Shown here in pieces: positions 1 to 16,819 of a stretch of 16,819 bases of DNA (positions within the stretch are counted from its first letter, which is position 1; every line of letters starts with the position of its first letter). Both the position numbers and the translations under genes were made by a program. The notes beneath the pieces are model-generated. The model had not been told where the DNA came from and did no database searches. It saw only the letters and a program-made list of their open reading frames with translations. The stretch is from a virus. Its lineage: Duplodnaviria; Heunggongvirae; Uroviricota; Caudoviricetes. The stretch lies in IMG/VR virus record IMGVR_UViG_2690316062_000004. One strand, 5' to 3'.

Positions 1-885
1 TTACTTTGCAATGAGATCGGGGTCAACTTCGCTAACCCGGCATCGTTTTGACCGGTTGCCCGTCTTTCTTTTTTTCACTTTCGCCAGTTCTTCCGCGGAG
101 TAATGCGACGCGACATCCAGCCGTCGAAGCCCCATTTTGATGTACTCGCTGTTGATCTCAATACCAATGAATTTTCGTCCGCTGGCGATGGCTACGGCAC
201 CGGTAGTAAAGCTACCGGCAAACGGGTCGAGAACGATATCGCCTGGGTTGGAAGAGGCGAGAATAATGCGTTTCAGTAAGGCTTCCGGTTTTTGCGTCGG
301 GTGGTTCTCATATTCATCCATTAAATAACGCACGCGCGGAAAATCCCAGACGTTACCCGGTACTTTTTGATGATTGTATGGCTGTGGAGGATTTTTGCGA
401 TAATCGATCAACGCGCGCTGCGATCCGGTTTTGGCTTCTACCAGAATAGCATCACCGTTGAATGTGTAGTTCTTTGCGTCTTTCACCATCATCAGGATGG
501 GTTCGTACATGGAGCCGTAGTGTTTTTTCGCCTGTACTCCAGAACTGTCATATGACCAGACGATGCGACTTTTGATGGTAAAAAGCTTGCGGCACTGGAG
601 ATCGATAAAGGGCATGTTTTCCGTACTGTTCATAATGTACATGCTGCCCTGCTTTTTCAGAACGCGGTGGCACTCTGCAATCACTTCAAACAGCCAGTCG
701 ATAAACAGATCTTCTTTCCAGGCTTCGATCAGACCATCAAAATTTTTACCGATGTTATACGGTGGGTCGGCAAAGATCAGATCGACGCTTTCAGTAGGTA
801 GCTTTTTAAGTTCGGCAAGGGCATCACCGTGAATAATGGTCTTAGCTTCATTACCAAACCGGGTCGGTTCACATCCTGTTCTCAT
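1..885 (-). CDS. yhdJ: DNA adenine (N6) methyltransferase, YhdJ-like
   Basis: Translation carries the N6-MTase motif IV DPPY (FADPPYNIG) and a C-terminal motif I-like DPFAGSFTTG, and matches my recollection of E. coli YhdJ along its length. Likely ATG at 885 (GGGAG RBS upstream on the minus strand); the ORF track's 891 would be a GTG start. Confidence 0.85.
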   Translation of the reverse strand: MRTGCEPTRFGNEAKTIIHGDALAELKKLPTESVDLIFADPPYNIGKNFDGLIEAWKEDLFIDWLFEVIAECHRVLKKQGSMYIMNSTENMPFIDLQCRKLFTIKSRIVWSYDSSGVQAKKHYGSMYEPILMMVKDAKNYTFNGDAILVEAKTGSQRALIDYRKNPPQPYNHQKVPGNVWDFPRVRYLMDEYENHPTQKPEALLKRIILASSNPGDIVLDPFAGSFTTGAVAIASGRKFIGIEINSEYIKMGLRRLDVASHYSAEELAKVKKRKTGNRSKRCRVSEVDPDLIAK

Positions 886-908
886 GGTCACTCCCTTTGT
901 GACACCTA

Positions 909-946
909 TAAAAAAGGCGCTTCCCCATGCCGAGTAGCGCCTTTTT
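909..946. terminator. Putative bidirectional intrinsic terminator between the fis remnant and yhdJ
   Basis: A-tract (909..915), stem GGCGCT (916..921) / AGCGCC (936..941), then T-tract (942..946). The loop is long, so this is a moderate call. Confidence 0.4.
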
Positions 947-970
947 AATCAAGCATTTAGCTAACCTGAA

Positions 971-985
971 TTAGTTCATGCCGTA
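971..985 (-). other. fis 3' end remnant, candidate attL core of the island
   Basis: Reverse complement reads TAC GGC ATG AAC TAA (Y-G-M-N-stop), the C-terminus of Fis, but the frame breaks immediately upstream (CAG then TGA). It lies exactly between the yhdJ start and the integrase gene. Confidence 0.5.
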
Positions 986-1047
986 CTGTCATATTAGCTG
1001 TTTTCATGCTTTTAGATGATTTTAATATTCATATAATAATCAATGCG

Positions 1048-1137
1048 TTGTATAAATTCATGCCTGTATATTGTTCCAGTGTTTTTCTTTGTTTATGCTA
1101 TTATGCAAGCAATTCTGTATAAACATTTGTATAAACA
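1048..1137. repeat. Four copies of (C/T)TGTATA(A/T)(A/T) upstream of int, possible integrase arm-type sites
   Basis: TTGTATAAATT at 1048..1058, CTGTATATTG at 1064..1073, CTGTATAAACA at 1115..1125, TTGTATAAACA at 1127..1137, in AT-rich DNA just 5' of the int start. Confidence 0.3.
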
Positions 1138-1155
1138 CTTTGGGCTGGGTGGTCT

Positions 1156-2376
1156 ATGGCTGGCGAACTTAACAAACTGAGCGACAGGAAGTTAAAGGGA
1201 TTACATGGTATCCCGGCCAGTAAGATTGAGTTCTATGCTGATGGTGCCGGGCTGAGCGCCAAGGTAACTAAAGCTGGTGGTATTAGCTGGGTGTTTACTT
1301 ACCGACTTGACGGGCAGAAGCTGCATCGTCTGACTCTGGGACGATACCCGGATATGAGCCTCAAAGAAGCCCGTTCATCGCGTGATAAATGCCGCCAGTG
1401 GCTGGCCTCAGGTAAAGATCCAAAGCACCAGTTGGCGTTGACTACTCAGGAAACCCTTAAACCGGTCACTGTTAAGGAAGCTATAGAATACTGGATACGC
1501 GAATATGCAGAAGAGAACCGCGCGAATGTTGAACGGCACAAAGCGGAGCTGCGAAAACACATTTATCCTTATATAGGGAAAATGGCGCTCGCTGACTGTG
1601 AAACACGATACTGGCTTGACTGCTTTGACAGGATGAAAAAGAAAACTCCAGTCGCCGCAGGTTATGTGTTCCAGATGTGCAAACAAGCCCTGAAATTCTG
1701 CCGGGTTCGTCGCTATGCTGTGAGTACCGCGCTTGAAGATTTAACAATTCCAGATGTCGGTAAAAAACAGGCAAAAAAAGACCGGGTATTAAACGATAAA
1801 GAGGCTGGCGATTTATGGGCTGCCATTTCCTCTGGCACTTGCTTCATGCCTTACTACACCAGGCTACTGACAATCTTAATAGTGTTTGGGTGCCGAACGC
1901 AGGAGGCCAGGCTATCAGAGTGGAGTGAATGGGATATGGATGCCTGGGTCTGGACAGTTCCCAAAGAGCACAGCAAGGGTGGCGAGAAGATTGTAAGACC
2001 TGTGCCGGATGCCATGCGCAAATTCATTGAAATACTGCATGATGAAACGAAACGATCCGGCCTTTTGCTTGGGTCGGTTAAAGGCAGTGAAGCGGTAAGT
2101 CAGTGGGGCCGCGGCGTTTATAAAAAGCTAGGGCATTCTGAACCATGGACACTGCACGATCTAAGACGAACTTTAGCAACGCATATGAATAATATGGGTA
2201 TAGCACCACACGTTGTCGAACAGTTGCTGGGGCACTCAATGCCGGGAGTCATGGCGATTTATAACCGTAGTCTGTACTTGCCTGAGAAACTGGATGCGTT
2301 GAATAAATGGTATGACAGACTTGATATTTTATCAGGTGGATTCACTAACATTGTTTTGTTGAATAAGGCTGAATAA
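1156..2376 (+). CDS. int: Tyrosine recombinase / phage integrase, P4 family
   Basis: 406 aa with an N-terminal arm-binding-type region, then catalytic-core signatures (R in GCRTQEA, HDLRRT, LLGH, and the tyrosine in AIYNRS). Confidence 0.9.
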   Translation: MAGELNKLSDRKLKGLHGIPASKIEFYADGAGLSAKVTKAGGISWVFTYRLDGQKLHRLTLGRYPDMSLKEARSSRDKCRQWLASGKDPKHQLALTTQETLKPVTVKEAIEYWIREYAEENRANVERHKAELRKHIYPYIGKMALADCETRYWLDCFDRMKKKTPVAAGYVFQMCKQALKFCRVRRYAVSTALEDLTIPDVGKKQAKKDRVLNDKEAGDLWAAISSGTCFMPYYTRLLTILIVFGCRTQEARLSEWSEWDMDAWVWTVPKEHSKGGEKIVRPVPDAMRKFIEILHDETKRSGLLLGSVKGSEAVSQWGRGVYKKLGHSEPWTLHDLRRTLATHMNNMGIAPHVVEQLLGHSMPGVMAIYNRSLYLPEKLDALNKWYDRLDILSGGFTNIVLLNKAE

Positions 2377-3026
2377 TGACTAGTTTTCTAAAATTGGGTA
2401 TTTTCGAGCGAGAAGCCAAAGCCCCGGAGCTAAATATTAAACAACTTGCACTACTTATGTGTGGGGTAGATCCGACAGTTAAAACTGCTGATATCCCTGA
2501 AGCGAAAGTTGAAGCTTACAATATATACTATCGACAACTGAGTAGATGGTTATCAGCATCTAAATTATTTCGAGGTGGAAACTCAACAGCCTATCCCGCA
2601 GACTATATGTTTGCTCTGGCATATCCTCTTATTGATGAAGATATTACACCACAACCCATAAAGGACAGATGCCTTGCGGCGGTGGCTATAATTGCTAATC
2701 AAAACAAAGGAAAAGAGCATCTTTATGCTATGGGAGGGGATGAGCTTTTACAGGTCGGAATTGCATTGAAAAGCAGCAAACGCGGCTTGCATCGTAAAGA
2801 AGATGAAAAGGAATATAATGATAAATTAATGGGGATGCTGGTCAAGCTTATAGCACATAAGATAGGCCATTCGTTTGGCACCTCTAAAAAACCAAGCATC
2901 TCGGCTATTTTAAACGAACTATATAAATTAGCTGATGAGGAAGGTATATCTAAAACTGGATTATCTAAATCAGCAATATATGAGAAAATTCGAAAGGCAT
3001 TAAATTCGATTTATTATACGGAATGA
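2376..3026 (+). CDS. Hypothetical protein (216 aa), AT-rich, int-coupled cargo gene
   Basis: ATG overlaps the int stop (TAATG at 2374..2378). The gene is visibly AT-rich compared with the neighbouring genes. I recognise no family motif. Confidence 0.6.
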   Translation: MTSFLKLGIFEREAKAPELNIKQLALLMCGVDPTVKTADIPEAKVEAYNIYYRQLSRWLSASKLFRGGNSTAYPADYMFALAYPLIDEDITPQPIKDRCLAAVAIIANQNKGKEHLYAMGGDELLQVGIALKSSKRGLHRKEDEKEYNDKLMGMLVKLIAHKIGHSFGTSKKPSISAILNELYKLADEEGISKTGLSKSAIYEKIRKALNSIYYTE

Positions 3027-3160
3027 ATATTATTTTGCAGTGTTAGTAGGTATTATTTATATTTCATGTGAAAATACTAATTAATTATATTTGTTGGAGC
3101 TTTTGGCGATTCTATGATCGCCAAGGAGATTCAATTGTTATATTTGATGTGTATTACCGT

Positions 3161-3270
3161 TACATTCAACAGCATTCAACAGCATTCAACAGCATTCAAC
3201 AGCATTCAACGACACGTAATGACACGTTATGACACGTAACGGCACCCGACAGCACCTAACAATACCTAGC
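3161..3270. repeat. Eleven 10-bp phased direct repeats (five AGCATTCAAC-type, then degenerate GACACGTAAT-type units)
   Basis: Read directly: tACATTCAAC, AGCATTCAAC x4, GACACGTAAT, GACACGTTAT, GACACGTAAC, GGCACCCGAC, AGCACCTAAC, AATACCTAGC, with strict 10-bp periodicity. Confidence 0.8.
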
Positions 3271-3310
3271 TCCATCCACGGTCCCTACTAGGTCATTACT
3301 TGCTAACTTT

Positions 3311-3373
3311 TTCCATCTTTGTTCATGGTTATTCATCACTGTTCATCAGCGTTCATCATTGTTCATCTTTGTT
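3311..3373. repeat. Six 10-bp phased GTTCATC-type repeats (iteron-like, one mismatch from TGTTCACC)
   Basis: ttccatcttt / gttcatggtt / attcatcact / gttcatcagc / gttcatcatt / gttcatcttt. TGTTCATC differs by one base from the TGTTCACC units clustered after the primase gene. Confidence 0.7.
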
Positions 3374-3626
3374 ATGAACAATCCAAGGTGAATCAAATCG
3401 TTAAAGAACGGTGATCTTCGGCGAGTTATTGAAATTCATGATTTTTTCTCTCGAGACAGCCGTTGAAATTACTGTGGAAACTGTTTTAAACAGGGGAGCG
3501 TTATCTTGATGGAATTTCTATCTTTCAATGGAATTGCATGTTCTTTTAAAGGATTCCAGAATCAATGGAAATTCTGGTCGTTTATCCACTAATCTCTTCG
3601 CATAACATTGAAACAGTGGAGGCAGC

Positions 3627-3911
3627 ATGCAAAATATAACCTTTACCCCGCCAAATCCTGAACAGCGCCGCACCCTTTTAGAAGAGTACGGCTTTAAGTT
3701 TGATCGCCGAATCCGTGAAGATGAATGCAGCGAGATCACCAGTCTTTCCCGTTCCAGCCGCTGGAAGATGGAGCAGCAGGGGCGCTTCCCTCCGCGCTGT
3801 CACTTTGGCCGCAATAGCTGTGCTTGGCTTCTTTCGGATGTGCTCTGGTGGGTTCGTAATCCGCCAGCAGTAGAGAACGTCAATAACCCATACAGCCGTA
3901 AATCTGCTTAA
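3627..3911 (+). CDS. alpA: AlpA-family (prophage CP4-57-type) transcriptional regulator
   Basis: 94 aa; the SLSRSSRWKMEQQGRFPPR segment is the typical AlpA/Vis-like helix-turn-helix signature. GGAGG RBS at 3619..3623 before the ATG at 3627. Confidence 0.8.
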   Translation: MQNITFTPPNPEQRRTLLEEYGFKFDRRIREDECSEITSLSRSSRWKMEQQGRFPPRCHFGRNSCAWLLSDVLWWVRNPPAVENVNNPYSRKSA

Positions 3912-3931
3912 TTAACCACAGGTAATCTGAG

Positions 3932-4624
3932 ATGAAAAAGATTAATGCCCTCCACGGGCAGGGATTCGCTCACCCTGTAGCCAGCCAGCACGATATTTCA
4001 GCGAACCGTAAACAGGTTATTTCCGGTGACTGGTCGCCCATTAATCGCGGTGAATTTACGCTTGCCGATCTGGGGTTGCGCCACAACGGTAACGGGCTGG
4101 TGTGGCTGCGTTCCGGCGTGTCCGTGCATGAGGCAGACCATGATGTAGGGATAAGCGGCAAGGACAAGACCAAAGGAAGGGTTAATGGTCTTCCTTTTGA
4201 ATTTGTCGGCCAGTGGCAGGAATACCCGACTAAACGCAGCTTTGCCGTTTCAGTATCTACGGAACTACGCCGCCAGTATTACCCGGACGATGCCACTTTT
4301 GGTAAGGCGATGCGTGAGGCGGGTTATATCCCCGTGCGCACCCGTAAATTGACCGGGAAGCTGGCAAGTTACTGGCTGTATAGAGTAACGGGTAACGATA
4401 AGGGGGTATGCACAGCAGAACCCACGCCCTGCAAGGCTTCCGCGCCAGTTGTCCAGACCATATCTAAGCCTCATCCGTGGTTTAAACGTGTGGCACTCGA
4501 TGGTAAATGGCAGTACGTCTACGCAGATCACATCCGCTTTCTGACGAAAAAGCGTCATCGCGTCGATGGTGTTCGGGTTCAGGGGTATACCGCTGGCGGG
4601 CTGAAAGTGGAGGCTATTGTATGA
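3932..4624 (+). CDS. Hypothetical protein (230 aa), backbone gene of unknown function
   Basis: Long ORF with backbone-like GC content directly after alpA. No motif recognised. Confidence 0.55.
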
Positions 4625-4734
4625 CAGGCAAAACAAAGGCGGCCATGCCGGGCCGCCAGTGCAATACCGCTTTACAGAAACATCGCCAGATTACCAGGCT
4701 TGCCGCTGGTGGTCAAACCTTGAGCCGACGAAAT

Positions 4735-4772
4735 CCGTACGCACAAATTAACCGCGTACGTTTAACGTACGG
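4735..4772. promoter_or_regulatory. CGTACG-based palindrome cluster, possible operator
   Basis: Perfect 8+1+8 inverted repeat CGTACGTT-t-AACGTACG at 4755..4771, plus a further CCGTACG half-site at 4735..4741. Confidence 0.3.
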
Positions 4773-4875
4773 AGATCGAGACAAAGGCGAACAGTATTCG
4801 GGTTCATGGCAAAACAACGTTAAACGTGGTTTAGAGGCTCCGACGAAAAACGTAGAGAGCTGCGAAGATAACCAA

Positions 4876-4945
4876 CCCTCTTTAAGAGGGGAGCCTCTGC
4901 ACAACTCATTAATAGTTGCGCAAAACAGACCCTTTTTAAGAGGGG
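4876..4945. repeat. Two copies of a 16-bp palindromic unit, CCCTCTTTAAGAGGGG and CCCTTTTTAAGAGGGG
   Basis: 15 of 16 positions identical at 4876..4891 and 4930..4945; each unit is a (near-)perfect inverted repeat. They lie just 3' of the minus-strand small gene. Confidence 0.5.
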
Positions 4946-4976
4946 CAGTCCACAGCATTACGGGGAGTAACCCTGT

Positions 4977-5150
4977 TCAGCCTTTTGGCTCGATGCCGCG
5001 CTTATCAAGTTCACGGCGCAAAAGGCGTTTTATCCATCCCGACTTATTATCGTCACCGTCTTCTTTCATCGCTAAAGCGAGCCGCTCTGACAGTTCTTTA
5101 TCGAGTCTGAGCTGCACAACATGGCGCTCTTTATTTTCGCTTGTTGACAT
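4977..5150 (-). CDS. Small ribbon-helix-helix-like DNA-binding protein (57 aa), candidate repressor
   Basis: Internal ATG at 5150 preceded on the minus strand by GGAG. The peptide [57 protein letters not shown] has the strand-helix-helix pattern of Arc/CopG-type proteins. The 38-aa proline-rich extension in the ORF track (start 5264) looks non-coding. Confidence 0.45.
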
Positions 5151-5192
5151 TGTCAACTCCTGTGGTCTAGTCTGTAGTGGAGTTGACAATGT
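5147..5192. promoter_or_regulatory. Perfect 14-bp inverted repeat with 18-bp spacer, covering the RBS and start codon of the RHH gene
   Basis: ACATTGTCAACTCC (5147..5160) and GGAGTTGACAATGT (5179..5192) are exact reverse complements. TTGACA hexamers occur at 5144..5149 and 5183..5188. Confidence 0.6.
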
Positions 5193-5289
5193 ACTACATT
5201 GCATGACTTTTAGTAAAGCAAAGCCCGGCAGTGGTGGAACACTAACCGGGCCTCTAACCACCACCGTTAGCGAAAGTAACGAGGCAGCT

Positions 5290-5481
5290 ATGAAAGATCA
5301 TATCACACACCCGCAAGGGCGGAAGTCCTACATCTGGCGTTTTCTTGCACTGAGCGCCATCGGTCGCAACGTCATTCACATCACAGCTAACACTGAGCGC
5401 GAAGCCCGTGAGCAATCACCGGCTGGCTGCGTGATGGTATGCGCTGGCCGTCTACCAGTTCAGGAGGTTCGCTATGCGTGA
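5290..5481 (+). CDS. Hypothetical small protein (63 aa), first gene of the replication operon
   Basis: ATG at 5290 with GAGG five nt upstream; stop overlaps the next ATG (ATGCGTGA). It is the only plausible part of the 324-aa track ORF. Confidence 0.35.
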
Positions 5482-5668
5482 GCCAATCTGTCTGGAGCAG
5501 GCCGAATATAAATCAGCGCTGGCTTCATCACTTTACGAAACCATCCTGGAAAAAGCCTCTGCTGAATGTTCAGAAACGCTGCTGAATCTGATTTCTATTG
5601 CGTGTGATTTTAATCAGGAAATTCACCGGGCATTAATCGCCGAGCTGCACATGGGAGAGACAAAGTGA
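5474..5668 (+). CDS. Hypothetical small protein (64 aa)
   Basis: Strong AGGAGG RBS at 5463..5468 before the ATG at 5474. Confidence 0.5.
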
Positions 5669-5880
5669 GACAGGTTCCTTTTGAAGTCCTGATGCACGCT
5701 GAAAATGCCCTTTCAGAAAGTGAGTGCGCAATGTCTGTGCTGAGCATGTGGATTGACAGCATTCCCGACGGTGAAGAACACCGTGAGGAAGCGTGCCGTG
5801 TCGGAGCAATTATGTCTCTGCTGCACAAATCTATCGGCGAGCTGGTGAAGGCGCGGGAGGCTTACAGTGCGAAATCCTGA
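5665..5880 (+). CDS. Hypothetical small protein (71 aa)
   Basis: GTG start overlapping the upstream stop (GTGA), with GGGAGAG RBS upstream. Confidence 0.45.
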   Translation: MRQVPFEVLMHAENALSESECAMSVLSMWIDSIPDGEEHREEACRVGAIMSLLHKSIGELVKAREAYSAKS

Positions 5881-6058
5881 AATCAACGATAGCTGGAAGG
5901 ATAAGCGCGGCGAACTGGTCACGGTGAAAGATAACGCATTTAACCGGGTAACGTTTGTGCGTGATGGTTACGATTTTCCGTGCATCTTTCCGCTGGAAAG
6001 GTTCGTTAAAGAGTTCACTTTCGTTAGCTGGGGGCTGAAAGATGAAAAACGCGCCTAA
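5867..6058 (+). CDS. Hypothetical small protein (63 aa)
   Basis: GTG start with GGGAGG RBS at 5855..5860; the 3' end overlaps the primase start. Confidence 0.45.
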   Translation: MRNPEINDSWKDKRGELVTVKDNAFNRVTFVRDGYDFPCIFPLERFVKEFTFVSWGLKDEKRA

Positions 6059-7811
6059 TGTGAAAACCCTCCCGCGCGACAAAATGGAGGAGGCCATCAT
6101 CTTTGCTGGAACGGGAGCATGGAAAGCCGCTCAGGATTACCAGAAAGGCAAGGGCGAGCATGGAGACGATGTTCCACCTGTGGTTCTGGATCACACCCAA
6201 CTGGCGGAATTGCCACACCTGCGCATTGTTGATAAAGGCCGTCGGTTTGCTCGTGTCTGTCAGGCCGGACTTATCGAGCAAAACCAAATCAGCATGATTG
6301 CAAATAAGCTGTGTGAGGCTGGCGTTACCAATGCTGAGTTTATCAACGAAAAAGGTGAGAAAGAGGACTGGACGCCATTAATGAAGCGTTTGGAAGACGA
6401 GCCCCTAATGGTGACTACGAGGGGTAGTGCTACGCCAGCGCTTAACCAGATGGGAGCCAGCCAGCGCGGGGAGGTTCTGCTTGCTCATTACGATGGCAAT
6501 CTGGCGATCCATGCTGATTCTGACACGGTTCATCATTACAACGGCGTGGTGTGGGTTCCGCTTTCGGATAAAGAGCTACAGCGGGAAATGGCGCAAATTT
6601 TTATTGATGCCGAAGTCGCCTATTCGCAGAACGCGATTAAATCCGCTGTCGATACAATGAAGCTGGGTCTGCCAGTGATGGGTAATACAGCCCGAAATCT
6701 TATTGGTTTCAGCAACGGGGTTTTTGATACCCGGTTAGGCCAATTTCGACCGCATGATAAAAAGGACTGGCTTATCGTTGCGAGCGAATTGCCATTCAGC
6801 GAACCAGCAGAAGGAGAGACTCTGGCAACCCATGCGCCGAACTTCTGGAAATGGCTCCGCCGCTCAGTGGCGGATAATGACCGAAAAGCAGACCGCGTAC
6901 TGTCTGCGCTGTTTATGGTGCTGGCGAACCGGTACGACTGGCAGCTGTTTCTTGAGGTAACGGGGCCGGGCGGAAGTGGTAAAAGTGTTATGGCTGAGAT
7001 CTGCACGATGCTGGCGGGCAAGGCCAACACCGTATCAGCGAGCATGGCGGCGCTGGAGAACCCAAGGGAAAGGGCGCTGGTAGTGGGCTATTCGCTGATT
7101 ATCATGCCGGATATGACCCGGTACGCTGGCGACGGCGCAGGGATTAAAGCTATCACTGGCGGGGATAAGGTAGCCATTGACCCTAAACACAAAGCGCCAT
7201 ATTCAACCCGTATTCCAGCGGTGGTGCTTGCCGTCAATAACAATGCCATGTCGTTCAGCGACAGAAGCGGGGGGGTTTCCAGACGGCGGGTGATTTTCAA
7301 CTTCTCCGAAGTGGTACCGGAAAACGAACGCGATCCTATGCTGGCCGAGAAGATTGAAGGTGAGCTGGCTGTAATCATTCGCCACCTGCTCACTCGCTTT
7401 TCCAGGCAGGACGAAGCCAAACAGCTTTTGCATGAGCAGCAGAAATCAGAAGAAGCGCTGGCCATCAAACGTGAAGGGGATTCACTGGTGGACTTTTGCG
7501 GCTACCTGATGGCTTCGGTGGTTTGTGATGGAATGCTGATTGGCAATGCCGAGATCGTGCCATTCAGCCCGCGCCGTTATCTGTATCACGCTTATCTGGC
7601 TTATATGCGGGCTAATGGTCTGAGCAAGCCGGTATCGCTGATGAGGTTCGGTACGGATATGCCAGGCGCAATGGCTGAATATGGCAAGGAGTACCAGAAG
7701 CGCAAAACAAAACATGGCATAAGGTCAAACGTCACGCTTCACGACGACTCAGAAGACTGGATGCCTATGTGGAATGATACATCTCATAACAGTGGAGAAA
7801 ATCAAAAGTAA
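6042..7811 (+). CDS. P4-family primase/replicative helicase (alpha-like, D5/SF3 NTPase)
   Basis: 589 aa; Walker A GPGGSGKS with downstream Walker B-like acidic stretch (LIIMPDMT), the usual layout of phage/plasmid primase P4-family C-terminal domains. Followed immediately by an iteron cluster. Confidence 0.85.
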   Translation: MKNAPNVKTLPRDKMEEAIIFAGTGAWKAAQDYQKGKGEHGDDVPPVVLDHTQLAELPHLRIVDKGRRFARVCQAGLIEQNQISMIANKLCEAGVTNAEFINEKGEKEDWTPLMKRLEDEPLMVTTRGSATPALNQMGASQRGEVLLAHYDGNLAIHADSDTVHHYNGVVWVPLSDKELQREMAQIFIDAEVAYSQNAIKSAVDTMKLGLPVMGNTARNLIGFSNGVFDTRLGQFRPHDKKDWLIVASELPFSEPAEGETLATHAPNFWKWLRRSVADNDRKADRVLSALFMVLANRYDWQLFLEVTGPGGSGKSVMAEICTMLAGKANTVSASMAALENPRERALVVGYSLIIMPDMTRYAGDGAGIKAITGGDKVAIDPKHKAPYSTRIPAVVLAVNNNAMSFSDRSGGVSRRRVIFNFSEVVPENERDPMLAEKIEGELAVIIRHLLTRFSRQDEAKQLLHEQQKSEEALAIKREGDSLVDFCGYLMASVVCDGMLIGNAEIVPFSPRRYLYHAYLAYMRANGLSKPVSLMRFGTDMPGAMAEYGKEYQKRKTKHGIRSNVTLHDDSEDWMPMWNDTSHNSGENQK

Positions 7812-7819
7812 TGGGAAAA

Positions 7820-8049
7820 GTGTTCACCACTATTCACCGTGGATAAAATCGTCTATTTAACAGATAGTTAAGGGGTGAACACTTTTTATTGAAGTGTTCA
7901 CCAAGTATTCACCTGTTCACCTTTAAAGGGTTTTTCTTTTAAAAGGTGAAGGGTTAGGGTGAATACTAGTGAATACTTAAAATTATAGTCTTCACCCTGT
8001 AACCCAATGAATTTAAATAGGAAAAATGCAAAGGTGAACAGGTGAACAC
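7820..8049. repeat. Iteron cluster (TGTTCACC / TATTCACC / CTTCACC and complements), putative replication origin (ori/crr)
   Basis: At least eleven copies in both orientations, e.g. GTGTTCACC 7820..7828, TATTCACC 7831..7838, GGTGAACAC 7874..7882, GTGTTCACC 7895..7903, TGTTCACC 7914..7921, GGTGAATAC 7959..7967, GGTGAACAGGTGAACAC 8033..8049, with an AT-rich tract at 7921..7945. Confidence 0.65.
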
Positions 8050-8082
8050 TTAAACGTATATTTCTATTTTTTGAGGCTACAG

Positions 8083-8427
8083 ATGGAAATTTTAGGTAAT
8101 CATAAAGACAAGTTTCAGGGTATCCAATTTCTGCATAGTGCAATCGAAGAACTGAATGAGAAAACTGGAGTAACGCTGACAGACTATCTGGCTTTAAGGG
8201 CTTTTGTTCTGGCTGAGCGAAGGGAAAATCAGGATTACATTGACGCTATGGATGCACCATATGCTGACTTACCAGATGAACTGCGTTCTTACATTGAACT
8301 TCTCAATGATGTTGCTGCACAACTGTCCAATCCAGCACGTTCAAATGGAGATTTGAGGTCAATCATTTATGATGCGAGAATATCCAGCGGAAACGCTGTG
8401 TCTCACTGGCTTAATGTCGAAAGATAA
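8083..8427 (+). CDS. Hypothetical acidic protein (114 aa), first gene of the AT-rich cargo cassette
   Basis: ATG at 8083 with GAGG at 8074..8077 (the track's 8071 would be a TTG start). AT-rich; no motif recognised. Confidence 0.55.
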   Translation: MEILGNHKDKFQGIQFLHSAIEELNEKTGVTLTDYLALRAFVLAERRENQDYIDAMDAPYADLPDELRSYIELLNDVAAQLSNPARSNGDLRSIIYDARISSGNAVSHWLNVER

Positions 8428-8450
8428 TAAAGTCTACAGAGGAAGAGTTA

Positions 8451-9296
8451 ATGCGAACTAACGATAATTTACAGATGATCAATAAACATCTGGAAGGAGA
8501 GTTTGAACGGCAATTGTTTGACTCTGCGATCTACAATCTTTTAGATGTAAATAATCAACTTCGCTTCAGTAATTATGCCTATGCACTTAGAGAACTATTT
8601 TTACACGTCATAAAACGCATGGCACCTGATAAAAATGTTCAGTCATGTGATTGGTTCCCTGGCTTGAATGAAAGAGAGCAGGTCTCAAGAAAAGACTCTT
8701 ACAAATATATAATCCAGGGTGGGTTAAGTGATGAATATGTCAGGGAAGAGCTTGATGTAAATGTTGCTGGGGTTTTTCCGAGGTTACGTGACGCATTCAA
8801 TTCATTAAATAAATTTACTCACATCAGCGAAAATATTTTCCCAATTAATGATGATGCTGGCCTCCAAATGGTCGGAGAGGTTGAAGGCTGTATCAGCGCT
8901 CTTTTCACCAAGCTTGATGAGTGTCATAAGGAGATAATTAATAAGCTATATGAAGCCGTTAGTGAGGCCGCGATTCATAGTTCGATAACTGAAACTGTAA
9001 CATCAATTGATATTTTATCGACACACAGTTCGGTTGATGAAGTGTATGTTGATGATGTTAAAATAGTAGAAATAAATGATACTGAAATAGTTTTCTCTGT
9101 TATTGGTTCTGTAGGTGTCGGGTTGCAATGGGGATCTAATTCCGATTTGCGAAATGATATTGGTGCTGTAGGTAGTGAGACATTCCCATTTACCTGCGAG
9201 GTGAGAAGTCCAGTGTATGCCCCTGAAAGTTTAGAGTGTGATGAAGGGGCATTCCATGCAGATACTTCAAGCTGGTGGGAAGGGTATTACGACTAA
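8451..9296 (+). CDS. Hypothetical protein (281 aa), second gene of the AT-rich cargo cassette
   Basis: ATG 24 nt after the upstream stop; AT-rich; followed by an intrinsic terminator. Contains an R-x4-H stretch (RELFLH), which is only weak evidence for any fold. Confidence 0.6.
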   Translation: MRTNDNLQMINKHLEGEFERQLFDSAIYNLLDVNNQLRFSNYAYALRELFLHVIKRMAPDKNVQSCDWFPGLNEREQVSRKDSYKYIIQGGLSDEYVREELDVNVAGVFPRLRDAFNSLNKFTHISENIFPINDDAGLQMVGEVEGCISALFTKLDECHKEIINKLYEAVSEAAIHSSITETVTSIDILSTHSSVDEVYVDDVKIVEINDTEIVFSVIGSVGVGLQWGSNSDLRNDIGAVGSETFPFTCEVRSPVYAPESLECDEGAFHADTSSWWEGYYD

Positions 9297-9333
9297 CAAG
9301 TGTAAATTATTTGTCCTCGCGCTTATTAGTGCT

Positions 9334-9360
9334 TAGCCCGATTAAATTCGGGCTTTTCTT
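9334..9360 (+). terminator. Intrinsic terminator after the cargo cassette
   Basis: Stem AGCCCGA (9334..9340), loop TTAAAT, stem TCGGGCT (9347..9353), then TTTCTTT. Confidence 0.6.
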
Positions 9361-9528
9361 TATTATTTTCATGTATATGTTGAGAAGTGGCACTCAGACG
9401 TGAGCCGCCACTGGCCGTTAAGTCAAGCTGTAGCGAGTACAGCCTGCGAGAGGCAGAAAAAGATTTAACGGCCTCCCCCCTAAGCGCTGGTTTCACGTCT
9501 TAACATTAATTGTTACGGAAACCACTCC

Positions 9529-10695
9529 ATGAAGAAACTACTCGAATTACGCCAGCAGAAAGCCGCACTCAAAACACAGATGCGTTCCATGCTGGACAAA
9601 GCCGACACCGAAAAGCGCAGCCTGAACGAAGAAGAGGGCAAAAAGTTCGATGAACTCCGCGCCCAGGCTGATGCGCTTGAAGTTGAAATCACCCGTCTAG
9701 AAGCCGTCGCCGACGATCAGCGCAATCTGCCTGGTACTTCCGTTGAAGGTGAGCCAGTAAGCAACGACGAGCTGCGCCACTACATCATGACAGGTGATAC
9801 CCGTTCTCTCTCCACGCTGGTGCAGGCTGATGGCGGCTATACCGTTATCCCTGAGCTGGACAAAGAGATTATGCGCCAGTTGCAGGATGATAGCGTGATG
9901 CGCTCCATCGCAACGGTGAAGACCACCAAAACCAACGAATACCAGAAGCTGGTATCTGTGGGCGGCACTACCGTTAATCGTGGTACCGAAGGTGAGGCAC
10001 GTACCGAAACCAGTACGCCGAAGATGGAGCGCGTTGATATCAAACTCAACCCGATCTACGCCTACCCGAAAACCACTCAGGAGATTCTCGACTTCTCCGA
10101 GGTGGATATTTTGGGCTGGCTGTCTTCTGAAATTGCCGACACCTTCACCGCGACCGAAGAAAGCGACTTTGTGAACGGCGACGGTGATAAAAAATCCAAA
10201 GGCTTCCTGTCTTACCCTCGCGCGGCCACTGCCGACAAAACCCGTCCGTTCGGTACGCTGGAGAAGATGGAAGCGGCTGACGTTTCCTCTGATGGCCTGA
10301 TCGACCTGCTGTATAAGCTGAAAGCCAAATACCGCAAAAACGCCGTATGGGTGATGAACTCCAACACCGCAGCCAAACTGCAAAAGCTGAAAAACGGCAA
10401 CGGGGATTACATCTGGCGCGATCGTCTGGTTGCCGGTTCTCCCGATACGCTGCTGGGCCGTCCTGTTCAGTATCTGGAAACCATGCCGGATGCGGAGGCA
10501 GGTAAAGCATTCCTCGCGGTAGGCGACTTCAAGCGCGGCTATTTCATCGTGGATCACACCACTGGCGTGCGTACCCGCCCTGACAACATCACCGAGCCGG
10601 GTTTCTACAAGGTGCATACCGATAAATACCTGGGCGGTGGTGTGGTGGACTCCAACGCCATCAAGGTGCTTGAGCTTTCAGGCTCCGGTTCCTGA
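9529..10695 (+). CDS. Major capsid protein, HK97 fold, with N-terminal coiled-coil scaffold-like domain
   Basis: 388 aa. The N-terminal ~100 aa are highly charged and helical (delta-domain-like), followed by a capsid-type body. Its position directly before a prohead protease and portal supports the call. Confidence 0.85.
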   Translation: MKKLLELRQQKAALKTQMRSMLDKADTEKRSLNEEEGKKFDELRAQADALEVEITRLEAVADDQRNLPGTSVEGEPVSNDELRHYIMTGDTRSLSTLVQADGGYTVIPELDKEIMRQLQDDSVMRSIATVKTTKTNEYQKLVSVGGTTVNRGTEGEARTETSTPKMERVDIKLNPIYAYPKTTQEILDFSEVDILGWLSSEIADTFTATEESDFVNGDGDKKSKGFLSYPRAATADKTRPFGTLEKMEAADVSSDGLIDLLYKLKAKYRKNAVWVMNSNTAAKLQKLKNGNGDYIWRDRLVAGSPDTLLGRPVQYLETMPDAEAGKAFLAVGDFKRGYFIVDHTTGVRTRPDNITEPGFYKVHTDKYLGGGVVDSNAIKVLELSGSGS

Positions 10696-10705
10696 TTTGA
10701 CGTTT

Positions 10706-10726
10706 AAGGGGCTGCGGCCCCTTTTT
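10706..10726 (+). terminator. Intrinsic terminator/attenuator after the capsid gene
   Basis: GGGGC-TGCG-GCCCC hairpin (10708..10721) followed by TTTTT (10722..10726). Confidence 0.55.
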
Positions 10727-10746
10727 GCCCTCTGTGGAGTCCAGTA

Positions 10747-11307
10747 ATGAAAACAATCGATTTTGAAATCCGTACCTCCGAAGTGAGCGCCAGCAACAAA
10801 AAGCTGGTGGGCTATGCCGTGCGCTGGAACAGTCTCTCTGAAATTATCTGGGACGAGTTCCGCGAGCAGTTTGCGCCGGGAGCGTTTAAAGACAGCCTGG
10901 CATCCGGTAGCGATGTGCGTGCGCTGTACGAGCATAACTATACCCAGCTGCTGGGCCGCACTAAATCCGGCACGCTGGTGCTGTCAGAAGATGATACCGG
11001 GCTGCGCTTCGAGCTGACCCCGCCGAATACCCAGCTTGGCAACGATGTGCTGGAGCTGGTGGAGCGCGGGGATATCTCCGGCATGAGCTTTGGTTTCCGG
11101 GCGCTGAAAGAGGCGTGGGATATTGCTCAGTCTCCATACCTGCGCACTGTTACCGCTGCCGAACTGCGGGAGATTACCGTTACCTCTATGCCTGCTTATC
11201 CTGAGTCTGGCGTGGAAATCGCGCACCGTTCGCTTTTCTCCCAATATCCTGAACTGCGCCGGGCTGGTGATAACCGCCGCCGCTGGGCTGAATTAGCGGG
11301 GCTCTGA
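10747..11307 (+). CDS. Prohead serine protease, HK97 family
   Basis: 186 aa, with N-terminal GYAVRW and the SFGF segment typical of HK97-type prohead proteases. Confidence 0.8.
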   Translation: MKTIDFEIRTSEVSASNKKLVGYAVRWNSLSEIIWDEFREQFAPGAFKDSLASGSDVRALYEHNYTQLLGRTKSGTLVLSEDDTGLRFELTPPNTQLGNDVLELVERGDISGMSFGFRALKEAWDIAQSPYLRTVTAAELREITVTSMPAYPESGVEIAHRSLFSQYPELRRAGDNRRRWAELAGL

Positions 11308-11308
11308 T

Positions 11309-12544
11309 ATGTGGAATATCTGGCCGTTTGGCCGTAAGTCTGAACCCTCTGAGCAGCGCAGCATGACCATTGATGAGTTTCTGGCGATGGCAGGGATTCC
11401 AAATACCGGATCAGGCGAATATGTGTCTGCGGGTACTGCGGAATCTCTGCCGGCGGTCATGAACGCCGTGTCAGTTATCAGTGAGGCGGTGGCAACAATG
11501 CCCTGCTACCTCTACCGCGTGCGCAACGATAACGGGCGTGAGGCGCGAGAATGGCTGAGCAATCACCCGGTGGATTTTCTCCTGAACGAGCAGCCGAACG
11601 ACTGCCAGACGCCTTATCAGTTTAAACGCACGATGATGCGCCATTGTCTGCTGAACGGTAACGCCTATGCGGTGATCCAGTGGGGCCGCGACGGCCAGCC
11701 GCAATCCCTGCACCCGTATGCGCCGGGGGCGGTTGTTCCTGAGCGTATCGGCCAGCATAAGTACAAATACACCGTTACAGAGCCGTTTACCGGGGCTGTG
11801 CGCACCTATCTACAGGAAGAGATTCTGCACCTGCGTTACTCCACCGATGATGGCTTTCTGGGGCGTTCGCCTATTACTACGTGCCGTGAGGCGCTGGGGT
11901 TAGGTCTGGCCCAACAGCGCCACGGTGCCAGCATTATGAAAGATGGCATGATGGCGGCGGGCGTCGTCACTACTGCTGAATGGCTCGACAGCGTGAAGGG
12001 TAAGCAGGCTCTGGACGCACTGGAGCGCTACAAAGGTGCCAGAAATGCCGGGAAAACGCCGATCCTTGAAGGTGGCATGGACTACAAGCAGCTTGGCATG
12101 AGCAATCAGGATGCCGAATGGCTGGCGTCGCGCCGGTTCTCCATTGAAGACATTGCCCGCATGTTCAATGTGTCGCCCATCTTCCTGCAGGAATACAGCA
12201 ACAGCACCTACAGCAATTTCAGCGAAGCGAGCCGCGCCTTTCTCACCATGACCATGCGCCCGTGGCTGGCGAACTTCGAGCAACAAATCAAATCTGCTTT
12301 GCTGGTGGCCTCTCCGGTTCCAGGAACCCGCTATCAGGTGGAGTTTGACTCTGCTGACCTTCTCCGTGCCACACCTACCGAGCGTTACGCCACTTATGAG
12401 CGAGGCATTAAGAACGGGATCATGAACCCGAACGAAGCCCGTGAGCGCGAGGGGATGCCGCCGCGTAAAGGTGGTGACGAATTCAGCCAGGCATGGAAGC
12501 AGGAAGTGAAGATCAGCAAAGACGGCAAGGAAGGTGACGCATGA
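11309..12544 (+). CDS. Portal protein, HK97 family
   Basis: 411 aa; size, composition and position (between protease and adaptor) fit HK97-type portals; translationally coupled to its neighbours. Confidence 0.85.
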   Translation: MWNIWPFGRKSEPSEQRSMTIDEFLAMAGIPNTGSGEYVSAGTAESLPAVMNAVSVISEAVATMPCYLYRVRNDNGREAREWLSNHPVDFLLNEQPNDCQTPYQFKRTMMRHCLLNGNAYAVIQWGRDGQPQSLHPYAPGAVVPERIGQHKYKYTVTEPFTGAVRTYLQEEILHLRYSTDDGFLGRSPITTCREALGLGLAQQRHGASIMKDGMMAAGVVTTAEWLDSVKGKQALDALERYKGARNAGKTPILEGGMDYKQLGMSNQDAEWLASRRFSIEDIARMFNVSPIFLQEYSNSTYSNFSEASRAFLTMTMRPWLANFEQQIKSALLVASPVPGTRYQVEFDSADLLRATPTERYATYERGIKNGIMNPNEAREREGMPPRKGGDEFSQAWKQEVKISKDGKEGDA

Positions 12545-12879
12545 GAGCCGGGGGGCTGAGAAGCCGCGACACTATTCGGGTATTCACTACCCACAGGGAG
12601 CCGTCCGGTCAGGTTGTTCAGGTCTGGGAAGACGGGGAAACCATATGGGCTGAGGTTAAGGGGATCAGTGGCCGAGAGTTAATGGCGTCAGGTGCCGAGG
12701 TTGCCGAAGCGACGATCCGCGTTTGGGTGCGTTTCCGCCGTGATATTACCGCAGCCAACCGTCTGAAAGTGCTTACTGGCCCGTTTGCTGGCAGCACTCT
12801 CAATATTATCGGGCCTCCTATTCCTGATTCGGAAGGTACTCGGCTGGAAATTCTCTGCAAGACAGGAACGGAAAAATGA
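12541..12879 (+). CDS. Head closure / head-tail adaptor protein
   Basis: 112 aa; ATGA overlap with the portal stop; pattern resembles small head-tail joining proteins. Confidence 0.65.
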   Translation: MRAGGLRSRDTIRVFTTHREPSGQVVQVWEDGETIWAEVKGISGRELMASGAEVAEATIRVWVRFRRDITAANRLKVLTGPFAGSTLNIIGPPIPDSEGTRLEILCKTGTEK

Positions 12880-13169
12880 CAGCAGAAATCACCCTGGATG
12901 AAGCAAAGCTGCATTGCCGTATTGATGATGATTACGAAGATACGTTGATACAGGCGTACATCGATGCGGCGCTGGAGGTTTGCCAGAAGCATATCGGCAA
13001 GCGGTTTGATAACGGGCTGGAGTTTACGCCAGCTATCAAGATTGGCTGTCTGATGTACGTATCTCAGCTGTACGAGTACCGCACGATGATTGGTGATACC
13101 GACGCCAAAGAGATACCGATGGCTGTCTCTGCGTTGTGGTCTGTCTATCGTGATGTGGGGGTGTACTGA
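12876..13169 (+). CDS. gp6-like head-tail connector protein
   Basis: 97 aa; N-terminus ITLDEAKLHCRIDDDYEDTLIQAYIDAA matches the gp6-like connector signature. Confidence 0.7.
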   Translation: MTAEITLDEAKLHCRIDDDYEDTLIQAYIDAALEVCQKHIGKRFDNGLEFTPAIKIGCLMYVSQLYEYRTMIGDTDAKEIPMAVSALWSVYRDVGVY

Positions 13170-13612
13170 TGCCGTGGCAACCACTACGCCGGTGCAATGA
13201 GCCGGGATGTAATAAACGGGTGAAGTCTGGCAAGTGTGACGAGCATAAGCGGGATGCCCGCCGACAAAGCGACAGCCGAAGAGGTACGCGAACAGAGCGT
13301 GGTTACTCCAACCGCTGGGGCGAATACCGTCGTCATTTTCTAAAAGCTAATCCGCTGTGTGTCCATTGTCTCAAGGCTGGCGTCTATGCATCGGCAACTA
13401 TCGTCGATCACATCATCCCTATCGAGGGTGAAGCTGATGTGCTGTTCTGGCCCGCCAGTAATCACCAGTCGTTATGCGCTGCCTGTCATGGACGGAAGAC
13501 AACCACAACAGACCCGGTGACGAAGCAGCAGCGTAAAGCCGGTAAGTTCCGCGAGCAGGAAGAAGCAGCACGTCATCGCACCGACTGGATCTATGAGGCA
13601 AACAATGACTGA
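13169..13612 (+). CDS. HNH endonuclease (packaging-associated)
   Basis: 147 aa with Cys clusters (CNEPGC, CVHC, CAAC) and a histidine in the DHIIPI segment; TGATG overlap with the upstream gene; sits immediately before the terminase genes. Confidence 0.8.
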   Translation: MPWQPLRRCNEPGCNKRVKSGKCDEHKRDARRQSDSRRGTRTERGYSNRWGEYRRHFLKANPLCVHCLKAGVYASATIVDHIIPIEGEADVLFWPASNHQSLCAACHGRKTTTTDPVTKQQRKAGKFREQEEAARHRTDWIYEANND

Positions 13613-13887
13613 GCAGGAACAGCAGCGGCTGATTAGTGGGCTGATAAAGCAGCGTGAGTCATGGCAACCAGCCAGACAGAGAGCGCATAAGAAGCCCGTA
13701 GCAAAGCGCATGAGCCAGCGTGACCGGGAGCTTATGGAATGCTTTCGCAACCGCTGACAGGCCGAATGGACGGGGTGGGGGAGGTTTTCAGGACAAACCC
13801 CTCTCAGCGAGGAACCACCCGCCCCCTCAAATTTTTACGCACGGTGATTTTTTTGAAAATAAAACGCGACGGAAACGAGAAATTTTT

Positions 13888-14244
13888 ATGGCAAGACCAC
13901 CCAAACCGCCAGCTTACCTTGATGAGTTAGCTGCGCAGCAGTGGAAAGCGAAGGCGAAGCAACTGGCGGAGCGCGGGGATTTGACTCCCGCCGACTGGAA
14001 CAACCTTGAGCTTTTTTGCGTCAACTATTCGATGTACCGCAAAGCCGTGGAAGACCTTGCCAGCCGTGGGTTCAGCATTGTTAACAGCCAGGGCGGTGAG
14101 AGCCGAAATCCGGCGCTGAGCGCAAAGGCCGATGCTGAAAAAATCATGATTAAAATGTCGTCGCTGCTGGGCTTTGATCCGGTAAGCCGCCGCCGGAACC
14201 CGGTGGAAACGGAGGAGGAAGACGAGCTTGACCGTCTGGAATGA
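13888..14244 (+). CDS. Terminase small subunit (P27-like)
   Basis: ATG at 13888 gives the 118-aa protein MARPPKPPAYLDELAAQQW..., typical of small terminases; the GTG at 13720 in the ORF track would add a glycine-rich, non-protein-like leader. Confidence 0.7.
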   Translation: MARPPKPPAYLDELAAQQWKAKAKQLAERGDLTPADWNNLELFCVNYSMYRKAVEDLASRGFSIVNSQGGESRNPALSAKADAEKIMIKMSSLLGFDPVSRRRNPVETEEEDELDRLE

Positions 14245-15889
14245 GTACGCAAACGCGATAAAAACGGGCGAAATTCCGGCCTGTAAGCGCGTAAAACAGG
14301 CCGTGGAAAGGTACTTTTCAGACCTGAATGACCCCCGTTATGTGTTCGATACGGCGACCGTAGAGCGGTTTATTGCGTTCTCGCGGCTCTGTCCTCACGT
14401 CAAAGGCCCGTTGCGCGGGCAGTCTATCGAGCTGGAGCCGTGGCAGCAGTTCGCCTTTGCTAACCTGCTGGGCTTTAAAGTCAGGGAGTCAGGCCGCCGG
14501 AAGTATAGCAGCGCCTTTATTGAGGTGCCGCGCAAGAATGCCAAATCCACCGTGGCCGCCATGCTGGCTAACTGGTTTCTGGTGATGGAGAAGGGCCAGC
14601 AGGATATCTACACGGCGGCGGTAAGCCGGGATCAGGCCCGAATCGTGTTCGACGATGCCCGCCAGATGTGCCTGCTGTCAAAACCGCTGAAAAAGCGCGT
14701 CAGTATTCAGGCACACAAGGTCATTTTCCCGAAGAGCAACAGCCTGTTAAAGCCGCTGGCGGCAAAAGCGGCCACCATTGAAGGGACTAACCCCAGCCTG
14801 GCGATTGTCGATGAGTACCACCTTCACCCGGATAACGGCGTTTATTCCGCGCTTGAGCTGGGTATGGGCGCCCGTCCTGAGGCAATTTTGTTCGCCATCA
14901 CTACCGCCGGGAGTAACGTAGTCTCGGCCTGTAAGCAGCATTATGACTACTGCTGCCAGATTCTGGCAGGGGAAGAGAGCAACGATTCTCTGTTTGTCCT
15001 GATATACGAGCTGGACGACGAAATTGAGGTTGAGCAGCCGGAAATGTGGATTAAGGCCAACCCTAACCTGCATGTGTCTGTTGACGCAGCGAAGCTGGAA
15101 TCCACCATCCAGAAAGCGCGGGGGGTACCGTCGCAATGGGTGGAAATGCTCACCAAACGTTTCAATATCTGGTGTCAGGGCTCCACGCCGTGGATGGGGG
15201 CTGGCGCGTGGGATGCCTGTGCACTCGACTATAACGAAGAAGAGCTGGTCGGAATGGAGTGTTATGCCGGGTTTGACCTGTCCTCAACCAGCGATATCAC
15301 CAGCGTGAGTTACGCTTTCCCGTTTGACAGGGAGATCCGGCTTCTGACCCGCCACTATCTACCGGAAGCGCAACTGCTTAACGTCGCCAACAAAAACCGC
15401 GCCATCTATCGCCAGTGGGTAAAAACGGGCTGGATACGCACCACACCCGGCGACTGTATCGACTATGACCGCATTCGTGACGATATCCTGCGCGATGCTG
15501 AAACCTTCAATATTCGGCTGGTGGGCTTTGATACGTGGAACGCTACGCATCTGCGCACCCAGCTACAGGGTGCGGGCCTTGATGTTGAGCCATTCCCGCA
15601 AACCTATCTCAGGTTCAGTCCGGTAGCGAAATCCTTTGAAGTGTTTGTTAACCGCAGGGTAGTGCGCCATCGCGGTGATCCGGTTCTGGCCTGGGCGATT
15701 GGTAACGTGGTGATGGAGTCCGACGCCAATGCCAACATCAAGCCCAACAAAAAGAAATCCTCCAACAAGATAGATCCGGCTGTGTCTGCGTTAATGGCGT
15801 TTGGCACCTTCCAGGCTGAGCACGAGGATTTTGCATTTGATATGAGTGACAGTCACAAACAACGGCTAGCTGATTTCAATGGGCTTTGA
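14228..15889 (+). CDS. Terminase large subunit
   Basis: 553 aa with the overall layout of large terminases. No in-frame ATG near the 5' end, so a TTG start at 14228 overlapping the small subunit is assumed; the start is uncertain. Confidence 0.85.
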   Translation: MTVWNEYANAIKTGEIPACKRVKQAVERYFSDLNDPRYVFDTATVERFIAFSRLCPHVKGPLRGQSIELEPWQQFAFANLLGFKVRESGRRKYSSAFIEVPRKNAKSTVAAMLANWFLVMEKGQQDIYTAAVSRDQARIVFDDARQMCLLSKPLKKRVSIQAHKVIFPKSNSLLKPLAAKAATIEGTNPSLAIVDEYHLHPDNGVYSALELGMGARPEAILFAITTAGSNVVSACKQHYDYCCQILAGEESNDSLFVLIYELDDEIEVEQPEMWIKANPNLHVSVDAAKLESTIQKARGVPSQWVEMLTKRFNIWCQGSTPWMGAGAWDACALDYNEEELVGMECYAGFDLSSTSDITSVSYAFPFDREIRLLTRHYLPEAQLLNVANKNRAIYRQWVKTGWIRTTPGDCIDYDRIRDDILRDAETFNIRLVGFDTWNATHLRTQLQGAGLDVEPFPQTYLRFSPVAKSFEVFVNRRVVRHRGDPVLAWAIGNVVMESDANANIKPNKKKSSNKIDPAVSALMAFGTFQAEHEDFAFDMSDSHKQRLADFNGL

Positions 15890-15925
15890 TAGTGCTTGAA
15901 CTTTTCAAATTGTCACTGTAATTCT

Positions 15926-16819: not shown

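Follow-up and report, generated by a model that had tools for sequence, protein, structure and literature searches.

The fis end between yhdJ and the integrase gene

The window, by which we mean the whole 16,819-nucleotide stretch of DNA analysed (IMG/VR record IMGVR_UViG_2690316062_000004), begins with yhdJ and runs through an intergenic segment into an integrase gene. The features of this left end are listed below.

1 to 885, minus strand: yhdJ, adenine-specific DNA methyltransferase, chromosomal flank (RefSeq annotation of the colinear OW1E2 locus; Pfam N6_N4_Mtase, E=2.5e-64)
910 to 946, minus strand: native fis rho-independent terminator, a GGCGC...GCGCC hairpin with a U-run (identical to K-12; hairpin in both the MFE and centroid folds)
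947 to 970, minus strand: native fis 3'UTR spacer (identical to K-12), which holds an IHF-consensus match at 947-959
971 to 985, minus strand: probable int-proximal copy of the att core, identity block TACGGCATGAACTAA (K-12 alignment; equal to the published consensus)
986 to 1155, plus strand: P' arm and int upstream region, the first island bases (K-12 divergence at 986; conserved blocks in 13 diverged elements)
1156 to 2376, plus strand: tyrosine integrase of 406 aa with a P4-type domain layout (Pfam Arm-DNA-bind_3, Phage_int_M, Phage_integrase)

The yhdJ gene of the window is 99.8% identical to that of E. coli and starts at 885, with the 891 of the ORF list being an upstream GTG. On the minus strand, TACGGCATGAACTAA at 971-985 reads Y-G-M-N-stop, the last four codons of fis and its stop codon, while the plus strand of 961-1000 reads ctaacctgaaTTAGTTCATGCCGTActgtcatattagctg. 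Translation of 940-1060 on the minus strand gave '...KQLI*QYGMN*', in which the codon two places before the Tyr is a stop and the Fis frame is not continued. The original prediction had placed a minus-strand fis tail between the yhdJ start and int, with its frame broken directly upstream, and each of these points was confirmed, as the segment lies between 885 and 1156 and the 15-mer is continuous with the native fis 3'UTR. The predicted span of 940-1000 was wider than the feature itself, which occupies 971-985; positions 940-970 are native fis 3'UTR and 986-1000 are the first 15 bases of the island. Allowing up to two mismatches, the 15-mer occurs once in the window, against a chance expectation of 0.04.

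Using the island-free fis-yhdJ locus of K-12, an alignment that the original prediction had itself proposed, we found the breakpoint at 985/986. The two sequences are colinear over window positions 820-985 without an indel, and the sole difference lies at the far yhdJ end. Likewise, the order in window 1-985 is that of the empty K-12 locus, namely yhdJ, fis terminator, 3'UTR and the last 12 nt of fis. Divergence begins exactly at 985/986, where K-12 goes on with the remainder of fis and the window with foreign DNA, so that the native fis terminator at 910-946 has been cut off from its gene and now stands between the island and yhdJ. Across complete E. coli genomes, the fis site was uninterrupted in 5,309 of 5,426 and not in the other 117 (2.2%).

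The insert has the gene set of a capsid-forming PICI

Beyond the integrase gene, the following features were assigned.

3627 to 3911, plus strand: AlpA-family regulator/excisionase, a PICI signature (Pfam Phage_AlpA, E=5.3e-10)
6042 to 7811, plus strand: D5-type primase/helicase, replication module (Pfam D5_N, DUF5906, Pox_D5)
9529 to 15889, plus strand: head and packaging genes, comprising major capsid, S78 prohead protease, portal, head completion, connector, HNH, TerS and TerL (Pfam)
986 to 16819, plus strand: body of the capsid-forming phage-inducible chromosomal island (cf-PICI) inside the window, which in relatives continues for ~750 bp to a second core beside fis

The integrase matched Arm-DNA-bind_3 (E=5.5e-19) and Phage_integrase (E=5.2e-18), with Phage_int_M falling below its cutoff, and it keeps the catalytic motifs GCRTQE, HDLRRT, LLGH and IYNRS. 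Proteins 100% identical to it are present in Klebsiella pneumoniae ATCC 13883 and Enterobacter hormaechei. All eight head and packaging functions of cf-PICIs are represented by Pfam matches. Tail genes were found neither among the 20 ORFs compared with Pfam, all but a few short ones, nor in the RefSeq annotation of relatives, and no lysis or lambda-type repressor gene was found in the ~16.6 kb that the whole island measures by comparison with relatives. By its gene set, the insert is therefore a capsid-forming PICI, and dependence on a helper is predicted.

ARAGORN returned no tRNA or tmRNA gene in the window and Rfam returned no match, which excludes a cryptic tRNA-like target. This upholds the earlier claim that there is no tRNA at the site, with the target being the coding end of fis.

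Two cargo positions were also observed in the island. Between the primase and capsid modules (8071-9296) there is a 118-aa ORF without a family match, followed by a 281-aa protein that belongs to the Argonaute-associated nuclease family (Pfam pP_pnuc_1/pP_pnuc_2; PADLOC Aga_Nuclease, E=1.2e-84). An Argonaute gene is absent from the island, and this nuclease may be a stand-alone defence gene in a known PICI accessory slot. The other cargo is a pair of genes beside the fis-side att arm, encoding a 297-aa protein (15926-16819, minus strand) and a 100-aa protein (17927-18229 of contig L002). For the 297-aa protein, no sequence match was found in Pfam, PADLOC, NCBIfam or PDB, and a single-sequence AlphaFold model had a mean pLDDT of 35 and was unusable; our impression is of a candidate caspase-like His/Cys pair. 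In other fis islands this terminal slot holds a DUF3892 gene.

The far junction in relatives

The last base of the window falls at the start of the gene for the 297-aa protein, still within the island, and the right junction lies further on. The best matches to the island among complete E. coli genomes covered 83% of it at 95.5% identity and 84% at 94.6%, and none of the complete E. coli genomes searched contained the whole island; we therefore read the far junction in relatives. Window 13800-16819 is matched at 99.9% identity by E. coli ABW_S38, which beyond the point at which the window ends continues with the 100-aa gene, ...gTGTATAAACAttTGTATAAAg..., a hairpin, ...cattaGTTCATGCCGTA and then an intact fis. 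The 297-aa terminal protein was found unchanged in eight contigs, and the junction is the same in all eight, its core standing at a window-equivalent position of ~17,566. In total, nine relatives with the last gene of the window have the core ~750 bp past the window end, beside an intact fis.

The fis flanks of the eight contigs fall into three nucleotide variants, which suggests that they come from different hosts. An identical integrase and terminal cargo protein (L030-L037, L005/L006) was observed beside three fis variants, and in Klebsiella and Enterobacter, which indicates that near-identical islands sit at fis in several genera.

Four further elements, in OW1E2, EA2, 873.10 and a Scandinavium MAG, have paired cores 9.6 to 16.4 kb apart together with an intact fis. 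Furthermore, in 12 of 12 occupied loci Fis has 98 aa and is identical to K-12 Fis. Both the second core at the right end and the intact fis at the far junction, as originally proposed, were thus present in every relative examined, ~750 bp further on where the last gene is shared, and for the window's own extension we infer them from these relatives. A junction near +747 past 16819 would be expected to contain TGTATAAACA-nn-TGTATAAA, a hairpin-plus-U terminator, GTTCATGCCGTA and an intact 98-codon fis. Together with the K-12 colinearity, the paired cores of the relatives support the view that 971-985 is a duplicated att core left by insertion into the 3' end of fis.

Extent and conservation of the core

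Within the 15-mer lies the sub-core GTTCATGCCGTA (window 974-985, plus strand), which 20 of 22 loci with integrase homologues share at a distance of 176-209 bp ahead of int. These represent about a dozen genera, including Enterobacter, Klebsiella, Pectobacterium, Proteus, Yersinia and Xenorhabdus, and the 12-mer was also present in 38 IMG/VR loci. Near-identical islands in several genera can be understood because the coding end that contains this 12-bp core hardly varies.

In OW1E2 the core copies are TACGGCATGAAC-TAA-TTC on the yhdJ side and TACGGCATGAAC-TGA-TAC on the fis side, and they also differ upstream of TAC, with G on the island and A in fis. Since they diverge outside 13 bp, strand exchange must fall in TACGGCATGAACT (973-985). 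The identity between core copies is longer elsewhere, being 16 bp in ABW_S38-type elements and ~80 bp in EA2, where it spans the whole terminator.

An excised form was looked at in two IMG/VR metagenome contigs (L050 and L042), whose integrases are 97-100% identical to that of the window. In both, TerS/TerL, ~0.9 kb, the P arm, the core, the P' arm and int are contiguous, and this contiguous attP provides evidence, at the level of sequence, of an excised form in close relatives. One of the two (L050, IMGVR_UViG_3300022664_000095) has a unit length of 15,518 bp and ends between HNH and TerS. Such a contig would fit a satellite genome that was cut at cos and packaged, and its ends place a likely cos region at window ~13,612-13,830.

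The 3' end of fis after insertion

The original prediction had raised a possible effect on fis termination, and this concern is largely answered because the island brings a stop codon, a 3'UTR and a hairpin-plus-U putative terminator. The fis-proximal arm of each island contains a stop codon (TAA or TGA), a ~24-nt spacer and a GC-rich hairpin with a U-run. This hairpin closely copies the native fis terminator in elements of the OW1E2, EA2 and Scandinavium types. In ABW_S38-type elements, the type expected for the window's element, it is unrelated to the native terminator and has the same spacing. A consensus terminator scan called neither the native nor the surrogate fis terminators, and we therefore assessed them by folding. 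The 97-nt surrogate segments gave terminator-like hairpins with z-scores of -2.2 to -3.7 relative to shuffles; internal mismatches and long loops explain why the simple scan missed them. Transcription of fis should still end before the island, and the Fis protein should be unchanged. On this evidence fis would be unharmed, as the island supplies only four codons and yet a complete replacement 3'UTR and putative terminator.

Doubled motifs flank the core

We found several further elements of a candidate attachment-site architecture between the core and int.

1038 to 1050, plus strand: putative IHF site, a consensus match AATCAATGCGTTG, the AATCA part of which is conserved across elements
1064 to 1080, plus strand: conserved CTGTATATTGTTCCAGTG, with the CTG-N10-CAG form of an SOS (LexA) box (0.09 expected by chance)
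1116 to 1137, plus strand: doubled motif TGTATAAACA-tt-TGTATAAACA with a 12-bp period, candidate arm-type integrase site (a copy lies in the far arm of relatives)

Matches to the IHF consensus (WATCAANNNNTTR) thus flank the core, at 947-959 in the native fis 3'UTR and at 1038-1050 in the P' arm. Across 13 diverged P' arms the segment TGTTCCAGTG changes only once, by a substitution in L010, and CTGTATATTGTTCCAGTG, lying upstream of int, could be an operator or promoter element for that gene.

The doubled motif of the window is TGTATAAACAttTGTATAAACA and stands just upstream of int. In about 60 loci its centre is +147 bp from the centre of the core (range 144-148; +153 where the motif is tripled), and a co-oriented copy lies at about -86.5 (-85.5 to -87.5) on every far arm that could be seen, which were those of five elements with both junctions, the L030-L037 junctions, L042, L050, L093 and L108. 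Examples of far-arm copies are at 37139-37161 in L001 and 18561-18580 in L002, with others in L050 and L042. At least five sequence types of the motif exist (TGTATAAACA, GTGGGGTA, GTGTAGTC, GTGCAGTCAGT and GTGTATCAC), and where both arms are visible the two carry the same type, as seen in seven elements (types A, C and H) and, by way of its arm-domain class, in L093.

We compared the N-terminal ~62 residues of 46 distinct integrases with the rest of each protein, and found that identity in the N-terminal part tracks motif type and not overall relatedness. Among pairs whose bodies are 90-100% identical, the arms were 99.1% identical where the motif type was the same and 49.3% where it differed (12 pairs), the Proteus loci L014 and L024 being an example of a different-type pair. 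For pairs with bodies 60-70% identical, the corresponding values were 75.9% and 51.1%. The doubled motif therefore fits a candidate site for the Arm-DNA-bind_3 domain. Physical linkage could explain part of this covariation, since no more than 20-40 bp separate the P' motif from the int start.

A separate observation concerns the IMG/VR record IMGVR_UViG_2588253788_000005, where positions 1200-1530 of the contig (L095) hold a G-type far arm, GTGGGGTAccccaTGGGGTA, and a terminator upstream of the core of a T-type element. Read in this way, the arms imply that a single fis site carries a tandem of two fis satellites with unlike arm types.

Proposed mechanism

In the mechanism that we propose, the tyrosine integrase of the island would recombine the attP core with the same sequence at the chromosomal end of fis (attB), with exchange taking place inside TACGGCATGAACT, over at most 13 bp. 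Integration would duplicate the core, leaving the window copy with the original fis 3'UTR, terminator and yhdJ, while the other copy, ~750 bp past the window, would close the fis frame at the far end. The far arm would then give fis a replacement stop codon, spacer and hairpin-plus-U terminator at the native spacing. The doubled motifs at -86.5/+147 would be bound by the N-terminal arm domain of Int, and the IHF-like sites between core and arms may allow a lambda-like intasome, with a presumed role for IHF. Both the function of the terminator and the activity of this particular copy are what we would infer from this scheme.

Alternative readings of the junction

We consider 971-985 to be the int-proximal attachment junction of a capsid-forming PICI of the 'fis PICI' class, with a probability of roughly 0.93. 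A chance 15-bp likeness to the fis terminus, in unrelated intergenic DNA with fis intact elsewhere and no att site, would be in keeping with the retention of just four codons and a stop and with a frame closed directly upstream. However, 85 bp of the native fis 3' region (3'UTR and terminator) join the 15-mer to yhdJ, just as in K-12, and the low chance expectation, the same core near int in 20 of the 22 homologues and its recurrence on the fis side in all relatives make a coincidence extremely improbable. A fis pseudogene scar was rejected as a reading of 971-985. Equally little weight falls on an ordinary small prophage, or a prophage-satellite fusion, that uses fis without being a satellite. 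A complete HK97-type head and terminase set is encoded, and Kpn16fis was first labelled a 'Sipho. prophage' (PMC5001619), but no tail, lysis or lambda-type repressor gene was found in the ~16.6 kb, AlpA and a D5 primase are present, and the gene set equals the definition of a cf-PICI.

It is also conceivable, and distinctly unlikely, that the att scar is genuine while the element is a fixed, decayed remnant, with its far att lacking or inactive and its core non-functional in excision. The right end does lie outside the window, the island is a mosaic without a full-length match among complete E. coli genomes, and some relatives carry IS1 insertions or large deletions (L030, L032). Against this, no module in the window has a truncated ORF and the Pfam matches of these ORFs are strong, the catalytic motifs of Int are retained, the P' arm is identical or nearly so to those of elements seen as excised or packaged contigs, and the far core is kept in all contigs that share the terminal gene. 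We thus retain the attachment junction of a fis PICI as the reading of this locus.

Relation to known satellites and attachment systems

Islands in fis have been described by Tommasini, Mageeney & Williams (2023, NAR Genom Bioinform), who reported 2,642, later 3,565, of them, identified them as PICIs and not prophages, and noted yhdJ across the island from fis (PMC10111431). Their consensus for the fis PICI identity block is TACGGCATGAACTAA, and the block can reach into the terminator (PMC10111431). The excision of a Klebsiella member is cited there from Schoeniger et al. (PMC10111431), whose Table 1 gives a length of 15,995 bp for Kpn16fis and records reads across its circular junction (Schoeniger et al. 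2016, PMC5001619). The window's element shares with fis PICIs, including Kpn16fis/Kpn47.16.fis of K. pneumoniae BAA-2146, the target, the block, Int and AlpA, the absence of tails and the yhdJ neighbour; nothing essential differs, the window copy being a mosaic without a full-length match in a complete genome. The insertion into the end of fis is therefore confirmed as real, correctly read and already known, and since the class, its block and its excision are all published, the prediction was a correct rediscovery. Its emphasis on a notable choice of site holds in that the target is not a tRNA, but fis was already a published PICI site with the same consensus block.

In gene set and absence of tails the element also resembles the cf-PICIs EcCIEDL933 (Alqurainy et al., 10.1101/2022.09.08.507074) and EcCIGN02175 (He et al., 10.1101/2025.02.11.637232), and, as with those, almost identical copies are found in several genera and among packaged virome DNA. 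The cf-PICIs use six E. coli attB sites (10.1101/2022.09.08.507074; 10.1101/2025.02.11.637232), and fis is not named as an attB in the main text of either of these papers.

Phage 21/e14 at icd and P4 at leuX likewise insert at the 3' end of a conserved gene and keep it functional with a replacement 3' end, and P4-type integrases have the same layout of Arm-DNA-bind_3 and catalytic domains as that of the window. Unlike these elements, the island replaces only four codons and mainly restores the stop codon, 3'UTR and putative terminator, with no tRNA involved; the window's element accordingly falls outside the tRNA/tmRNA-targeting P4-type group, in which attB lies inside a tRNA or tmRNA gene.

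For the arms, the closest likeness is to the helper-embedded PICIs (HE-PICIs; 11capE and relatives), whose doubled motif (tgTGTATTGCantgTGTATTGCa; TGTATTGC) lies at 81 and 132 bp and is absent from fis PICI attPs, and whose integrase clades are related to those of fis PICIs (PMC10111431). In each group, either arm of the attP carries a doubled motif, co-oriented with that of the other arm and at a set distance from the centre. HE-PICIs, however, target prophage late genes with distances of 81/132 bp, whereas the fis elements have 86.5/147 bp and other motif sequences, of at least five types. In a lambda-type intasome, arm repeats flank the core with IHF-consensus sites between, as they do in the family of the window, where binding and bending are putative. 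A pair of candidate arm sites just upstream of int is also shared with KplE1, for which Panis et al. 2010 (PMC2951348) describe autoregulation by IntS through arm sites overlapping the int promoter; for the window's integrase autoregulation may be proposed only by analogy.

In the literature searched we did not find the doubled-motif architecture of the fis attP described; it lies outside the originally predicted span and is the only potentially new element. Nor did anything specific come up there on arm-type sites of fis satellites or on regulation of PICI int by LexA. The locus itself is an ordinary junction of a satellite class that is abundant and already published, and this explains a P4-type integrase beside yhdJ without a nearby tRNA. 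We regard it as an even bet that arm types and the first ~62 residues of Int swap together as a cassette, with core and catalytic body unchanged, and that the CTG-N10-CAG element could place int under LexA control. If true, these would be natural arm-specificity cassettes, which might allow satellites that are co-resident or in tandem at a single attB to excise independently of one another, and arm motifs that switch type within a fixed geometry would be of interest for engineering and classifying tyrosine integrases and helpful for resolving tandem satellites at one site.

Follow-up and report, generated by a model that had tools for sequence, protein, structure and literature searches.

The gene directly downstream of int in this satellite encodes a 216-aa protein of the phrog_30524 family (2376..3026, + strand). 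It always travels with conserved DNA sites before alpA and may therefore regulate satellite induction rather than act as defence cargo. With a likelihood that we put a little below even, this ORF regulates the alpA promoter and is swapped along with its operators. All support for this interpretation is comparative. As a cargo slot the finding is not new and is known in general terms, since the position between int and the regulator is already recorded for PICI accessory genes, and the 5' end for immune systems (PMC11364771, PMC10085698). What is new, as judged from the loci compared, is a family that appears tied to one position and one conserved cis-element before alpA across deep divergence.

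The window (the whole 16,819-nucleotide stretch of DNA that was analysed) opens with yhdJ (1-891, minus strand), which lies before the satellite. The attL core of a fis-site PICI (TTAGTTCATGCCGTA, 971..985) has one exact match in the window. It is the reverse complement of the block at the 3' end of fis (TACGGCATGAACTAA); the consensus identity block for fis-site att is given in PMC10111431. The tyrosine integrase gene (int, 1156..2376, + strand; Pfam Arm-DNA-bind_3 and Phage_integrase), alpA (3627..3911, + strand; Pfam Phage_AlpA, phrog_2790) and a D5-type primase-helicase gene (6042-7811; Pfam/PHROG) are co-directional, with an Icd-like gene and small genes between alpA and the primase gene. 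AlpA is the master activator, and an excisionase-type regulator, of Gram-negative PICIs (PMC6092414). Downstream of the primase gene lie an origin with two inverted sets of P4-type iterons (TGTTCACC/TATTCACC, 7812-8050), two AT-rich genes (8071-9296), one of which encodes a solo pPIWI-associated nuclease, and a head and packaging module (9529-15889) in which Pfam recognized the element's own capsid, protease, portal, head completion protein, connector, HNH, TerS and TerL. Neither tail nor lysis genes were found in the window. From this gene layout the element is therefore taken to be a capsid-forming PICI of the 'fis PICI' group, inserted at fis/yhdJ (PMC10111431; bioRxiv 10.1101/2022.09.08.507074).

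The preliminary description of this DNA had the ORF starting on the int stop codon, and its ATG does take the A of that stop (gaaTAATGac, 2374-2378). The same kind of overlap with the int stop (ATGA or TAATG) is seen again in Proteus and Yersinia homologues and in relatives with 25 to 36% identity. The ORF was also rightly described as more AT-rich than int (GC 38.1% vs 47.7%; alpA 51.9%, whole window 49.3%). It is judged to be a real gene and no chance ORF because the phrog_30524 match spans its full length (E 6e-121), its homologues form clusters (23 at 90% identity; 46 representatives at 50% identity), and the differences between copies are mostly synonymous (18 synonymous and three non-synonymous codon differences between the window ORF and three near-identical copies).

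Homology and structure searches returned phrog_30524, which is small and uncharacterized, as the only family, and no fold match was found for the predicted model. As had been said of the letters alone, there is no recognizable motif: Pfam, NCBIfam and PADLOC gave no family match, to a defence protein or otherwise (for PADLOC, none at E ≤ 0.1 among 5027 defence models), and profile and sequence searches of PDB gave noise only. No transmembrane segment was predicted either, and the model is all-helical and soluble-looking, with a predicted N-terminal domain (1-111), a single long helix (112-163) and a C-terminal three-helix module. This module (conserved pattern RGxHRKxDE...KLxGLL...GLxKSTxYxKI) ends in GLSKSAIYEKI in the window ORF; it is the most widely kept part of the family and the sole part common to three very distant relatives.

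Because the conserved residues (R136, G137, E144, K150, G195 and K204) are non-catalytic in type and the protein is basic (pI 9.0), we read the product as a binding protein, putatively of DNA, rather than an enzyme. The last helix of the family, GLSKSTxYKKI, resembles the recognition helix of AlpA/HTH_17 proteins, and its form GLSKSTIYKKI may be likened to GVSRSTIYRLI, which we take to be an HTH_17 pattern. Homology is not supported statistically: Pfam gave sub-threshold HTH hints only among 30 family members (best Phage_AlpA, E 0.012-0.09), the hhalign probability was 5.6%, and the fold evidence for DNA binding is weak. A metzincin metalloprotease was considered on account of 'AHKIGH' (AHKIGHSFGTSK) and rejected. 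Compared with HExxHxxGxxH, lysine replaces glutamate and the third histidine is missing; both 'AHKIGH' histidines vary among homologues, and matches reached E 0.03-0.2 only.

Comparison of related islands confirmed that the position next to int is a variable slot. Sister islands at the same fis/yhdJ site hold unrelated genes there, with a 309-aa, a 272-aa or a DUF6387 protein replacing the ORF; in E. coli, their int is 96 to 98% and their AlpA about 97% identical to that of the window. The slot occupants are all AT-rich (GC 34-40%), and gcd/hpt-site PICIs likewise carry a single AT-rich gene between int and alpA. In 20 sampled loci the slot is one gene of 216 to 346 aa, never empty and never multi-gene. 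The 309-, 313-, 272- and 346-aa slot proteins have about 40 N-terminal residues in common (E 1e-9 to 0.04). An N-terminal domain common to all slot proteins was rejected, as these residues are missing from the ORF family and DUF6387. Like an accessory gene, the ORF sits between int and the regulator, and the slot content varies from one related island to another. The two outcomes that the preliminary description had set against cargo, homology to an integrase accessory factor or excisionase and conservation as a backbone gene, were not encountered, the latter among the sister islands.

What is exchanged is more than the gene. In three sister islands (L002-L004) homology to the window ends at 2319/2363, within the last 15 to 55 nt of int, and restarts at 3601-3610, about 25 nt before the alpA start. 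The exchanged cassette (2320..3605) takes in the end of int (~55 nt), the ORF and the ORF-alpA spacer to ~25 nt before the alpA ATG, and therefore includes 600 bp of non-coding DNA besides the ORF. Of the 84 E. coli genomes that have a related alpA, only six share the 160 nt before it, all of them ORF carriers; in the other 78, homology to the alpA region starts at window position ~3596-3648. The ORF is rare, being present in six of 5426 complete E. coli genomes. The later insertion that had been suggested from its AT-richness is not that of a free-standing gene, as the ORF is exchanged with downstream non-coding DNA that includes the alpA upstream region.

Every family member with readable flanks, down to 25% identity, shows the order int, ORF, spacer, alpA. 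The start of the ORF overlaps the int stop or directly follows it, and the spacer is AT-rich and 290 to 700 nt long. This fixed order was seen at two E. coli att sites and in Klebsiella, Enterobacter, Yersinia, Rahnella, Brenneria, Pectobacterium, Xenorhabdus, Proteus and Providencia, and also in yicC-site relatives with 25 to 36% identity. In Xenorhabdus and Serratia the integrase before the ORF is only 25% identical to that of the window, and in distant family loci AlpA is a 70-aa HTH_17-type protein, about 26% identical. The family was not found in other kinds of hotspot; its one phage record is the same satellite, and in plasmid-collection matches with annotated neighbours the homologue adjoins an integrase. 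From these loci, the family appears locked to one position even where the islands are very divergent; shuffled cargo does not typically behave in this way.

Upstream of alpA is a block of four TGGAAT-type sites (3506..3573), the only TGGAAT cluster in the window, 54 to 121 nt before the alpA start codon. Two sites are direct (3510-3515 and 3529-3534), one is inverted (3553-3558) and one is a direct TGGAAA (3566-3571), the last two forming an inverted repeat. All 13 independent family loci (E. coli with two att sites, Yersinia, Rahnella, Brenneria, Xenorhabdus, Pectobacterium, Proteus, Providencia and three relatives with 25 to 36% identity) have the same four-site layout within 40 to 140 nt upstream of alpA: a direct pair of TGGAAT-type sites at a distance of 20 bp, followed by an inverted and a direct copy that make up a palindrome. 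In these loci a fixed reference point inside the inverted site lies 78 to 83 nt from the alpA ATG, and the block sequences align essentially gap-free; the remaining spacer is unalignable. Between -140 and -41, TGGAA/TTCCA was observed 39 times in the 13 family loci (2.4 expected), compared with three times (1.4 expected) in seven loci with other slot genes. For TGGAAT/ATTCCA between -140 and -27, the corresponding numbers were 27 (1.0 expected) and one (0.6 expected). Sister islands with about 97% identical AlpA and other slot genes are without the four-site block.

The sites track the ORF, not AlpA, the integrase or the host genus. In four loci, all from one clade, where this helix has ST(I/L)DKKI for STxYKKI, CTAGAAA/CTGGAAA and GATTCT replace CTGGAAT and GATTCC; the Pectobacterium locus among them has a window-like AlpA (94% identity). 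In addition, the P0060 homologue, which has only the C-terminal module in common with the family, is followed by two TGGAA sites between its stop and an alpA-like ORF. No consensus sigma-70 promoter was found inside the block, which fits a factor-dependent alpA promoter. The region 3556-3577, at the last two sites, also reads as a weak terminator-like hairpin. A 16-mer search of viral contigs gave mostly chance matches, and three with alpA that fitted the same picture. No E. coli match came from blastn with a short, AT-rich query, probably because of low-complexity masking.

How helpers switch on Gram-negative PICIs, and whether a repressor exists, has been an open question since these elements were described (PMC6092414) and is still open (PMC11773190): alpA promoters are helper-induced by an unknown route, and no repressor is known. 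The ORF could be the protein half of a two-part regulatory cassette, co-produced with the integrase by translational coupling. Its product would act at the four sites before alpA and so decide if alpA is turned on, which in turn switches on excision, replication and packaging. The C-terminal module may contact DNA, and the more variable N-terminal domain may receive a signal, for example a helper-phage protein. Under this scheme the int-proximal slot would be an 'immunity-like' region in which slot proteins differ by island, each with its own alpA upstream region, and the two together could set which helper phage induces the island. What argues for a regulator is that the gene is exchanged with the spacer to about -25 of alpA and not alone, and that the four-site block of the 13 loci follows the ORF and not its neighbours. 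The helix and site co-variation, the P0060 sites, the residue types and pI, and the block free of a sigma-70 promoter are consistent with it. Linkage alone could hold gene and sites together, which lessens the strength of the argument.

A disrupted copy bears on the direction of control. In E. coli TUM9754 and DETEC-P61, IS1 truncates the ORF beyond about codon 164, and these islands remain integrated. Such tolerance leans against a sole master repressor, and fits a positive or sensor role, a redundant or dispensable repressor, or plain cargo.

The closest parallel for a regulator here is Stl/Rpr of Gram-positive PICIs (SaPIs), which also adjoins int on the same strand and is highly variable between similar islands (PMC6092414). 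For Stl, a DNA-binding part and a variable part that meets a helper-phage protein have been proposed, as they are here for the ORF product, and Stl controls the excision/replication switch, the role proposed for the ORF product (PMC6092414). However, the two have no similarity in sequence or fold, and DNA binding by the ORF product is presumed. The ORF is co-directional with its proposed target gene, whereas the Stl arrangement is divergent; the proposed target, alpA, is an activator gene, unlike that of Stl; and a disrupted ORF is tolerated in an integrated island, contrary to expectation for stl. A broader proposal is that the int-alpA slot of enterobacterial PICIs is the missing control region and no cargo bay. 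Its slot proteins, of which this family is the clearest case, would be helper-phage sensors on their own operators before alpA that decide the inducing helper, as a Gram-negative counterpart of Stl, and each would pass between islands as one unit with its alpA upstream region. This is speculative, and we think it unlikely.

Control of satellite P4 by its helper offers a second analogy. P2 Cox is a small winged-helix protein, encoded by the helper, that acts on cox boxes at the P4 late promoter. In the Cox system, short tandem repeats in helical phase, located before a satellite promoter, serve to couple satellite activation to the helper. The proposed role of the ORF would be comparable, with a DNA-binding protein at short repeats before a satellite promoter, but the ORF product is encoded by the satellite, is 216 aa long and has no matching fold.

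Cargo is a serious alternative. The ORF might be a single-gene anti-phage, helper-interference or host-adaptive protein in the PICI 5' accessory region, with the TGGAAT sites merely linked to it and used by AlpA or a helper or host factor. We regard this as possible, though somewhat less likely than a regulator. A variable slot that is AT-rich in all occupants, the rarity of the gene in E. coli and the tolerance of the IS1-disrupted copy are all as expected of cargo. The family is non-enzymatic and its fold unmatched, a combination met with in many recently found defence proteins; however, with 5027 defence models giving no match, nothing ties the gene to defence. This end of the element is where accessory and immune genes of PICIs have been reported (PMC10085698, PMC11364771), in a region that likewise lies between int and the regulator and is variable and AT-rich. 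The ORF differs from that region in having no defence homology, in being exchanged with the alpA upstream region and in being position-locked; neither the lack of family matches in other hotspot kinds nor its place beside an integrase in the plasmid-collection matches is expected of mobile cargo. PMC11364771 attributes the PICI immune region to Fillol-Salom et al. 2022, and the defence hotspot of P4-like satellites to Rousset et al. 2022. The preliminary description had likened the slot to that P4-type hotspot, also a variable locus in an enterobacterial satellite. The likeness is positional only, because the element is a capsid-forming PICI and not a P4-type satellite: the P4 hotspot is near the cos site region of an element with psu-delta-sid (PMC11364771, PMC10085698), whereas the window element carries capsid, portal and terminase genes of its own. 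Before alpA, islands that lack the family show a mild enrichment of looser TGGA motifs, which makes autoregulation by AlpA a real alternative. Harder to reconcile with cargo are the constancy of position and cis-element in homologues with as little as 25% identity, beside unrelated integrases and AlpAs, and a slot that held a single gene in all 20 sampled loci.

An integrase accessory factor, that is, a directionality or host-range factor made stoichiometrically with Int, would account for the conserved translational coupling and for the place of the ORF always directly after int. It is nevertheless very improbable. The family follows integrases only 25% identical to each other, does not co-vary with a particular integrase lineage, and is replaced by unrelated proteins beside 96 to 98% identical int. 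AlpA, an excisionase-type factor, is present in every island, and the ORF product, at 216 aa, is not a small winged-helix protein and has no significant similarity to Xis/HTH_17 proteins, its best Phage_AlpA E-values being below threshold and its hhalign probability 5.6%.

Between the ORF and the TGGAAT-type block, the spacer contains 10-bp tandem arrays. Arrays 1 and 2 (CAGCATTCAA, 4.8 copies, and GACACGTAAT, 2.9 copies) occupy 3163..3239 and decay in register to about 3290; array 3 (TGTTCATCA-type, six copies) lies at 3314..3373. Almost every family locus has comparable arrays whose unit sequences are unrelated (lag-10 autocorrelation peak in seven of eight spacers, period 9 in the eighth), copy number varies among near-identical islands, and islands with other slot genes are without arrays. 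The unit of array 3 is one mismatch from the ori iteron TGTTCACC; the other family loci show no such resemblance. A role as replication origin or crr-like element was rejected, as the real ori with P4-type iterons sits after the primase gene. Integrase arm sites were rejected because the arrays are too far from att and too variable, and structured RNA because there was no Rfam match. A Rho-loading C-rich tract fits the window (negative GC skew), but not the Proteus and Yersinia arrays. The layout of an ORF with downstream arrays is similar to that of the single-protein partition system pSK1 Par, and the ORF product might bind the arrays as a centromere-like or silencing module that stabilizes or silences the excised or integrated element; we consider such a maintenance function improbable.

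For the control step still missing from Gram-negative PICI induction, the ORF family is a candidate that can be tested. Should the ORF control alpA, the variable gene adjoining int would have to be seen in a new light in thousands of fis, hpt and yicC islands, and sequence might then predict helper range. Otherwise the ORF is another uncharacterized accessory gene in a known variable region.

The record of Escherichia phage vB_KppS-Ant (LR881103.1; 16.5 kb), obtained from an induced lysate and deposited as a phage, is the same satellite as that of the window. Its ORF, labelled only as hypothetical, is 99.5% identical and lies directly 3' of int, and the core order terS, terL, int, ORF, alpA, primase, capsid, portal is that of the window, whereas the accessory genes after the primase gene and after terL differ. 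ORF copies with 99.5 to 100% identity are also present in Klebsiella pneumoniae and Enterobacter hormaechei genomes. The candidate system is compact (one 216-aa protein, one 70-bp site block and one promoter), and vB_KppS-Ant could serve as a model for it. That this near-identical element came from an induced lysate is an indirect hint of helper-dependent induction.

In E. coli TUM9754 (comparison locus L077, 1677-2922), an IS1A element lies within the phrog_30524 gene after about codon 164, and the island remains integrated. The same IS1A insertion is present in DETEC-P61. Such alleles are naturally occurring knock-outs of the C-terminal module of the phrog_30524 protein.

In many genera, the phrog_30524 family is accompanied by hypervariable tandem arrays of 9-10 bp repeats, the unit sequences of which are unrelated (window 3163-3373; L005, 8801-9007; L009, 8697-8909; L019, 7714-7925). 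Array copy number differs even among near-identical islands. A perfect 8-bp inverted repeat, TTGGCGAT-N6-ATCGCCAA (window 3103-3124), lies 77 nt past the stop codon of the phrog_30524 gene. No T-run follows it; it could serve as a palindrome for protein binding or form a weak hairpin in the RNA.

The alpA 5' leader of sister islands, which carry other genes in the slot between int and alpA, folds into a strong hairpin, CCTCCAC...GTGGAGG, with -21.5 kcal/mol and z -4.6 (L002, 5610-5642; also L003, L004, L068 and L069), and the Shine-Dalgarno sequence is buried in it. Pairing in the alpA leader is far weaker in islands with the phrog_30524 family (z 0.6 to -2.0; window 3584-3622 and other islands of the family). 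The leaders of these family islands vary between CCACT/AGTGG and CCATT/AATGG. In the Xenorhabdus island (L019), an extra 68-aa AlpA/HTH_17-like gene (8128-8334) lies between the block of TGGAAT sites and canonical alpA; this island also has an integrase of another family, with 25% identity.

Repeated TGTATAAA(C) motifs are found just 5' of int (window 1047-1142) and are doubled at 1116-1142 (TGTATAAACATT TGTATAAACACTT). They are similar to a doubled motif of helper-embedded PICIs for which a role as arm-type sites has been proposed, and which has been reported to be absent from fis PICIs (PMC10111431).

Downstream of alpA, a 324-aa ORF (window 4507-5481) has an Icd-like cell-division-inhibitor domain as its final ~50 residues and overlaps the preceding 230-aa ORF (3932-4624) by 118 nt. 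Only the short form of the Icd-like gene is annotated in the sister island (RefSeq), and the long form in vB_KppS-Ant; the gene model of this ORF is uncertain.

The replication origin (window 7812-8050) has two inverted sets of P4-type iterons, TGTTCACC/TATTCACC, on either side of an AT-rich core. Iterons differ among islands: Yersinia, for example, has GTCTCCACC, and a further E. coli island has GTCTACC/GTATCTACC. Directly 3' of the primase gene and the origin are two AT-rich genes (8071-8427 and 8451-9296; 35-40% GC). This pair is the mid-island accessory region of PICIs described in PMC11364771, and both genes are absent from vB_KppS-Ant. The product of the second (8451-9296) has matches to both Pfam domains of the pPIWI-associated nuclease and to the Aga_Nuclease PADLOC model (E 1e-84), despite there being no Argonaute gene within the window.

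A 297-aa AT-rich ORF (window 15926-16819; 37-41% GC) lies 3' of terL on the minus strand, opposite to terL. It has no family in Pfam or NCBIfam, PADLOC gave no significant match, and the ORF probably lies within the 3' accessory region. The window stops short of attR. LR881103.1, 'Escherichia phage vB_KppS-Ant', is a capsid-forming PICI deposited under a phage name. Its 2.3-kb gene 3' of terL differs from the AT-rich gene that the window has at this position; annotated as 'tail length tape measure protein', it is probably an accessory gene of the 3' region that has been mis-annotated.

Follow-up and report, generated by a model that had tools for sequence, protein, structure and literature searches.

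A hypervariable mosaic of 10-bp repeats in the alpA leader of a capsid-forming PICI satellite as a candidate protein-binding scaffold

Short repeats that resemble the iterons of a replication origin, yet lie about 4.5 kb away from it, raise the question of whether they serve replication or the control of a neighbouring gene. Such repeats are found in the DNA analysed here (the window, the whole stretch of 16,819 nucleotides in IMG/VR record IMGVR_UViG_2690316062_000004), which is a capsid-forming PICI satellite that adjoins yhdJ. Islands of this group are hosted by Klebsiella, Enterobacter and Citrobacter. About 22 units of 10 bp, here called the field, fill positions 3161-3380 between orf216 and alpA. 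An earlier note on this DNA had likened the field to one half of the P4 ori-crr arrangement, while allowing that it could instead be a regulatory array close to alpA.

Architecture and copy-number variation of the repeat field

The 10-bp periodicity proposed in the earlier note is supported by three measures that agree with one another. The lag-10 self-identity of 3161-3380 is 0.64, compared with a mean of 0.257 (s.d. 0.05) for all 220-bp windows of the stretch. Tandem Repeats Finder reports arrays of period 10 at 3163-3210 (4.8 copies, 100% match), 3211-3239 (2.9 copies) and 3314-3373 (6.0 copies, 76%), and the pattern RTTCATC-N3-RTTCATC, with at most one mismatch, has 4 matches where 0.03 are expected. 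Read in a 10-bp register from 3161, the units are TACATTCAAC, AGCATTCAAC four times, GACACGTAAT, GACACGTTAT, GACACGTAAC, GGCACCCGAC, AGCACCTAAC and AATACCTAGC, which gives the eleven head-to-tail units counted before. The later ones had been taken for degenerating copies of the first, and are instead separate sub-arrays, each of which expands on its own in relatives (Table 1). The last sub-array, field B, had been described as six phased GTTCATC units; its cores at 3311-3367 are indeed six and phased, with three exact copies of GTTCATC and three variants. Of the inverted units that close field B, GGTGAAT (3387-3393) is the reverse complement of ATTCACC. The helical repeat of DNA is about 10.5 bp, and a period of 10.0 bp would keep only 4-6 neighbouring units on roughly one face of the helix, with a single spiral described over 22 units. 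The earlier suggestion that all sites share one face would thus apply to short runs of neighbours only.

Table 1. Coordinates of the repeat field and neighbouring features in the window
Feature	Position	Strand	Description
Perfect palindrome	3103..3124	.	TTGGCGAT-N6-ATCGCCAA; ~40 bp upstream of the arrays; without a T-run after it
Sub-array 1	3161..3210	+	(T/A)(A/G)CATTCAAC x5, head to tail, period 10; hypervariable
Sub-array 2	3211..3240	+	GACACGTAAY x3, period 10
Sub-array 3	3241..3270	+	GGCACCCGAC, AGCACCTAAC, AATACCTAGC (type RRYACCYNAC)
Linker between periodic blocks	3271..3310 (40 bp)	.	Non-periodic, lag-10 identity 0.34; conserved in relatives
Sub-array 4 (field B)	3311..3370	+	TTCCATC, GTTCATG, ATTCATC, GTTCATC x3; 7-bp core + 3-bp spacer
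Inverted units closing field B	3374..3393	-	ATGAACA 3374-3380, GGTGAAT 3387-3393
orf216	2376..3026	+	Start overlaps int stop by 1 nt; all-helical, family unassigned
alpA	3627..3911	+	PF05930, E 5e-10; first gene of rightward operon
Proximal control region, putative activator-dependent alpA promoter	3510..3595	+	Four TGGAAT-type sites + -10-like hexamer

Comparison with 20 near-identical islands, a check proposed in the earlier note, shows that repeat number varies in whole 10-bp units. Sub-array 1 is present in 2, 3, 4, 5, 6, 7, 8, 9 or 10 copies, sub-array 2 in 1-6 and sub-array 3 in 2-7; the expanded sub-array 3 of L031, L039, L044 and L046 consists of several copies of AGCACCTAAC or AGTACCCAAC. 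Field B is far steadier, with 5 RTTCRTN units in 19 of the 20 relatives and 7 in L044, and its differences fall mostly in the spacers or the degenerate first unit. The total length of the field ranges from 188 to 268 bp in steps of 10 bp only, always equal to 8 modulo 10, while the flanks of islands that differ in copy number remain about 97-100% identical. This is the copy-number polymorphism of a hypermutable tandem repeat of the VNTR or contingency type. The field is a mosaic of four direct-repeat sub-arrays that is prone to slippage, and the 1-10 copies of sub-arrays 1-3 fit weak constraint equally well as tuning. Copy-number change also bears on a 54-aa ORF at 3068-3232 that spans sub-array 1; it was rejected as a gene because 10-bp steps would break its reading frame. 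The palindrome upstream of the arrays is kept in all field-bearing relatives and may serve as an operator, or form a hairpin in RNA.

Relation of the field to the replicon

The resemblance to P4 suggests that the field might be a second binding field, crr-like or ori-like, for the P4-alpha-type primase, which would loop to the iterons and be needed for, or modulate, replication. The primase of the window carries a P4-alpha-type origin-binding domain (residues ~479-589; match to PDB 1KA8, E 2e-25), and, as noted before, a single base separates GTTCATC from the downstream iteron GTTCACC, whose cluster lies at a distance of about 4.5 kb. In addition, ATTCATC-ACT-GTTCATC shares both spacing and spacer with the first ori pair, GTTCACC-ACT-ATTCACC, and an exact CGTTCACCACTATTCA opens the leader of L060. 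In the P4 record, ori (9086-9809) lies directly upstream of the AlpA-family gene vis (orf88) and contains three head-to-tail 10-bp 'type 2' repeats (9176-9205) together with six TGTTCACC 'type 1' iterons, and crr, at a distance of about 4.8 kb from ori, directly follows alpha on its 3′ side. The P4-like element L030 likewise has TGTTCACC iterons upstream of vis, with none in the 330 bp 3′ of its primase.

The resemblance of layout to P4 ori and crr therefore stands: in both cases a site directly upstream of an AlpA-family gene, made of a 10-bp tandem-repeat block beside 8-bp units about 10 bp apart, lies some 4.5-5 kb from iterons 3′ of a homologous primase. The field differs from its P4 counterpart in four respects: its units are not the iteron word, with T at position 6, where C is invariant; the two repeat types stand in the opposite order with respect to vis/alpA; nothing in the field resembles the type 2 unit GCTTTAAGTG in sequence; and the field is independent of replicase type. 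P4 ori and crr are moreover apart, whereas the island of the window has both equivalents together 3′ of the primase, in an iteron cluster that joins a P4-ori-like half (2 direct, 1 inverted, 3 direct) to a crr-like half. The ori and crr equivalents are fused in these islands.

It is the second primase-binding cluster itself that fares badly, as every comparative test goes against it. Among 187 iteron words from 15 GTTCACC-type origins, 182 have C at position 6, whereas every unit of the field has T there, and TTCATC occurs 4 times where chance predicts 4.35. Each of 28 relatives has one cluster of its own iteron word, 3′ of the primase, and two clusters are found in P4 only. Across islands, the same field is paired with alpha-type/GTTCACC origins (the window, L001 and L004), with alpha-type/GTCTACC origins served by another type of origin-binding domain (L013 and L042), and in L031 with TTATCCC iterons and a DUF927 replicase that is not homologous to the primase. 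Changes in the iteron word 3′ of the primase are accompanied by changes in the wing of the origin-binding domain, and the specificities are therefore genuinely different; the repeat word of the field does not follow them. Conversely, the field is absent from most islands that have the same GTTCACC origin (L007-L011, L014, L015, L017, L021 and L022), and the leader arrays of other orf216 lineages (L061-L064) are unrelated to their own ori words. The pri-ori fragment of EcCICFT073 alone maintains a plasmid (PMC6092414), which is indirect evidence. On these grounds the field appears to be neither part of the replicon nor a second replication origin, and we consider a role as a second primase field highly improbable. 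The evidence instead favours the fallback of the earlier note, an alpA-proximal regulatory array, because the field is independent of the replicon and linked to int, orf216 and the leader.

The alpA leader and its candidate binders

The linkage extends well beyond near-identical islands. The order int, orf216, a leader of 292-600 bp and alpA is kept in 10 of 10 orf216 lineages (51-100% identity), and Tandem Repeats Finder detects leader arrays in 9 of the 10; in nine other orf216 lineages the arrays lie at the same place with unrelated units. orf216 is always paired with an array-bearing leader, and both this kind of leader and its arrays are missing from eight island lineages that lack orf216. 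The field is thus inherited with int-orf216 and the long alpA leader in one lineage of PICI and capsid-forming PICI satellites. What is conserved across these lineages is the period of the arrays and not the sequence of their units. A period of 9-10 is found in 14 of 16 leader arrays, compared with 156 of the 577 arrays outside the leaders in 626 kb (Fisher p about 1e-6), and array density is 3.4 per kb in leaders against 0.93 per kb in the remainder. A motif common to the lineages, GTT(T)CAY, was considered and set aside as weakly supported; TTCA is phased at 10/20/30 bp in 6 of 9 other lineages, where it shares the top rank with GTTT and AT-rich 4-mers and is not ahead of them. Two further sets of repeats were discarded: those of L032 (GTTCATCTTA x3), an unrelated viral contig with a phage region, several repeat types and uninformative neighbours, and the high-GC CCGTGTTCAT tandem repeats of L035, L036 and L041, which are unrelated to the field.

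These patterns bear on whether the field has any function. It could be a functionless minisatellite, either the decayed remains of an ancestral, P4-type ori in front of vis/alpA or simply a hot spot of slippage within a long non-coding leader, as its extreme copy-number polymorphism between nearly identical flanks, the unrelated units of different lineages and a position homologous to the ori of P4 and L030 would all suggest. Arrays recur at the same place in ten lineages, however, while the orf216 proteins have diverged to 51% identity, by which time a neutral relic would have been erased. The periods are also non-random, given a background of 27% for periods of 9-10, arrays are 3.6 times denser than in background DNA, and the count of field B holds steady while its neighbours vary freely. 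We regard an absence of function as unlikely.

In Gram-negative PICIs the DNA upstream of alpA has a known regulatory role (PMC6092414, PMC11773190), and AlpA is the master activator induced by the helper (PMC6092414). The alpA promoter is activated by the product of its own gene, and helper phages also turn the promoter region on independently of AlpA (PMC6092414, PMC11773190); no island repressor is known, and the helper inducer of alpA has not been identified (PMC6092414). In the window, the TGGAAT-type sites lie at 3510, 3529, 3553 (inverted) and 3566, in the order + + - +, and a TAATCT -10-like hexamer (3590-3595) follows the last of them by 18 bp. The same four-site architecture is found in L060, L061 and L062, and in the Proteus island L063 all four sites are of TAGAAA type; a TAnnnT hexamer, read by eye, lies 17-18 bp downstream of site 4 in 5 of 5 lineages. 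A consensus promoter scan returned promoter-like sites no more numerous than in shuffled sequence. Relative to the predicted alpA promoter, the field is about 230-440 bp upstream and does not overlie it. Two other roles were rejected for the field: the packaged form LR881103 has its ends by terS and not at the field, which sets aside a packaging site, and the TGTATAAACA pairs that flank the core as integrase arm sites are unrelated to it.

The field could also act at the level of RNA, as a C-rich, G-poor Rho-loading (rut) region after orf216 that stops int-orf216 read-through into alpA. Of the 160 nt of 3161-3320 on the + strand, 50 are C and 20 are G, no canonical intrinsic terminator was found after orf216 in a consensus scan, and by our own reading the arrays of L064, L065 and one of L063 are likewise C-rich and G-poor. 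A weak terminator-like hairpin at 3556-3577 overlies TGGAAT sites 3 and 4. Against an insulator of this kind, the arrays of L061, L067 and the other L063 array are G-rich or T-rich on the + strand, and a rut site demands neither exact tandem repeats nor a 10-bp period. A permissive Rfam scan of 2900-3900 returned only chance-level matches to eukaryotic or archaeal snoRNA or miRNA. Rho-dependent insulation is very unlikely to be the purpose of the field.

Alternatively, the field could be a sensor or decoy for a factor from outside the island, either the helper-phage inducer of alpA or a host regulator of the OmpR family, such as TorR on field B. Activation of the alpA promoter region by the helper independently of AlpA would be in keeping with this, and lineage-specific arrays would fit different helper phages. 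For TorR, the CTGTTCATCA, GCGTTCATCA and TTGTTCATCT units of field B share their core, orientation and 10-bp head-to-tail order with the E. coli tor boxes CTGTTCATAT and CCGTTCATCC (three units agree with CTGTTCATAT-type decamers at 8 of 10 positions, also in tandem), and TorR is known to act as a partner of TorI, a prophage excisionase (PMC3509656). The likeness to tor boxes emerged post hoc among many known motifs, though, the units of other lineages are unrelated, and the arrays lie far upstream of the promoter, where the conserved TGGAAT sites are better candidates for the target of an inducer. A sensor or decoy therefore seems to us a rather improbable account of the field.

The reading we judge most likely, with roughly even confidence that it is right, is that the field is a cis protein-binding scaffold of the alpA (induction) control region. 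A small DNA-binding protein would polymerise cooperatively along sites one helical turn apart and thereby bend or wrap the DNA of the field, and the resulting scaffold would set the tightness of alpA silencing or the strength of the alpA response to an arriving helper phage. Candidate binders are the orf216 product, which is co-inherited with the leader and has HTH-type matches, all sub-threshold, at residues ~189-207, and AlpA, which belongs to the excisionase/regulator type of winged-helix proteins; the AlpA-family protein of PDB 8C3T is a weak relative of the window alpA product. The steadier copy number of field B argues for a scaffold. Winged-helix regulators that form filaments and read sequence weakly are reported to show the same conservation of period and not of sequence (PMC11963761).

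Several observations weigh against this scaffold. L009, L014 and L017 encode AlpA proteins 83-94% identical to that of the window and have arrays nowhere. Field units are missing near attP, both in the window (850-1200) and in the reconstructed attP of L004, which counts against an AlpA of excisionase type, as this would be expected to bind attP also. Across ten lineages, a 7-mer sharing matrix revealed no diagonal enrichment of leader units in the att arm of the same island. Unit sequence also differs between the four sub-arrays, and a single sequence-specific protein would not read such a set. The distance of the field from the predicted promoter, the weak constraint that its copy numbers would allow and the weak support for a motif common to the lineages count on the same side. 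A further, speculative proposal, which we think unlikely in its entirety, is that int, orf216, the leader and alpA form an undescribed control unit of Gram-negative phage satellites, in which an orf216 protein with a coiled coil and a C-terminal HTH-like motif is the missing regulator encoded by the island and polymerises on phased tracts upstream of alpA that are kept hypermutable. Through slippage by whole turns and units particular to each lineage, such tracts would spread induction thresholds or helper specificities across the island population and act as a repeat-number rheostat on satellite induction.

These findings bear on the open question of how alpA is silenced and switched by the helper in Gram-negative PICIs. 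In one widespread PICI lineage, alpA is preceded by a long structured leader that combines a hypervariable 10-bp-phased mosaic, a conserved four-site TGGAAT cluster at a putative activator-type promoter and a co-inherited orf216, and this leader provides concrete DNA fragments and two candidate proteins, AlpA and the orf216 product. A tempting misreading is also removed, as iteron-like repeats that differ by a single base from the true iterons, at a P4-like distance, appear to lie outside the replicon.

Comparison with known repeat systems

One close likeness is to the operator arrays of TorI of KplE1, Apl of 186, Cox of P2 and Xis of lambda, for which a reference grammar is available (PMC7498355, PMC2951348). 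In KplE1, attL contains five TorI sites that act cooperatively and have GTTCG-type cores; three of these sites measure 8 bp, with gaps of 2 nt, and TorI represses PintS through the five sites (PMC2951348, PMC3509656). Apl of phage 186 binds seven 6-bp direct repeats with 10-11-bp spacing between pR and pL. Like these arrays, the field consists of short direct repeats (6-8 bp), head to tail and one turn apart, in blocks of 3-7, and it fits the reference grammar of three or more adjacent repeats with a 6-8-bp core and a spacing of 10-11 bp. It also lies in the control region of a mobile element beside the first gene of a regulated operon, alpA at 3627, which encodes a protein of the AlpA/HTH_17 clan. 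The cores are similar as well, with TorI sites GTTCG, GATCG and GTCCG at a 10-bp period against GTTCATC in the field, and the leader of L064 holds GTTCGTCATTGTTCGCC, close to GTTCGTCATGGTTCGCT of KplE1. A search of the literature on AlpA or Vis binding in PICIs and P4 yielded no site definitions, and the P4 type 2 unit was not found near P4 attP in a test for Vis sites. The known arrays overlap a promoter or an att arm, whereas 230 bp or more separate the field from the predicted promoter downstream of it, and attP contains none of its units. It further differs in its four concatenated unit types, its hypervariable copy number and a binding role that is here proposed, and in the existence of near-identical AlpA proteins without any array.

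Field B also resembles the tor boxes of TorR at E. coli torCAD, which are direct repeats of a decamer with a GTTCAT core, boxes 1 and 2 adjoining head to tail with a 10-bp period. The tor boxes serve a respiratory operon, whereas field B lies in the control region of a satellite, with 5-7 copies and inverted units, and the likeness may reflect a general grammar of winged-helix direct-repeat sites. Finally, the field shares with contingency loci and VNTRs of bacterial promoter regions the change of copy number by whole units in a regulatory region of otherwise near-identical sequence. Those loci lie between -35 and -10 or within an ORF, whereas the field is far upstream and has a unit of 10 bp; its steps of a whole helical turn would preserve helical phase rather than switch it.

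Island layout and anatomy of the repeat field

The genes of the window (table below) are ordered as in a capsid-forming PICI (bioRxiv 10.1101/2022.09.08.507074). Near-identical islands adjoin yhdJ in E. coli and are also carried by Klebsiella, Enterobacter and Citrobacter. One of these, the 16.5-kb LR881103 (L004), was deposited as the induced prophage 'Escherichia phage vB_KppS-Ant' and ends beside terS. LR881103.1 is a capsid-forming satellite and not a phage, in that tail genes are absent, and its ORF labelled 'tail length tape measure protein' falls in the cargo region. The pP_pnuc gene, possibly a defence gene, lies between the origin and the capsid gene in what is a variable cargo slot, given that E. 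coli relatives hold two unrelated minus-strand genes there; the window ORF past terL is unlike the cargo of L004 at the same position. Arm-type sites in the attachment region take the form of TGTATAAACA tandem pairs; one pair (1116-1142) adjoins int, and its partner pair is on the other arm in packaged L004. The att core lies beside a terminator-like hairpin, AAAAAAGGCGCTTCCCCATGCCGAGTAGCGCCTTTTT, and a block upstream of int, CTGTATATTGTTCCAGTG(T/C)TTTT, which is kept across many lineages, is possibly Pint.

Features of the window and its repeat field
Feature	Coordinates	Strand	Remarks
yhdJ-type methylase	1-891	-	
Attachment region	913-1142		4851-5107 in L004
P4-family tyrosine integrase (int)	1156-2376	+	
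orf216	2376-3026	+	1-nt overlap with int; no Pfam match
Non-coding leader	3027-3626		600 bp
Field, sub-arrays 1-3	3161-3270		
Field B (sub-array 4)	3311-3370		
Inverted units	3374-3393		
alpA (PF05930)	3627-3911	+	
Small ORFs, several	3932-5880	+	
D5_N/DUF5906/Pox_D5 primase-helicase	6042-7811	+	
Iteron field	7822-8048		
Gene with pPIWI-associated nuclease domains pP_pnuc_1 and pP_pnuc_2	8451-9296	+	
Capsid, protease, portal, head completion, connector, HNH, TerS, TerL	9529-15889	+	
ORF of at least 297 aa	15926-16819	-	No Pfam match; past terL, exits the window's right end

The 10-bp tandem repeats described in the earlier note are confirmed, and TRF recovered them as period-10 arrays at 3163-3210, 3211-3239 and 3314-3373. 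In the register from 3161, its eleven 10-bp units and the six phased RTTCATC-type units that follow are both present, separated by a 40-bp non-periodic stretch, and two inverted units come after the six. The spacing RTTCATC-N3-RTTCATC is observed 4 times versus 0.03 expected, and lag-10 self-identity is 0.64 over the field's 220 bp versus 0.257±0.05 elsewhere in the window. The suggested comparison of repeat number was run across 20 near-identical islands; besides the window, four are annotated genomes, one is a packaged element and 14 are IMG/VR contigs. Copy number varies among them: CATTCAAC units range from 2 to 10 copies, ACACGTAAY units from 1 to 6 and RRYACCYNAC units from 2 to 7. The RTTCRTN units of field B are markedly steadier than sub-arrays 1-3, with 5 copies in 19 islands and 7 in one. 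The field spans 188 to 268 bp in total, with every length congruent to 8 mod 10. From these copy ranges and 10-bp length steps, sub-arrays 1-3 therefore act like a hypermutable minisatellite.

Replication modules and the comparison with P4

Residues 479-575 of the primase match the P4 alpha origin-binding domain structure 1KA8 (E 2e-25), and identity to P4 alpha is 51.5% over its helicase and origin-binding portion. Across 26 comparison loci, whose primases are 56-99% identical, the layout 3' of the primase gene is kept, and the iteron word shifts by lineage (GTTCACC, GTCTACC, CTCCACC/GTCCACC or GTCCGCC). This word changes together with a short segment in the wing of the P4-type origin-binding domain across the compared loci L001-L030, KRK-----TKHGIRSN for instance occurring with GTTCACC and RKQCTRGPDKGRTISN with GTCTACC, and the pairing is, judging from the sequences, a natural specificity code for the domain. 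Own-word iteron clusters number exactly one in each of 28 relatives, and two only in P4. In the Enterobacter locus L013 and in L042, int, orf216 and alpA are 98-100% identical to those of the window and the whole upstream field is present, yet the origin-binding domain and iterons are GTCTACC-type. Locus L031 carries the field with orf216 and alpA 98% identical; its replicase is DUF927 and its iterons are TTATCCC. The field is absent from L009, L014 and L017 despite the same GTTCACC origin and AlpA 83-94% identical, the int-alpA gap being occupied there by another ORF. Lastly, position 6 of 187 genuine iteron words is C 182 times and T 4 times (chance level), and it is T in all field units. 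Taken together, these five comparative tests tell against the second primase-binding (ori/crr-like) cluster put forward in the earlier note and make such a crr-like role appear very unlikely.

The analogy with P4 holds for position and is not supported for ori/crr function. In the P4 record, crr lies directly 3' of alpha, and ori, which comprises three 10-bp tandem 'type 2' repeats and six TGTTCACC 'type 1' iterons, lies directly upstream of the AlpA-family vis. The window's cluster 3' of the primase already holds both halves, ori-like then crr-like. The former has the P4 ori layout (two direct, AT-rich, one inverted, three direct TGTTCACC-type units), and in the latter '...aaatAGGAAAAATGCAAAGGTGAACAGGTGAACA' aligns with the P4 crr unit 'aaaaGAGAAAAACGAAAGGTGAACAGTGTGAACA'. 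L030 6096-6124 (Erwinia rhapontici) is a true P4-like element whose Vis is 56% identical to that of P4. As in P4, the GTGTTCACC iterons of L030 are located upstream of vis, so this arrangement is not unique to P4; no iterons were found within 330 bp 3' of its primase.

Modular shuffling is seen in five loci (L013, L042, L031, L046 and L047), where one shared int/orf216/leader/alpA module is combined with differing replication modules, either a DUF927 helicase or an alpha-type primase whose origin-binding domain is of another type. L046 has the module joined to a different integrase (76% identical), and L047 has an IS5-type transposase at the expected primase position.

Leader arrays, orf216 and the putative alpA promoter

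The field co-occurs with orf216 in every case. Homologs of orf216, 51-76% identical, occur in Yersinia, Rahnella, Xenorhabdus, Brenneria, Pectobacterium, Proteus, Providencia, another E. coli lineage and a metagenome. The order int, orf216 homolog, 292-578-bp leader, alpA is kept in each of nine further lineages examined, whose primases are alpha-type or DUF927-type. TRF detected leader tandem arrays in eight of the nine; in the remaining one, L066, four GTTTCA units are visible as an array with 10-bp spacing. Counted by lineage, leader arrays occur in 10/10 with orf216 and 0/8 without it. A period of 9-10 was found for 14 of 16 leader arrays versus 27% of 577 background arrays, called under identical settings in 626 kb of other DNA (Fisher p about 1e-6), and array density in leaders is 3.6 times background. 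Since the period is kept and the units are unrelated between lineages (e.g. GCAAAATGT, TGCATAATC, CAATGAGTNT, CTATTGTCTC, ACACCTATGA, AAATATCCAC), phased tandem arrays in the leader are conserved as a kind, not as sequence. The recurrence of arrays at one position, the period bias and the stability of field B all argue against the field being either a neutral minisatellite or the remnant of a P4-type ori, a reading that we consider unlikely. A Rho-loading insulator would fit the + strand of 3161-3320, with its 50 C and 20 G, but arrays of other lineages are not C-rich, and this explanation is very improbable.

Four TGGAAT-type sites in the order + + - + lie at 3510-3572, the fourth followed after 18 bp by a TAATCT hexamer, which itself precedes the alpA start codon by about 30 bp. 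The orf216-homolog lineages L060-L062 share the four-site arrangement, with a TAnnnT hexamer 17-18 bp past site 4, and in the Proteus island L063 all four sites are TAGAAA-type. On these sequence features, 3510-3595 looks like an activator-dependent alpA promoter, a predicted placement that puts the field at roughly -230 to -440. The alpA promoter is activated by AlpA itself, and by helper phages without AlpA (PMC6092414, PMC11773190); the TGGAAT sites are a better candidate than the field for the target of a helper inducer or AlpA. Sites 3 and 4 also form a hairpin, CCAGAAT-N8-ATTCTGG. Just past orf216, a perfect palindrome with 8-bp arms and no T-run (TTGGCGAT-N6-ATCGCCAA, 3103-3124) is kept in all field-bearing relatives and could be an operator or RNA hairpin.

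Candidate binders and known operator arrays

The field is built of blocks of three to seven short direct cores spaced by one helical turn, which is the grammar of operator arrays that small winged-helix excisionase/regulator proteins bind cooperatively. In phage 186, seven Apl operators are found between pR and pL and another five at att; Apl needs at least three adjacent sites, bends DNA and spreads along it (PMC7498355). TorI of KplE1 binds cooperatively to five sites, which have GTTCG-type cores; its sites I3, I4 and I5 are 8 bp each and 2 nt apart, and PintS is repressed through them (PMC2951348, PMC3509656). The I3-I5 block, read in MG1655 as GTTCGTCATGGTTCGCTTCAGATCGTTGAC, compares with GTTCGTCATTGTTCGCC in the leader of L064, an orf216-homolog lineage. 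At the same att site as in the window, locus L026 (4575-4690) carries two blocks of three 10-bp-phased GTTCGCC or GTTCGTC units in the core-to-arm-site interval. Their layout and core are those of the TorI sites of KplE1 attL, which suggests that they may be excisionase sites of an AlpA-type protein. RdfS and BldC assemble into filaments with little consensus in sequence (PMC11963761), and filament formation of this kind would account for a period that is conserved and a sequence that is free to vary. That the field binds a helper-phage or host factor, TorR included, is unlikely; the tor boxes CTGTTCATAT and CCGTTCATCC do resemble field B, but this likeness was noticed after the fact.

Because of this grammar, the Apl, TorI and RdfS/BldC parallels, and the L064 and L026 units, we favour the field as a putative phased scaffold for protein binding within the control region of alpA. 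The earlier note's fallback, an alpA regulatory array, ranks above its ori/crr reading. Co-inheritance with the arrays points to the orf216 protein as a candidate binder of this scaffold. It is modelled as a 50-residue helix followed by a C-terminal helix-loop-helix with an invariant G-L-S-K-S-T-x-Y-K-K-I, and its HTH matches are sub-threshold only. Analogy points to AlpA as a further candidate, against which stand array-free islands with near-identical AlpA, field units not found in attP and leader units not repeated in the att arms.

No description of the field was found in the searchable literature. We favour placing it with phased direct-repeat operator arrays, a known kind, from whose usual members it would differ in three ways: it is mosaic, hypermutable and tied to an uncharacterised gene, orf216.

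Follow-up and report, generated by a model that had tools for sequence, protein, structure and literature searches.

The question raised by this locus is whether a perfect 14-bp inverted repeat, one arm of which holds the ribosome-binding site (RBS) and start codon of a small minus-strand gene, acts as an operator in DNA or as a hairpin in RNA. The window, by which we mean the entire 16,819-nt stretch of viral DNA that was analyzed, carries ACATTGTCAACTCC at 5147-5160 and GGAGTTGACAATGT at 5179-5192, which are complementary at 14/14 positions across a gap of 18 nt. Read along the minus strand, the left arm gives GGAG-TTGACA-ATG-T (the SD, its spacer, the start codon, and the next base), and the ATG at 5150-5148 starts a 57-aa open reading frame (ORF; 4977-5150). 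The repeat sits at the divergence point between this repressor-like gene and the rightward replication operon. The initial annotation, made from the letters alone, had described the repeat, its minus-strand reading, and its position in these terms, and each of these descriptions was confirmed. It had also assigned the repeat two possible functions, a dyad operator and an RNA hairpin that sequesters the RBS and ATG. On balance, our analysis inclines toward the arms being two inverted operator copies for the adjacent 57-aa RHH-type regulator, bracketing the promoter of the replication operon.

The satellite and its control region

By its gene content, the window is a capsid-forming PICI-type (cf-PICI) satellite. 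Elements of this kind are recognized by int, alpA, a primase-type replication gene, and their own capsid, protease, portal, connector, HNH, TerS, and TerL genes, as well as by the lack of tail or lysis genes and a size of ~15 kb (10.1101/2022.09.08.507074). Pfam searches of the window identified an integrase (1156-2376), an AlpA-like protein (3627-3911), a D5-type primase in the rightward operon (6042-7811), and, between 9529 and 15889, capsid, S78 protease, portal, head completion protein, connector, HNH, TerS, and TerL genes. The window lacks tail genes. The rightward operon also includes a DUF4222 gene, alongside an Icd-like ORF and the primase. The insertion site of the island adjoins yhdJ (E. 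coli), and a 16.5-kb relative, vB_KppS-Ant, was deposited as an induced 'phage'.

Other features of the island were noted in passing. Perfect inverted repeats of 9-13 bp cluster at 7816-7978, directly after the primase stop (7811), for example at 7816-7828/7874-7886, and this cluster is probably the replication origin of the island. Between the replication and packaging modules, a plus-strand cargo gene (8451-9296) encodes pPIWI-associating nuclease domains (pP_pnuc_1, E=5e-32; pP_pnuc_2, E=1e-36); the same slot in E. coli OW1E2 holds two different hypothetical genes on the opposite strand. A 324-aa plus-strand ORF (4507-5481) runs antisense to the regulator gene, crosses the control region, and continues in frame into the Icd-like ORF. 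Its counterpart (L002 2674-3648) is an annotated CDS in the vB_KppS-Ant record LR881103; the 324-aa ORF is probably an annotation artifact.

The regulator gene (4977..5150, minus strand) is also annotated by RefSeq, as the same 174-nt CDS, in E. coli OW1E2, and the N-terminus MST... is common to more than 100 homologues across Enterobacterales. The AF2 model of the protein (pLDDT 80.7) has two helices (residues 18-31 and 36-51) after an extended N-terminus, with the strand unformed in the monomer. Its top Foldseek matches in the PDB are RHH proteins (NikR N-domain, with probabilities of 0.94-0.97, Arc, CopG, ParG, ParD, MazE, and VapB). The accompanying E-values are weak (about 0.6), owing to the small size of the protein. 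As far as the fold goes, therefore, the RHH-like label that the gene had first been given holds. VVQLRLD, the strand predicted to face the DNA, does not vary among 30 homologues. Pfam, NCBIfam, PHROGs, and PDB sequence searches returned no curated family for the protein beyond a weak profile match to the NikR RHH domain (E=0.035), which is far below the family cut-off.

Two terminator-like hairpins lie behind the RHH gene on the minus strand (4876..4944). They belong to a 22-nt direct repeat (4870-4945), each copy of which contains the hairpin CCCTCTTTAAGAGGG. Because a U-run is missing on the plus strand, transcription from the alpA operon may read through these hairpins and enter the control region. 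In a Tenebrionibacter locus (L017, ~2880-3165), two RHH paralogues stand in tandem.

On the other side of the repeat, the first gene of the rightward operon is the Icd-like ORF (5290..5481, plus strand; NCBIfam NF033153, E=4e-15; RefSeq annotation). It is preceded by a conserved structured leader (5205..5289, plus strand) with two covarying stems, GCCCGG 5223-5228 / CCGGGC 5246-5251 and CGTTA 5265-5269 / TAACG 5277-5281. Across 23 loci, 7/11 predicted leader pairs change on both sides, and the single-stranded CUCUAACCACCA between the stems is conserved. Rfam searches of the whole window at the gathering threshold and of 4900-5600 at E<=10 returned nothing relevant, the only hit being a sub-threshold symR match on the minus strand.

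The repeat, its boxes, and the promoter candidates

Among perfect inverted repeats with a loop of <=60 nt, the 14-bp pair is the longest in the 16.8-kb window. The longest arm in dinucleotide-preserving shuffles (n=300) had a mean of 9.7 nt and reached 14 nt in 1/300. Beyond this site, the window has no copies of the arm sequence or of TTGACAWTGT, and none of the arm sequence in the vicinity of int or alpA, for instance. The perfect 14-bp repeat recurs in Raoultella and in several IMG/VR contigs; in Symbiopectobacterium it is 13 bp plus one G-U, in Photorhabdus an 11-bp core, and in a Citrobacter MAG it has one mismatch. For nine type-A variants, variable columns were counted in the proximal (left) arm (0/14), the distal (right) arm (4/14), and the spacer (12/18). 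Both arms taken together (4/28) differ from the spacer with a Fisher p=0.0004, while the distal arm alone against the spacer gives p=0.07. Conservation of the type-A arms against a variable spacer argues for function and is silent on which one.

To place the arms in a wider context, 43 loci encoding homologues of the 57-aa protein were reduced to 30 distinct control regions. The pentamer CAWTG recurs in these regions at fixed positions: relative to the A of the ATG, its centers lie at -49/-48 in 21/30, at -39/-38 in 24/30, and at 0 in 26/30, and 7/30 have one at +10 (five type-C regions, L011, and L028). The density of CAWTG is 1 per 34 nt in the control regions versus 1 per 378 nt in the flanks. 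Pairs of the form CAWTG-N5-CAWTG number 30 in 240 kb of related loci, with 0.9 expected by chance, and all 30 fall within -60..+15 of the RHH ATG; the window has a single such pair, at 5187. The boxes of the window are D (5197-5201), M (CAATG, 5187-5191), and P (CATTG, 5148-5152), box D lying 10 bp beyond M. Aligned in this way, the two arms of the repeat are boxes M (-39) and P (0) with lineage-specific flanks, which are here identical over 14 bp. Two shorter palindromes overlap the arms, GTTGACA-T-TGTCAAC (7-1-7; 5143..5157), centered on the start codon, and CAATGTA-C-TACATTG (7-1-7; 5187..5201), which is formed by boxes M and D. The pentamer CAWTG comes close to being self-complementary, so that some complementarity exists between any two boxes.

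The right arm also creates GGAG-N6-ATG and a five-codon mini-ORF, MYYIA-stop (5189-5206, plus strand), with which the rightward transcript is predicted to begin, and a counterpart, the MYTIA ORF, is present in some relatives. A leader-peptide reading of the mini-ORF (ATG TAC TAC ATT GCA TGA) was rejected, as the frame is open-ended in L008 and L013.

A strict sigma-70 consensus scan of 4700-5700 gave no site, and the promoter statements that follow thus rest on weaker hexamers backed by conservation; the candidates for the rightward operon (P_R) and for the regulator (P_L) match 8-10 of 12 consensus positions in the window. The -35 hexamer of P_R, TTGACA (5144..5149, plus strand), overlaps the left arm, is the complement of ATG-TCA-A in the regulator gene, and is found in every related locus with an ATG start. 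In the alignment, ATGTCAAC shows no variation at all, even at the third position of the Ser codon, where a change would be synonymous. The P_R -10 candidate (5166..5173, plus strand) may be read as TCTAGT at 5166-5171, with a 16-bp spacer, or as TAGTCT at 5168-5173, with an 18-bp spacer. Relatives have TATATT, AATAAT, TATAGT, or TTTAAT at the matching position, 16-17 bp from TTGACA, compared with which the hexamers of the window are weaker. This -10 candidate is contained in the 18-bp sequence between the arms (5161..5178), which varies from one relative to another. The hexamer also includes the dyad axis of the repeat, at 5169.5. The predicted P_R start is at ~5177-5181, and the right arm would cover ~+1 to +14 of the rightward transcript.

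The P_L candidate (5188..5217, minus strand) consists of a -35 TTTACT (5217-5212), an 18-bp spacer, and a -10 TACATT (5193-5188) that overlaps the right arm. In most related control regions, TACATT precedes the ATG by a constant 37 nt, or by 36 nt in type C, and 18 bp upstream of it the relatives usually have TTTACT, TTTACA, or CTTACT. We regard P_L as the best candidate for the regulator's own promoter, with a predicted start at ~5181, inside the right arm. Additional promoters that would use the TTGACA of an arm as their -35 were rejected: the plus strand has ACTTTT/CTTTTA 16-19 bp downstream, the minus strand has TAAAGA there, and an extra leftward promoter of this kind would start inside the gene. 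Also rejected was a bidirectional promoter with a shared -10, as in type B (TGTACA-17-TAATAT), which would put the mRNA start downstream of the conserved SD and has no counterpart in the window.

Operator, hairpin, and other explanations

Repeated and symmetric sites, namely, the 14-bp repeat and the CAWTG boxes, overlap promoter candidates beside a regulator gene. What the analysis shows is the repeat, where the boxes lie, the fold of the RHH protein, and how far promoter-like hexamers are conserved; from these we infer binding, repression, and transcription starts as follows. RHH dimers would bind boxes centered on CAWTG, the pentamer being the family-wide core of each operator site, and the flanks of boxes P and M would have become identical over 14 bp in the lineage of the window. 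Box P would lie on the P_R -35 hexamer, the complement of the regulator's own ATG-TCA-A. Boxes M and D would lie on +1 to +24 of P_R and also on the -10 hexamer and spacer of P_L, and the right arm would cover the P_L -10 hexamer and start. Once bound, the regulator would silence the Icd-like/primase operon and keep its own production in check, and the overlap with the RBS and ATG would be a consequence of packed promoter geometry, with no translational device. What favors a dyad operator is, among other things, the RHH fold of the neighboring protein with its invariant strand, the fixed position of the boxes, the location of the P_R -10 between the arms, and the predicted P_L start inside the right arm. 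Some observations run against an operator, to which the negative strict sigma-70 scan and the incomplete consensus matches of P_R and P_L also belong. The box flanks differ between lineages yet covary between the arms, despite about 75-100% identity of the protein across lineages; such covariation is predicted by base pairing and not by a simple fixed recognition sequence. The M-to-P distance of 39 bp is no whole number of 10.5-bp helical turns, and the Kosakonia arachidis locus (L021, ~2870-3165) keeps the RHH gene with neither CAWTG boxes nor a leader upstream of it.

Sister elements add to the picture. The E. coli relatives have DNA in common with the window only to the right of ~5215, where they are about 88% identical. 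To the left of ~5215, they carry other small RHH regulator alleles, each with its own repeats at the same place; one of these alleles is 40% identical, with a C-terminal IEPKG common to both, and another is unrelated in sequence and RHH-like by sequence pattern. This limited homology, together with the allele-specific repeats, indicates that the regulator travels with its repeats as a single specificity cassette. In L003, the cassette has 13-nt arms that are 17 nt apart, beside a TTGACAT at the start codon. In the cassette of vB_KppS-Ant (L002), the box GTGRGGGTRCAC occurs three times, a pair of copies flanking the -10 of TTGACG-17-TATAGT, and the RBS and ATG of its regulator are outside the boxes. 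What the three cassettes have in common is thus a repeat that brackets the P_R -10 and not a buried start site. Mosaic joints were seen at ~5215 and at 4977-4995 (L003 2246-2437), the last codons, IEPKG, being common and a different RHH allele with different repeats lying between the joints.

The hairpin explanation holds that a leftward RNA starting to the right of 5192 folds the 14-bp stem and sequesters the regulator SD and AUG, leaving a shorter transcript as the sole template for regulator synthesis; such a hairpin could act alone or on top of an operator function. An RNA with both arms would indeed fold in this way, since the stem is in the MFE structure of 5215-5100 (-32.9 kcal/mol, z=-3.55). 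In modeled -60..+20 RNA, the AUG is paired (P unpaired <=0.03) in 12/20 lineages, and 10 of those 12 have z<=-4, including four type-A loci, L037, L039, and L041 (type C), L013, and L014. When the 14 M-P pairs were scored over 25 control regions, 76% of the cells were complementary versus 26-39% with the partners slid, and 7/14 pairs had changed on both sides; boxes that are near-palindromic and repeated would be expected to give the same picture. The pair in L013 is another one, of 11 bp (ACATTGGTGTT/AACACCAATGT), and L020 keeps the 14th pair as a G-U. However, the only conserved leftward candidate (TTTACT-18-TACATT) would start at ~5181, inside the right arm, and the predicted transcripts have one arm each. 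No sigma-70-like site was found upstream of the P_L candidate, and all neighboring genes to the right of the repeat are on the other strand. The RNA from 5181 folds no better than shuffles (z=-0.55), and in modeled -30..+20 RNA the SD and AUG are mostly open (0.88 and 0.67 unpaired, respectively). L005 has lost the pairing of the SD, most type-B loci lack it, and the repeats of the L002 cassette exclude the RBS and ATG. Complementarity of near-palindromic CAWTG boxes is expected anyway, and likeness of flanks is found as well in pairs that are unable to form a hairpin, such as boxes D and M of L013, which are in direct orientation and have flanks matching at 9/12 positions. We consider the hairpin unlikely. 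Of the two functions proposed at the outset, the dyad operator fits the comparative data, with CAWTG at fixed positions and arms that bracket the P_R -10. The RBS-burying hairpin is not supported by the promoter candidates, although the covariation of the arms between lineages speaks for pairing.

The remaining explanations concern the length of the repeat and the identity of its ligand. It seems improbable to us that the length is a mutational by-product, in which a short core, made up of CAWTG, the TACATT -10, and the ATG context, grew to 14 bp by quasi-palindrome template-switch correction and the extra 8 bp are functionless. The extension is labile among close relatives, as this explanation would have it: it is 11 bp in L013 versus 8 bp in L014, two loci whose proteins differ at a single residue over the 40 N-terminal positions compared; L005 has 11 bp and L004 one mismatch; and many type-B loci have only the 6-bp core. 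Because the proximal arm is fully constrained by the SD, ATG, and -35, only the distal copy needs explaining. That copy, however, is kept at 13/14 positions in L020 and as an 11-bp core in L005, though most of the spacer has changed, and long complementary flanks have at least two independent origins (type A and L013). It is very unlikely, in our estimate, that the repeat is instead the site of another dimeric protein, be it the AlpA-like regulator (3627-3911), a protein of the host, or an inducer from a helper phage. What speaks for such a site is the role of AlpA in Gram-negative PICIs, where it switches on island genes and induction depends on it (PMC6092414; 10.1101/2022.09.08.507074), and the weak P_R -10 of the window would suit an activator-dependent promoter. 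Against this, the type of repeat goes with the RHH allele rather than with the other parts of the island, a second arm copy is absent from the window, near int and alpA among other places, and the spacer has no LexA-type CTGT-N8-ACAG, its CTGT-N8 being followed by another CTGT. The AlpA gene is 1.2 kb from the repeat, and nothing ties AlpA to the site.

Known systems and the biology of cf-PICIs

An operator for the 57-aa regulator can be compared with several known switches. In P22 immI, the RHH repressors Mnt and Arc act on the close-set opposed promoters Pant and Pmnt, and one bound protein can affect both. The control region studied here is like it in having a small RHH regulator, putative symmetric operators in tightly overlapping opposed promoter candidates, and a regulator gene transcribed away from the operon that it would control. 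It differs from P22 in that the relation is at the level of fold only (Arc, Foldseek E~0.7), that there is one regulator where P22 has two, and that the box is CAWTG. The P22 operon encodes an antirepressor, whereas that of the window encodes an Icd-like protein and the primase. CopG of pMV158 is an RHH protein with a single 13-bp operator element, and the NikR operator, GTATGA-N16-TCATAC, has two half-sites 16 bp apart. Both are RHH proteins that act on pseudo-symmetric DNA overlapping a promoter. The 16-bp gap between the NikR half-sites is near the 18 bp of the window, and the NikR RHH domain is the best match of the 57-aa protein in both sequence and fold, but NikR spaces its two RHH dimers by a C-terminal tetramerisation domain, which the 57-aa protein lacks.

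RNA-based systems offer likenesses of another sort. In RBS-sequestering 5'-UTR hairpins, such as attenuators and RNA thermometers, a stem holds the SD and AUG, as the stem of the window would; unlike those, a perfect 14-bp stem with an 18-nt loop would amount to a near-permanent block with no obvious release. The rightward leader followed by an Icd-like ORF resembles P1 immI (c4-icd-ant), where c4 precedes icd, and its layout also recalls the CI RNA immunity of P4, but it has no match to the Rfam C4 model. Whereas the immunity factor of P1 and P4 is an RNA, the element in the window additionally has a divergent protein regulator with repeats.

The Stl proteins are larger and of the helix-turn-helix type, whereas the 57-aa protein is smaller and unrelated to them in sequence. 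The likeness to Stl/Rpr of Gram-positive PICIs (SaPIs) is one of arrangement, with a divergent regulator adjoining int that would silence replication and packaging genes (PMC6092414). For Gram-negative capsid-forming PICIs, the existence of a repressor is treated as unclear in published PICI work. Literature searches on PICIs and cf-PICIs turned up neither a repressor nor an RHH protein of the kind sought, and a search of cf-PICI papers, including 10.1101/2022.09.08.507074, for 'repressor' and related words found no mention. Most likely, the repeat belongs to a conventional type of switch, in a kind of satellite for which no repressor had been described before.

A broader proposal, which we put forward tentatively and regard as rather doubtful, is that these cf-PICIs owe their maintenance repression and immunity to the 57-aa RHH protein together with its CAWTG boxes, that they are exchanged as a specificity cassette, and that the extended repeat doubles as a DNA operator and as a start-blocking hairpin in read-through RNA. 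If the RHH protein binds the repeats, it would be a candidate for the repressor that silences this family of Gram-negative cf-PICIs. A defined operator and regulator would open the question of how helper phages induce these islands, and would also bear on why the same replication operon is found with different regulator cassettes between islands.

Follow-up and report, generated by a model that had tools for sequence, protein, structure and literature searches.

The 57-codon open reading frame at positions 4977-5150, on the minus strand of the window (the whole 16,819-nucleotide stretch analyzed here, IMG/VR record IMGVR_UViG_2690316062_000004 of a Caudoviricetes virus), is a real gene, and its product is a small ribbon-helix-helix (RHH) protein that is predicted to bind DNA. 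We consider it probable that this protein is an autoregulated local repressor that, jointly with an antisense RNA, locks the operon of icd-like and primase genes on its other side, and that the lock is local rather than island-wide. The antisense RNA is previously unrecognized and belongs to no Rfam family, and the slot that the RHH gene occupies is conserved across Gram-negative satellites.

The gene was supported by its translation, homologues, selection pattern, predicted fold and profile matches. As read from the sequence, the frame runs from an ATG at 5150-5148 to a stop at 4979-4977 and encodes 57 amino acids, with a Shine-Dalgarno GGAG (5157-5160, minus strand) located 6 nt before the ATG and conserved in loci L005, L006, and L017. 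Homologues of the protein form 102 clusters (72-98% identity) in many genera across the Enterobacterales, and 21 columns are invariant in an alignment of 30 sequences. Purifying selection on the frame is strong (pN 0.02-0.17; pS 0.65-1.0, saturated), and the RHH frame beat every antisense frame on pN/pS in 28 out of 28 pairs. The start and stop codons, the Shine-Dalgarno sequence, the homologue clusters, and the constrained frame thus bear out the position and size given in the original prediction. It was also correct that this is the lone minus-strand gene of the island backbone, being the only credible one between int and TerL, and that it diverges from the replication operon. This operon starts with the icd-like gene (5290-5481, plus strand; NCBIfam NF033153, E = 4.3e-15; also annotated by PGAP) and continues with small ORFs, a DUF4222 gene (5867-6058), and a D5-type primase-helicase gene (6042-7811). 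The expectation that automated annotation would overlook the RHH gene proved false: PGAP calls it as the hypothetical protein WP_162842356.1 in an E. coli locus that is 97.8% identical, and entries for the protein are numerous in NCBI and UniRef. A search of genome contigs with the 57-aa protein returned only 5 loci.

It is important to consider that a 324-codon plus-strand frame (4507-5481), in the phase of the icd-like gene, crosses the RHH gene and the spacer in antisense orientation, and the RHH frame could be read as its antisense shadow. The long frame is truly open and is kept open in most satellites: across 66 distinct loci, the median open length of this frame upstream of icd is about 270 codons, versus 1 to 11 codons in the other frames. 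The third codon positions of the long frame coincide with those of the RHH frame. However, in every pair pN is roughly halved and pS is raised in the RHH frame relative to the plus frame, L003, L013, L020, and L023 retain the RHH gene even with the long frame closed, and the gene combines a Shine-Dalgarno sequence and an ATG with a confident RHH fold prediction. The spacer part of the long frame has a pN/pS of 0.89 with no third-position excess, which indicates no protein-level constraint and led us to reject the long ORF as an ordinary protein gene; for the icd-like gene, pN/pS was 0.39 with a third-position excess. The shadow explanation is therefore close to refuted already.

The predicted layout of the protein comprises a strand at residues ~9-16, helix A at 18-31, helix B at 36-51, and a tail, RGIEPKG; this is the beta-alpha-alpha fold of ~45 residues of the RHH superfamily (Arc/MetJ/CopG). 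The AF2 model of the 57-aa protein had a pLDDT of 80, and a structural search with this model returned matches to RHH proteins only, as anticipated by the original prediction. The model is that of a monomer with the N-terminal strand region extended and unpaired, and the beta-ribbon is absent from it because the prediction was monomeric. By sequence, the cutoff of the curated RHH model was not reached (Pfam RHH_1, 14 bits versus 20.5; E = 0.05), but the subthreshold match spans 38 of 39 model positions and agrees with other weak profile matches, to the NikR N terminus (E = 0.035) and to an Arc-like PHROG (E = 0.034). A sequence search of the PDB gave no meaningful match for the protein. Beyond the fold, it is a bare RHH with a tail of only ~6 residues and no obvious sensor domain.

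The protein is distantly related to the YlcI/YnfO (DUF3950) family, which occupies the same slot in Gram-negative satellites. Both have the same size, the same slot beside the icd-like gene in PICIs, and the same predicted strand-helix-helix layout, and their homology was detected by profile-profile comparison (hhalign against the YlcI/YnfO slot-protein group, 91.9%, E = 7.1e-7, residues 9-56). In contrast, the window protein falls below both family models, with no match to NF041551 or DUF3950 at E ≤ 0.1, and forms its own narrow and separate branch, with only 15 matches at E ≤ 1e-3 among 1.84 billion representatives. The alleles in L002, L003, and L029 do match these models, and slot proteins of other islands match HicB-RHH, DUF3950, and YlcI_YnfO_N. 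In E. coli K-12, ylcI and ynfO belong to lambdoid prophages, where they presumably adjoin the terminase genes nohD and nohA. Our literature searches on YlcI/YnfO/DUF3950 and on an E. coli PICI repressor or inducer found nothing on this gene.

A small RHH-type gene diverges from the icd-like gene in all 66 distinct IMG/VR icd-like loci, and the same slot is occupied in typical E. coli PICIs, including the PICI of CFT073. The distance between the two start codons is ~134 nt in a cf-PICI, in Klebsiella and Morganella satellites, in an ICE, and in a P2-like prophage, while the slot gene itself is highly variable between loci. The cassette of RHH gene and leader also occurs outside satellites, in the moron locus of a P2-like prophage, an ICE region, and a Mu-like mini-element, and the block is found in about one-quarter of complete E. 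coli genomes. In the literature searched, such slot genes are termed "accessory genes" or "toxin-antitoxin modules" (HicB, YlcI/YnfO) (PMC13612085).

The region between the two genes carries paired palindromes that are candidate operators for the RHH protein. A repeat search identified O1 (5143-5157), a perfect 7+1+7 palindrome (GTTGACA-T-TGTCAAC) centered on the RHH start codon, and O2 (5187-5201; CAATGTA-C-TACATTG), which overlaps the putative -10 of the RHH promoter. They are joined by a perfect 14-nt inverted repeat (5147-5192), whose arms, ACATTGTCAACTCC (5147-5160) and GGAGTTGACAATGT (5179-5192), lie 18 nt apart; in L005, L006, and L017 the arms are kept and the spacer between them has diverged. 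O1 includes TTGACA (5144-5149, plus strand), the putative -35 of a promoter towards the icd-like gene. The matching -10 of the window, TAGTCT (5168-5173), is weak, and a sigma-70 promoter scan found none above threshold in this region of the window; in L009, an 84%-identical allele, the scan found an 11/12 sigma-70 promoter (TTGACA-16-TATATT) with its -35 over the RHH start codon. The opposing RHH promoter, which was read by eye and lies below the threshold of the scan, would have its -10 (TACATT) at 5193->5188 and its -35 (TTTACT) at 5217->5212, the two being 18 nt apart, and both hexamers are kept with unchanged spacing in L009, L013, L017, and L020. A strong intrinsic terminator on the minus strand (4638-4657; GGCGGCC..GGCCGCC with TTTGTTTT), found by a terminator scan, probably ends the RHH transcript; the same strand has a weaker terminator at 4890->4876, and L009 has a homologous terminator 3' of its RHH gene.

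The palindromes are allele specific: every allele carries duplicated palindromes of its own over two facing promoters, at a constant position and with much the same spacing, and in distant family members (L007, L008, L009, and L020) only a short ACATTG/CAATGT repeat is left. Their conservation is not independent evidence, because the start codon, the Shine-Dalgarno sequence, and the promoter hexamers also constrain parts of them. Furthermore, the allele at 4998-5214 (~217 bp) differs between islands that share this backbone. The blastn homology to L002 stops at 4997 and returns at 5215, and the break-points against L003 are 4984 and 5214, so that the swapped segment coincides exactly with the DNA-binding core of the protein plus the promoter/operator region with its palindromes. 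The RHH core and its candidate operators are therefore one exchangeable specificity cassette that is swapped as a unit.

Between the RHH promoter and the icd-like gene lies a conserved, structured cis-antisense RNA, whose structure and strand are established (5207-5294, minus strand; the RNA proper spans ~5291->5213, ~80 nt) and which is antisense to the icd-like RBS. It consists, in order, of an anti-start and anti-Shine-Dalgarno segment, a small hairpin, a long terminator-like hairpin (5254->5220), and a U-rich tail. In the RNAalifold consensus of 15 loci, 94.8% of cells were paired and 13 of 23 pairs were compensatory, a level reached in 0 of 500 shuffles, and slid controls gave 36 to 52%. 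The hairpin was assigned to the RHH strand, and the alternative of an icd-like mRNA leader was ruled out, because 52 G.U cells were counted against 1 A.C cell. A covariance model scored 97.3 bits in the window and found a match in all of 100 sources, invariably on the strand opposite icd. Its putative promoter is an extended -10 (TGaTATGAT; 5297-5305, minus strand) read from the letters inside icd-like codons 3-6, which is kept as TGnTATGAT or TGATATAAT in L002, L003, L017, and L026 to L029. Rfam gave no match at gathering scores over the whole window, and at E ≤ 10 the 4600-5500 region gave a 22-bit symR-like match plus noise, with neither C4 nor isrK. Like SymR of the E. coli type I module SymR/SymE, this is a short (~77 nt in SymR) cis-antisense RNA that covers the Shine-Dalgarno sequence and AUG of its target and would start inside the 5' coding region of that target, and the weak Rfam alignment is full length. 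However, the target here is icd-like and not SymE, and the RNA is not a symR member, because its 22 bits compare with a gathering score of 61. We also considered a C4-like pairing between a GGUGG loop and a downstream CCACC in the window, and this idea was dropped because the pairing is not conserved in L002, L009, and L013.

Taken as a mechanism, RHH dimers would bind the two palindromes joined by the inverted repeat. The bound sites would cover the promoter and start codon of the RHH gene itself and also the -35 of the opposing promoter into the icd-like, DUF4222, and primase-helicase genes. With sites over both promoters, synthesis of the RHH protein would be self-limited, and the promoter of the replication operon would be shut during quiescence. 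The second lock, proposed by analogy with P1 immI, would be the antisense RNA over the icd-like RBS, which would block icd-like translation and, through polarity, also the genes behind it. Induction would most likely consist of AlpA-driven transcription that enters from upstream and overrides the lock, and not of a helper protein removing the RHH protein. We infer that the sign of the regulation is repression, and the RHH protein could activate rather than repress.

The original prediction went further, describing a master repressor of the island that helper-phage proteins relieve. The regulator part of this claim stands, as the protein has an RHH fold and very probably regulates, in a sequence-specific manner, the divergent promoter region at the head of the replication operon, but master status does not. 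A protein like Stl, which would silence the whole island until a helper-phage protein bound it and thereby set helper specificity, would suit a sole gene diverging from the replication operon, in a slot that is universal and hypervariable as a specificity determinant would be; the short tail RGIEPKG, common to several alleles, could be a contact surface, and the founding paper called a global repressor in Gram-negative PICIs "unclear" (PMC6092414). However, AlpA is needed for the induction of both E. coli PICIs and cf-PICIs (PMC6092414; bioRxiv 10.1101/2022.09.08.507074), and its overexpression without a helper is enough for excision and replication of EcCICFT073 (PMC6092414); the CFT073 PICI has a gene in this slot. 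Operators at several promoters, as whole-island control implies, were not found: at 0 to 1 mismatch, the half-site ACATTGTCAAC occurs in the window only at 5143-5192, with no copy near int or alpA, and at 2 mismatches it occurs 7 times versus 4.9 expected, no more than by chance, a result that depends on the correct assignment of the operators. The P2-like prophage, the ICE, and the Mu-like element carry the same cassette although they have no helper. Stl of SaPIs and Rpr of Gram-positive PICIs also diverge from a satellite replication operon, but they are larger, multidomain HTH proteins whose genes share the orientation of int and whose island-wide control is relieved by helper proteins. The window protein has 57 residues, no sensor domain, and no detectable homology to Stl or Rpr, and int and alpA lie on the strand opposite its gene. 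A helper-lifted master repressor is therefore not supported, and we regard it as distinctly unlikely.

An RHH protein with another role at DNA, as an activator of its neighbors or an accessory of replication origin, partition, or packaging (cf. ParG, omega, and TraY), is very unlikely, since the candidate sites lie on promoters, away from any known ori or cos, the cassette is found without adjacent replication or packaging genes, and there are paired palindromes only and no iteron array. We give marginally less weight still to an antitoxin that neutralizes a toxic partner such as the Icd-like protein by contact, serving addiction or abortive infection and not regulation. One allele does match the Pfam HicB RHH domain and TacA and is labeled a "HicB family antitoxin," the toxic Icd protein of P1 has FtsZ as its target (PMC11897509), and in the ICE and the P2-like prophage the cassette lies among toxin-antitoxin genes (HigBA, HicAB, and Fic). 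Nevertheless, there is no cotranscribed toxin: no toxin domain was found near the RHH gene, and the only downstream minus-strand ORF (4713-4958) was rejected as a partner since it is broken by stops in the relatives L002 and L003. Moreover, the proposed partner gene is divergent and not in the same operon, the protein lacks the C-terminal extension with which RHH antitoxins typically bind their toxins, the allele-specific palindromes indicate DNA recognition, and PADLOC gave no defense match for the RHH, Icd-like, or neighboring small proteins. A broader reading, which we hold to be possible but doubtful, extends the local lock: the RHH cassette and the cis-antisense RNA would be the missing immunity module of PICIs, cf-PICIs, and P4-like elements, with hypervariable RHH/operator alleles as immunity types that decide which coresident or incoming satellites replicate. 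AlpA would then send transcription, and ribosomes on the stop-free frame, across both locks, and this passage of ribosomes would account for the ~270 open codons despite their unconstrained product.

The field model for the silence of Gram-negative satellites centers on an activator, AlpA, that is switched on by a helper signal. In every Icd-like locus sampled here, an RHH gene with allele-specific candidate operators and an antisense RNA front the replication operon. These results bear on satellite quiescence, on immunity between satellites, and on the control of a toxic Icd-like protein, and the lock, if real, matters for engineering PICIs as delivery vehicles.

The proposed arrangement resembles three known systems. 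The immI region of phage P22 encodes Arc and Mnt, both RHH proteins, and the sar antisense RNA. There, as proposed here, small autoregulating RHH repressors act at symmetric operators between overlapping, oppositely directed promoters, and a short cis-antisense RNA covers the RBS of the gene on the other side. However, there is no detectable sequence relationship (only the PHROG Arc-like match already given), the window has one RHH gene and not two, and the operon that would be controlled holds icd-like and replication genes and not an antirepressor. In the copy control of plasmid pMV158, the RHH protein CopG and the antisense RNAII act on repB, and the likeness is that of a replication-initiator operon under an RHH transcriptional repressor plus an antisense RNA aimed at a translation start. 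In contrast, copG is cotranscribed with repB on a plasmid, whereas the window belongs to an integrated satellite with a divergent RHH gene, and the first gene under control would be icd-like. The immI operon of P1 (c4 - icd - ant1/2) combines transcriptional repression with the C4 antisense RNA (PMC8198154). As in the proposed lock, icd heads the operon, and a promoter repressor is paired with an antisense RNA directed at the site where translation of icd begins (PMC8198154). The repressor is C1 in P1 and an RHH protein here, and the RNA of the window has no Rfam match to C4 or isrK at E ≤ 10; C4 lies upstream on the strand of icd and acts through short complementary boxes, whereas the RNA described here is a true cis-antisense transcript.

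The small minus-strand gene at 4977-5150, 57 residues long, is real, as the original prediction had held: its ATG (5150-5148) stands 6 nt downstream of a GGAG, and it is under purifying selection. In the DNA of eight loci, compared in 28 pairs, pN in this frame was 0.02-0.17 and pS 0.65-1.0; thus, synonymous sites are saturated and the protein is nearly unchanged. The frame also outperformed all three antisense frames in 28/28 pairs. When 5.8 billion proteins were searched, homologues turned up in 102 clusters (72-98% identity). Escherichia, Citrobacter, Klebsiella, Morganella, Serratia, Pectobacterium, Yersinia, Regiella, Xenorhabdus, Kosakonia, Salmonella, and other genera are represented; none of these clusters is named and none has a Pfam domain. 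Twenty-one columns are invariant in a 30-sequence alignment of the homologues, and the family is narrow, with only 15 matches at E<=1e-3 in a profile search of 1.84 billion representatives. The gene had been expected to escape automated annotation, but PGAP calls it (WP_162842356.1).

Weak profile matches to Pfam RHH_1 (E 0.05, nearly the full model), the NikR N-terminal domain (E 0.035), and a PHROG Arc-like repressor (E 0.034) are hints of a ribbon-helix-helix (RHH) protein that agree with one another. In the AlphaFold2 monomer (mean pLDDT 80.2), two helices (18-31 and 36-51) follow an extended N-terminal segment, and RHH proteins make up nearly all Foldseek matches in the PDB (NikR, Arc, ParG, CopG, MazE, ParD, TacA, and TCP), with probabilities up to 0.96 and E-values that are not significant, the chain being so short. 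We regard the RHH fold as established within the limits of a monomer model.

The window is a capsid-forming PICI-type phage satellite adjoining its insertion neighbor yhdJ (1-891, minus strand). The integrase (1156-2376), a 216-aa ORF (2376-3026), AlpA (3627-3911), and a 230-aa ORF in the "Bro zone" (3932-4624) precede the RHH gene, which diverges from the icd-like gene (5290-5481); there follow two small ORFs (5474-5668 and 5665-5880), DUF4222 (5867-6058), a D5-type primase-helicase (6042-7811), two cargo genes (8071-9296), and HK97-type capsid, protease, portal, head-tail, HNH, TerS, and TerL genes up to 15889. The 3600-6100 stretch is found, ~97.8% identical, in six complete E. coli genomes; the locus examined, L001, has it at the same site. 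One cargo gene (8451-9296, plus strand) has matches to predicted pPIWI-associated nuclease domains (pP_pnuc_1 and pP_pnuc_2 of Pfam, E 1e-32 to 1e-37) and to PADLOC Aga_Nuclease (E 1e-84); its partner is a 118-aa ORF (8071-8427) whose family was not recognized, and no Argonaute gene lies within the window. The near-identical island L001 has other cargo at the 8071-9296 position, on the opposite strand. Past TerL, a 297-aa ORF at the right edge (15926-16819, minus strand) continues beyond the window end; it has no Pfam or PADLOC match and could belong either to the island's cargo or to the flank.

Islands with the same backbone and site carry a different small minus-strand gene at the RHH position (the slot), annotated as "HicB family antitoxin" in L002 and "YlcI/YnfO family protein" in L003. 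Ordinary E. coli PICIs begin with int and alpA, which in some are followed by a Bro-type gene; next come a YlcI/YnfO gene of ~60 aa on the opposite strand, icd-like, small ORFs, DUF4222, and finally primase or RepA. This order, slot gene included, is also that of the CFT073 PICI beside phoPQ, which by strain and gene content is most likely EcCICFT073. The icd-like block (from ~5214 rightwards) is present in 1358/5426 complete E. coli genomes, and only 12 of them have the window's RHH allele. We retrieved 80 IMG/VR loci with an Icd-like protein, representing 66 distinct upstream regions, and a small RHH-type gene occupied the slot in 66/66; the protein tail was ...RRQRRKAKE.. or ...QRRK(T/A/V)KE.. 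in 55 and ...GIEPKG in 11, and the window's family accounted for two and its distant branch for three. The alleles are related: in hhalign the window's family scores 91.9% probability (E 7e-7) against five slot proteins, which themselves match HicB (RHH domain), NikA, TacA, DUF3950, and YlcI_YnfO_N. By descent, the RHH protein is a remote branch of the uncharacterized YlcI/YnfO (DUF3950) proteins. Slot alleles that otherwise look unlike end alike, in …RGIEPKG or …RRQRRKAKE.. (4977-4997; 3' ends in L002, L029, and the IMG/VR loci), and these common C-terminal residues may be either a footprint left by recombination or a motif conserved for some contact.

Homology with L002 stops at 4997 and restarts at 5215, and the break-points against L003 are 4984 and 5214; therefore, the exchanged ~217 bp comprise RHH codons 1-51 and the promoter region. 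The last RHH codons, with the common RGIEPKG tail, and the block of antisense RNA and icd-like gene stay constant across the exchange. The left recombination boundary of this cassette falls within the 3' end of the RHH gene. Window-type alleles also occur in unrelated backbones, with homology confined to the gene and intergenic region (~4976-5270/5324): a Klebsiella satellite (L009-12) that has a protease-capsid fusion and a DUF927 primase, Morganella satellites (L017-19) whose primases are P4-alpha-like, a Yersinia ICE region amid HigBA-type genes (L020-22), and a Mu-like mini-element of ~7.5 kb at differing chromosomal sites (L013-16); a P2-like prophage moron locus adjoining Fic (L023-25) has a distant homologue. 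In all of these except the Mu-like element, the divergent neighbor ~134 nt off encodes an Icd-like protein.

The Mu-like mini-element (~2353-9924 in each of L013-L016) contains a tape-measure-like gene, Mor, a gp27-like gene, and unrecognized ORFs, along with the same RHH gene and its antisense-RNA leader; the four chromosomal insertion sites all differ. The product of its divergent gene, 243 aa long, is not Icd-like, and ~1.4 kb downstream of the RHH gene are without a called gene. The moron locus (L023-L025, 6350-7800) lies between the gpL (head-completion) and gpX (tail) genes and also holds the RNA leader, the Icd-like gene, and a gene for 106 aa; the RHH homologue is followed, on its strand, by a 62-aa ORF and the Fic-domain gene.

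The window's promoter region has three candidate operator elements: the arms of a perfect 14-nt inverted repeat stand at 5147-5160 and 5179-5192, a 7+1+7 palindrome (5143-5157) covers the RHH start codon, and a second palindrome occupies 5187-5201. The repeat arms are preserved in L005, L006, and L017, with divergence in the 24 nt that separate the core arms. The other alleles have palindromes of their own, a pair or a trio each, in the same place and with similar spacing: GTACGTACGTAAC twice in L002, TGGTACGTACCAT twice in L029, TGGAATCCA three times in L028, GTGGATTCCAC twice and CTTGAAGG/CCTTCAAG in L003, GTGTTTAACAC twice in L026, and a 14-nt repeat in L023. This covariation of palindromes with protein allele, taken with the cassette boundaries, is the main evidence that the RHH protein is a sequence-specific regulator of its own intergenic region. 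Two putative promoters were read by eye: that of the RHH gene (TTTACT 5217->5212, 18-nt spacer, TACATT 5193->5188), whose spacing is conserved across the family, and an icd-directed one, whose -35 TTGACA (5144-5149) lies on the RHH start codon. At the latter position, a promoter scan of L009 independently gave TTGACA-16-TATATT (11/12); the window's own icd-directed promoter has a poor -10, and nothing there passes the scan. The half-site ACATTGTCAAC has no further copy in the 16.8-kb window at 0-1 mismatch; on a correct operator assignment, the protein acts only locally.

From 5214 to the icd-like start, the sequence is conserved irrespective of the RHH allele. Its fold on the RHH strand has three parts, namely a closing helix containing the anti-start codon, a small hairpin, and a long hairpin with a U-rich tract after it. 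The structured cis-antisense RNA of ~80 nt (5207-5294, minus strand) lies over the icd-like ribosome binding site and falls inside the icd-like block of the 1358/5426 E. coli genomes. Across 15 diverse loci, 94.8% of cells were paired, with compensatory changes at 13/23 pairs; 0/500 shuffles reached the observed values, and sliding the partners lowered pairing to 36-52%. On the RHH strand there were 52 G.U cells versus one A.C cell, so transcription of the RNA follows the RHH direction, antisense to that binding site. A covariance model built from the RNA gave one full-length match per source in 100/100 sources (two in L054), at 65-100 bits (50 for the extra L054 copy) and always opposite to icd, and covariation persisted on 60 distinct rows. 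An extended -10 (TGnTATGAT) within icd-like codons 3-6 is suitably positioned for a putative RNA promoter. Rfam held no family match, the best being a 22-bit full-length symR-like alignment that reflects similar architecture only. The RNA may be a transcript in its own right or may double as an attenuated leader for the RHH mRNA.

Upstream of its ATG, the icd-like frame extends for 261 codons without a stop (ORF 4507-5481, plus strand, 324 codons), running through the end of the Bro-zone gene, the 350-nt spacer, antisense through the RHH gene, and the intergenic region; its third codon positions coincide with those of the RHH gene. Irrespective of the allele, 181-296 codons are open in L001, L002, L009, L017-19, and L026-29, and over the 66 distinct IMG/VR loci the median was ~270 codons versus 1-11 in the other two frames; the frame is closed in L003 and in non-satellite contexts. 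The spacer is without protein-level constraint (differences 17/14/13 by codon position; pN/pS 0.89 versus 0.39 in icd-like). Since the open frame recurs and the spacer is unconstrained, the frame stays open but its product seems irrelevant. One speculation, drawn from P1 immI, where the expression of icd and that of ant are coupled, is that ribosomes on AlpA-driven transcripts may need to translate through, which would prevent polarity and overrun both the protein and the RNA lock. In L026, the frame runs uninterrupted from directly after the stop of alpA; its N-terminal part is marked by PGAP as a truncated pseudogene. The spacer (4625-4976; 350 nt, ~88% identical to L002) has no conserved ORF on the RHH strand. 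Within it are a 22-nt repeat, present twice and containing a palindrome both times (CCCTCTTTAAGAGGGG at 4876-4891, a variant at 4930-4945), other palindromes such as CGTACGTTTAACGTACG at 4755-4771, and a strong terminator (4657-4638, minus strand). Its indels versus L002 and L003, of 138 and 147 nt, are both multiples of three.

We consider it probable that the RHH protein is a local autoregulated repressor. Its dimers would bind the palindromes over the two facing promoters and repress both its own and the icd-directed one, thereby silencing the icd-like and replication genes as long as the island stays quiescent; the antisense RNA would stop translation of leaked transcript, and AlpA-driven transcription from upstream would override protein and RNA alike. 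The original prediction had proposed a master repressor relieved by helper-phage proteins. A regulator at the replication operon is supported by the allele-specific palindromes and the cassette exchange, but for a master repressor relieved by a helper we found no evidence and some to the contrary. The hypervariable slot and common C-terminal tail would fit a specificity determinant; even so, an Stl-like repressor of the whole island lifted by the helper seems improbable, because the published model is one of activation, in which induction of PICIs and cf-PICIs depends on alpA, itself turned on by helper phages (PMC6092414; bioRxiv 10.1101/2022.09.08.507074).

Furthermore, AlpA overexpression alone, in a non-lysogen, causes excision and uncontrolled replication of EcCICFT073 (PMC6092414; bioRxiv 10.1101/2022.09.08.507074), and the CFT073 PICI has a slot gene; thus, whatever the slot protein may repress is overridden without a helper anti-repressor. 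The candidate operators are only local in the 16.8-kb window, the cassette is also found outside satellites (Mu-like element, ICE, and P2-like prophage), and the protein has no obvious sensor domain, all of which speak against the master repressor. The founding paper calls a global repressor in Gram-negative PICIs unclear (PMC6092414), and the literature searched treats slot genes only as accessory or "toxin-antitoxin" items (PMC13612085). The zone model of these elements names Bro-type proteins and C4/isrK immunity RNAs and does not mention the RHH gene or the antisense RNA (PMC10111431).

Of greater interest is the surrounding module, which joins a hypervariable RHH cassette, a cis-antisense RNA, and a stop-free antisense frame and lends itself to direct testing. 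Functionally, the nearest known systems are P22 immI, pMV158 copy control, and P1 immI. In P22 immI, the RHH proteins Arc and Mnt lie between opposed promoters together with the antisense RNA sar, and in pMV158 the RHH repressor CopG and RNAII control repB. In P1 immI, a promoter repressor and the C4 antisense RNA act on icd-ant (PMC8198154).

Follow-up and report, generated by a model that had tools for sequence, protein, structure and literature searches.

What is the function of the dense cluster of short repeats that lies directly downstream of the rep gene in this integrated element? The stretch of DNA that we analysed (16,819 bp, hereafter the window) carries 12 octamers of the TGTTCACC family within positions 7821-8048, six on each strand. 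The first-pass annotation had noted at least 11 such octamers in both orientations, together with an AT-rich tract, and had placed the start of the cluster 9 bp past the stop codon of the preceding gene. Both observations hold, given that the stop codon (TAA) occupies 7809-7811 and the first octamer begins at 7821, which leaves a gap of 9 nt. On the basis of the comparisons described below, we judge it highly probable that an integrated capsid-forming PICI (cf-PICI) uses positions 7812-8075 as its origin for vegetative replication, and that the adjacent Rep protein binds this origin. Origins of this kind are already known, and the window provides a clear instance of one and not a new system.

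The repeats occur far beyond chance and are more constrained than the DNA that separates them. Six exact copies of TGTTCACC are present in the 16,819-bp window, where 0.56 would be expected, and all six fall within 7821-8048; this number was reached in none of 200 shuffled sequences. Likewise, all nine exact copies of TRTTCACC in the window lie within the cluster, compared with approximately 0.014 expected per 230 bp from base composition. Three degenerate octamers (GGTGAAGG, AGTGAATA and TCTTCACC) align in register with the iterons of related loci. Among 12 related TGTTCACC-type loci, mean column conservation is 94% for iterons (72% of columns invariant) versus 75% for spacers (25% invariant; Mann-Whitney p=6e-14), and the TTCACC core is 96.5% conserved within the TGTTCACC group. 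The cluster region is also richer in A+T than the window as a whole (65% versus 51%), with spacers reaching 69-85%.

The arrangement of the sites is orderly. The entire module (7812-8075), as delimited by homology with relatives, consists of the iteron array and a conserved A+T-rich right border. Iterons 1 and 2 (TGTTCACC and TATTCACC, 7821-7838, + strand) are direct repeats with a 10-bp spacing that is kept in register in relatives, and they are followed by an A+T-rich spacer (7839-7873, 69% A+T) whose length is conserved and whose sequence is variable. Iteron 3 is inverted (7874-7881, - strand; GGTGAACA when read on the + strand), and iterons 4-6 form a direct triplet of TGTTCACC, TATTCACC and TGTTCACC (7895-7921, + strand). 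A central A+T-rich tract (7922-7944, with 81% A+T over 7922-7942) separates this triplet from an inverted one (iterons 7-9, 7945-7975, - strand), and we regard the tract as a candidate melting site. The inverted triplet, again in register with relatives, comprises the degenerate iteron 7 (GGTGAAGG, 7945-7952), GGTGAATA, and the degenerate iteron 9 (AGTGAATA, 7968-7975). Beyond it lie a single direct, degenerate iteron 10 (TCTTCACC, 7989-7996, + strand), a second A+T-rich spacer (7997-8032, 72% A+T) that includes the elements TAAC...ATGAAT, and iterons 11 and 12, an abutting inverted pair with the sequence GGTGAACAGGTGAACA (8033-8048, - strand). A post-iteron motif beginning with CTTAAACGTATATTT (8049-8075, + strand) has a mean column identity of 84%. 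Thus, direct sets at 7821-7838 and 7895-7921 and inverted sets at 7945-7975 and 8033-8048 bracket A+T-rich DNA.

Some additional features of this region deserve mention. The TAAC...ATGA(A/T)T elements, which are located between iterons 10 and 11, are kept in most of the relatives examined and across iteron types (the comparison covered the TGTTCACC-type loci, L011, L018, L022 and L023), and a weaker echo is visible in the crr region of phage P4 (L001, 4520-4560). These elements may represent a host-factor site or a structural element that is independent of Rep specificity. The origin region contains no match to the IHF consensus with one mismatch or fewer, and no cluster of GATC sites. A DnaA-box-like sequence (TTATCCACG, 7838-7846, - strand) matches at 8 of 9 positions, but it is not conserved and occurs at chance frequency, and we therefore reject it as a host-factor site. 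When treated as single-stranded DNA, the top strand of 7812-8082 is predicted to fold strongly (z=-8.8) and has cruciform potential because of the inverted iterons. Such folding probably follows simply from how the sites are arranged, and we do not take it as evidence for a functional hairpin.

The first-pass annotation assigned the array to a P4-type satellite, and this assignment has to be revised. Judging from its gene content, the element is an integrated cf-PICI. Pfam matches between 1156 and 15889 identify genes for an integrase (1156-2376), an AlpA regulator (3627-3911) and Pri-Rep, followed at 9529-15889 by an HK97-type capsid protein, prohead protease, portal, head completion and connector proteins, an HNH protein, TerS and TerL, all on the + strand. 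This set corresponds to the published cf-PICI gene set (PMC10085698). The element has its own capsid, portal and terminase genes, and Pfam and PHROGs scans of its ORFs gave no matches, in the ORFs covered, to the P4 capsid-hijacking genes Sid, Psu and Delta, or to Ash (epsilon). Tail or lysis genes were not seen in the window. The rep region is 91% identical to that of a 16.5-kb induced element recorded as 'Escherichia phage vB_KppS-Ant'.

Small ORFs of the element include one for a DUF4222 protein and one with an Icd-like C-terminus. The latter ORF (324 amino acids, 4507-5481) resembles the host cell division inhibitor Icd in its C-terminal part (NF033153; PHROG 'transcriptional repressor' families). 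Because of a 118-nt overlap with the 230-amino-acid ORF that precedes it (3932-4624), its true start is probably located further downstream. At the left edge of the window is a chromosomal gene for a yhdJ-like adenine methyltransferase (1-891, minus strand). A search for attachment sites in the two flanks (1-1155 and 15890-16819) found neither a tRNA gene nor any direct repeat of at least 14 nt; the only sequence shared by the two ends is the 10-mer TTTAATATTC, at 1021 and 15925.

The gene immediately upstream of the array (6042-7811, + strand) has an intact ORF that codes for a 589-amino-acid Pri-Rep, or alpha-like, initiator protein with Pfam matches to D5_N, DUF5906 (SF3 helicase) and Pox_D5. 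The protein is composed of an N-terminal domain (amino acids 1-133), a D5_N and SF3 helicase region, and a C-terminal origin-binding winged-helix domain. Its helicase and origin-binding portions are 51% identical to amino acids 327-775 of P4 alpha, and the helicase core also matches the SaPI Rep structure 7ola_A (E=1.7e-9). The winged-helix domain (amino acids 479-575, encoded by 7476-7766) was detected by a phmmer match to PDB 1ka8_A (E=2.2e-25), the crystal structure of the P4 origin-binding domain. Within this domain, a predicted beta-hairpin 'wing' (amino acids 552-562, QKRKTKHGIRS; 7695-7727) covaries with iteron type, as detailed below.

Structure prediction adds some detail on the two ends of this protein. 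The N-terminal 133 amino acids (6042-6440) align only to PICI Pri-Rep proteins, including that of EcCICFT073, carry no Toprim, Zn-ribbon or Prim-Pol signature, and are confidently predicted by AlphaFold to adopt a small alpha/beta fold (pLDDT 74-89). A Foldseek search of the PDB returned no significant match for this domain, and 1KA8 was the only significant match for the full-length model. The latter model has a mean pLDDT of 42 and is confident at amino acids 1-120 only. It places a strand-turn-strand after the third helix, at the wing segment, in a winged-helix domain with pLDDT values below 50. Because confidence is low there, the 'wing' can be assigned only provisionally, by homology with 1KA8 and from the general topology of winged-helix domains.

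The first-pass annotation had termed this gene a primase/helicase. The helicase and origin-binding parts of that description agree with the match to P4 alpha, whereas the primase part does not stand. P4 alpha matches Zn_Ribbon_Prim and Toprim_3, and neither a Zn-ribbon nor a Toprim domain was found by Pfam in the 589-amino-acid protein. Thus, 'primase' is an inherited label that the sequence does not support.

A closely comparable origin has been characterized experimentally. In Gram-negative PICIs, ori is located immediately 3' of pri-rep and consists of two iteron sets around an AT-rich region (PMC6092414). A plasmid carrying rep and ori of EcCICFT073 replicates, a rep deletion derivative yields no colonies, and ori deletion derivatives were constructed and tested in parallel (PMC6092414). 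Pri-Rep of the window shares 41% identity with EcCICFT073 Pri-Rep (C_RS06985) over 585 aligned residues (E=5e-155), and the homology extends over the full length, including the N-terminal domain. Iteron order, orientation and spacing in EcCICFT073 are nearly superimposable on those of the window array over the 230 bp past the stop codon, except that an inverted pair takes the place of the inverted triplet. In both elements, accessory genes follow the origin. The cores differ (TGTCTACC and TATCTACC in EcCICFT073 versus TGTTCACC in the window), and the wing segment differs to match. The two elements also belong to different kinds, given that EcCICFT073 is a cos-type PICI whereas the window element is a cf-PICI with its own capsid, portal and terminase genes. 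Because of the protein identity and the common site layout, we consider the window array to be a homolog of this experimentally validated origin.

Phage P4 provides the second comparison. The octamer was proposed in the first-pass annotation to be the type I iteron bound by P4 alpha, and indeed TGTTCACC is annotated as 'ori type 1 repeat' in the P4 record, where it is present both in ori (9310-9413) and in crr (4291-4590). A literature search for the octamer itself matched only unrelated primer sequences. P4 alpha binds origin repeats through its winged-helix domain, after which unwinding and priming take place (PMC4234260). P4 and the window thus have in common the octamer, a homologous SF3 helicase and winged-helix domain, and a near-identical wing motif. 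Moreover, one of the crr units of P4 is comparable in layout to the window array: an inverted iteron is followed by three direct ones, an AT-rich stretch and two further inverted iterons.

The resemblance to P4 concerns the iteron sequence and the origin-binding domain, and does not extend to the bipartite ori/crr organization or to the primase domain. P4 has two arrays, ori and crr, that are approximately 4.7 kb apart and are both needed, whereas the window has a single array of 12 sites. Among the related loci, two clusters are found in P4 and the P4-like locus L028, and one cluster is found in loci of the cf-PICI or PICI type, as it is in the whole window element. In P4, crr consists of a 120-bp direct duplication with a terminator in front of it, and ori carries type II decamer repeats. 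At 7700-8200 of the window there is no long direct duplication (the longest repeat family is 33 nt, with 61-73% identity), and no type II-like repeats are present beside the array. P4 alpha also carries an N-terminal Zn-ribbon and Toprim primase that the window protein lacks. Finally, the alpha stop codon and a terminator immediately precede crr, and P4 ori is upstream of an AlpA/Vis-like gene. The array that follows alpha in P4 is thus crr and not ori. Because crr is not an initiation site, position alone is no proof that initiation occurs at the window array. Taken together, the P4-annotated iteron, the adjacent homolog of the alpha-type origin-binding domain, and the homology of layout and position with EcCICFT073 ori make it very likely that the first-pass annotation was right to propose a satellite replication origin here.

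A more distant relationship is seen with the staphylococcal system. SaPI Rep is a self-loading helicase, and SaPI iteron specificity is allele-specific. The initiators of the SaPI Rep/ori system (Rep structures 7OLA and 7OM0) and of the window are both SF3-type helicases, although SaPI Rep is distant, has a different DNA-binding domain and different iterons, and functions in Gram-positive hosts.

Given these precedents, we propose the following sequence of events. After induction, the C-terminal winged-helix domain of Pri-Rep (6042-7811) would bind the 12 iterons of the TGTTCACC family, with the beta-hairpin wing segment setting the sequence specificity. The opposed iteron sets would bracket the A+T-rich tracts, where the SF3 helicase is expected to multimerise and melt the DNA, loading itself as has been described for P4 alpha and SaPI Rep. 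Host polymerase would then copy the excised element for packaging. In this scheme, we infer Rep binding, the melting site, helicase self-loading and the source of the primer. Because the window protein has no recognisable primase domain, the P4 mechanism is not fully transferable.

Comparison with 26 related loci from different Enterobacterales indicates how Rep might recognize its sites. One array follows the rep gene in 24 of the 26 loci and in EcCICFT073; the exceptions are the P4-like locus L028 and L019, where part of the array has been lost by an internal deletion. The arrays of relatives start 10-35 nt past the rep-like stop codon and usually end 224-270 nt past it. This architecture is conserved and the core octamer is specific to lineages, with six types represented: TGTTCACC (the window and 13 loci), TGTCTACC (L010, L011, L014, L022 and L024), TATCTACC (L025 and L026), TCTCCACC (L016, L017 and L027), TGTCCACC (L023) and TGTCCGCC (L018 and L021). 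Iteron type tracks a C-terminal protein segment of approximately 40 amino acids that follows a conserved 'EYGKEY' sequence. When the alignment is grouped by type the sorting is perfect, although the independent switches behind it are limited in number (we saw at least three) because the loci share ancestry.

Three near-isogenic pairs exhibit the same relationship, in that their proteins diverge at the wing segment and tail and their iterons differ likewise. L020 and L027 (TGTTCACC and TCTCCACC) are 95% identical overall and approximately 100% identical over amino acids 39-540, but only 43-50% identical in the last approximately 40 residues. L023 and L021 (TGTCCACC and TGTCCGCC) are 92% identical overall versus 40% at amino acids 561-580. 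The window protein and that of L011 (TGTTCACC and TGTCTACC) are 95-100% identical over most of amino acids 136-495 versus 35% at the C-terminus. P4 alpha and the window protein have the motif KRxTKxGI(R/Q)(S/T)N in common and differ in the preceding helix. Given that P4 alpha uses the same iteron despite this different helix, the wing segment is the part of the domain that is pointed to, and we consider it the likely specificity determinant.

Not all of the related loci appear intact. The rep gene of L015 is frameshifted near its C-terminus (approximately 7200-7305) and its ori is intact, and in L019 (array at 7573-7663) an internal deletion fuses iteron 4 to the last iteron. Terminator-like hairpins are found directly 3' of the array in L013 and L024.

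To the right of the array, homology with relatives is lost at approximately 8063-8075 and is found again from 9301 onward, shortly before the capsid gene. These breakpoints define an accessory slot at 8076-9300. This slot is an empty interval of approximately 80 bp in L004 and vB_KppS-Ant, and it holds different genes in other relatives. Because its contents vary between these homology breakpoints, the cargo cassette named in the first-pass annotation is real: the slot is an accessory hotspot, and the origin forms its left boundary. Two genes occupy it in the window, both on the + strand. The first codes for a 114-amino-acid protein (phrog_7232; 8083-8427) with a GAGG Shine-Dalgarno sequence, and the second (8451-9296) codes for a 281-amino-acid protein resembling pPIWI-associated nucleases (Pfam PF18165 and PF18166; PADLOC Aga_Nuclease, 1e-84). 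There is no Argonaute or pPIWI gene in the window, and the two proteins may form a stand-alone or novel defence pair.

The distance between the last iteron (ending at 8048) and the ATG of the first cargo gene (8083) is 34 nt, in line with the figure of about 30 bp given in the first-pass annotation, and the first downstream gene begins 34-61 nt past the last iteron in 15 of 25 loci. Because this gap is short and no terminator was found between rep and the array in the window, cargo transcription must either begin inside the terminal iterons or pass through the whole array from upstream. There is a sigma-70-like site that, with TGAACA as the -35 element (8035-8040, inside iteron 11), a 16-bp spacer and TATATT (8062), matches the consensus at 9 of 12 positions. 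Such matches are not clearly enriched (5 found versus 2.3 +/- 1.4 expected), and conservation of the motif does not extend to every lineage. The post-iteron motif (8049-8075) could be either the right border of the origin or the -10 region of a weak promoter; it may belong to the origin because P4 crr units also end in A/T runs. From this geometry, the earlier suggestion that origin occupancy could be coupled to cargo expression is plausible.

These features invite other explanations for the array. Its position directly after an alpha-like gene is that of P4 crr, and the array could accordingly be a crr-like cis-acting enhancer of initiation at a second Rep site, as in P4, where ori lies upstream of an AlpA/Vis-like gene. 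The window offers a candidate for such a site at 3300-3395. Three adjacent repeat arrays with 10-bp phasing are located upstream of alpA at 3163-3395, namely five copies of CAGCATTCAA (3163-3212), three copies of GACACGTAA (3212-3240) and, in the position of P4 ori, the candidate array (3300-3395), in which five phased TGTTCATC-like units are accompanied by an inverted copy and by GGTGAATC. Furthermore, TGTTCATC is a tolerated variant within the main arrays of L007, L008 and L020, and among E. coli genomes the upstream array occurs only in those that also have this TGTTCACC-type rep-ori. However, it is the int/alpA module with which the upstream arrays travel (L004, L011 and six E. coli genomes), irrespective of Rep type. 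L011 pairs an identical upstream array with a TGTCTACC-type Rep and ori, and the TGTTCACC-type loci L007, L012 and L015 have no upstream array at all. Because 3300-3395 does not track Rep type, we reject it as a required Rep site, although it may have an auxiliary role in this particular element. In addition, none of the related cf-PICI or PICI loci repeats its own iteron type in a second cluster, which is seen only in P4 and the P4-like locus L028, and in EcCICFT073 rep and the downstream ori alone sustain plasmid replication (PMC6092414). We therefore consider an enhancer with initiation elsewhere to be improbable.

The proximity of the terminal iterons to the cargo genes raises a different possibility, that the array is mainly a transcriptional operator through which Rep controls a cargo or packaging promoter, or that it serves autoregulation or a handcuffing type of copy limit, with origin activity being secondary or absent. 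The iterons of plasmid replicons often double as operators. In the window, the promoter-like sequence TGAACA (8035)-16-TATATT (8062) overlaps iterons 11 and 12, the motif that follows them is 84% conserved, and no terminator was found after rep; in the 15 of 25 loci with a closely spaced downstream gene, a promoter must overlap the iterons unless there is read-through. This promoter match is limited to 9 of 12 positions in a region without clear enrichment for such matches, a T of its -10 element is replaced by C in L003, L006, L007 and L013, and EcCICFT073 and L025 have no equivalent. In L013 and L024, moreover, the array is directly followed by a terminator-like hairpin. An arrangement of twelve sites that face both ways within 230 bp and are separated by A+T-rich spacers is origin-like, with which a dual role would be compatible, and we think it quite improbable that regulation is the main function. 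Finally, decay among relatives, as in the frameshifted rep of L015 and the deleted array of L019, is what might be expected if the repeats were a chance or low-complexity feature, or the remnant of a dead replicon without current function. This explanation seems exceedingly improbable to us: the enrichment is several hundred-fold above expectation, the rep ORF of the window is intact, the iterons are selectively conserved relative to the spacers, protein and iterons switch in coordination, and the record of the close relative vB_KppS-Ant derives from an 'induced prophage', which indicates that this relative was mobilised. We thus return to the view that the array is very probably the replication origin of the cf-PICI.

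This analysis corrects two labels: the protein called 'DNA primase' has no recognisable primase domain, and the element called 'P4-type' is a cf-PICI. It leaves the current picture of PICI replication unchanged. A more speculative proposal, about which we are doubtful, is that cf-PICI Rep and P4 alpha cross-react, given that the iteron TGTTCACC and the wing motif are common to both, and that the terminal iteron pair doubles as an operator or -35 element of the accessory-slot promoter. If so, P4 alpha could fire or titrate the cf-PICI origin and cf-PICI Rep could act on P4 ori and crr, resulting in cross-activation or incompatibility of co-resident satellites. P4-like, PICI and cf-PICI elements are reported to co-occur less often than expected in E. 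coli (PMC10085698), and such interference might contribute to this pattern. If the terminal iterons are an operator, expression of the defence cargo would follow Rep occupancy.

More generally, the comparisons pin down the origin and the likely specificity determinant for a widespread satellite family, with more than 5,600 Rep homologs; approximately 43% of complete E. coli genomes contain related rep sequences. To engineer or cure such satellites, a defined rep-ori cassette could be employed. The six iteron types and six wing variants, including the near-isogenic pairs, represent a natural experiment on the recognition code of winged-helix domains, and this series could be used to predict which satellites cross-replicate.

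Follow-up and report, generated by a model that had tools for sequence, protein, structure and literature searches.

A capsid-forming phage-inducible island (cf-PICI), inserted in Escherichia coli between yhdJ and fis, carries between its replication origin and its capsid operon a 281-aa gene product, ORF-B, whose profile matches make it a full-length member of the pP_pnuc_1/pP_pnuc_2 family, the same family that PADLOC models as Aga_Nuclease. We see in ORF-B a promising candidate for a previously undescribed anti-phage system made up of a single gene, and we lean, with a little more than even confidence, toward the reading that it is a stand-alone pP_pnuc cargo gene acting as a single-protein anti-phage effector without an Argonaute. 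The island accounts for the whole window, by which we mean the complete 16,819-nucleotide stretch of DNA that was analyzed, and bears out the earlier view that the element is a phage satellite; its large open reading frames (int, pri, capsid, portal, and terL) are all assigned, and an Rfam scan of the window returned no match. The features of the region between origin and capsid operon are:

7816 to 8054, no strand assigned: iteron array of the replication origin (repeat families D1-D6, inverted repeats I1-I16), which borders the slot on the left and is conserved.
8035 to 8062, plus strand: putative sigma-70-like promoter, TGAACA-16 nt-TATATT, from a consensus scan.
8073 to 9300, no strand assigned: exchanged AT-rich block, delimited by blastn boundaries against sibling islands L002 and L077 and by GC contrast with the flanks.
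8083 to 8427, plus strand: ORF-A, 114 aa, with an ATG start and a GAGG Shine-Dalgarno sequence 7 nt upstream.
8451 to 9296, plus strand: ORF-B, 281 aa, the cargo gene of the slot, with the Shine-Dalgarno sequence AGGAAGAG.
8484 to 8861, plus strand: pP_pnuc_1 domain of ORF-B (residues 12-137), a helical bundle with a modeled HEPN-like fold.
8589 to 8606, plus strand: R-x4-H motif, codons R47-E-L-F-L-H52, with conservation counted among 173 family members.
8916 to 9278, plus strand: pP_pnuc_2 domain of ORF-B (residues 156-276), modeled as a helix plus a curved four-stranded sheet, NTF2/cystatin-like.
9335 to 9364, plus strand: intrinsic terminator, AGCCCGA-loop-TCGGGCT followed by a T-run, the right border of the slot.

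The slot is a recombination hotspot with conserved flanks and variable cargo. The closest sibling island, L002, is 94 to 96% identical to the window up to position 8072 (94% over the origin stretch) and again from 9301, the genes in between being unrelated by blastn; the 1.2-kb block 8073-9300, which contains exactly ORF-A and ORF-B in the same orientation, is the unit of exchange. The GC content of the origin (0.34), ORF-A (0.41), and ORF-B (0.39) contrasts with that of pri (0.52) and the capsid gene (0.55), and both reading frames are real genes under purifying selection, with dN/dS ratios of 0.11 to 0.17 for ORF-A and 0.14 for ORF-B relative to copies that are 85 to 90% identical. These values agree with the preliminary description, which had noted two co-directional genes in an AT-rich insert between an iteron origin and a terminator. 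Both borders are present, the iterons being of the GGTGAAYAC type and in both orientations, and the terminator can now be assigned to the island backbone rather than to the insert, because identity with L002 resumes from 9301; it lies within a 96%-conserved right flank common to L002 and L077. Its GC-rich 7-bp hairpin is the sole terminator-like site within 7700-9600, and it separates the slot cargo from the capsid operon. On the left, the promoter candidate overlaps the last iteron and matches 9 of 12 consensus positions, a score that does not exceed the shuffle expectation, and ORF-A starts 20 nt downstream of it.

Ten complete E. coli genomes with the same pri type were compared, and the ORF-A/ORF-B block is present in four of them; the other six carry an 86-aa gene together with PDC-M18A/B, as expected if this is a variable hotspot of the kind first suspected from the sequence. 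PDC-M18 (A+B), a two-gene candidate system in PADLOC, fills this very slot and has the same conserved sequence on either side, but its proteins are unrelated to ORF-A and ORF-B and are encoded on the opposite strand. The 86-aa and 87-aa first-gene proteins of the sibling islands are homologous to each other; membership of ORF-A in this family was considered and rejected, as it is unrelated to them. The slot lies directly downstream of pri/ori, and the region adjoining pri is the published PICI immune region (PMC11364771). A pP_pnuc gene has been captured just after the replication gene in this island and also in satellites of Raoultella (L008), Buttiauxella (L009), and Pectobacterium (L079), and we infer, by guilt by association, that ORF-B is phage-resistance cargo of the pri-proximal hotspot. 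ORF-B would be the third kind of cargo there, after Tai and PDC-M18, and the hotspot operates in capsid-forming PICIs too, with exchange borders at 8072/8073 and 9300/9301.

The assignment of ORF-B (pI 4.5) to its family rests on matches to pP_pnuc_1 (PF18165; residues 12-137, 110.7 bits against a gathering cut-off of 26.3, E-value 5e-32), pP_pnuc_2 (PF18166; residues 156-276, 126.2 bits against a cut-off of 25, 1e-36), PADLOC Aga_Nuclease (PDLC02413; 1e-84, positions 3-267 of 267), and PHROG 29508 (6e-59). The preliminary description had placed neither protein in a recognizable family, which holds for ORF-A, without a match in Pfam, NCBIfam, or PADLOC, but not for ORF-B. All 198 ORF-B homologues are about 280 aa long and contain both domains, with zero fusions, and ORF-B shares the two-domain architecture and conserved residues of the Pfam families. 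It differs in context: the PIWI/Argonaute association that defines the family is missing at ORF-B, which is satellite cargo, and at 52 of 53 sampled loci. The description of pP_pnuc proteins as nucleases tied to short Argonaute/SIR2-APAZ operons is a prediction made by computation only, and a literature search for pP_pnuc, PF18165, and PF18166 found no relevant paper and no tested member. Because PADLOC lists the family only as an Argonaute accessory, and not among its stand-alone PDC models, annotation tools needing an adjacent Argonaute would miss stand-alone copies such as those at the 52 loci.

In the AF2 model of ORF-B (pLDDT 87.5, pTM 0.81) the N-terminal half is helical and the C-terminal half contains a four-stranded beta sheet, much as had been proposed from the sequence, and these adopt HEPN-like and NTF2/cystatin-like folds, respectively. 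The pP_pnuc_1 domain, an all-alpha up-down bundle, can be superposed on HEPN structures, and when it is searched alone, its top structural matches include the toxin-antitoxin toxins RnlA and LsoA, plus HEPN toxins. Sequence comparisons did not reach these proteins: no HEPN family profile matched ORF-B or any of 18 family members at E-values up to 10, an hhalign comparison with RnlA gave 0.2% (no sequence relationship), and neither the ORF-B protein nor its profile gave a sequence-level link to solved structures. With the full-length model, Foldseek returned nothing from the PDB at E < 0.001.

Conserved residues are found in both domains. R47, W68, G91, and H124 are invariant in pP_pnuc_1, with R47, G91, and H124 each present in 173 of 173 sequences. 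Within the R-x4-H motif, E48 (160/173) and H52 (154/173) are less constant, with L, N, I, or V taking the place of H52 in the others. The motif belongs to the second long helix, whereas HEPN proteins usually have it in the last core helix, and H124 lies elsewhere in the domain. The suggestion that RELFLH hints at a HEPN-like nuclease is only partly sustained: the fold is HEPN-like in the model, but H52 is replaced in 11% of sequences and no HEPN profile matches. The pP_pnuc_2 domain is very acidic (net charge -19), with near-invariant D187, H192 (172/173), a loop Q226-W-G-S-N-S-D232 (D232 in 171/173), and D271-T-S-S-W275. Strong acidity extends across the family, whose median pI is 4.6 and median net charge -25. 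Such acidity is uncommon in enzymes that act on nucleic acids and would be at least equally compatible with a protein binder or mimic.

A protein-binding role could be pictured for a satellite gene in this position. ORF-B might be a life-cycle or helper-interference factor that binds a helper capsid, terminase, or tail component and so favors packaging of the island, a logic comparable to that of Ppi, Cpm, or Tai-type protein binders. It is encoded directly before the capsid operon of an island that must parasitize helper tails, the protein is strongly acidic, NTF2/cystatin-like domains are classic protein-binding or inhibitor modules, the full-length model gave no match to a known nuclease fold, and Tai, a tail-protein binder, is found in the same hotspot (PMC11364771). 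Nonetheless, we consider such a role quite improbable. The six siblings without ORF-B have the same pri and capsid, so ORF-B is dispensable for the island cycle, and most family members are on chromosomes of distant phyla, away from satellites and often amid defense genes; a tblastn search of 50,697 phage records with ORF-B also found no homologue. The Tai/Ati system itself resembles ORF-A/ORF-B in its position in the hotspot downstream of pri, its satellite class, its single-gene cargo, and the small neighboring gene (PMC11364771), but Tai is mostly phage-borne, and BLASTP at E-values up to 1 showed no similarity of ORF-B to TaiEcA (phi80 orf63, 204 aa) or of ORF-A to AtiEcA (orf64, 76 aa). 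With no phage homologue either, identity with Tai/Ati was rejected. The suspicion had arisen from the occurrence of Tai in Pectobacterium PICIs at the same position, together with the Pectobacterium homologue of ORF-B.

The genomic surroundings of the family may point toward defense by ORF-B alone. We compared 53 species-level loci from Proteobacteria, Bacteroidota, Planctomycetes, and Nitrospirota, and neither among these nor among about 60 other pP_pnuc loci is there a conserved neighboring gene family. Upstream genes of about 155 to 175 aa recur by size and were considered as a hidden conserved partner, a candidate that was rejected as they are mutually unrelated. Defense genes near pP_pnuc, counted per family, include LmuB (5), mad3, PD-Lambda-1, PD-Lambda-2_B, AbiLi, PtuA, AriA, Shedu SduA_C, SIR2, a type IV REase, nSTAND, and SLATT, and a Burkholderia copy adjoins N6-MTase, PRTase-CE, and ORC/CDC6-like genes. 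Most members are in ordinary chromosomes with no satellite nearby; among 2.9 million IMG/VR contigs there were only 14 loci with the family, six of them being this same island. An operon of short pAgo, SIR2-APAZ, and pP_pnuc is present at one of the 53 loci (Bradyrhizobium L066), and phmmer searches with its short pAgo and SIR2-APAZ proteins over the fetched loci found a single locus, plus one of SIR2 type. Neither these searches nor the open reading frame inventory revealed an Argonaute in the window.

A wider interpretation, which we put forward tentatively and with distinctly less than even confidence, is that the whole pP_pnuc family is an autonomous, widespread one-gene immune sensor-effector in at least four phyla, a cryptic HEPN-like RNase under an acidic NTF2-like domain that senses a ligand or protein, and not at root an Argonaute accessory, repeatedly captured by satellites and only occasionally recruited by short-pAgo/SIR2 operons. 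In another reading, ORF-B would be an anti-defense protein or DNA/RNA mimic with which the mobile element disarms the immunity of its host, or an Argonaute accessory acting in trans with a distant pAgo, for example in guide processing. Mobile elements place anti-defense genes in the same hotspots, extreme acidity is conserved family-wide, and the Bradyrhizobium operon is genuine; Agap-HEPN shows that guides can be made by a HEPN protein linked to an Argonaute (PMC11162769). We give this little credence, as near-invariant R47, H124, H192, S229, and D232 suggest a catalytic site or a pocket for a ligand and not a surface mimic, Argonaute adjoins only the one locus, and the great majority of members are chromosomal and stand alone, with few viral copies.

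For ORF-B as a stand-alone effector there are precedents among HEPN defense genes. AbiD/F, AbiU2, and AbiV are HEPN families of single-protein defense genes, and ApeA, which Gao et al. are said to have presented in 2020, is reportedly another. The proposed logic of ORF-B is the same, with a HEPN RNase and a regulatory domain on one polypeptide leading to abortive infection, but the PADLOC and Pfam searches with ORF-B returned none of them, and a HEPN-like plus NTF2-like combination is not known for any of these families. Agap-HEPN of the AmAgo system is similar to ORF-B in being an Argonaute-associated protein with a cryptic HEPN domain, seen only by structure prediction, and an extra unidentified domain; it is a proven RNase required for phage defense, with its catalytic R at position 262, and depends on a long pAgo, as Agap alone gave no protection (PMC11162769). 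No BLAST homologues outside its own clade are reported (PMC11162769), and, judged from the description, Agap-HEPN and ORF-B are probably different families. Other identities were rejected: the BPAN nuclease bAgaN of long-B pAgos is a RecB-like PD-(D/E)XK protein of another fold and family (PMC10620215), the pPIWI-RE operon encodes a REase-fold protein with a DinG helicase (Burroughs 2013), and a short pAgo system of class I (SIR2-APAZ) that includes an accessory nuclease would need both a PIWI/Argonaute and a SIR2-APAZ gene in one operon, neither of which is in the window.

We propose that ORF-B is a one-gene effector of the abortive-infection type that needs no Argonaute. Catalysis would fall to the HEPN-like N-terminal domain, which would most likely be an RNase that needs no metal, with invariant R47 acting together with H52 and/or H124 as candidate catalytic residues. 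Sensing or regulation would be the task of the acidic NTF2-like C-terminal domain with its near-invariant His/Asp/Ser/Asn pocket, and the ligand of this domain could be a phage-derived protein or small molecule. ORF-A and ORF-B are probably co-transcribed from the putative origin-edge promoter, with transcription stopping at the backbone terminator, which would permit ORF-B expression in a quiescent island. The genes, putative promoter, and terminator fit on a 1.3-kb fragment that is directly cloneable for phage challenge. If ORF-B protects alone, its family, with hundreds of members across phyla, would become a new single-gene defense system. For those SIR2-APAZ/short-pAgo operons that have a "nuclease" as their third gene, a HEPN-like RNase would be a mechanism open to testing.

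The role of ORF-A in this arrangement is less evident. It is acidic (pI 4.7), has an alternative TTG start at 8071, and matches PHROG 7232 (5e-14), and its family is very small (only 8 matches among 1.84 billion representatives), restricted to cf-PICIs, and always positioned as the first gene after pri/ori. One explanation is that the two genes form a toxin-antitoxin-like pair in which ORF-A curbs a HEPN-type toxin, ORF-B, that infection releases through host shut-off or ORF-A degradation, as in RnlA-RnlB, LsoA-LsoB, or HEPN-MNT. The genes are co-directional with a 23-nt spacer and one terminator, RnlA, LsoA, and HEPN toxins are among the proteins that the N-terminal domain resembles most closely in structure, and the pair is co-inherited at 79 to 100% identity, even in a decayed island fragment (L078), and exchanged as a single block among the nearest sibling islands. 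This explanation seems unlikely, however, as ORF-A contains no antitoxin-type domain and its homologues in three other cf-PICIs (L017, L018, and L019; 31-45% identity) adjoin unrelated reverse-strand genes without any pP_pnuc gene; ORF-A is thus not an obligate partner of ORF-B. Conversely, the ORF-A profile finds no homologue at about 60 other pP_pnuc loci, which also share no common adjacent family, and the Raoultella, Buttiauxella, and Pectobacterium satellites have pP_pnuc but no ORF-A. The anti-phage toxin-antitoxin systems RnlAB and LsoAB themselves differ, in that RnlA, a HEPN endoribonuclease toxin like LsoA, has NTD and NRD domains where ORF-B has an NTF2-like domain, and the RnlAB antitoxin is encoded downstream and is obligatory, whereas ORF-A is upstream and not conserved with the pP_pnuc family. 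The two gene families are mutually independent, and the earlier proposal of a fixed two-gene system does not survive these comparisons. For ORF-B acting alone, ORF-A would be a separate small cf-PICI protein whose gene by chance comes first in the slot in this lineage. The two are nonetheless kept as a pair, though only among relatives with 79% identity or more, and their joint exchange among the nearest relatives may reflect a functional link there.

[quoted passage not shown]

1156-2376, integrase, followed by an AlpA-like regulator
6042-7811, pri, D5/primase-type, followed by the iteron origin and then ORF-A and ORF-B
7816-8054, GGTGAAYAC-type iterons
8083-8427, ORF-A, 114 aa, good Shine-Dalgarno
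8451-9296, ORF-B, 281 aa, good Shine-Dalgarno
9335-9364, terminator, one hairpin plus T-run
3' of ORF-B, HK97-type module: capsid, protease, portal, head-closure, connector, HNH, TerS and TerL, in that order

An E. coli contig carrying the island between yhdJ and fis is 99.7% identical to the window over its full length, and a copy with about 90% identity is present in 4 of 5,426 complete E. coli genomes. All of the physical features listed for the two-gene cassette in the preliminary description are found in the sequence; the genes are separated by 23 nt, and GC content is 0.34 to 0.41 over 7812-9296, compared with 0.52 to 0.55 for pri and the capsid gene. Purifying selection acts on ORF-A (dN/dS 0.11 to 0.17) and on ORF-B (dN/dS 0.14). 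Because homology to the nearest sibling island ends at 8072 and restarts at 9301, the exchanged block corresponds exactly to ORF-A plus ORF-B, and the terminator is part of the backbone.

The suggestion that this position is a hotspot is borne out by related islands, in which the slot content differs. Among 10 complete E. coli genomes with the same pri type, four have ORF-A and ORF-B; in the other six, an unrelated 86-aa gene is accompanied by two genes on the reverse strand that match PDC-M18A/B, a candidate system in PADLOC (3e-71 and 1e-22). In another cf-PICI that shares the capsid module, an 87-aa gene is alone in the slot, and further cf-PICIs combine an ORF-A homologue with unrelated genes (159 or 170 aa) on the reverse strand. 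He et al. described the region adjoining pri as the PICI immune region (PMC11364771), and the slot is its cf-PICI counterpart. The 86- to 87-aa proteins form a second small-protein family with 31 to 52% mutual identity (9288-9548 in the nearest sibling, L002; 5683-5946 in L077, a sibling with the same right flank; 3713-3973 in the Pectobacterium satellite L079). They take the first position after pri/ori in islands without ORF-A, so that one of two unrelated small genes always seems to open the slot.

ORF-B, which had been described as belonging to no recognisable family, in fact matches both Pfam domains of the "predicted pPIWI-associating nuclease", pP_pnuc_1 (5e-32) and pP_pnuc_2 (1e-36), as well as PHROG 29508 and, end to end, PADLOC Aga_Nuclease (1e-84). 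Its 198 homologues are all about 256 to 335 aa with both domains present and none is a fusion. A literature search for the pP_pnuc family returned no paper, and neither the protein nor the family profile found a relative of solved structure. Three other identities were rejected: bAgaN of long-B pAgo systems, which is a PD-(D/E)XK nuclease (PMC10620215); the REase of pPIWI-RE operons; and Tai, since ORF-B is not related to phi80 orf63 and has no homologue in 50,697 phage records.

A link to Argonaute is exceptional in the pP_pnuc family. Scanning one genome per species gave 55 pP_pnuc loci from Proteobacteria, Bacteroidota, Planctomycetes and Nitrospirota; across the 53 with a callable gene there is no recurrent neighbour family within three genes or directly adjacent on the same strand, and only Bradyrhizobium sp. 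ORS 375 has an Argonaute operon. That operon (L066, 3561-7855) encodes a 613-aa SIR2-APAZ protein, a 484-aa class I short pAgo and a 290-aa pP_pnuc protein, and would be a natural reference for experimental work; in one Pseudomonas locus a SIR2-type protein is encoded near pP_pnuc. The window itself encodes no pAgo gene, and it is very improbable that ORF-B serves as a trans-acting Argonaute accessory or an anti-defence mimic. Neighbourhoods of pP_pnuc are rich in defence genes (LmuB, mad3, PD-Lambda-1/2, AbiLi, PtuA, AriA, Shedu, SIR2, a type IV restriction enzyme, nSTAND and SLATT), and in three other, unrelated satellites, from Raoultella, Buttiauxella and Pectobacterium, pP_pnuc directly follows the replication gene. 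It is rare in viral contigs, with 14 IMG/VR loci, six of which are the same island as the window. In a Bacteroidetes MAG (L033, 698-5326), pP_pnuc lies 38 nt beyond a run of three genes in the same direction (416, 182 and 644 aa), the 644-aa one being LmuB (8.8e-83); pP_pnuc may here have been added to a Lamassu locus.

We lean, by a small measure, toward ORF-B being a stand-alone defence effector that the island carries as cargo of the hotspot, with expression running from a predicted promoter at the origin edge to the backbone terminator. The full-length AF2 model is confident (pLDDT 87.5, pTM 0.81), and the HEPN-like fold of the N-terminal domain lends support to the earlier HEPN guess, which is unproven at the sequence level, where HEPN profiles match neither ORF-B nor any of 18 family members. 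R47 of the RELFLH motif is invariant in 173 homologues and H52 is kept in 89%; the invariant or nearly invariant polar residues are R47, H124, H192, S229 and D232. In this reading, RNase activity would probably reside in the HEPN-like domain, and the NTF2-like domain, which is acidic and has a conserved pocket, would serve as sensor or regulator. The data establish the family assignment, the solo occurrence, the varying slot content, both folds and selection; defence, RNase chemistry and sensing are inferences. Throughout the family the proteins are strongly acidic (median pI 4.6, net charge -25), which is odd for a nuclease, and the C-terminal domain of ORF-B carries a net charge of -19. That ORF-B is instead a helper-interference protein binder is quite unlikely in our judgement. 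The pP_pnuc family and the pri-proximal hotspot were already known; their combination, the mostly Argonaute-independent occurrence of pP_pnuc and the HEPN-like/NTF2-like fold assignment are new. As a putative defence effector, ORF-B is a strong candidate that is cheap to test, rather than a surprise in kind.

ORF-A has no match in Pfam, NCBIfam or PADLOC and only eight among 1.84 billion representative proteins; every copy with readable context is the first gene downstream of pri, in either a cf-PICI or a fragment of an island. It is kept together with ORF-B within a lineage of at least 79% identity, a decayed island fragment included, so the two may have a lineage-specific functional link. 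Homologues of ORF-A at 45% and 31% identity are in islands with other primases and other downstream cargo, and the 170-aa cargo of one of these recurs (60% identity) in the Pectobacterium PICI behind the 86-aa small-gene family, with a pP_pnuc gene alongside. These differing combinations indicate that the small first gene and the cargo assort independently, and a TA-like ORF-A/ORF-B pair seems unlikely. The decayed fragment, on a Pantoea-like contig (L078, 733-9127), still has the origin and both ORFs, together with the 3' part of pri and 45 nt from the start of the capsid gene, and adjoins a 1,232-aa reverse-transcriptase gene. The 106-kb record of Klebsiella phage P12620-1 (GenBank PQ569648; L017) has at its right end (97-105 kb) a cf-PICI segment with primase, an unannotated ORF-A homologue, capsid (92% DNA identity to the window), protease and portal, which may be a co-assembled or co-packaged satellite. 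The reverse-strand protein of about 170 aa shared by this Klebsiella cf-PICI (L017, 4385-4897) and the Pectobacterium PICI (L079, 4006-4512) lies in the pri-proximal slot and has a hydrophobic C-terminus; it may correspond to the Pectobacterium PICI Tai reported by He et al. 2024, although BLAST finds no similarity to TaiEcA.

Three further elements of the window merit mention.

9355-9530, plus strand, 176-nt leader from the slot terminator to the capsid start codon
15926-16819, minus strand, 297-aa ORF after terL, AT-rich (GC 0.38)
2376-3026, plus strand, 216-aa ORF, AT-rich (GC 0.38), overlapping the integrase stop codon

The leader folds much more stably than shuffled sequences (MFE -59.9 kcal/mol, z -5.4). 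It has no Rfam match and contains a CATGTATAT box and then a hairpin, GTGGCACTCAGACGTGAGCCGCCAC, both kept in 7/7 islands compared, including the Pectobacterium PICI, where they lie just downstream of the pP_pnuc gene. Two pairs carry compensatory changes, and the leader may both control the late operon and anchor recombination at the right side of the hotspot. The 297-aa ORF matches nothing in Pfam or PADLOC; caspase-like His and Cys motifs (GHGSMHG ... GQCYAG) were seen by eye. Where the copy is full-length, a 100-aa gene comes after it; in sibling islands a DUF3892 gene takes this place. The island's 3' end appears to hold a second accessory slot. No family matches the 216-aa ORF. Its position, occupied in a related E. 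coli island by a DUF6387 protein, is probably a 5' accessory slot.

Follow-up and report, generated by a model that had tools for sequence, protein, structure and literature searches.

A very probable cos packaging site between hnh and terS in a capsid-forming satellite in the Escherichia coli chromosome

Introduction

The gap between an HNH endonuclease gene and a small terminase gene (terS) in the 16,819-nt stretch of DNA analyzed here (IMG/VR record IMGVR_UViG_2690316062_000004; hereafter the window) raises the question of whether this is where the DNA is cut for packaging and, if so, to what kind of element the cut site belongs. An earlier note on the same DNA had proposed that the gap holds the cos site of an HK97-type phage, and had drawn attention to a G-rich tract, a C-rich tract, runs of T, and a 50-codon open reading frame (ORF) within it. 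Capsid-forming PICIs (cf-PICIs) are satellites, induced by a helper phage, that make the capsid themselves and take only the tails from the helper.

It is already established that HNH-dependent packaging systems have their cos between hnh and terS, and an HNH gene beside terS-terL is the arrangement described for such packaging in the available text of He et al. and Alqurainy et al. (10.1101/2022.09.08.507074, citing Kala 2014). The cf-PICIs and their cos-type packaging have likewise been published, and a cos site is an expected part of this recently described family. New here are the location and block structure of cos, a prediction of the cohesive end at the level of single bases, and a link to the cos of phages SfI and SfV. 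The reading favored below, with a probability of about 0.8, is that the window carries a self-packaging cf-PICI at the yhdJ/fis site, that its cos occupies ~95 bp within positions 13758–13887, and that the 50-codon ORF is a real gene, dispensable for this type of cos.

Results

Gene content of the element

Judged by gene content, the window belongs not to the HK97-type phage assumed earlier but to a cf-PICI, a tail-less satellite sited between yhdJ and fis in the E. coli chromosome (Table 1). The island reaches from ~1.0 kb to past the 16.8 kb of the window (yhdJ to fis; size ~15 kb), and a related island occupies the same yhdJ/fis site in the nearest RefSeq genome, which is 99.6% identical over 13400–14100. 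Features of gene content by which cf-PICIs are recognized were found, namely an integrase, AlpA, and primase at the left of an island in the range of ~10–18 kb, a head-packaging module of its own, and freedom from tail and lysis genes. The module runs capsid, S78 protease, portal, head completion protein, connector, HNH, TerS, and TerL, and accessory genes are carried in the window besides these genes. Neither the window nor the complete island in the near-identical genome showed any tail or lysis ORFs.

The available text of the cf-PICI preprint (10.1101/2022.09.08.507074) gives the proteobacterial order as capsid-protease-portal-head connectors, followed by hnh-terS-terL. Because the window matches this published order, its apparently inverted gene order is the normal integrated order of cf-PICIs. 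The proposal that cutting at cos would account for this order also holds, with a packaged form that runs from terS-terL to HNH and the small ORF, exactly as in the database record LR881103 (see below).

The packaging proteins have relatives in several characterized phages. The HNH protein matches Pfam HNH (E = 7.5e-07) and phrog_144 (E = 2.9e-39), and is 39% identical to HK97 gp74 (E = 2e-16) and 38% identical to SfV orf53 (E = 9e-17). TerL is 28% identical to HK97 gp2 (E = 8e-49) and 31% identical to SfV TerL (E = 4e-78). TerS is 40–43% identical to the TerS of SfV, SfI, and ST64B, and shows no detectable similarity to HK97 gp1 (BLASTP E = 2.5; Pfam family not shared). The HNH gene adjoins terS-terL, with 275 nt from its end to the start of terS.

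Table 1. Features of the window and of the gap between the HNH gene and terS (positions in the window; diversity values from 76 distinct close relatives)
Feature	Position	Strand	Remarks
yhdJ (E. coli gene)			window begins inside yhdJ
Integrase	1156–2376
AlpA-type regulator	3627–3911
D5-type primase	6042–7811
Head and packaging module	9529–15889		Pfam match for every protein, in order
HNH endonuclease gene	13169–13612	+	TGA 13610–13612; packaging-associated nuclease; last large gene of the packaged chromosome
Small ORF, 50 codons	13605–13757	+	ATG 13605; TGA 13755–13757; overlaps HNH by 8 nt
G-box GGGGTGGGGGAGGTTTTCAGGACAAACC	13772–13799	.	left conserved block of the probable cos; near the predicted right end of packaged DNA
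Spacer, hypervariable, fixed length	13800–13814	.	15 nt; diversity 0.305; many haplotypes
C-box	13815–13826		contains the predicted cohesive end
Predicted 10-nt cohesive end CACCCGCCCC	13816–13825	.	from alignment with the SfI end; predicted 3' overhang
T/A block TCAAATTTTTACGCACGGTGATTTTTTTGAAAATAAAACG	13827–13866	.	most conserved non-coding block; predicted left end of packaged DNA
terS ribosome-binding region	13867–13887	.	less conserved, two versions; diversity 0.165
TerS, small terminase, P27 family	13888–14244	+	ATG 13888; Pfam Terminase_4 E = 3e-25; TIGR01558 E = 1.6e-18
TerL, large terminase	14228–15889	+	ATPase and nuclease domains; Pfam TerL_ATPase, TerL_nuclease

Layout of the gap

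All of the features named in the earlier note are present, including the G-rich tract GGGGTGGGGGAGG (13772–13784), the C-rich tract CCACCCGCCCCCTC (13815–13828), T-runs (13832–13836, 13848–13854, and 13883–13887), and the 50-codon ORF. The borders given for the gap (13613–13887), HNH and terS, were likewise correct, but the interval is not all non-coding. Because 13605–13757 is a gene, the true non-coding gap is 130 nt (13758–13887) rather than 275 nt. Within it, the end of the G-box and CACCCGCCCC are separated by 33–34 nt, and the T-run at 13832–13836 lies downstream of CACCCGCCCC.

Taken from the window alone, the two tracts are unremarkable. CCCGCCCC occurs once (0.47 copies expected; at least one copy in 74 of 200 shuffles), as does GGTGGGGGAG when up to one mismatch is allowed (0.72 expected). 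These counts are within the range of chance, and the tracts were rejected as significant on this basis; any significance can come only from relatives.

Conservation among relatives

Relatives were gathered via TerS, yielding 80 IMG/VR loci, all at least 97% identical, and another 80 in species-representative genomes, where TerS identity ranged between 100% and 37%. A set of 46 distinct cos regions (49 genomes; Enterobacterales, Aeromonas, and Pasteurellaceae) align without gaps over the stretch between the G-box and a GAAAATA motif, except for one or two bases in the G-run. Diversity was calculated for 76 distinct close relatives and compared with third codon positions of the flanking genes (terS/terL, 0.196–0.210; HNH/small ORF, 0.36–0.41). 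The G-box (0.077), which is conserved across three bacterial orders, and the C-box (0.111) are less diverse than these sites, and the block at 13827–13866 (0.030) is ~7-fold below neighboring synonymous sites and nearly invariant from E. coli to the Pasteurellaceae. The spacer between the two boxes has a diversity like that of neutral sites (0.305), though its length is constant in all relatives aligned. Together, the ~95 bp at 13772–13866 form a composite cis-element with fixed spacing under strong selection, and both the G-rich and the C-rich tract sit in its conserved blocks, in agreement with their proposed membership of cos.

The bases of the predicted overhang are not themselves fixed, with variation among relatives at 13817, 13818, and 13820 and a central G that can be G, C, or T in the Pasteurellaceae. 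None of the 80 IMG/VR loci begins or ends as a contig in the gap. A mosaic joint located exactly at the cut was considered and rejected, as maximum chi-square breakpoints are scattered (13704, 13736, 13767, 13818, and 13866); 43 of 72 comparisons place the breakpoint in 13700–13870, and a second cluster occurs at 12894.

The 50-codon ORF

The pattern of conservation marks the small ORF as a real gene under purifying selection, and it is translationally coupled to HNH. Its start forms an ATGA-type overlap with the HNH stop, with a conserved GAGG ~8 nt upstream of the ATG, and its stop always falls 16 nt before GGTGGGGG. A case for a chance open frame in the tail region of HNH, unexpressed as protein, can be built on the shortness of the ORF, the lack of Pfam or NCBIfam matches for its product, its missing annotation in the nearest RefSeq genome, and its absence from Pasteurellaceae relatives. 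Such a frame would hardly be expected to match phrog_3173 over its full length (residues 1–50 to profile positions 1–57 of 57; E = 3.7e-17) or to keep exactly 50 codons in all 42 distinct DNA variants found in relatives, which form two allele families (MTEQEQQRLISGL... and MNEKDVVNLYQSL...) of only ~42% amino-acid identity with a shared C-terminal RMSxRDRELxECFRNR. The dN/dS within the allele families (0.20 and 0.22), the excess of changes at third codon positions (27/21/42 for first, second, and third), and the conserved GAGG and overlap with the HNH stop also oppose it, and a chance frame is given next to no weight here.

The ORF had been described as unannotated. This applies to the nearest RefSeq genome alone; LR881103 and several NCBI genomes list it as a hypothetical protein. 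Homology searches recovered close relatives only, all named hypothetical, and a tblastn search against phage records returned three matches only, all derived from cf-PICIs. An AlphaFold2 model (pLDDT 79) predicts a basic two-helix protein with helices at residues 3–27 and 38–48, for which the PDB gave no fold match. The ORF is absent from Pasteurellaceae elements and from some enterobacterial ones with the same cos. Because many relatives with this cos lack it, the ORF is dispensable for this cos type and not part of the core cutting machinery. An accessory DNA-binding or packaging factor would be a guess as to its role, held with low confidence.

Comparison with mapped cohesive ends

In SfI, run-off sequencing of virion DNA compared with the prophage revealed a 10-nt gap, 5'-TGCCCGCCCC-3' (PMC3636060). 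In the SfI record (JX509734), TGCCCGCCCC forms the very end, at a distance of 75 nt from the HNH stop, and the sequence resumes with GTCGTTTTTTTATACCCGCGAAAAATGAAATTT at 50 nt from terS; a G-box, GGGGAGGGGCGGG, is found 33 nt upstream. The C-tract of the window aligns base for base with this SfI end, placing the predicted cut at 13816–13825 (CACCCGCCCC), where the exact nick positions are projected from SfI homology and from the two assembly breaks described below. As we read the SfI data, bases missed by both of the outward run-offs imply that the 5' ends are recessed, hence a 3' overhang as in HK97, and the same polarity is predicted for the satellite cos.

The C-box is not confined to SfI. 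SfV-like prophages in many enterobacterial genomes carry GGACTGCCCGCC[C/T]C..(A/T)TTTTTATACCCGCGAAAAATGAAATTT (in another rendering, GGACTGCCCGCC[C/T]C...TTTTTATACCCGCG), and the cf-PICI consensus (GAACCGCCCGCCCCCTCAAATTTTTACGCA..GAAAATAA) can be aligned to their C-box base for base. Among 2000 dinucleotide shuffles, 29 reached the score of a semi-global alignment between the window gap and the SfV cos; the local alignment, with 177 of 2000, is weak by itself.

For HK97, a 10-nt 3' overhang has been described, with stimulation of the cut by the HNH protein gp74 and binding of TerS to 15 bp, +15 to +29 downstream of the cut (..CCCGATTTTTT), where it reads one G and the adjacent A-tract (PMC11331095). 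In the HK97 record, the TerS-bound bases are CTAACCCGATTTTTT. The window shares GATTTTTTT and a G-run with HK97, yet the scores for the gap against the HK97 cos are within the shuffle range (reached by 397 of 1000 shuffles locally and 62 of 1000 semi-globally). Direct homology was rejected, leaving the HK97 cos as an analogy only, and the nearest characterized cos is that of the SfI/SfV phages rather than the HK97 type named in the earlier note.

Breaks in assemblies from phage preparations

The K. pneumoniae designations ATCC 13883 and DSM 30104 are culture-collection numbers of what we take to be a single strain. LR881103 (vB_KppS-Ant) derives from a phage preparation on K. pneumoniae DSM 30104, and its authors regarded it as an induced prophage of that strain; Nextera XT was used for sequencing and SPAdes for the de novo assembly (PMC8006926). 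The resulting linear contig has the order terS, terL, ..., int, ..., capsid, ..., HNH, small ORF. The chromosome of K. pneumoniae ATCC 13883 contains exact matches to the last 60 and the first 60 nt of this contig, 69 nt apart, and the missing 69 nt correspond to window positions 13795–13863, including the C-box. A random break in 16.5 kb would have a ~0.8% chance of falling within the 130-nt gap. Since linear tips are lost from transposase libraries and annealed nicks stop reads from passing through, real ends would be expected to leave a short symmetric hole, and a Nextera assembly could plausibly lose ~21–31 nt and ~38 nt at its two ends. From this, we infer that the ends lie inside 13795–13863.

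The last 15.9 kb of a second record, PQ569648, are a cf-PICI collinear with LR881103 (position 24 to 16506) in the same permutation, terS first and small ORF last, fused to 90.6 kb of unrelated DNA and lacking the equivalent of 13753–13889, an interval that likewise encloses the predicted cohesive end. As this assembly is chimeric, its break is weaker evidence. Both database "phage genomes" are satellites linearized at the cos site. For KpCIDSM30104, the satellite of strain DSM 30104, cohesive ends are reported in the available text of a preprint (He et al. 2025), though neither the position nor the sequence of cos is given in the text available for that preprint or for Alqurainy et al. 2022. 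The homology with SfI/SfV, the conservation, the two assembly breaks, and the cohesive ends of KpCIDSM30104 point the same way as the original proposal, namely that the gap between HNH and terS very probably holds the packaging cut site.

Other readings of the gap

The block upstream of terS could instead be mainly an element for terS-terL expression (promoter, UP element, 5' UTR, or translation signal), with the packaging site elsewhere in the island. The position of the conserved block directly upstream of terS would suit this, as would the frequency of A/T tracts in promoter regions and, in the Pasteurellaceae, a block end (GAAAATAAGGA) that doubles as the terS ribosome-binding site. However, a scan of the gap detected no sigma-70-like promoter or terminator, the gap has no Rfam match and folds no better than shuffles (z = -0.47), and in our comparison the segment nearest the terS start codon is the least conserved part (diversity 0.165). 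Several Pasteurellaceae loci have ~100 nt inserted between an intact block and terS, the homologous C-box in SfI is a mapped cohesive end (PMC3636060), and both phage-preparation assemblies break in the gap, which together make a primarily regulatory role improbable. Headful (pac) packaging, with the gap as a pac site or unrelated to packaging, is scarcely credible given an HNH gene that adjoins terS, a TerL like those of HK97 and SfV, as in HNH-dependent cos packaging, and the cohesive ends reported for KpCIDSM30104 in the preprint text available (He et al. 2025). A circular or permuted genome would also have assembled as a circle and not as a linear contig missing 69 nt, as LR881103 is.

It is very improbable that the G- and C-tracts function by base pairing, whether in a cruciform in the DNA or in an RNA hairpin such as a terminator downstream of the small ORF, rather than as sites for protein recognition or cleavage, even though the two tracts form an imperfect inverted repeat (87% of cells pairable in register, compared to 45–67% with a slid partner) that is a perfect 8-bp repeat in SfI (GGGGCGGG...CCCGCCCC), and the minimum-free-energy fold pairs them. 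The signal comes almost wholly from invariant G:C columns without covariation, and the variable columns mostly break the pairing (outer pair C:A in 14 sequences and C:C in 6; fifth pair T:C or T:T in 12). The fold energy is ordinary (z = -0.47), the 33-nt loop is hypervariable, and the scan of the gap found no terminator-like stem plus T-run; an inverted repeat would be equally expected for two-fold protein binding at cos. A cos site within the gap thus remains the preferred reading.

Discussion

Proposed packaging of the island

A mechanism can be sketched from homology with SfI/SfV and analogy with HK97, in which the assignment of proteins to blocks is provisional. Once induced, the island would excise, replicate, and package its DNA by means of its own HNH, TerS, and TerL. 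TerS may bind the T/A block, close to the cut on its downstream side (candidate site, 13827–13866), and TerL, stimulated by HNH, would make staggered nicks in the C-box, producing 10-nt 3' cohesive ends at ~13816–13825 (CACCCGCCCC). With a cut in the C-box, the packaged chromosome would start ~60 nt before terS and end after the small ORF and the G-box. Of the conserved elements, the G-box, ~20–45 nt short of the right end of packaged DNA, would enter the head last and might act as a termination or recognition signal in the manner of the lambda cosQ. As bases of the predicted overhang vary, the nuclease would be placed by the flanking blocks and not by the sequence that is cut; such variation would be harmless to cohesion, since both ends of a molecule derive from one site.

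A more speculative extension, which we consider unlikely as it stands, is a two-armed cos common to the satellites and SfV-like phages, with the G-box and C-box as inverted copies exactly 33–34 bp apart around a variable spacer, only the C-box being cut and a single protein (HNH or the TerL nuclease) reading both. The Enterobacterales-specific product of the small ORF would then be a factor for cos specificity or end protection that helps to keep packaging separate from that of the helper, and cos would be the boundary between fast-diverging head/HNH modules and conserved terS-terL modules, and a preferred joint for module exchange.

Significance

The cf-PICIs spread between species while packaging only their own DNA in their own small capsids, and for this reason cos sets their exclusivity. 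The ~95-bp element, with its predicted cut (13816–13825) and candidate TerS site (13827–13866), offers a target for mutagenesis, binding, and cleavage assays, a sequence signature for finding cf-PICIs and packaged ends in viromes, and the piece of DNA that would be needed for plasmid mobilization by cf-PICI capsids. We know of no study of the conserved small protein encoded beside cos. The current understanding of these satellites is not overturned by these results, which are of modest specialist interest and a starting point for experiments.

Comparison with known systems

The lambda cos has three parts, cosQ, cosN, and cosB, which stand for an element before the cut, the cut site itself, and a region beyond it, next to the terminase genes, to which TerS binds. 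The same three-part logic may apply to the window, where a cosQ-like role of the G-box is an analogy only. Lambda differs in its 12-nt 5' overhangs, an unrelated TerS, and the absence of an HNH protein. HK97 is closer, with cos between HNH and terS, related HNH (39% identical) and TerL (28%) proteins, a G-run upstream, and GATTTTTTT ~20 nt past the cut (for the window, past the predicted cut and inside 13827–13866), though its TerS is not detectably related.

The SfI/SfV-type phages (SfI, SfV, SfII, SfIV, and ST64B) share a P27-family TerS and an HNH gene in last position (HNH 38%, TerS 40–43%, and TerL 31% identical), and the same layout of HNH, G-box, ~33 nt, C-box, T-run, A-rich block, and terS. 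SfI and SfV carry the G-box GGGGAGGGGCGGG 33–34 nt from the C-box, as in the window, and the C-box regions can be aligned (GGACTGCCCGCCCC against GAACCACCCGCCCC). They differ in being complete temperate phages of 37–41 kb with tail and lysis genes, compared to a satellite of ~15 kb, and in having no small ORF between HNH and cos. The flanks of the C-box also differ: the phages have TCAAATCTCT (following the G-box) and ATACCCGCGAAAAATGAAATTT where the window has AGTTTTCAGGACAAA and ACGCACGGTGATTTTTTTGAAAATAA, a difference consistent with separate packaging specificities.

The cf-PICIs EcCIEDL933 and KpCIDSM30104 have the same gene content and order as the element in the window, and differ from it in accessory genes and in the alleles of HNH and the small ORF. 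TerS shares 94–95% identity with its counterpart in LR881103, a record from the host strain of KpCIDSM30104, and the cos gap of that strain is nearly identical to that of the window from the C-box to GAAAATAAA.

Occurrence of the cos region and possible module exchange near it

Among complete E. coli genomes, a cos of the window type was found in only 21 of 5,426 when window 13765..13887 was used as the query. Each of these genomes carried one or two copies, all of them chromosomal and all within unannotated intergenic DNA.

Across comparisons of the window with the related loci L004-L083, islands with a divergence of only ~8% over terS-terL diverged by 25–44% on the head/HNH side. Maximum chi-square breakpoints fell within 13700..13870, at the cos region, in 43 of 72 of these comparisons, with a second cluster at ~12894, the border of the head completion and connector genes. 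This pattern suggests an exchange of modules with a joint near cos. Several Pasteurellaceae elements (L230, L232, L234, L238, and L251) have an insertion of ~100 nt just ahead of terS, made up of short palindromic units such as CTCCTCAAATTTGAGGA and GATCCAAAAATGGATCGG; it follows the conserved cos block, which is undisturbed.

Accessory genes of the island

The accessory slot between the primase and capsid genes has a low GC content in the window and holds two of the genes listed in the table below. The 281-aa protein matched both of the 'predicted pPIWI-associating nuclease' domains in Pfam (pP_pnuc_1, E = 5e-32; pP_pnuc_2, E = 1e-36) and Aga_Nuclease in PADLOC (E = 1e-84), and no Argonaute gene occurs within the window. 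The protein thus resembles a defence-type nuclease that stands alone and travels as cargo of the satellite. GC content around the 297-aa ORF is 34–41%, and motifs of its product such as GHGSMHG and QCYAG, judged by eye, look like a putative His/Cys protease dyad.

Accessory ORFs of the island, with window coordinates
Feature	Position	Strand	Family matches
118-aa ORF, just upstream of the 281-aa protein gene	8071..8427	+	none in family searches
281-aa protein gene, predicted pPIWI-associating nuclease	8451..9296	+	Pfam, PADLOC
297-aa ORF, 3' of terL, fis side of the island	15926..16819	-	none in Pfam or PADLOC

cf-PICIs in phage assemblies and records

A 1,621-bp 'UNVERIFIED' low-coverage contig (OR845787; L003) from a phage-lysate assembly, with E. 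coli O157:H7 ATCC 43895 as host, comes from a related island and runs from the HNH gene through the small ORF and cos to terS, with ~80% identity across HNH-terS and 100% identity in TerS over 106 residues. DNA of this cf-PICI satellite family therefore appears in routine coliphage sequencing.

PQ569648 (L084/L085), recorded as 'Klebsiella phage P12620-1' and labelled a complete genome (106,503 bp), is a chimera. At terS codon 2, 90.6 kb of unrelated DNA give way to a cf-PICI whose genes run in packaged order; this element fills the final 15.9 kb, and the record ends 5 nt short of the stop codon of the small ORF. LR881103 (vB_KppS-Ant; L001), which carries the organism name 'Escherichia phage vB_KppS-Ant' although its host is Klebsiella, was presented as a filamentous ssDNA phage of a new genus (PMC8006926). 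The record is linearised at cos, with 69 nt missing. Gene content and host strain show that LR881103 is a cf-PICI from K. pneumoniae DSM 30104, and most likely KpCIDSM30104, the element of that strain with reported cohesive ends.
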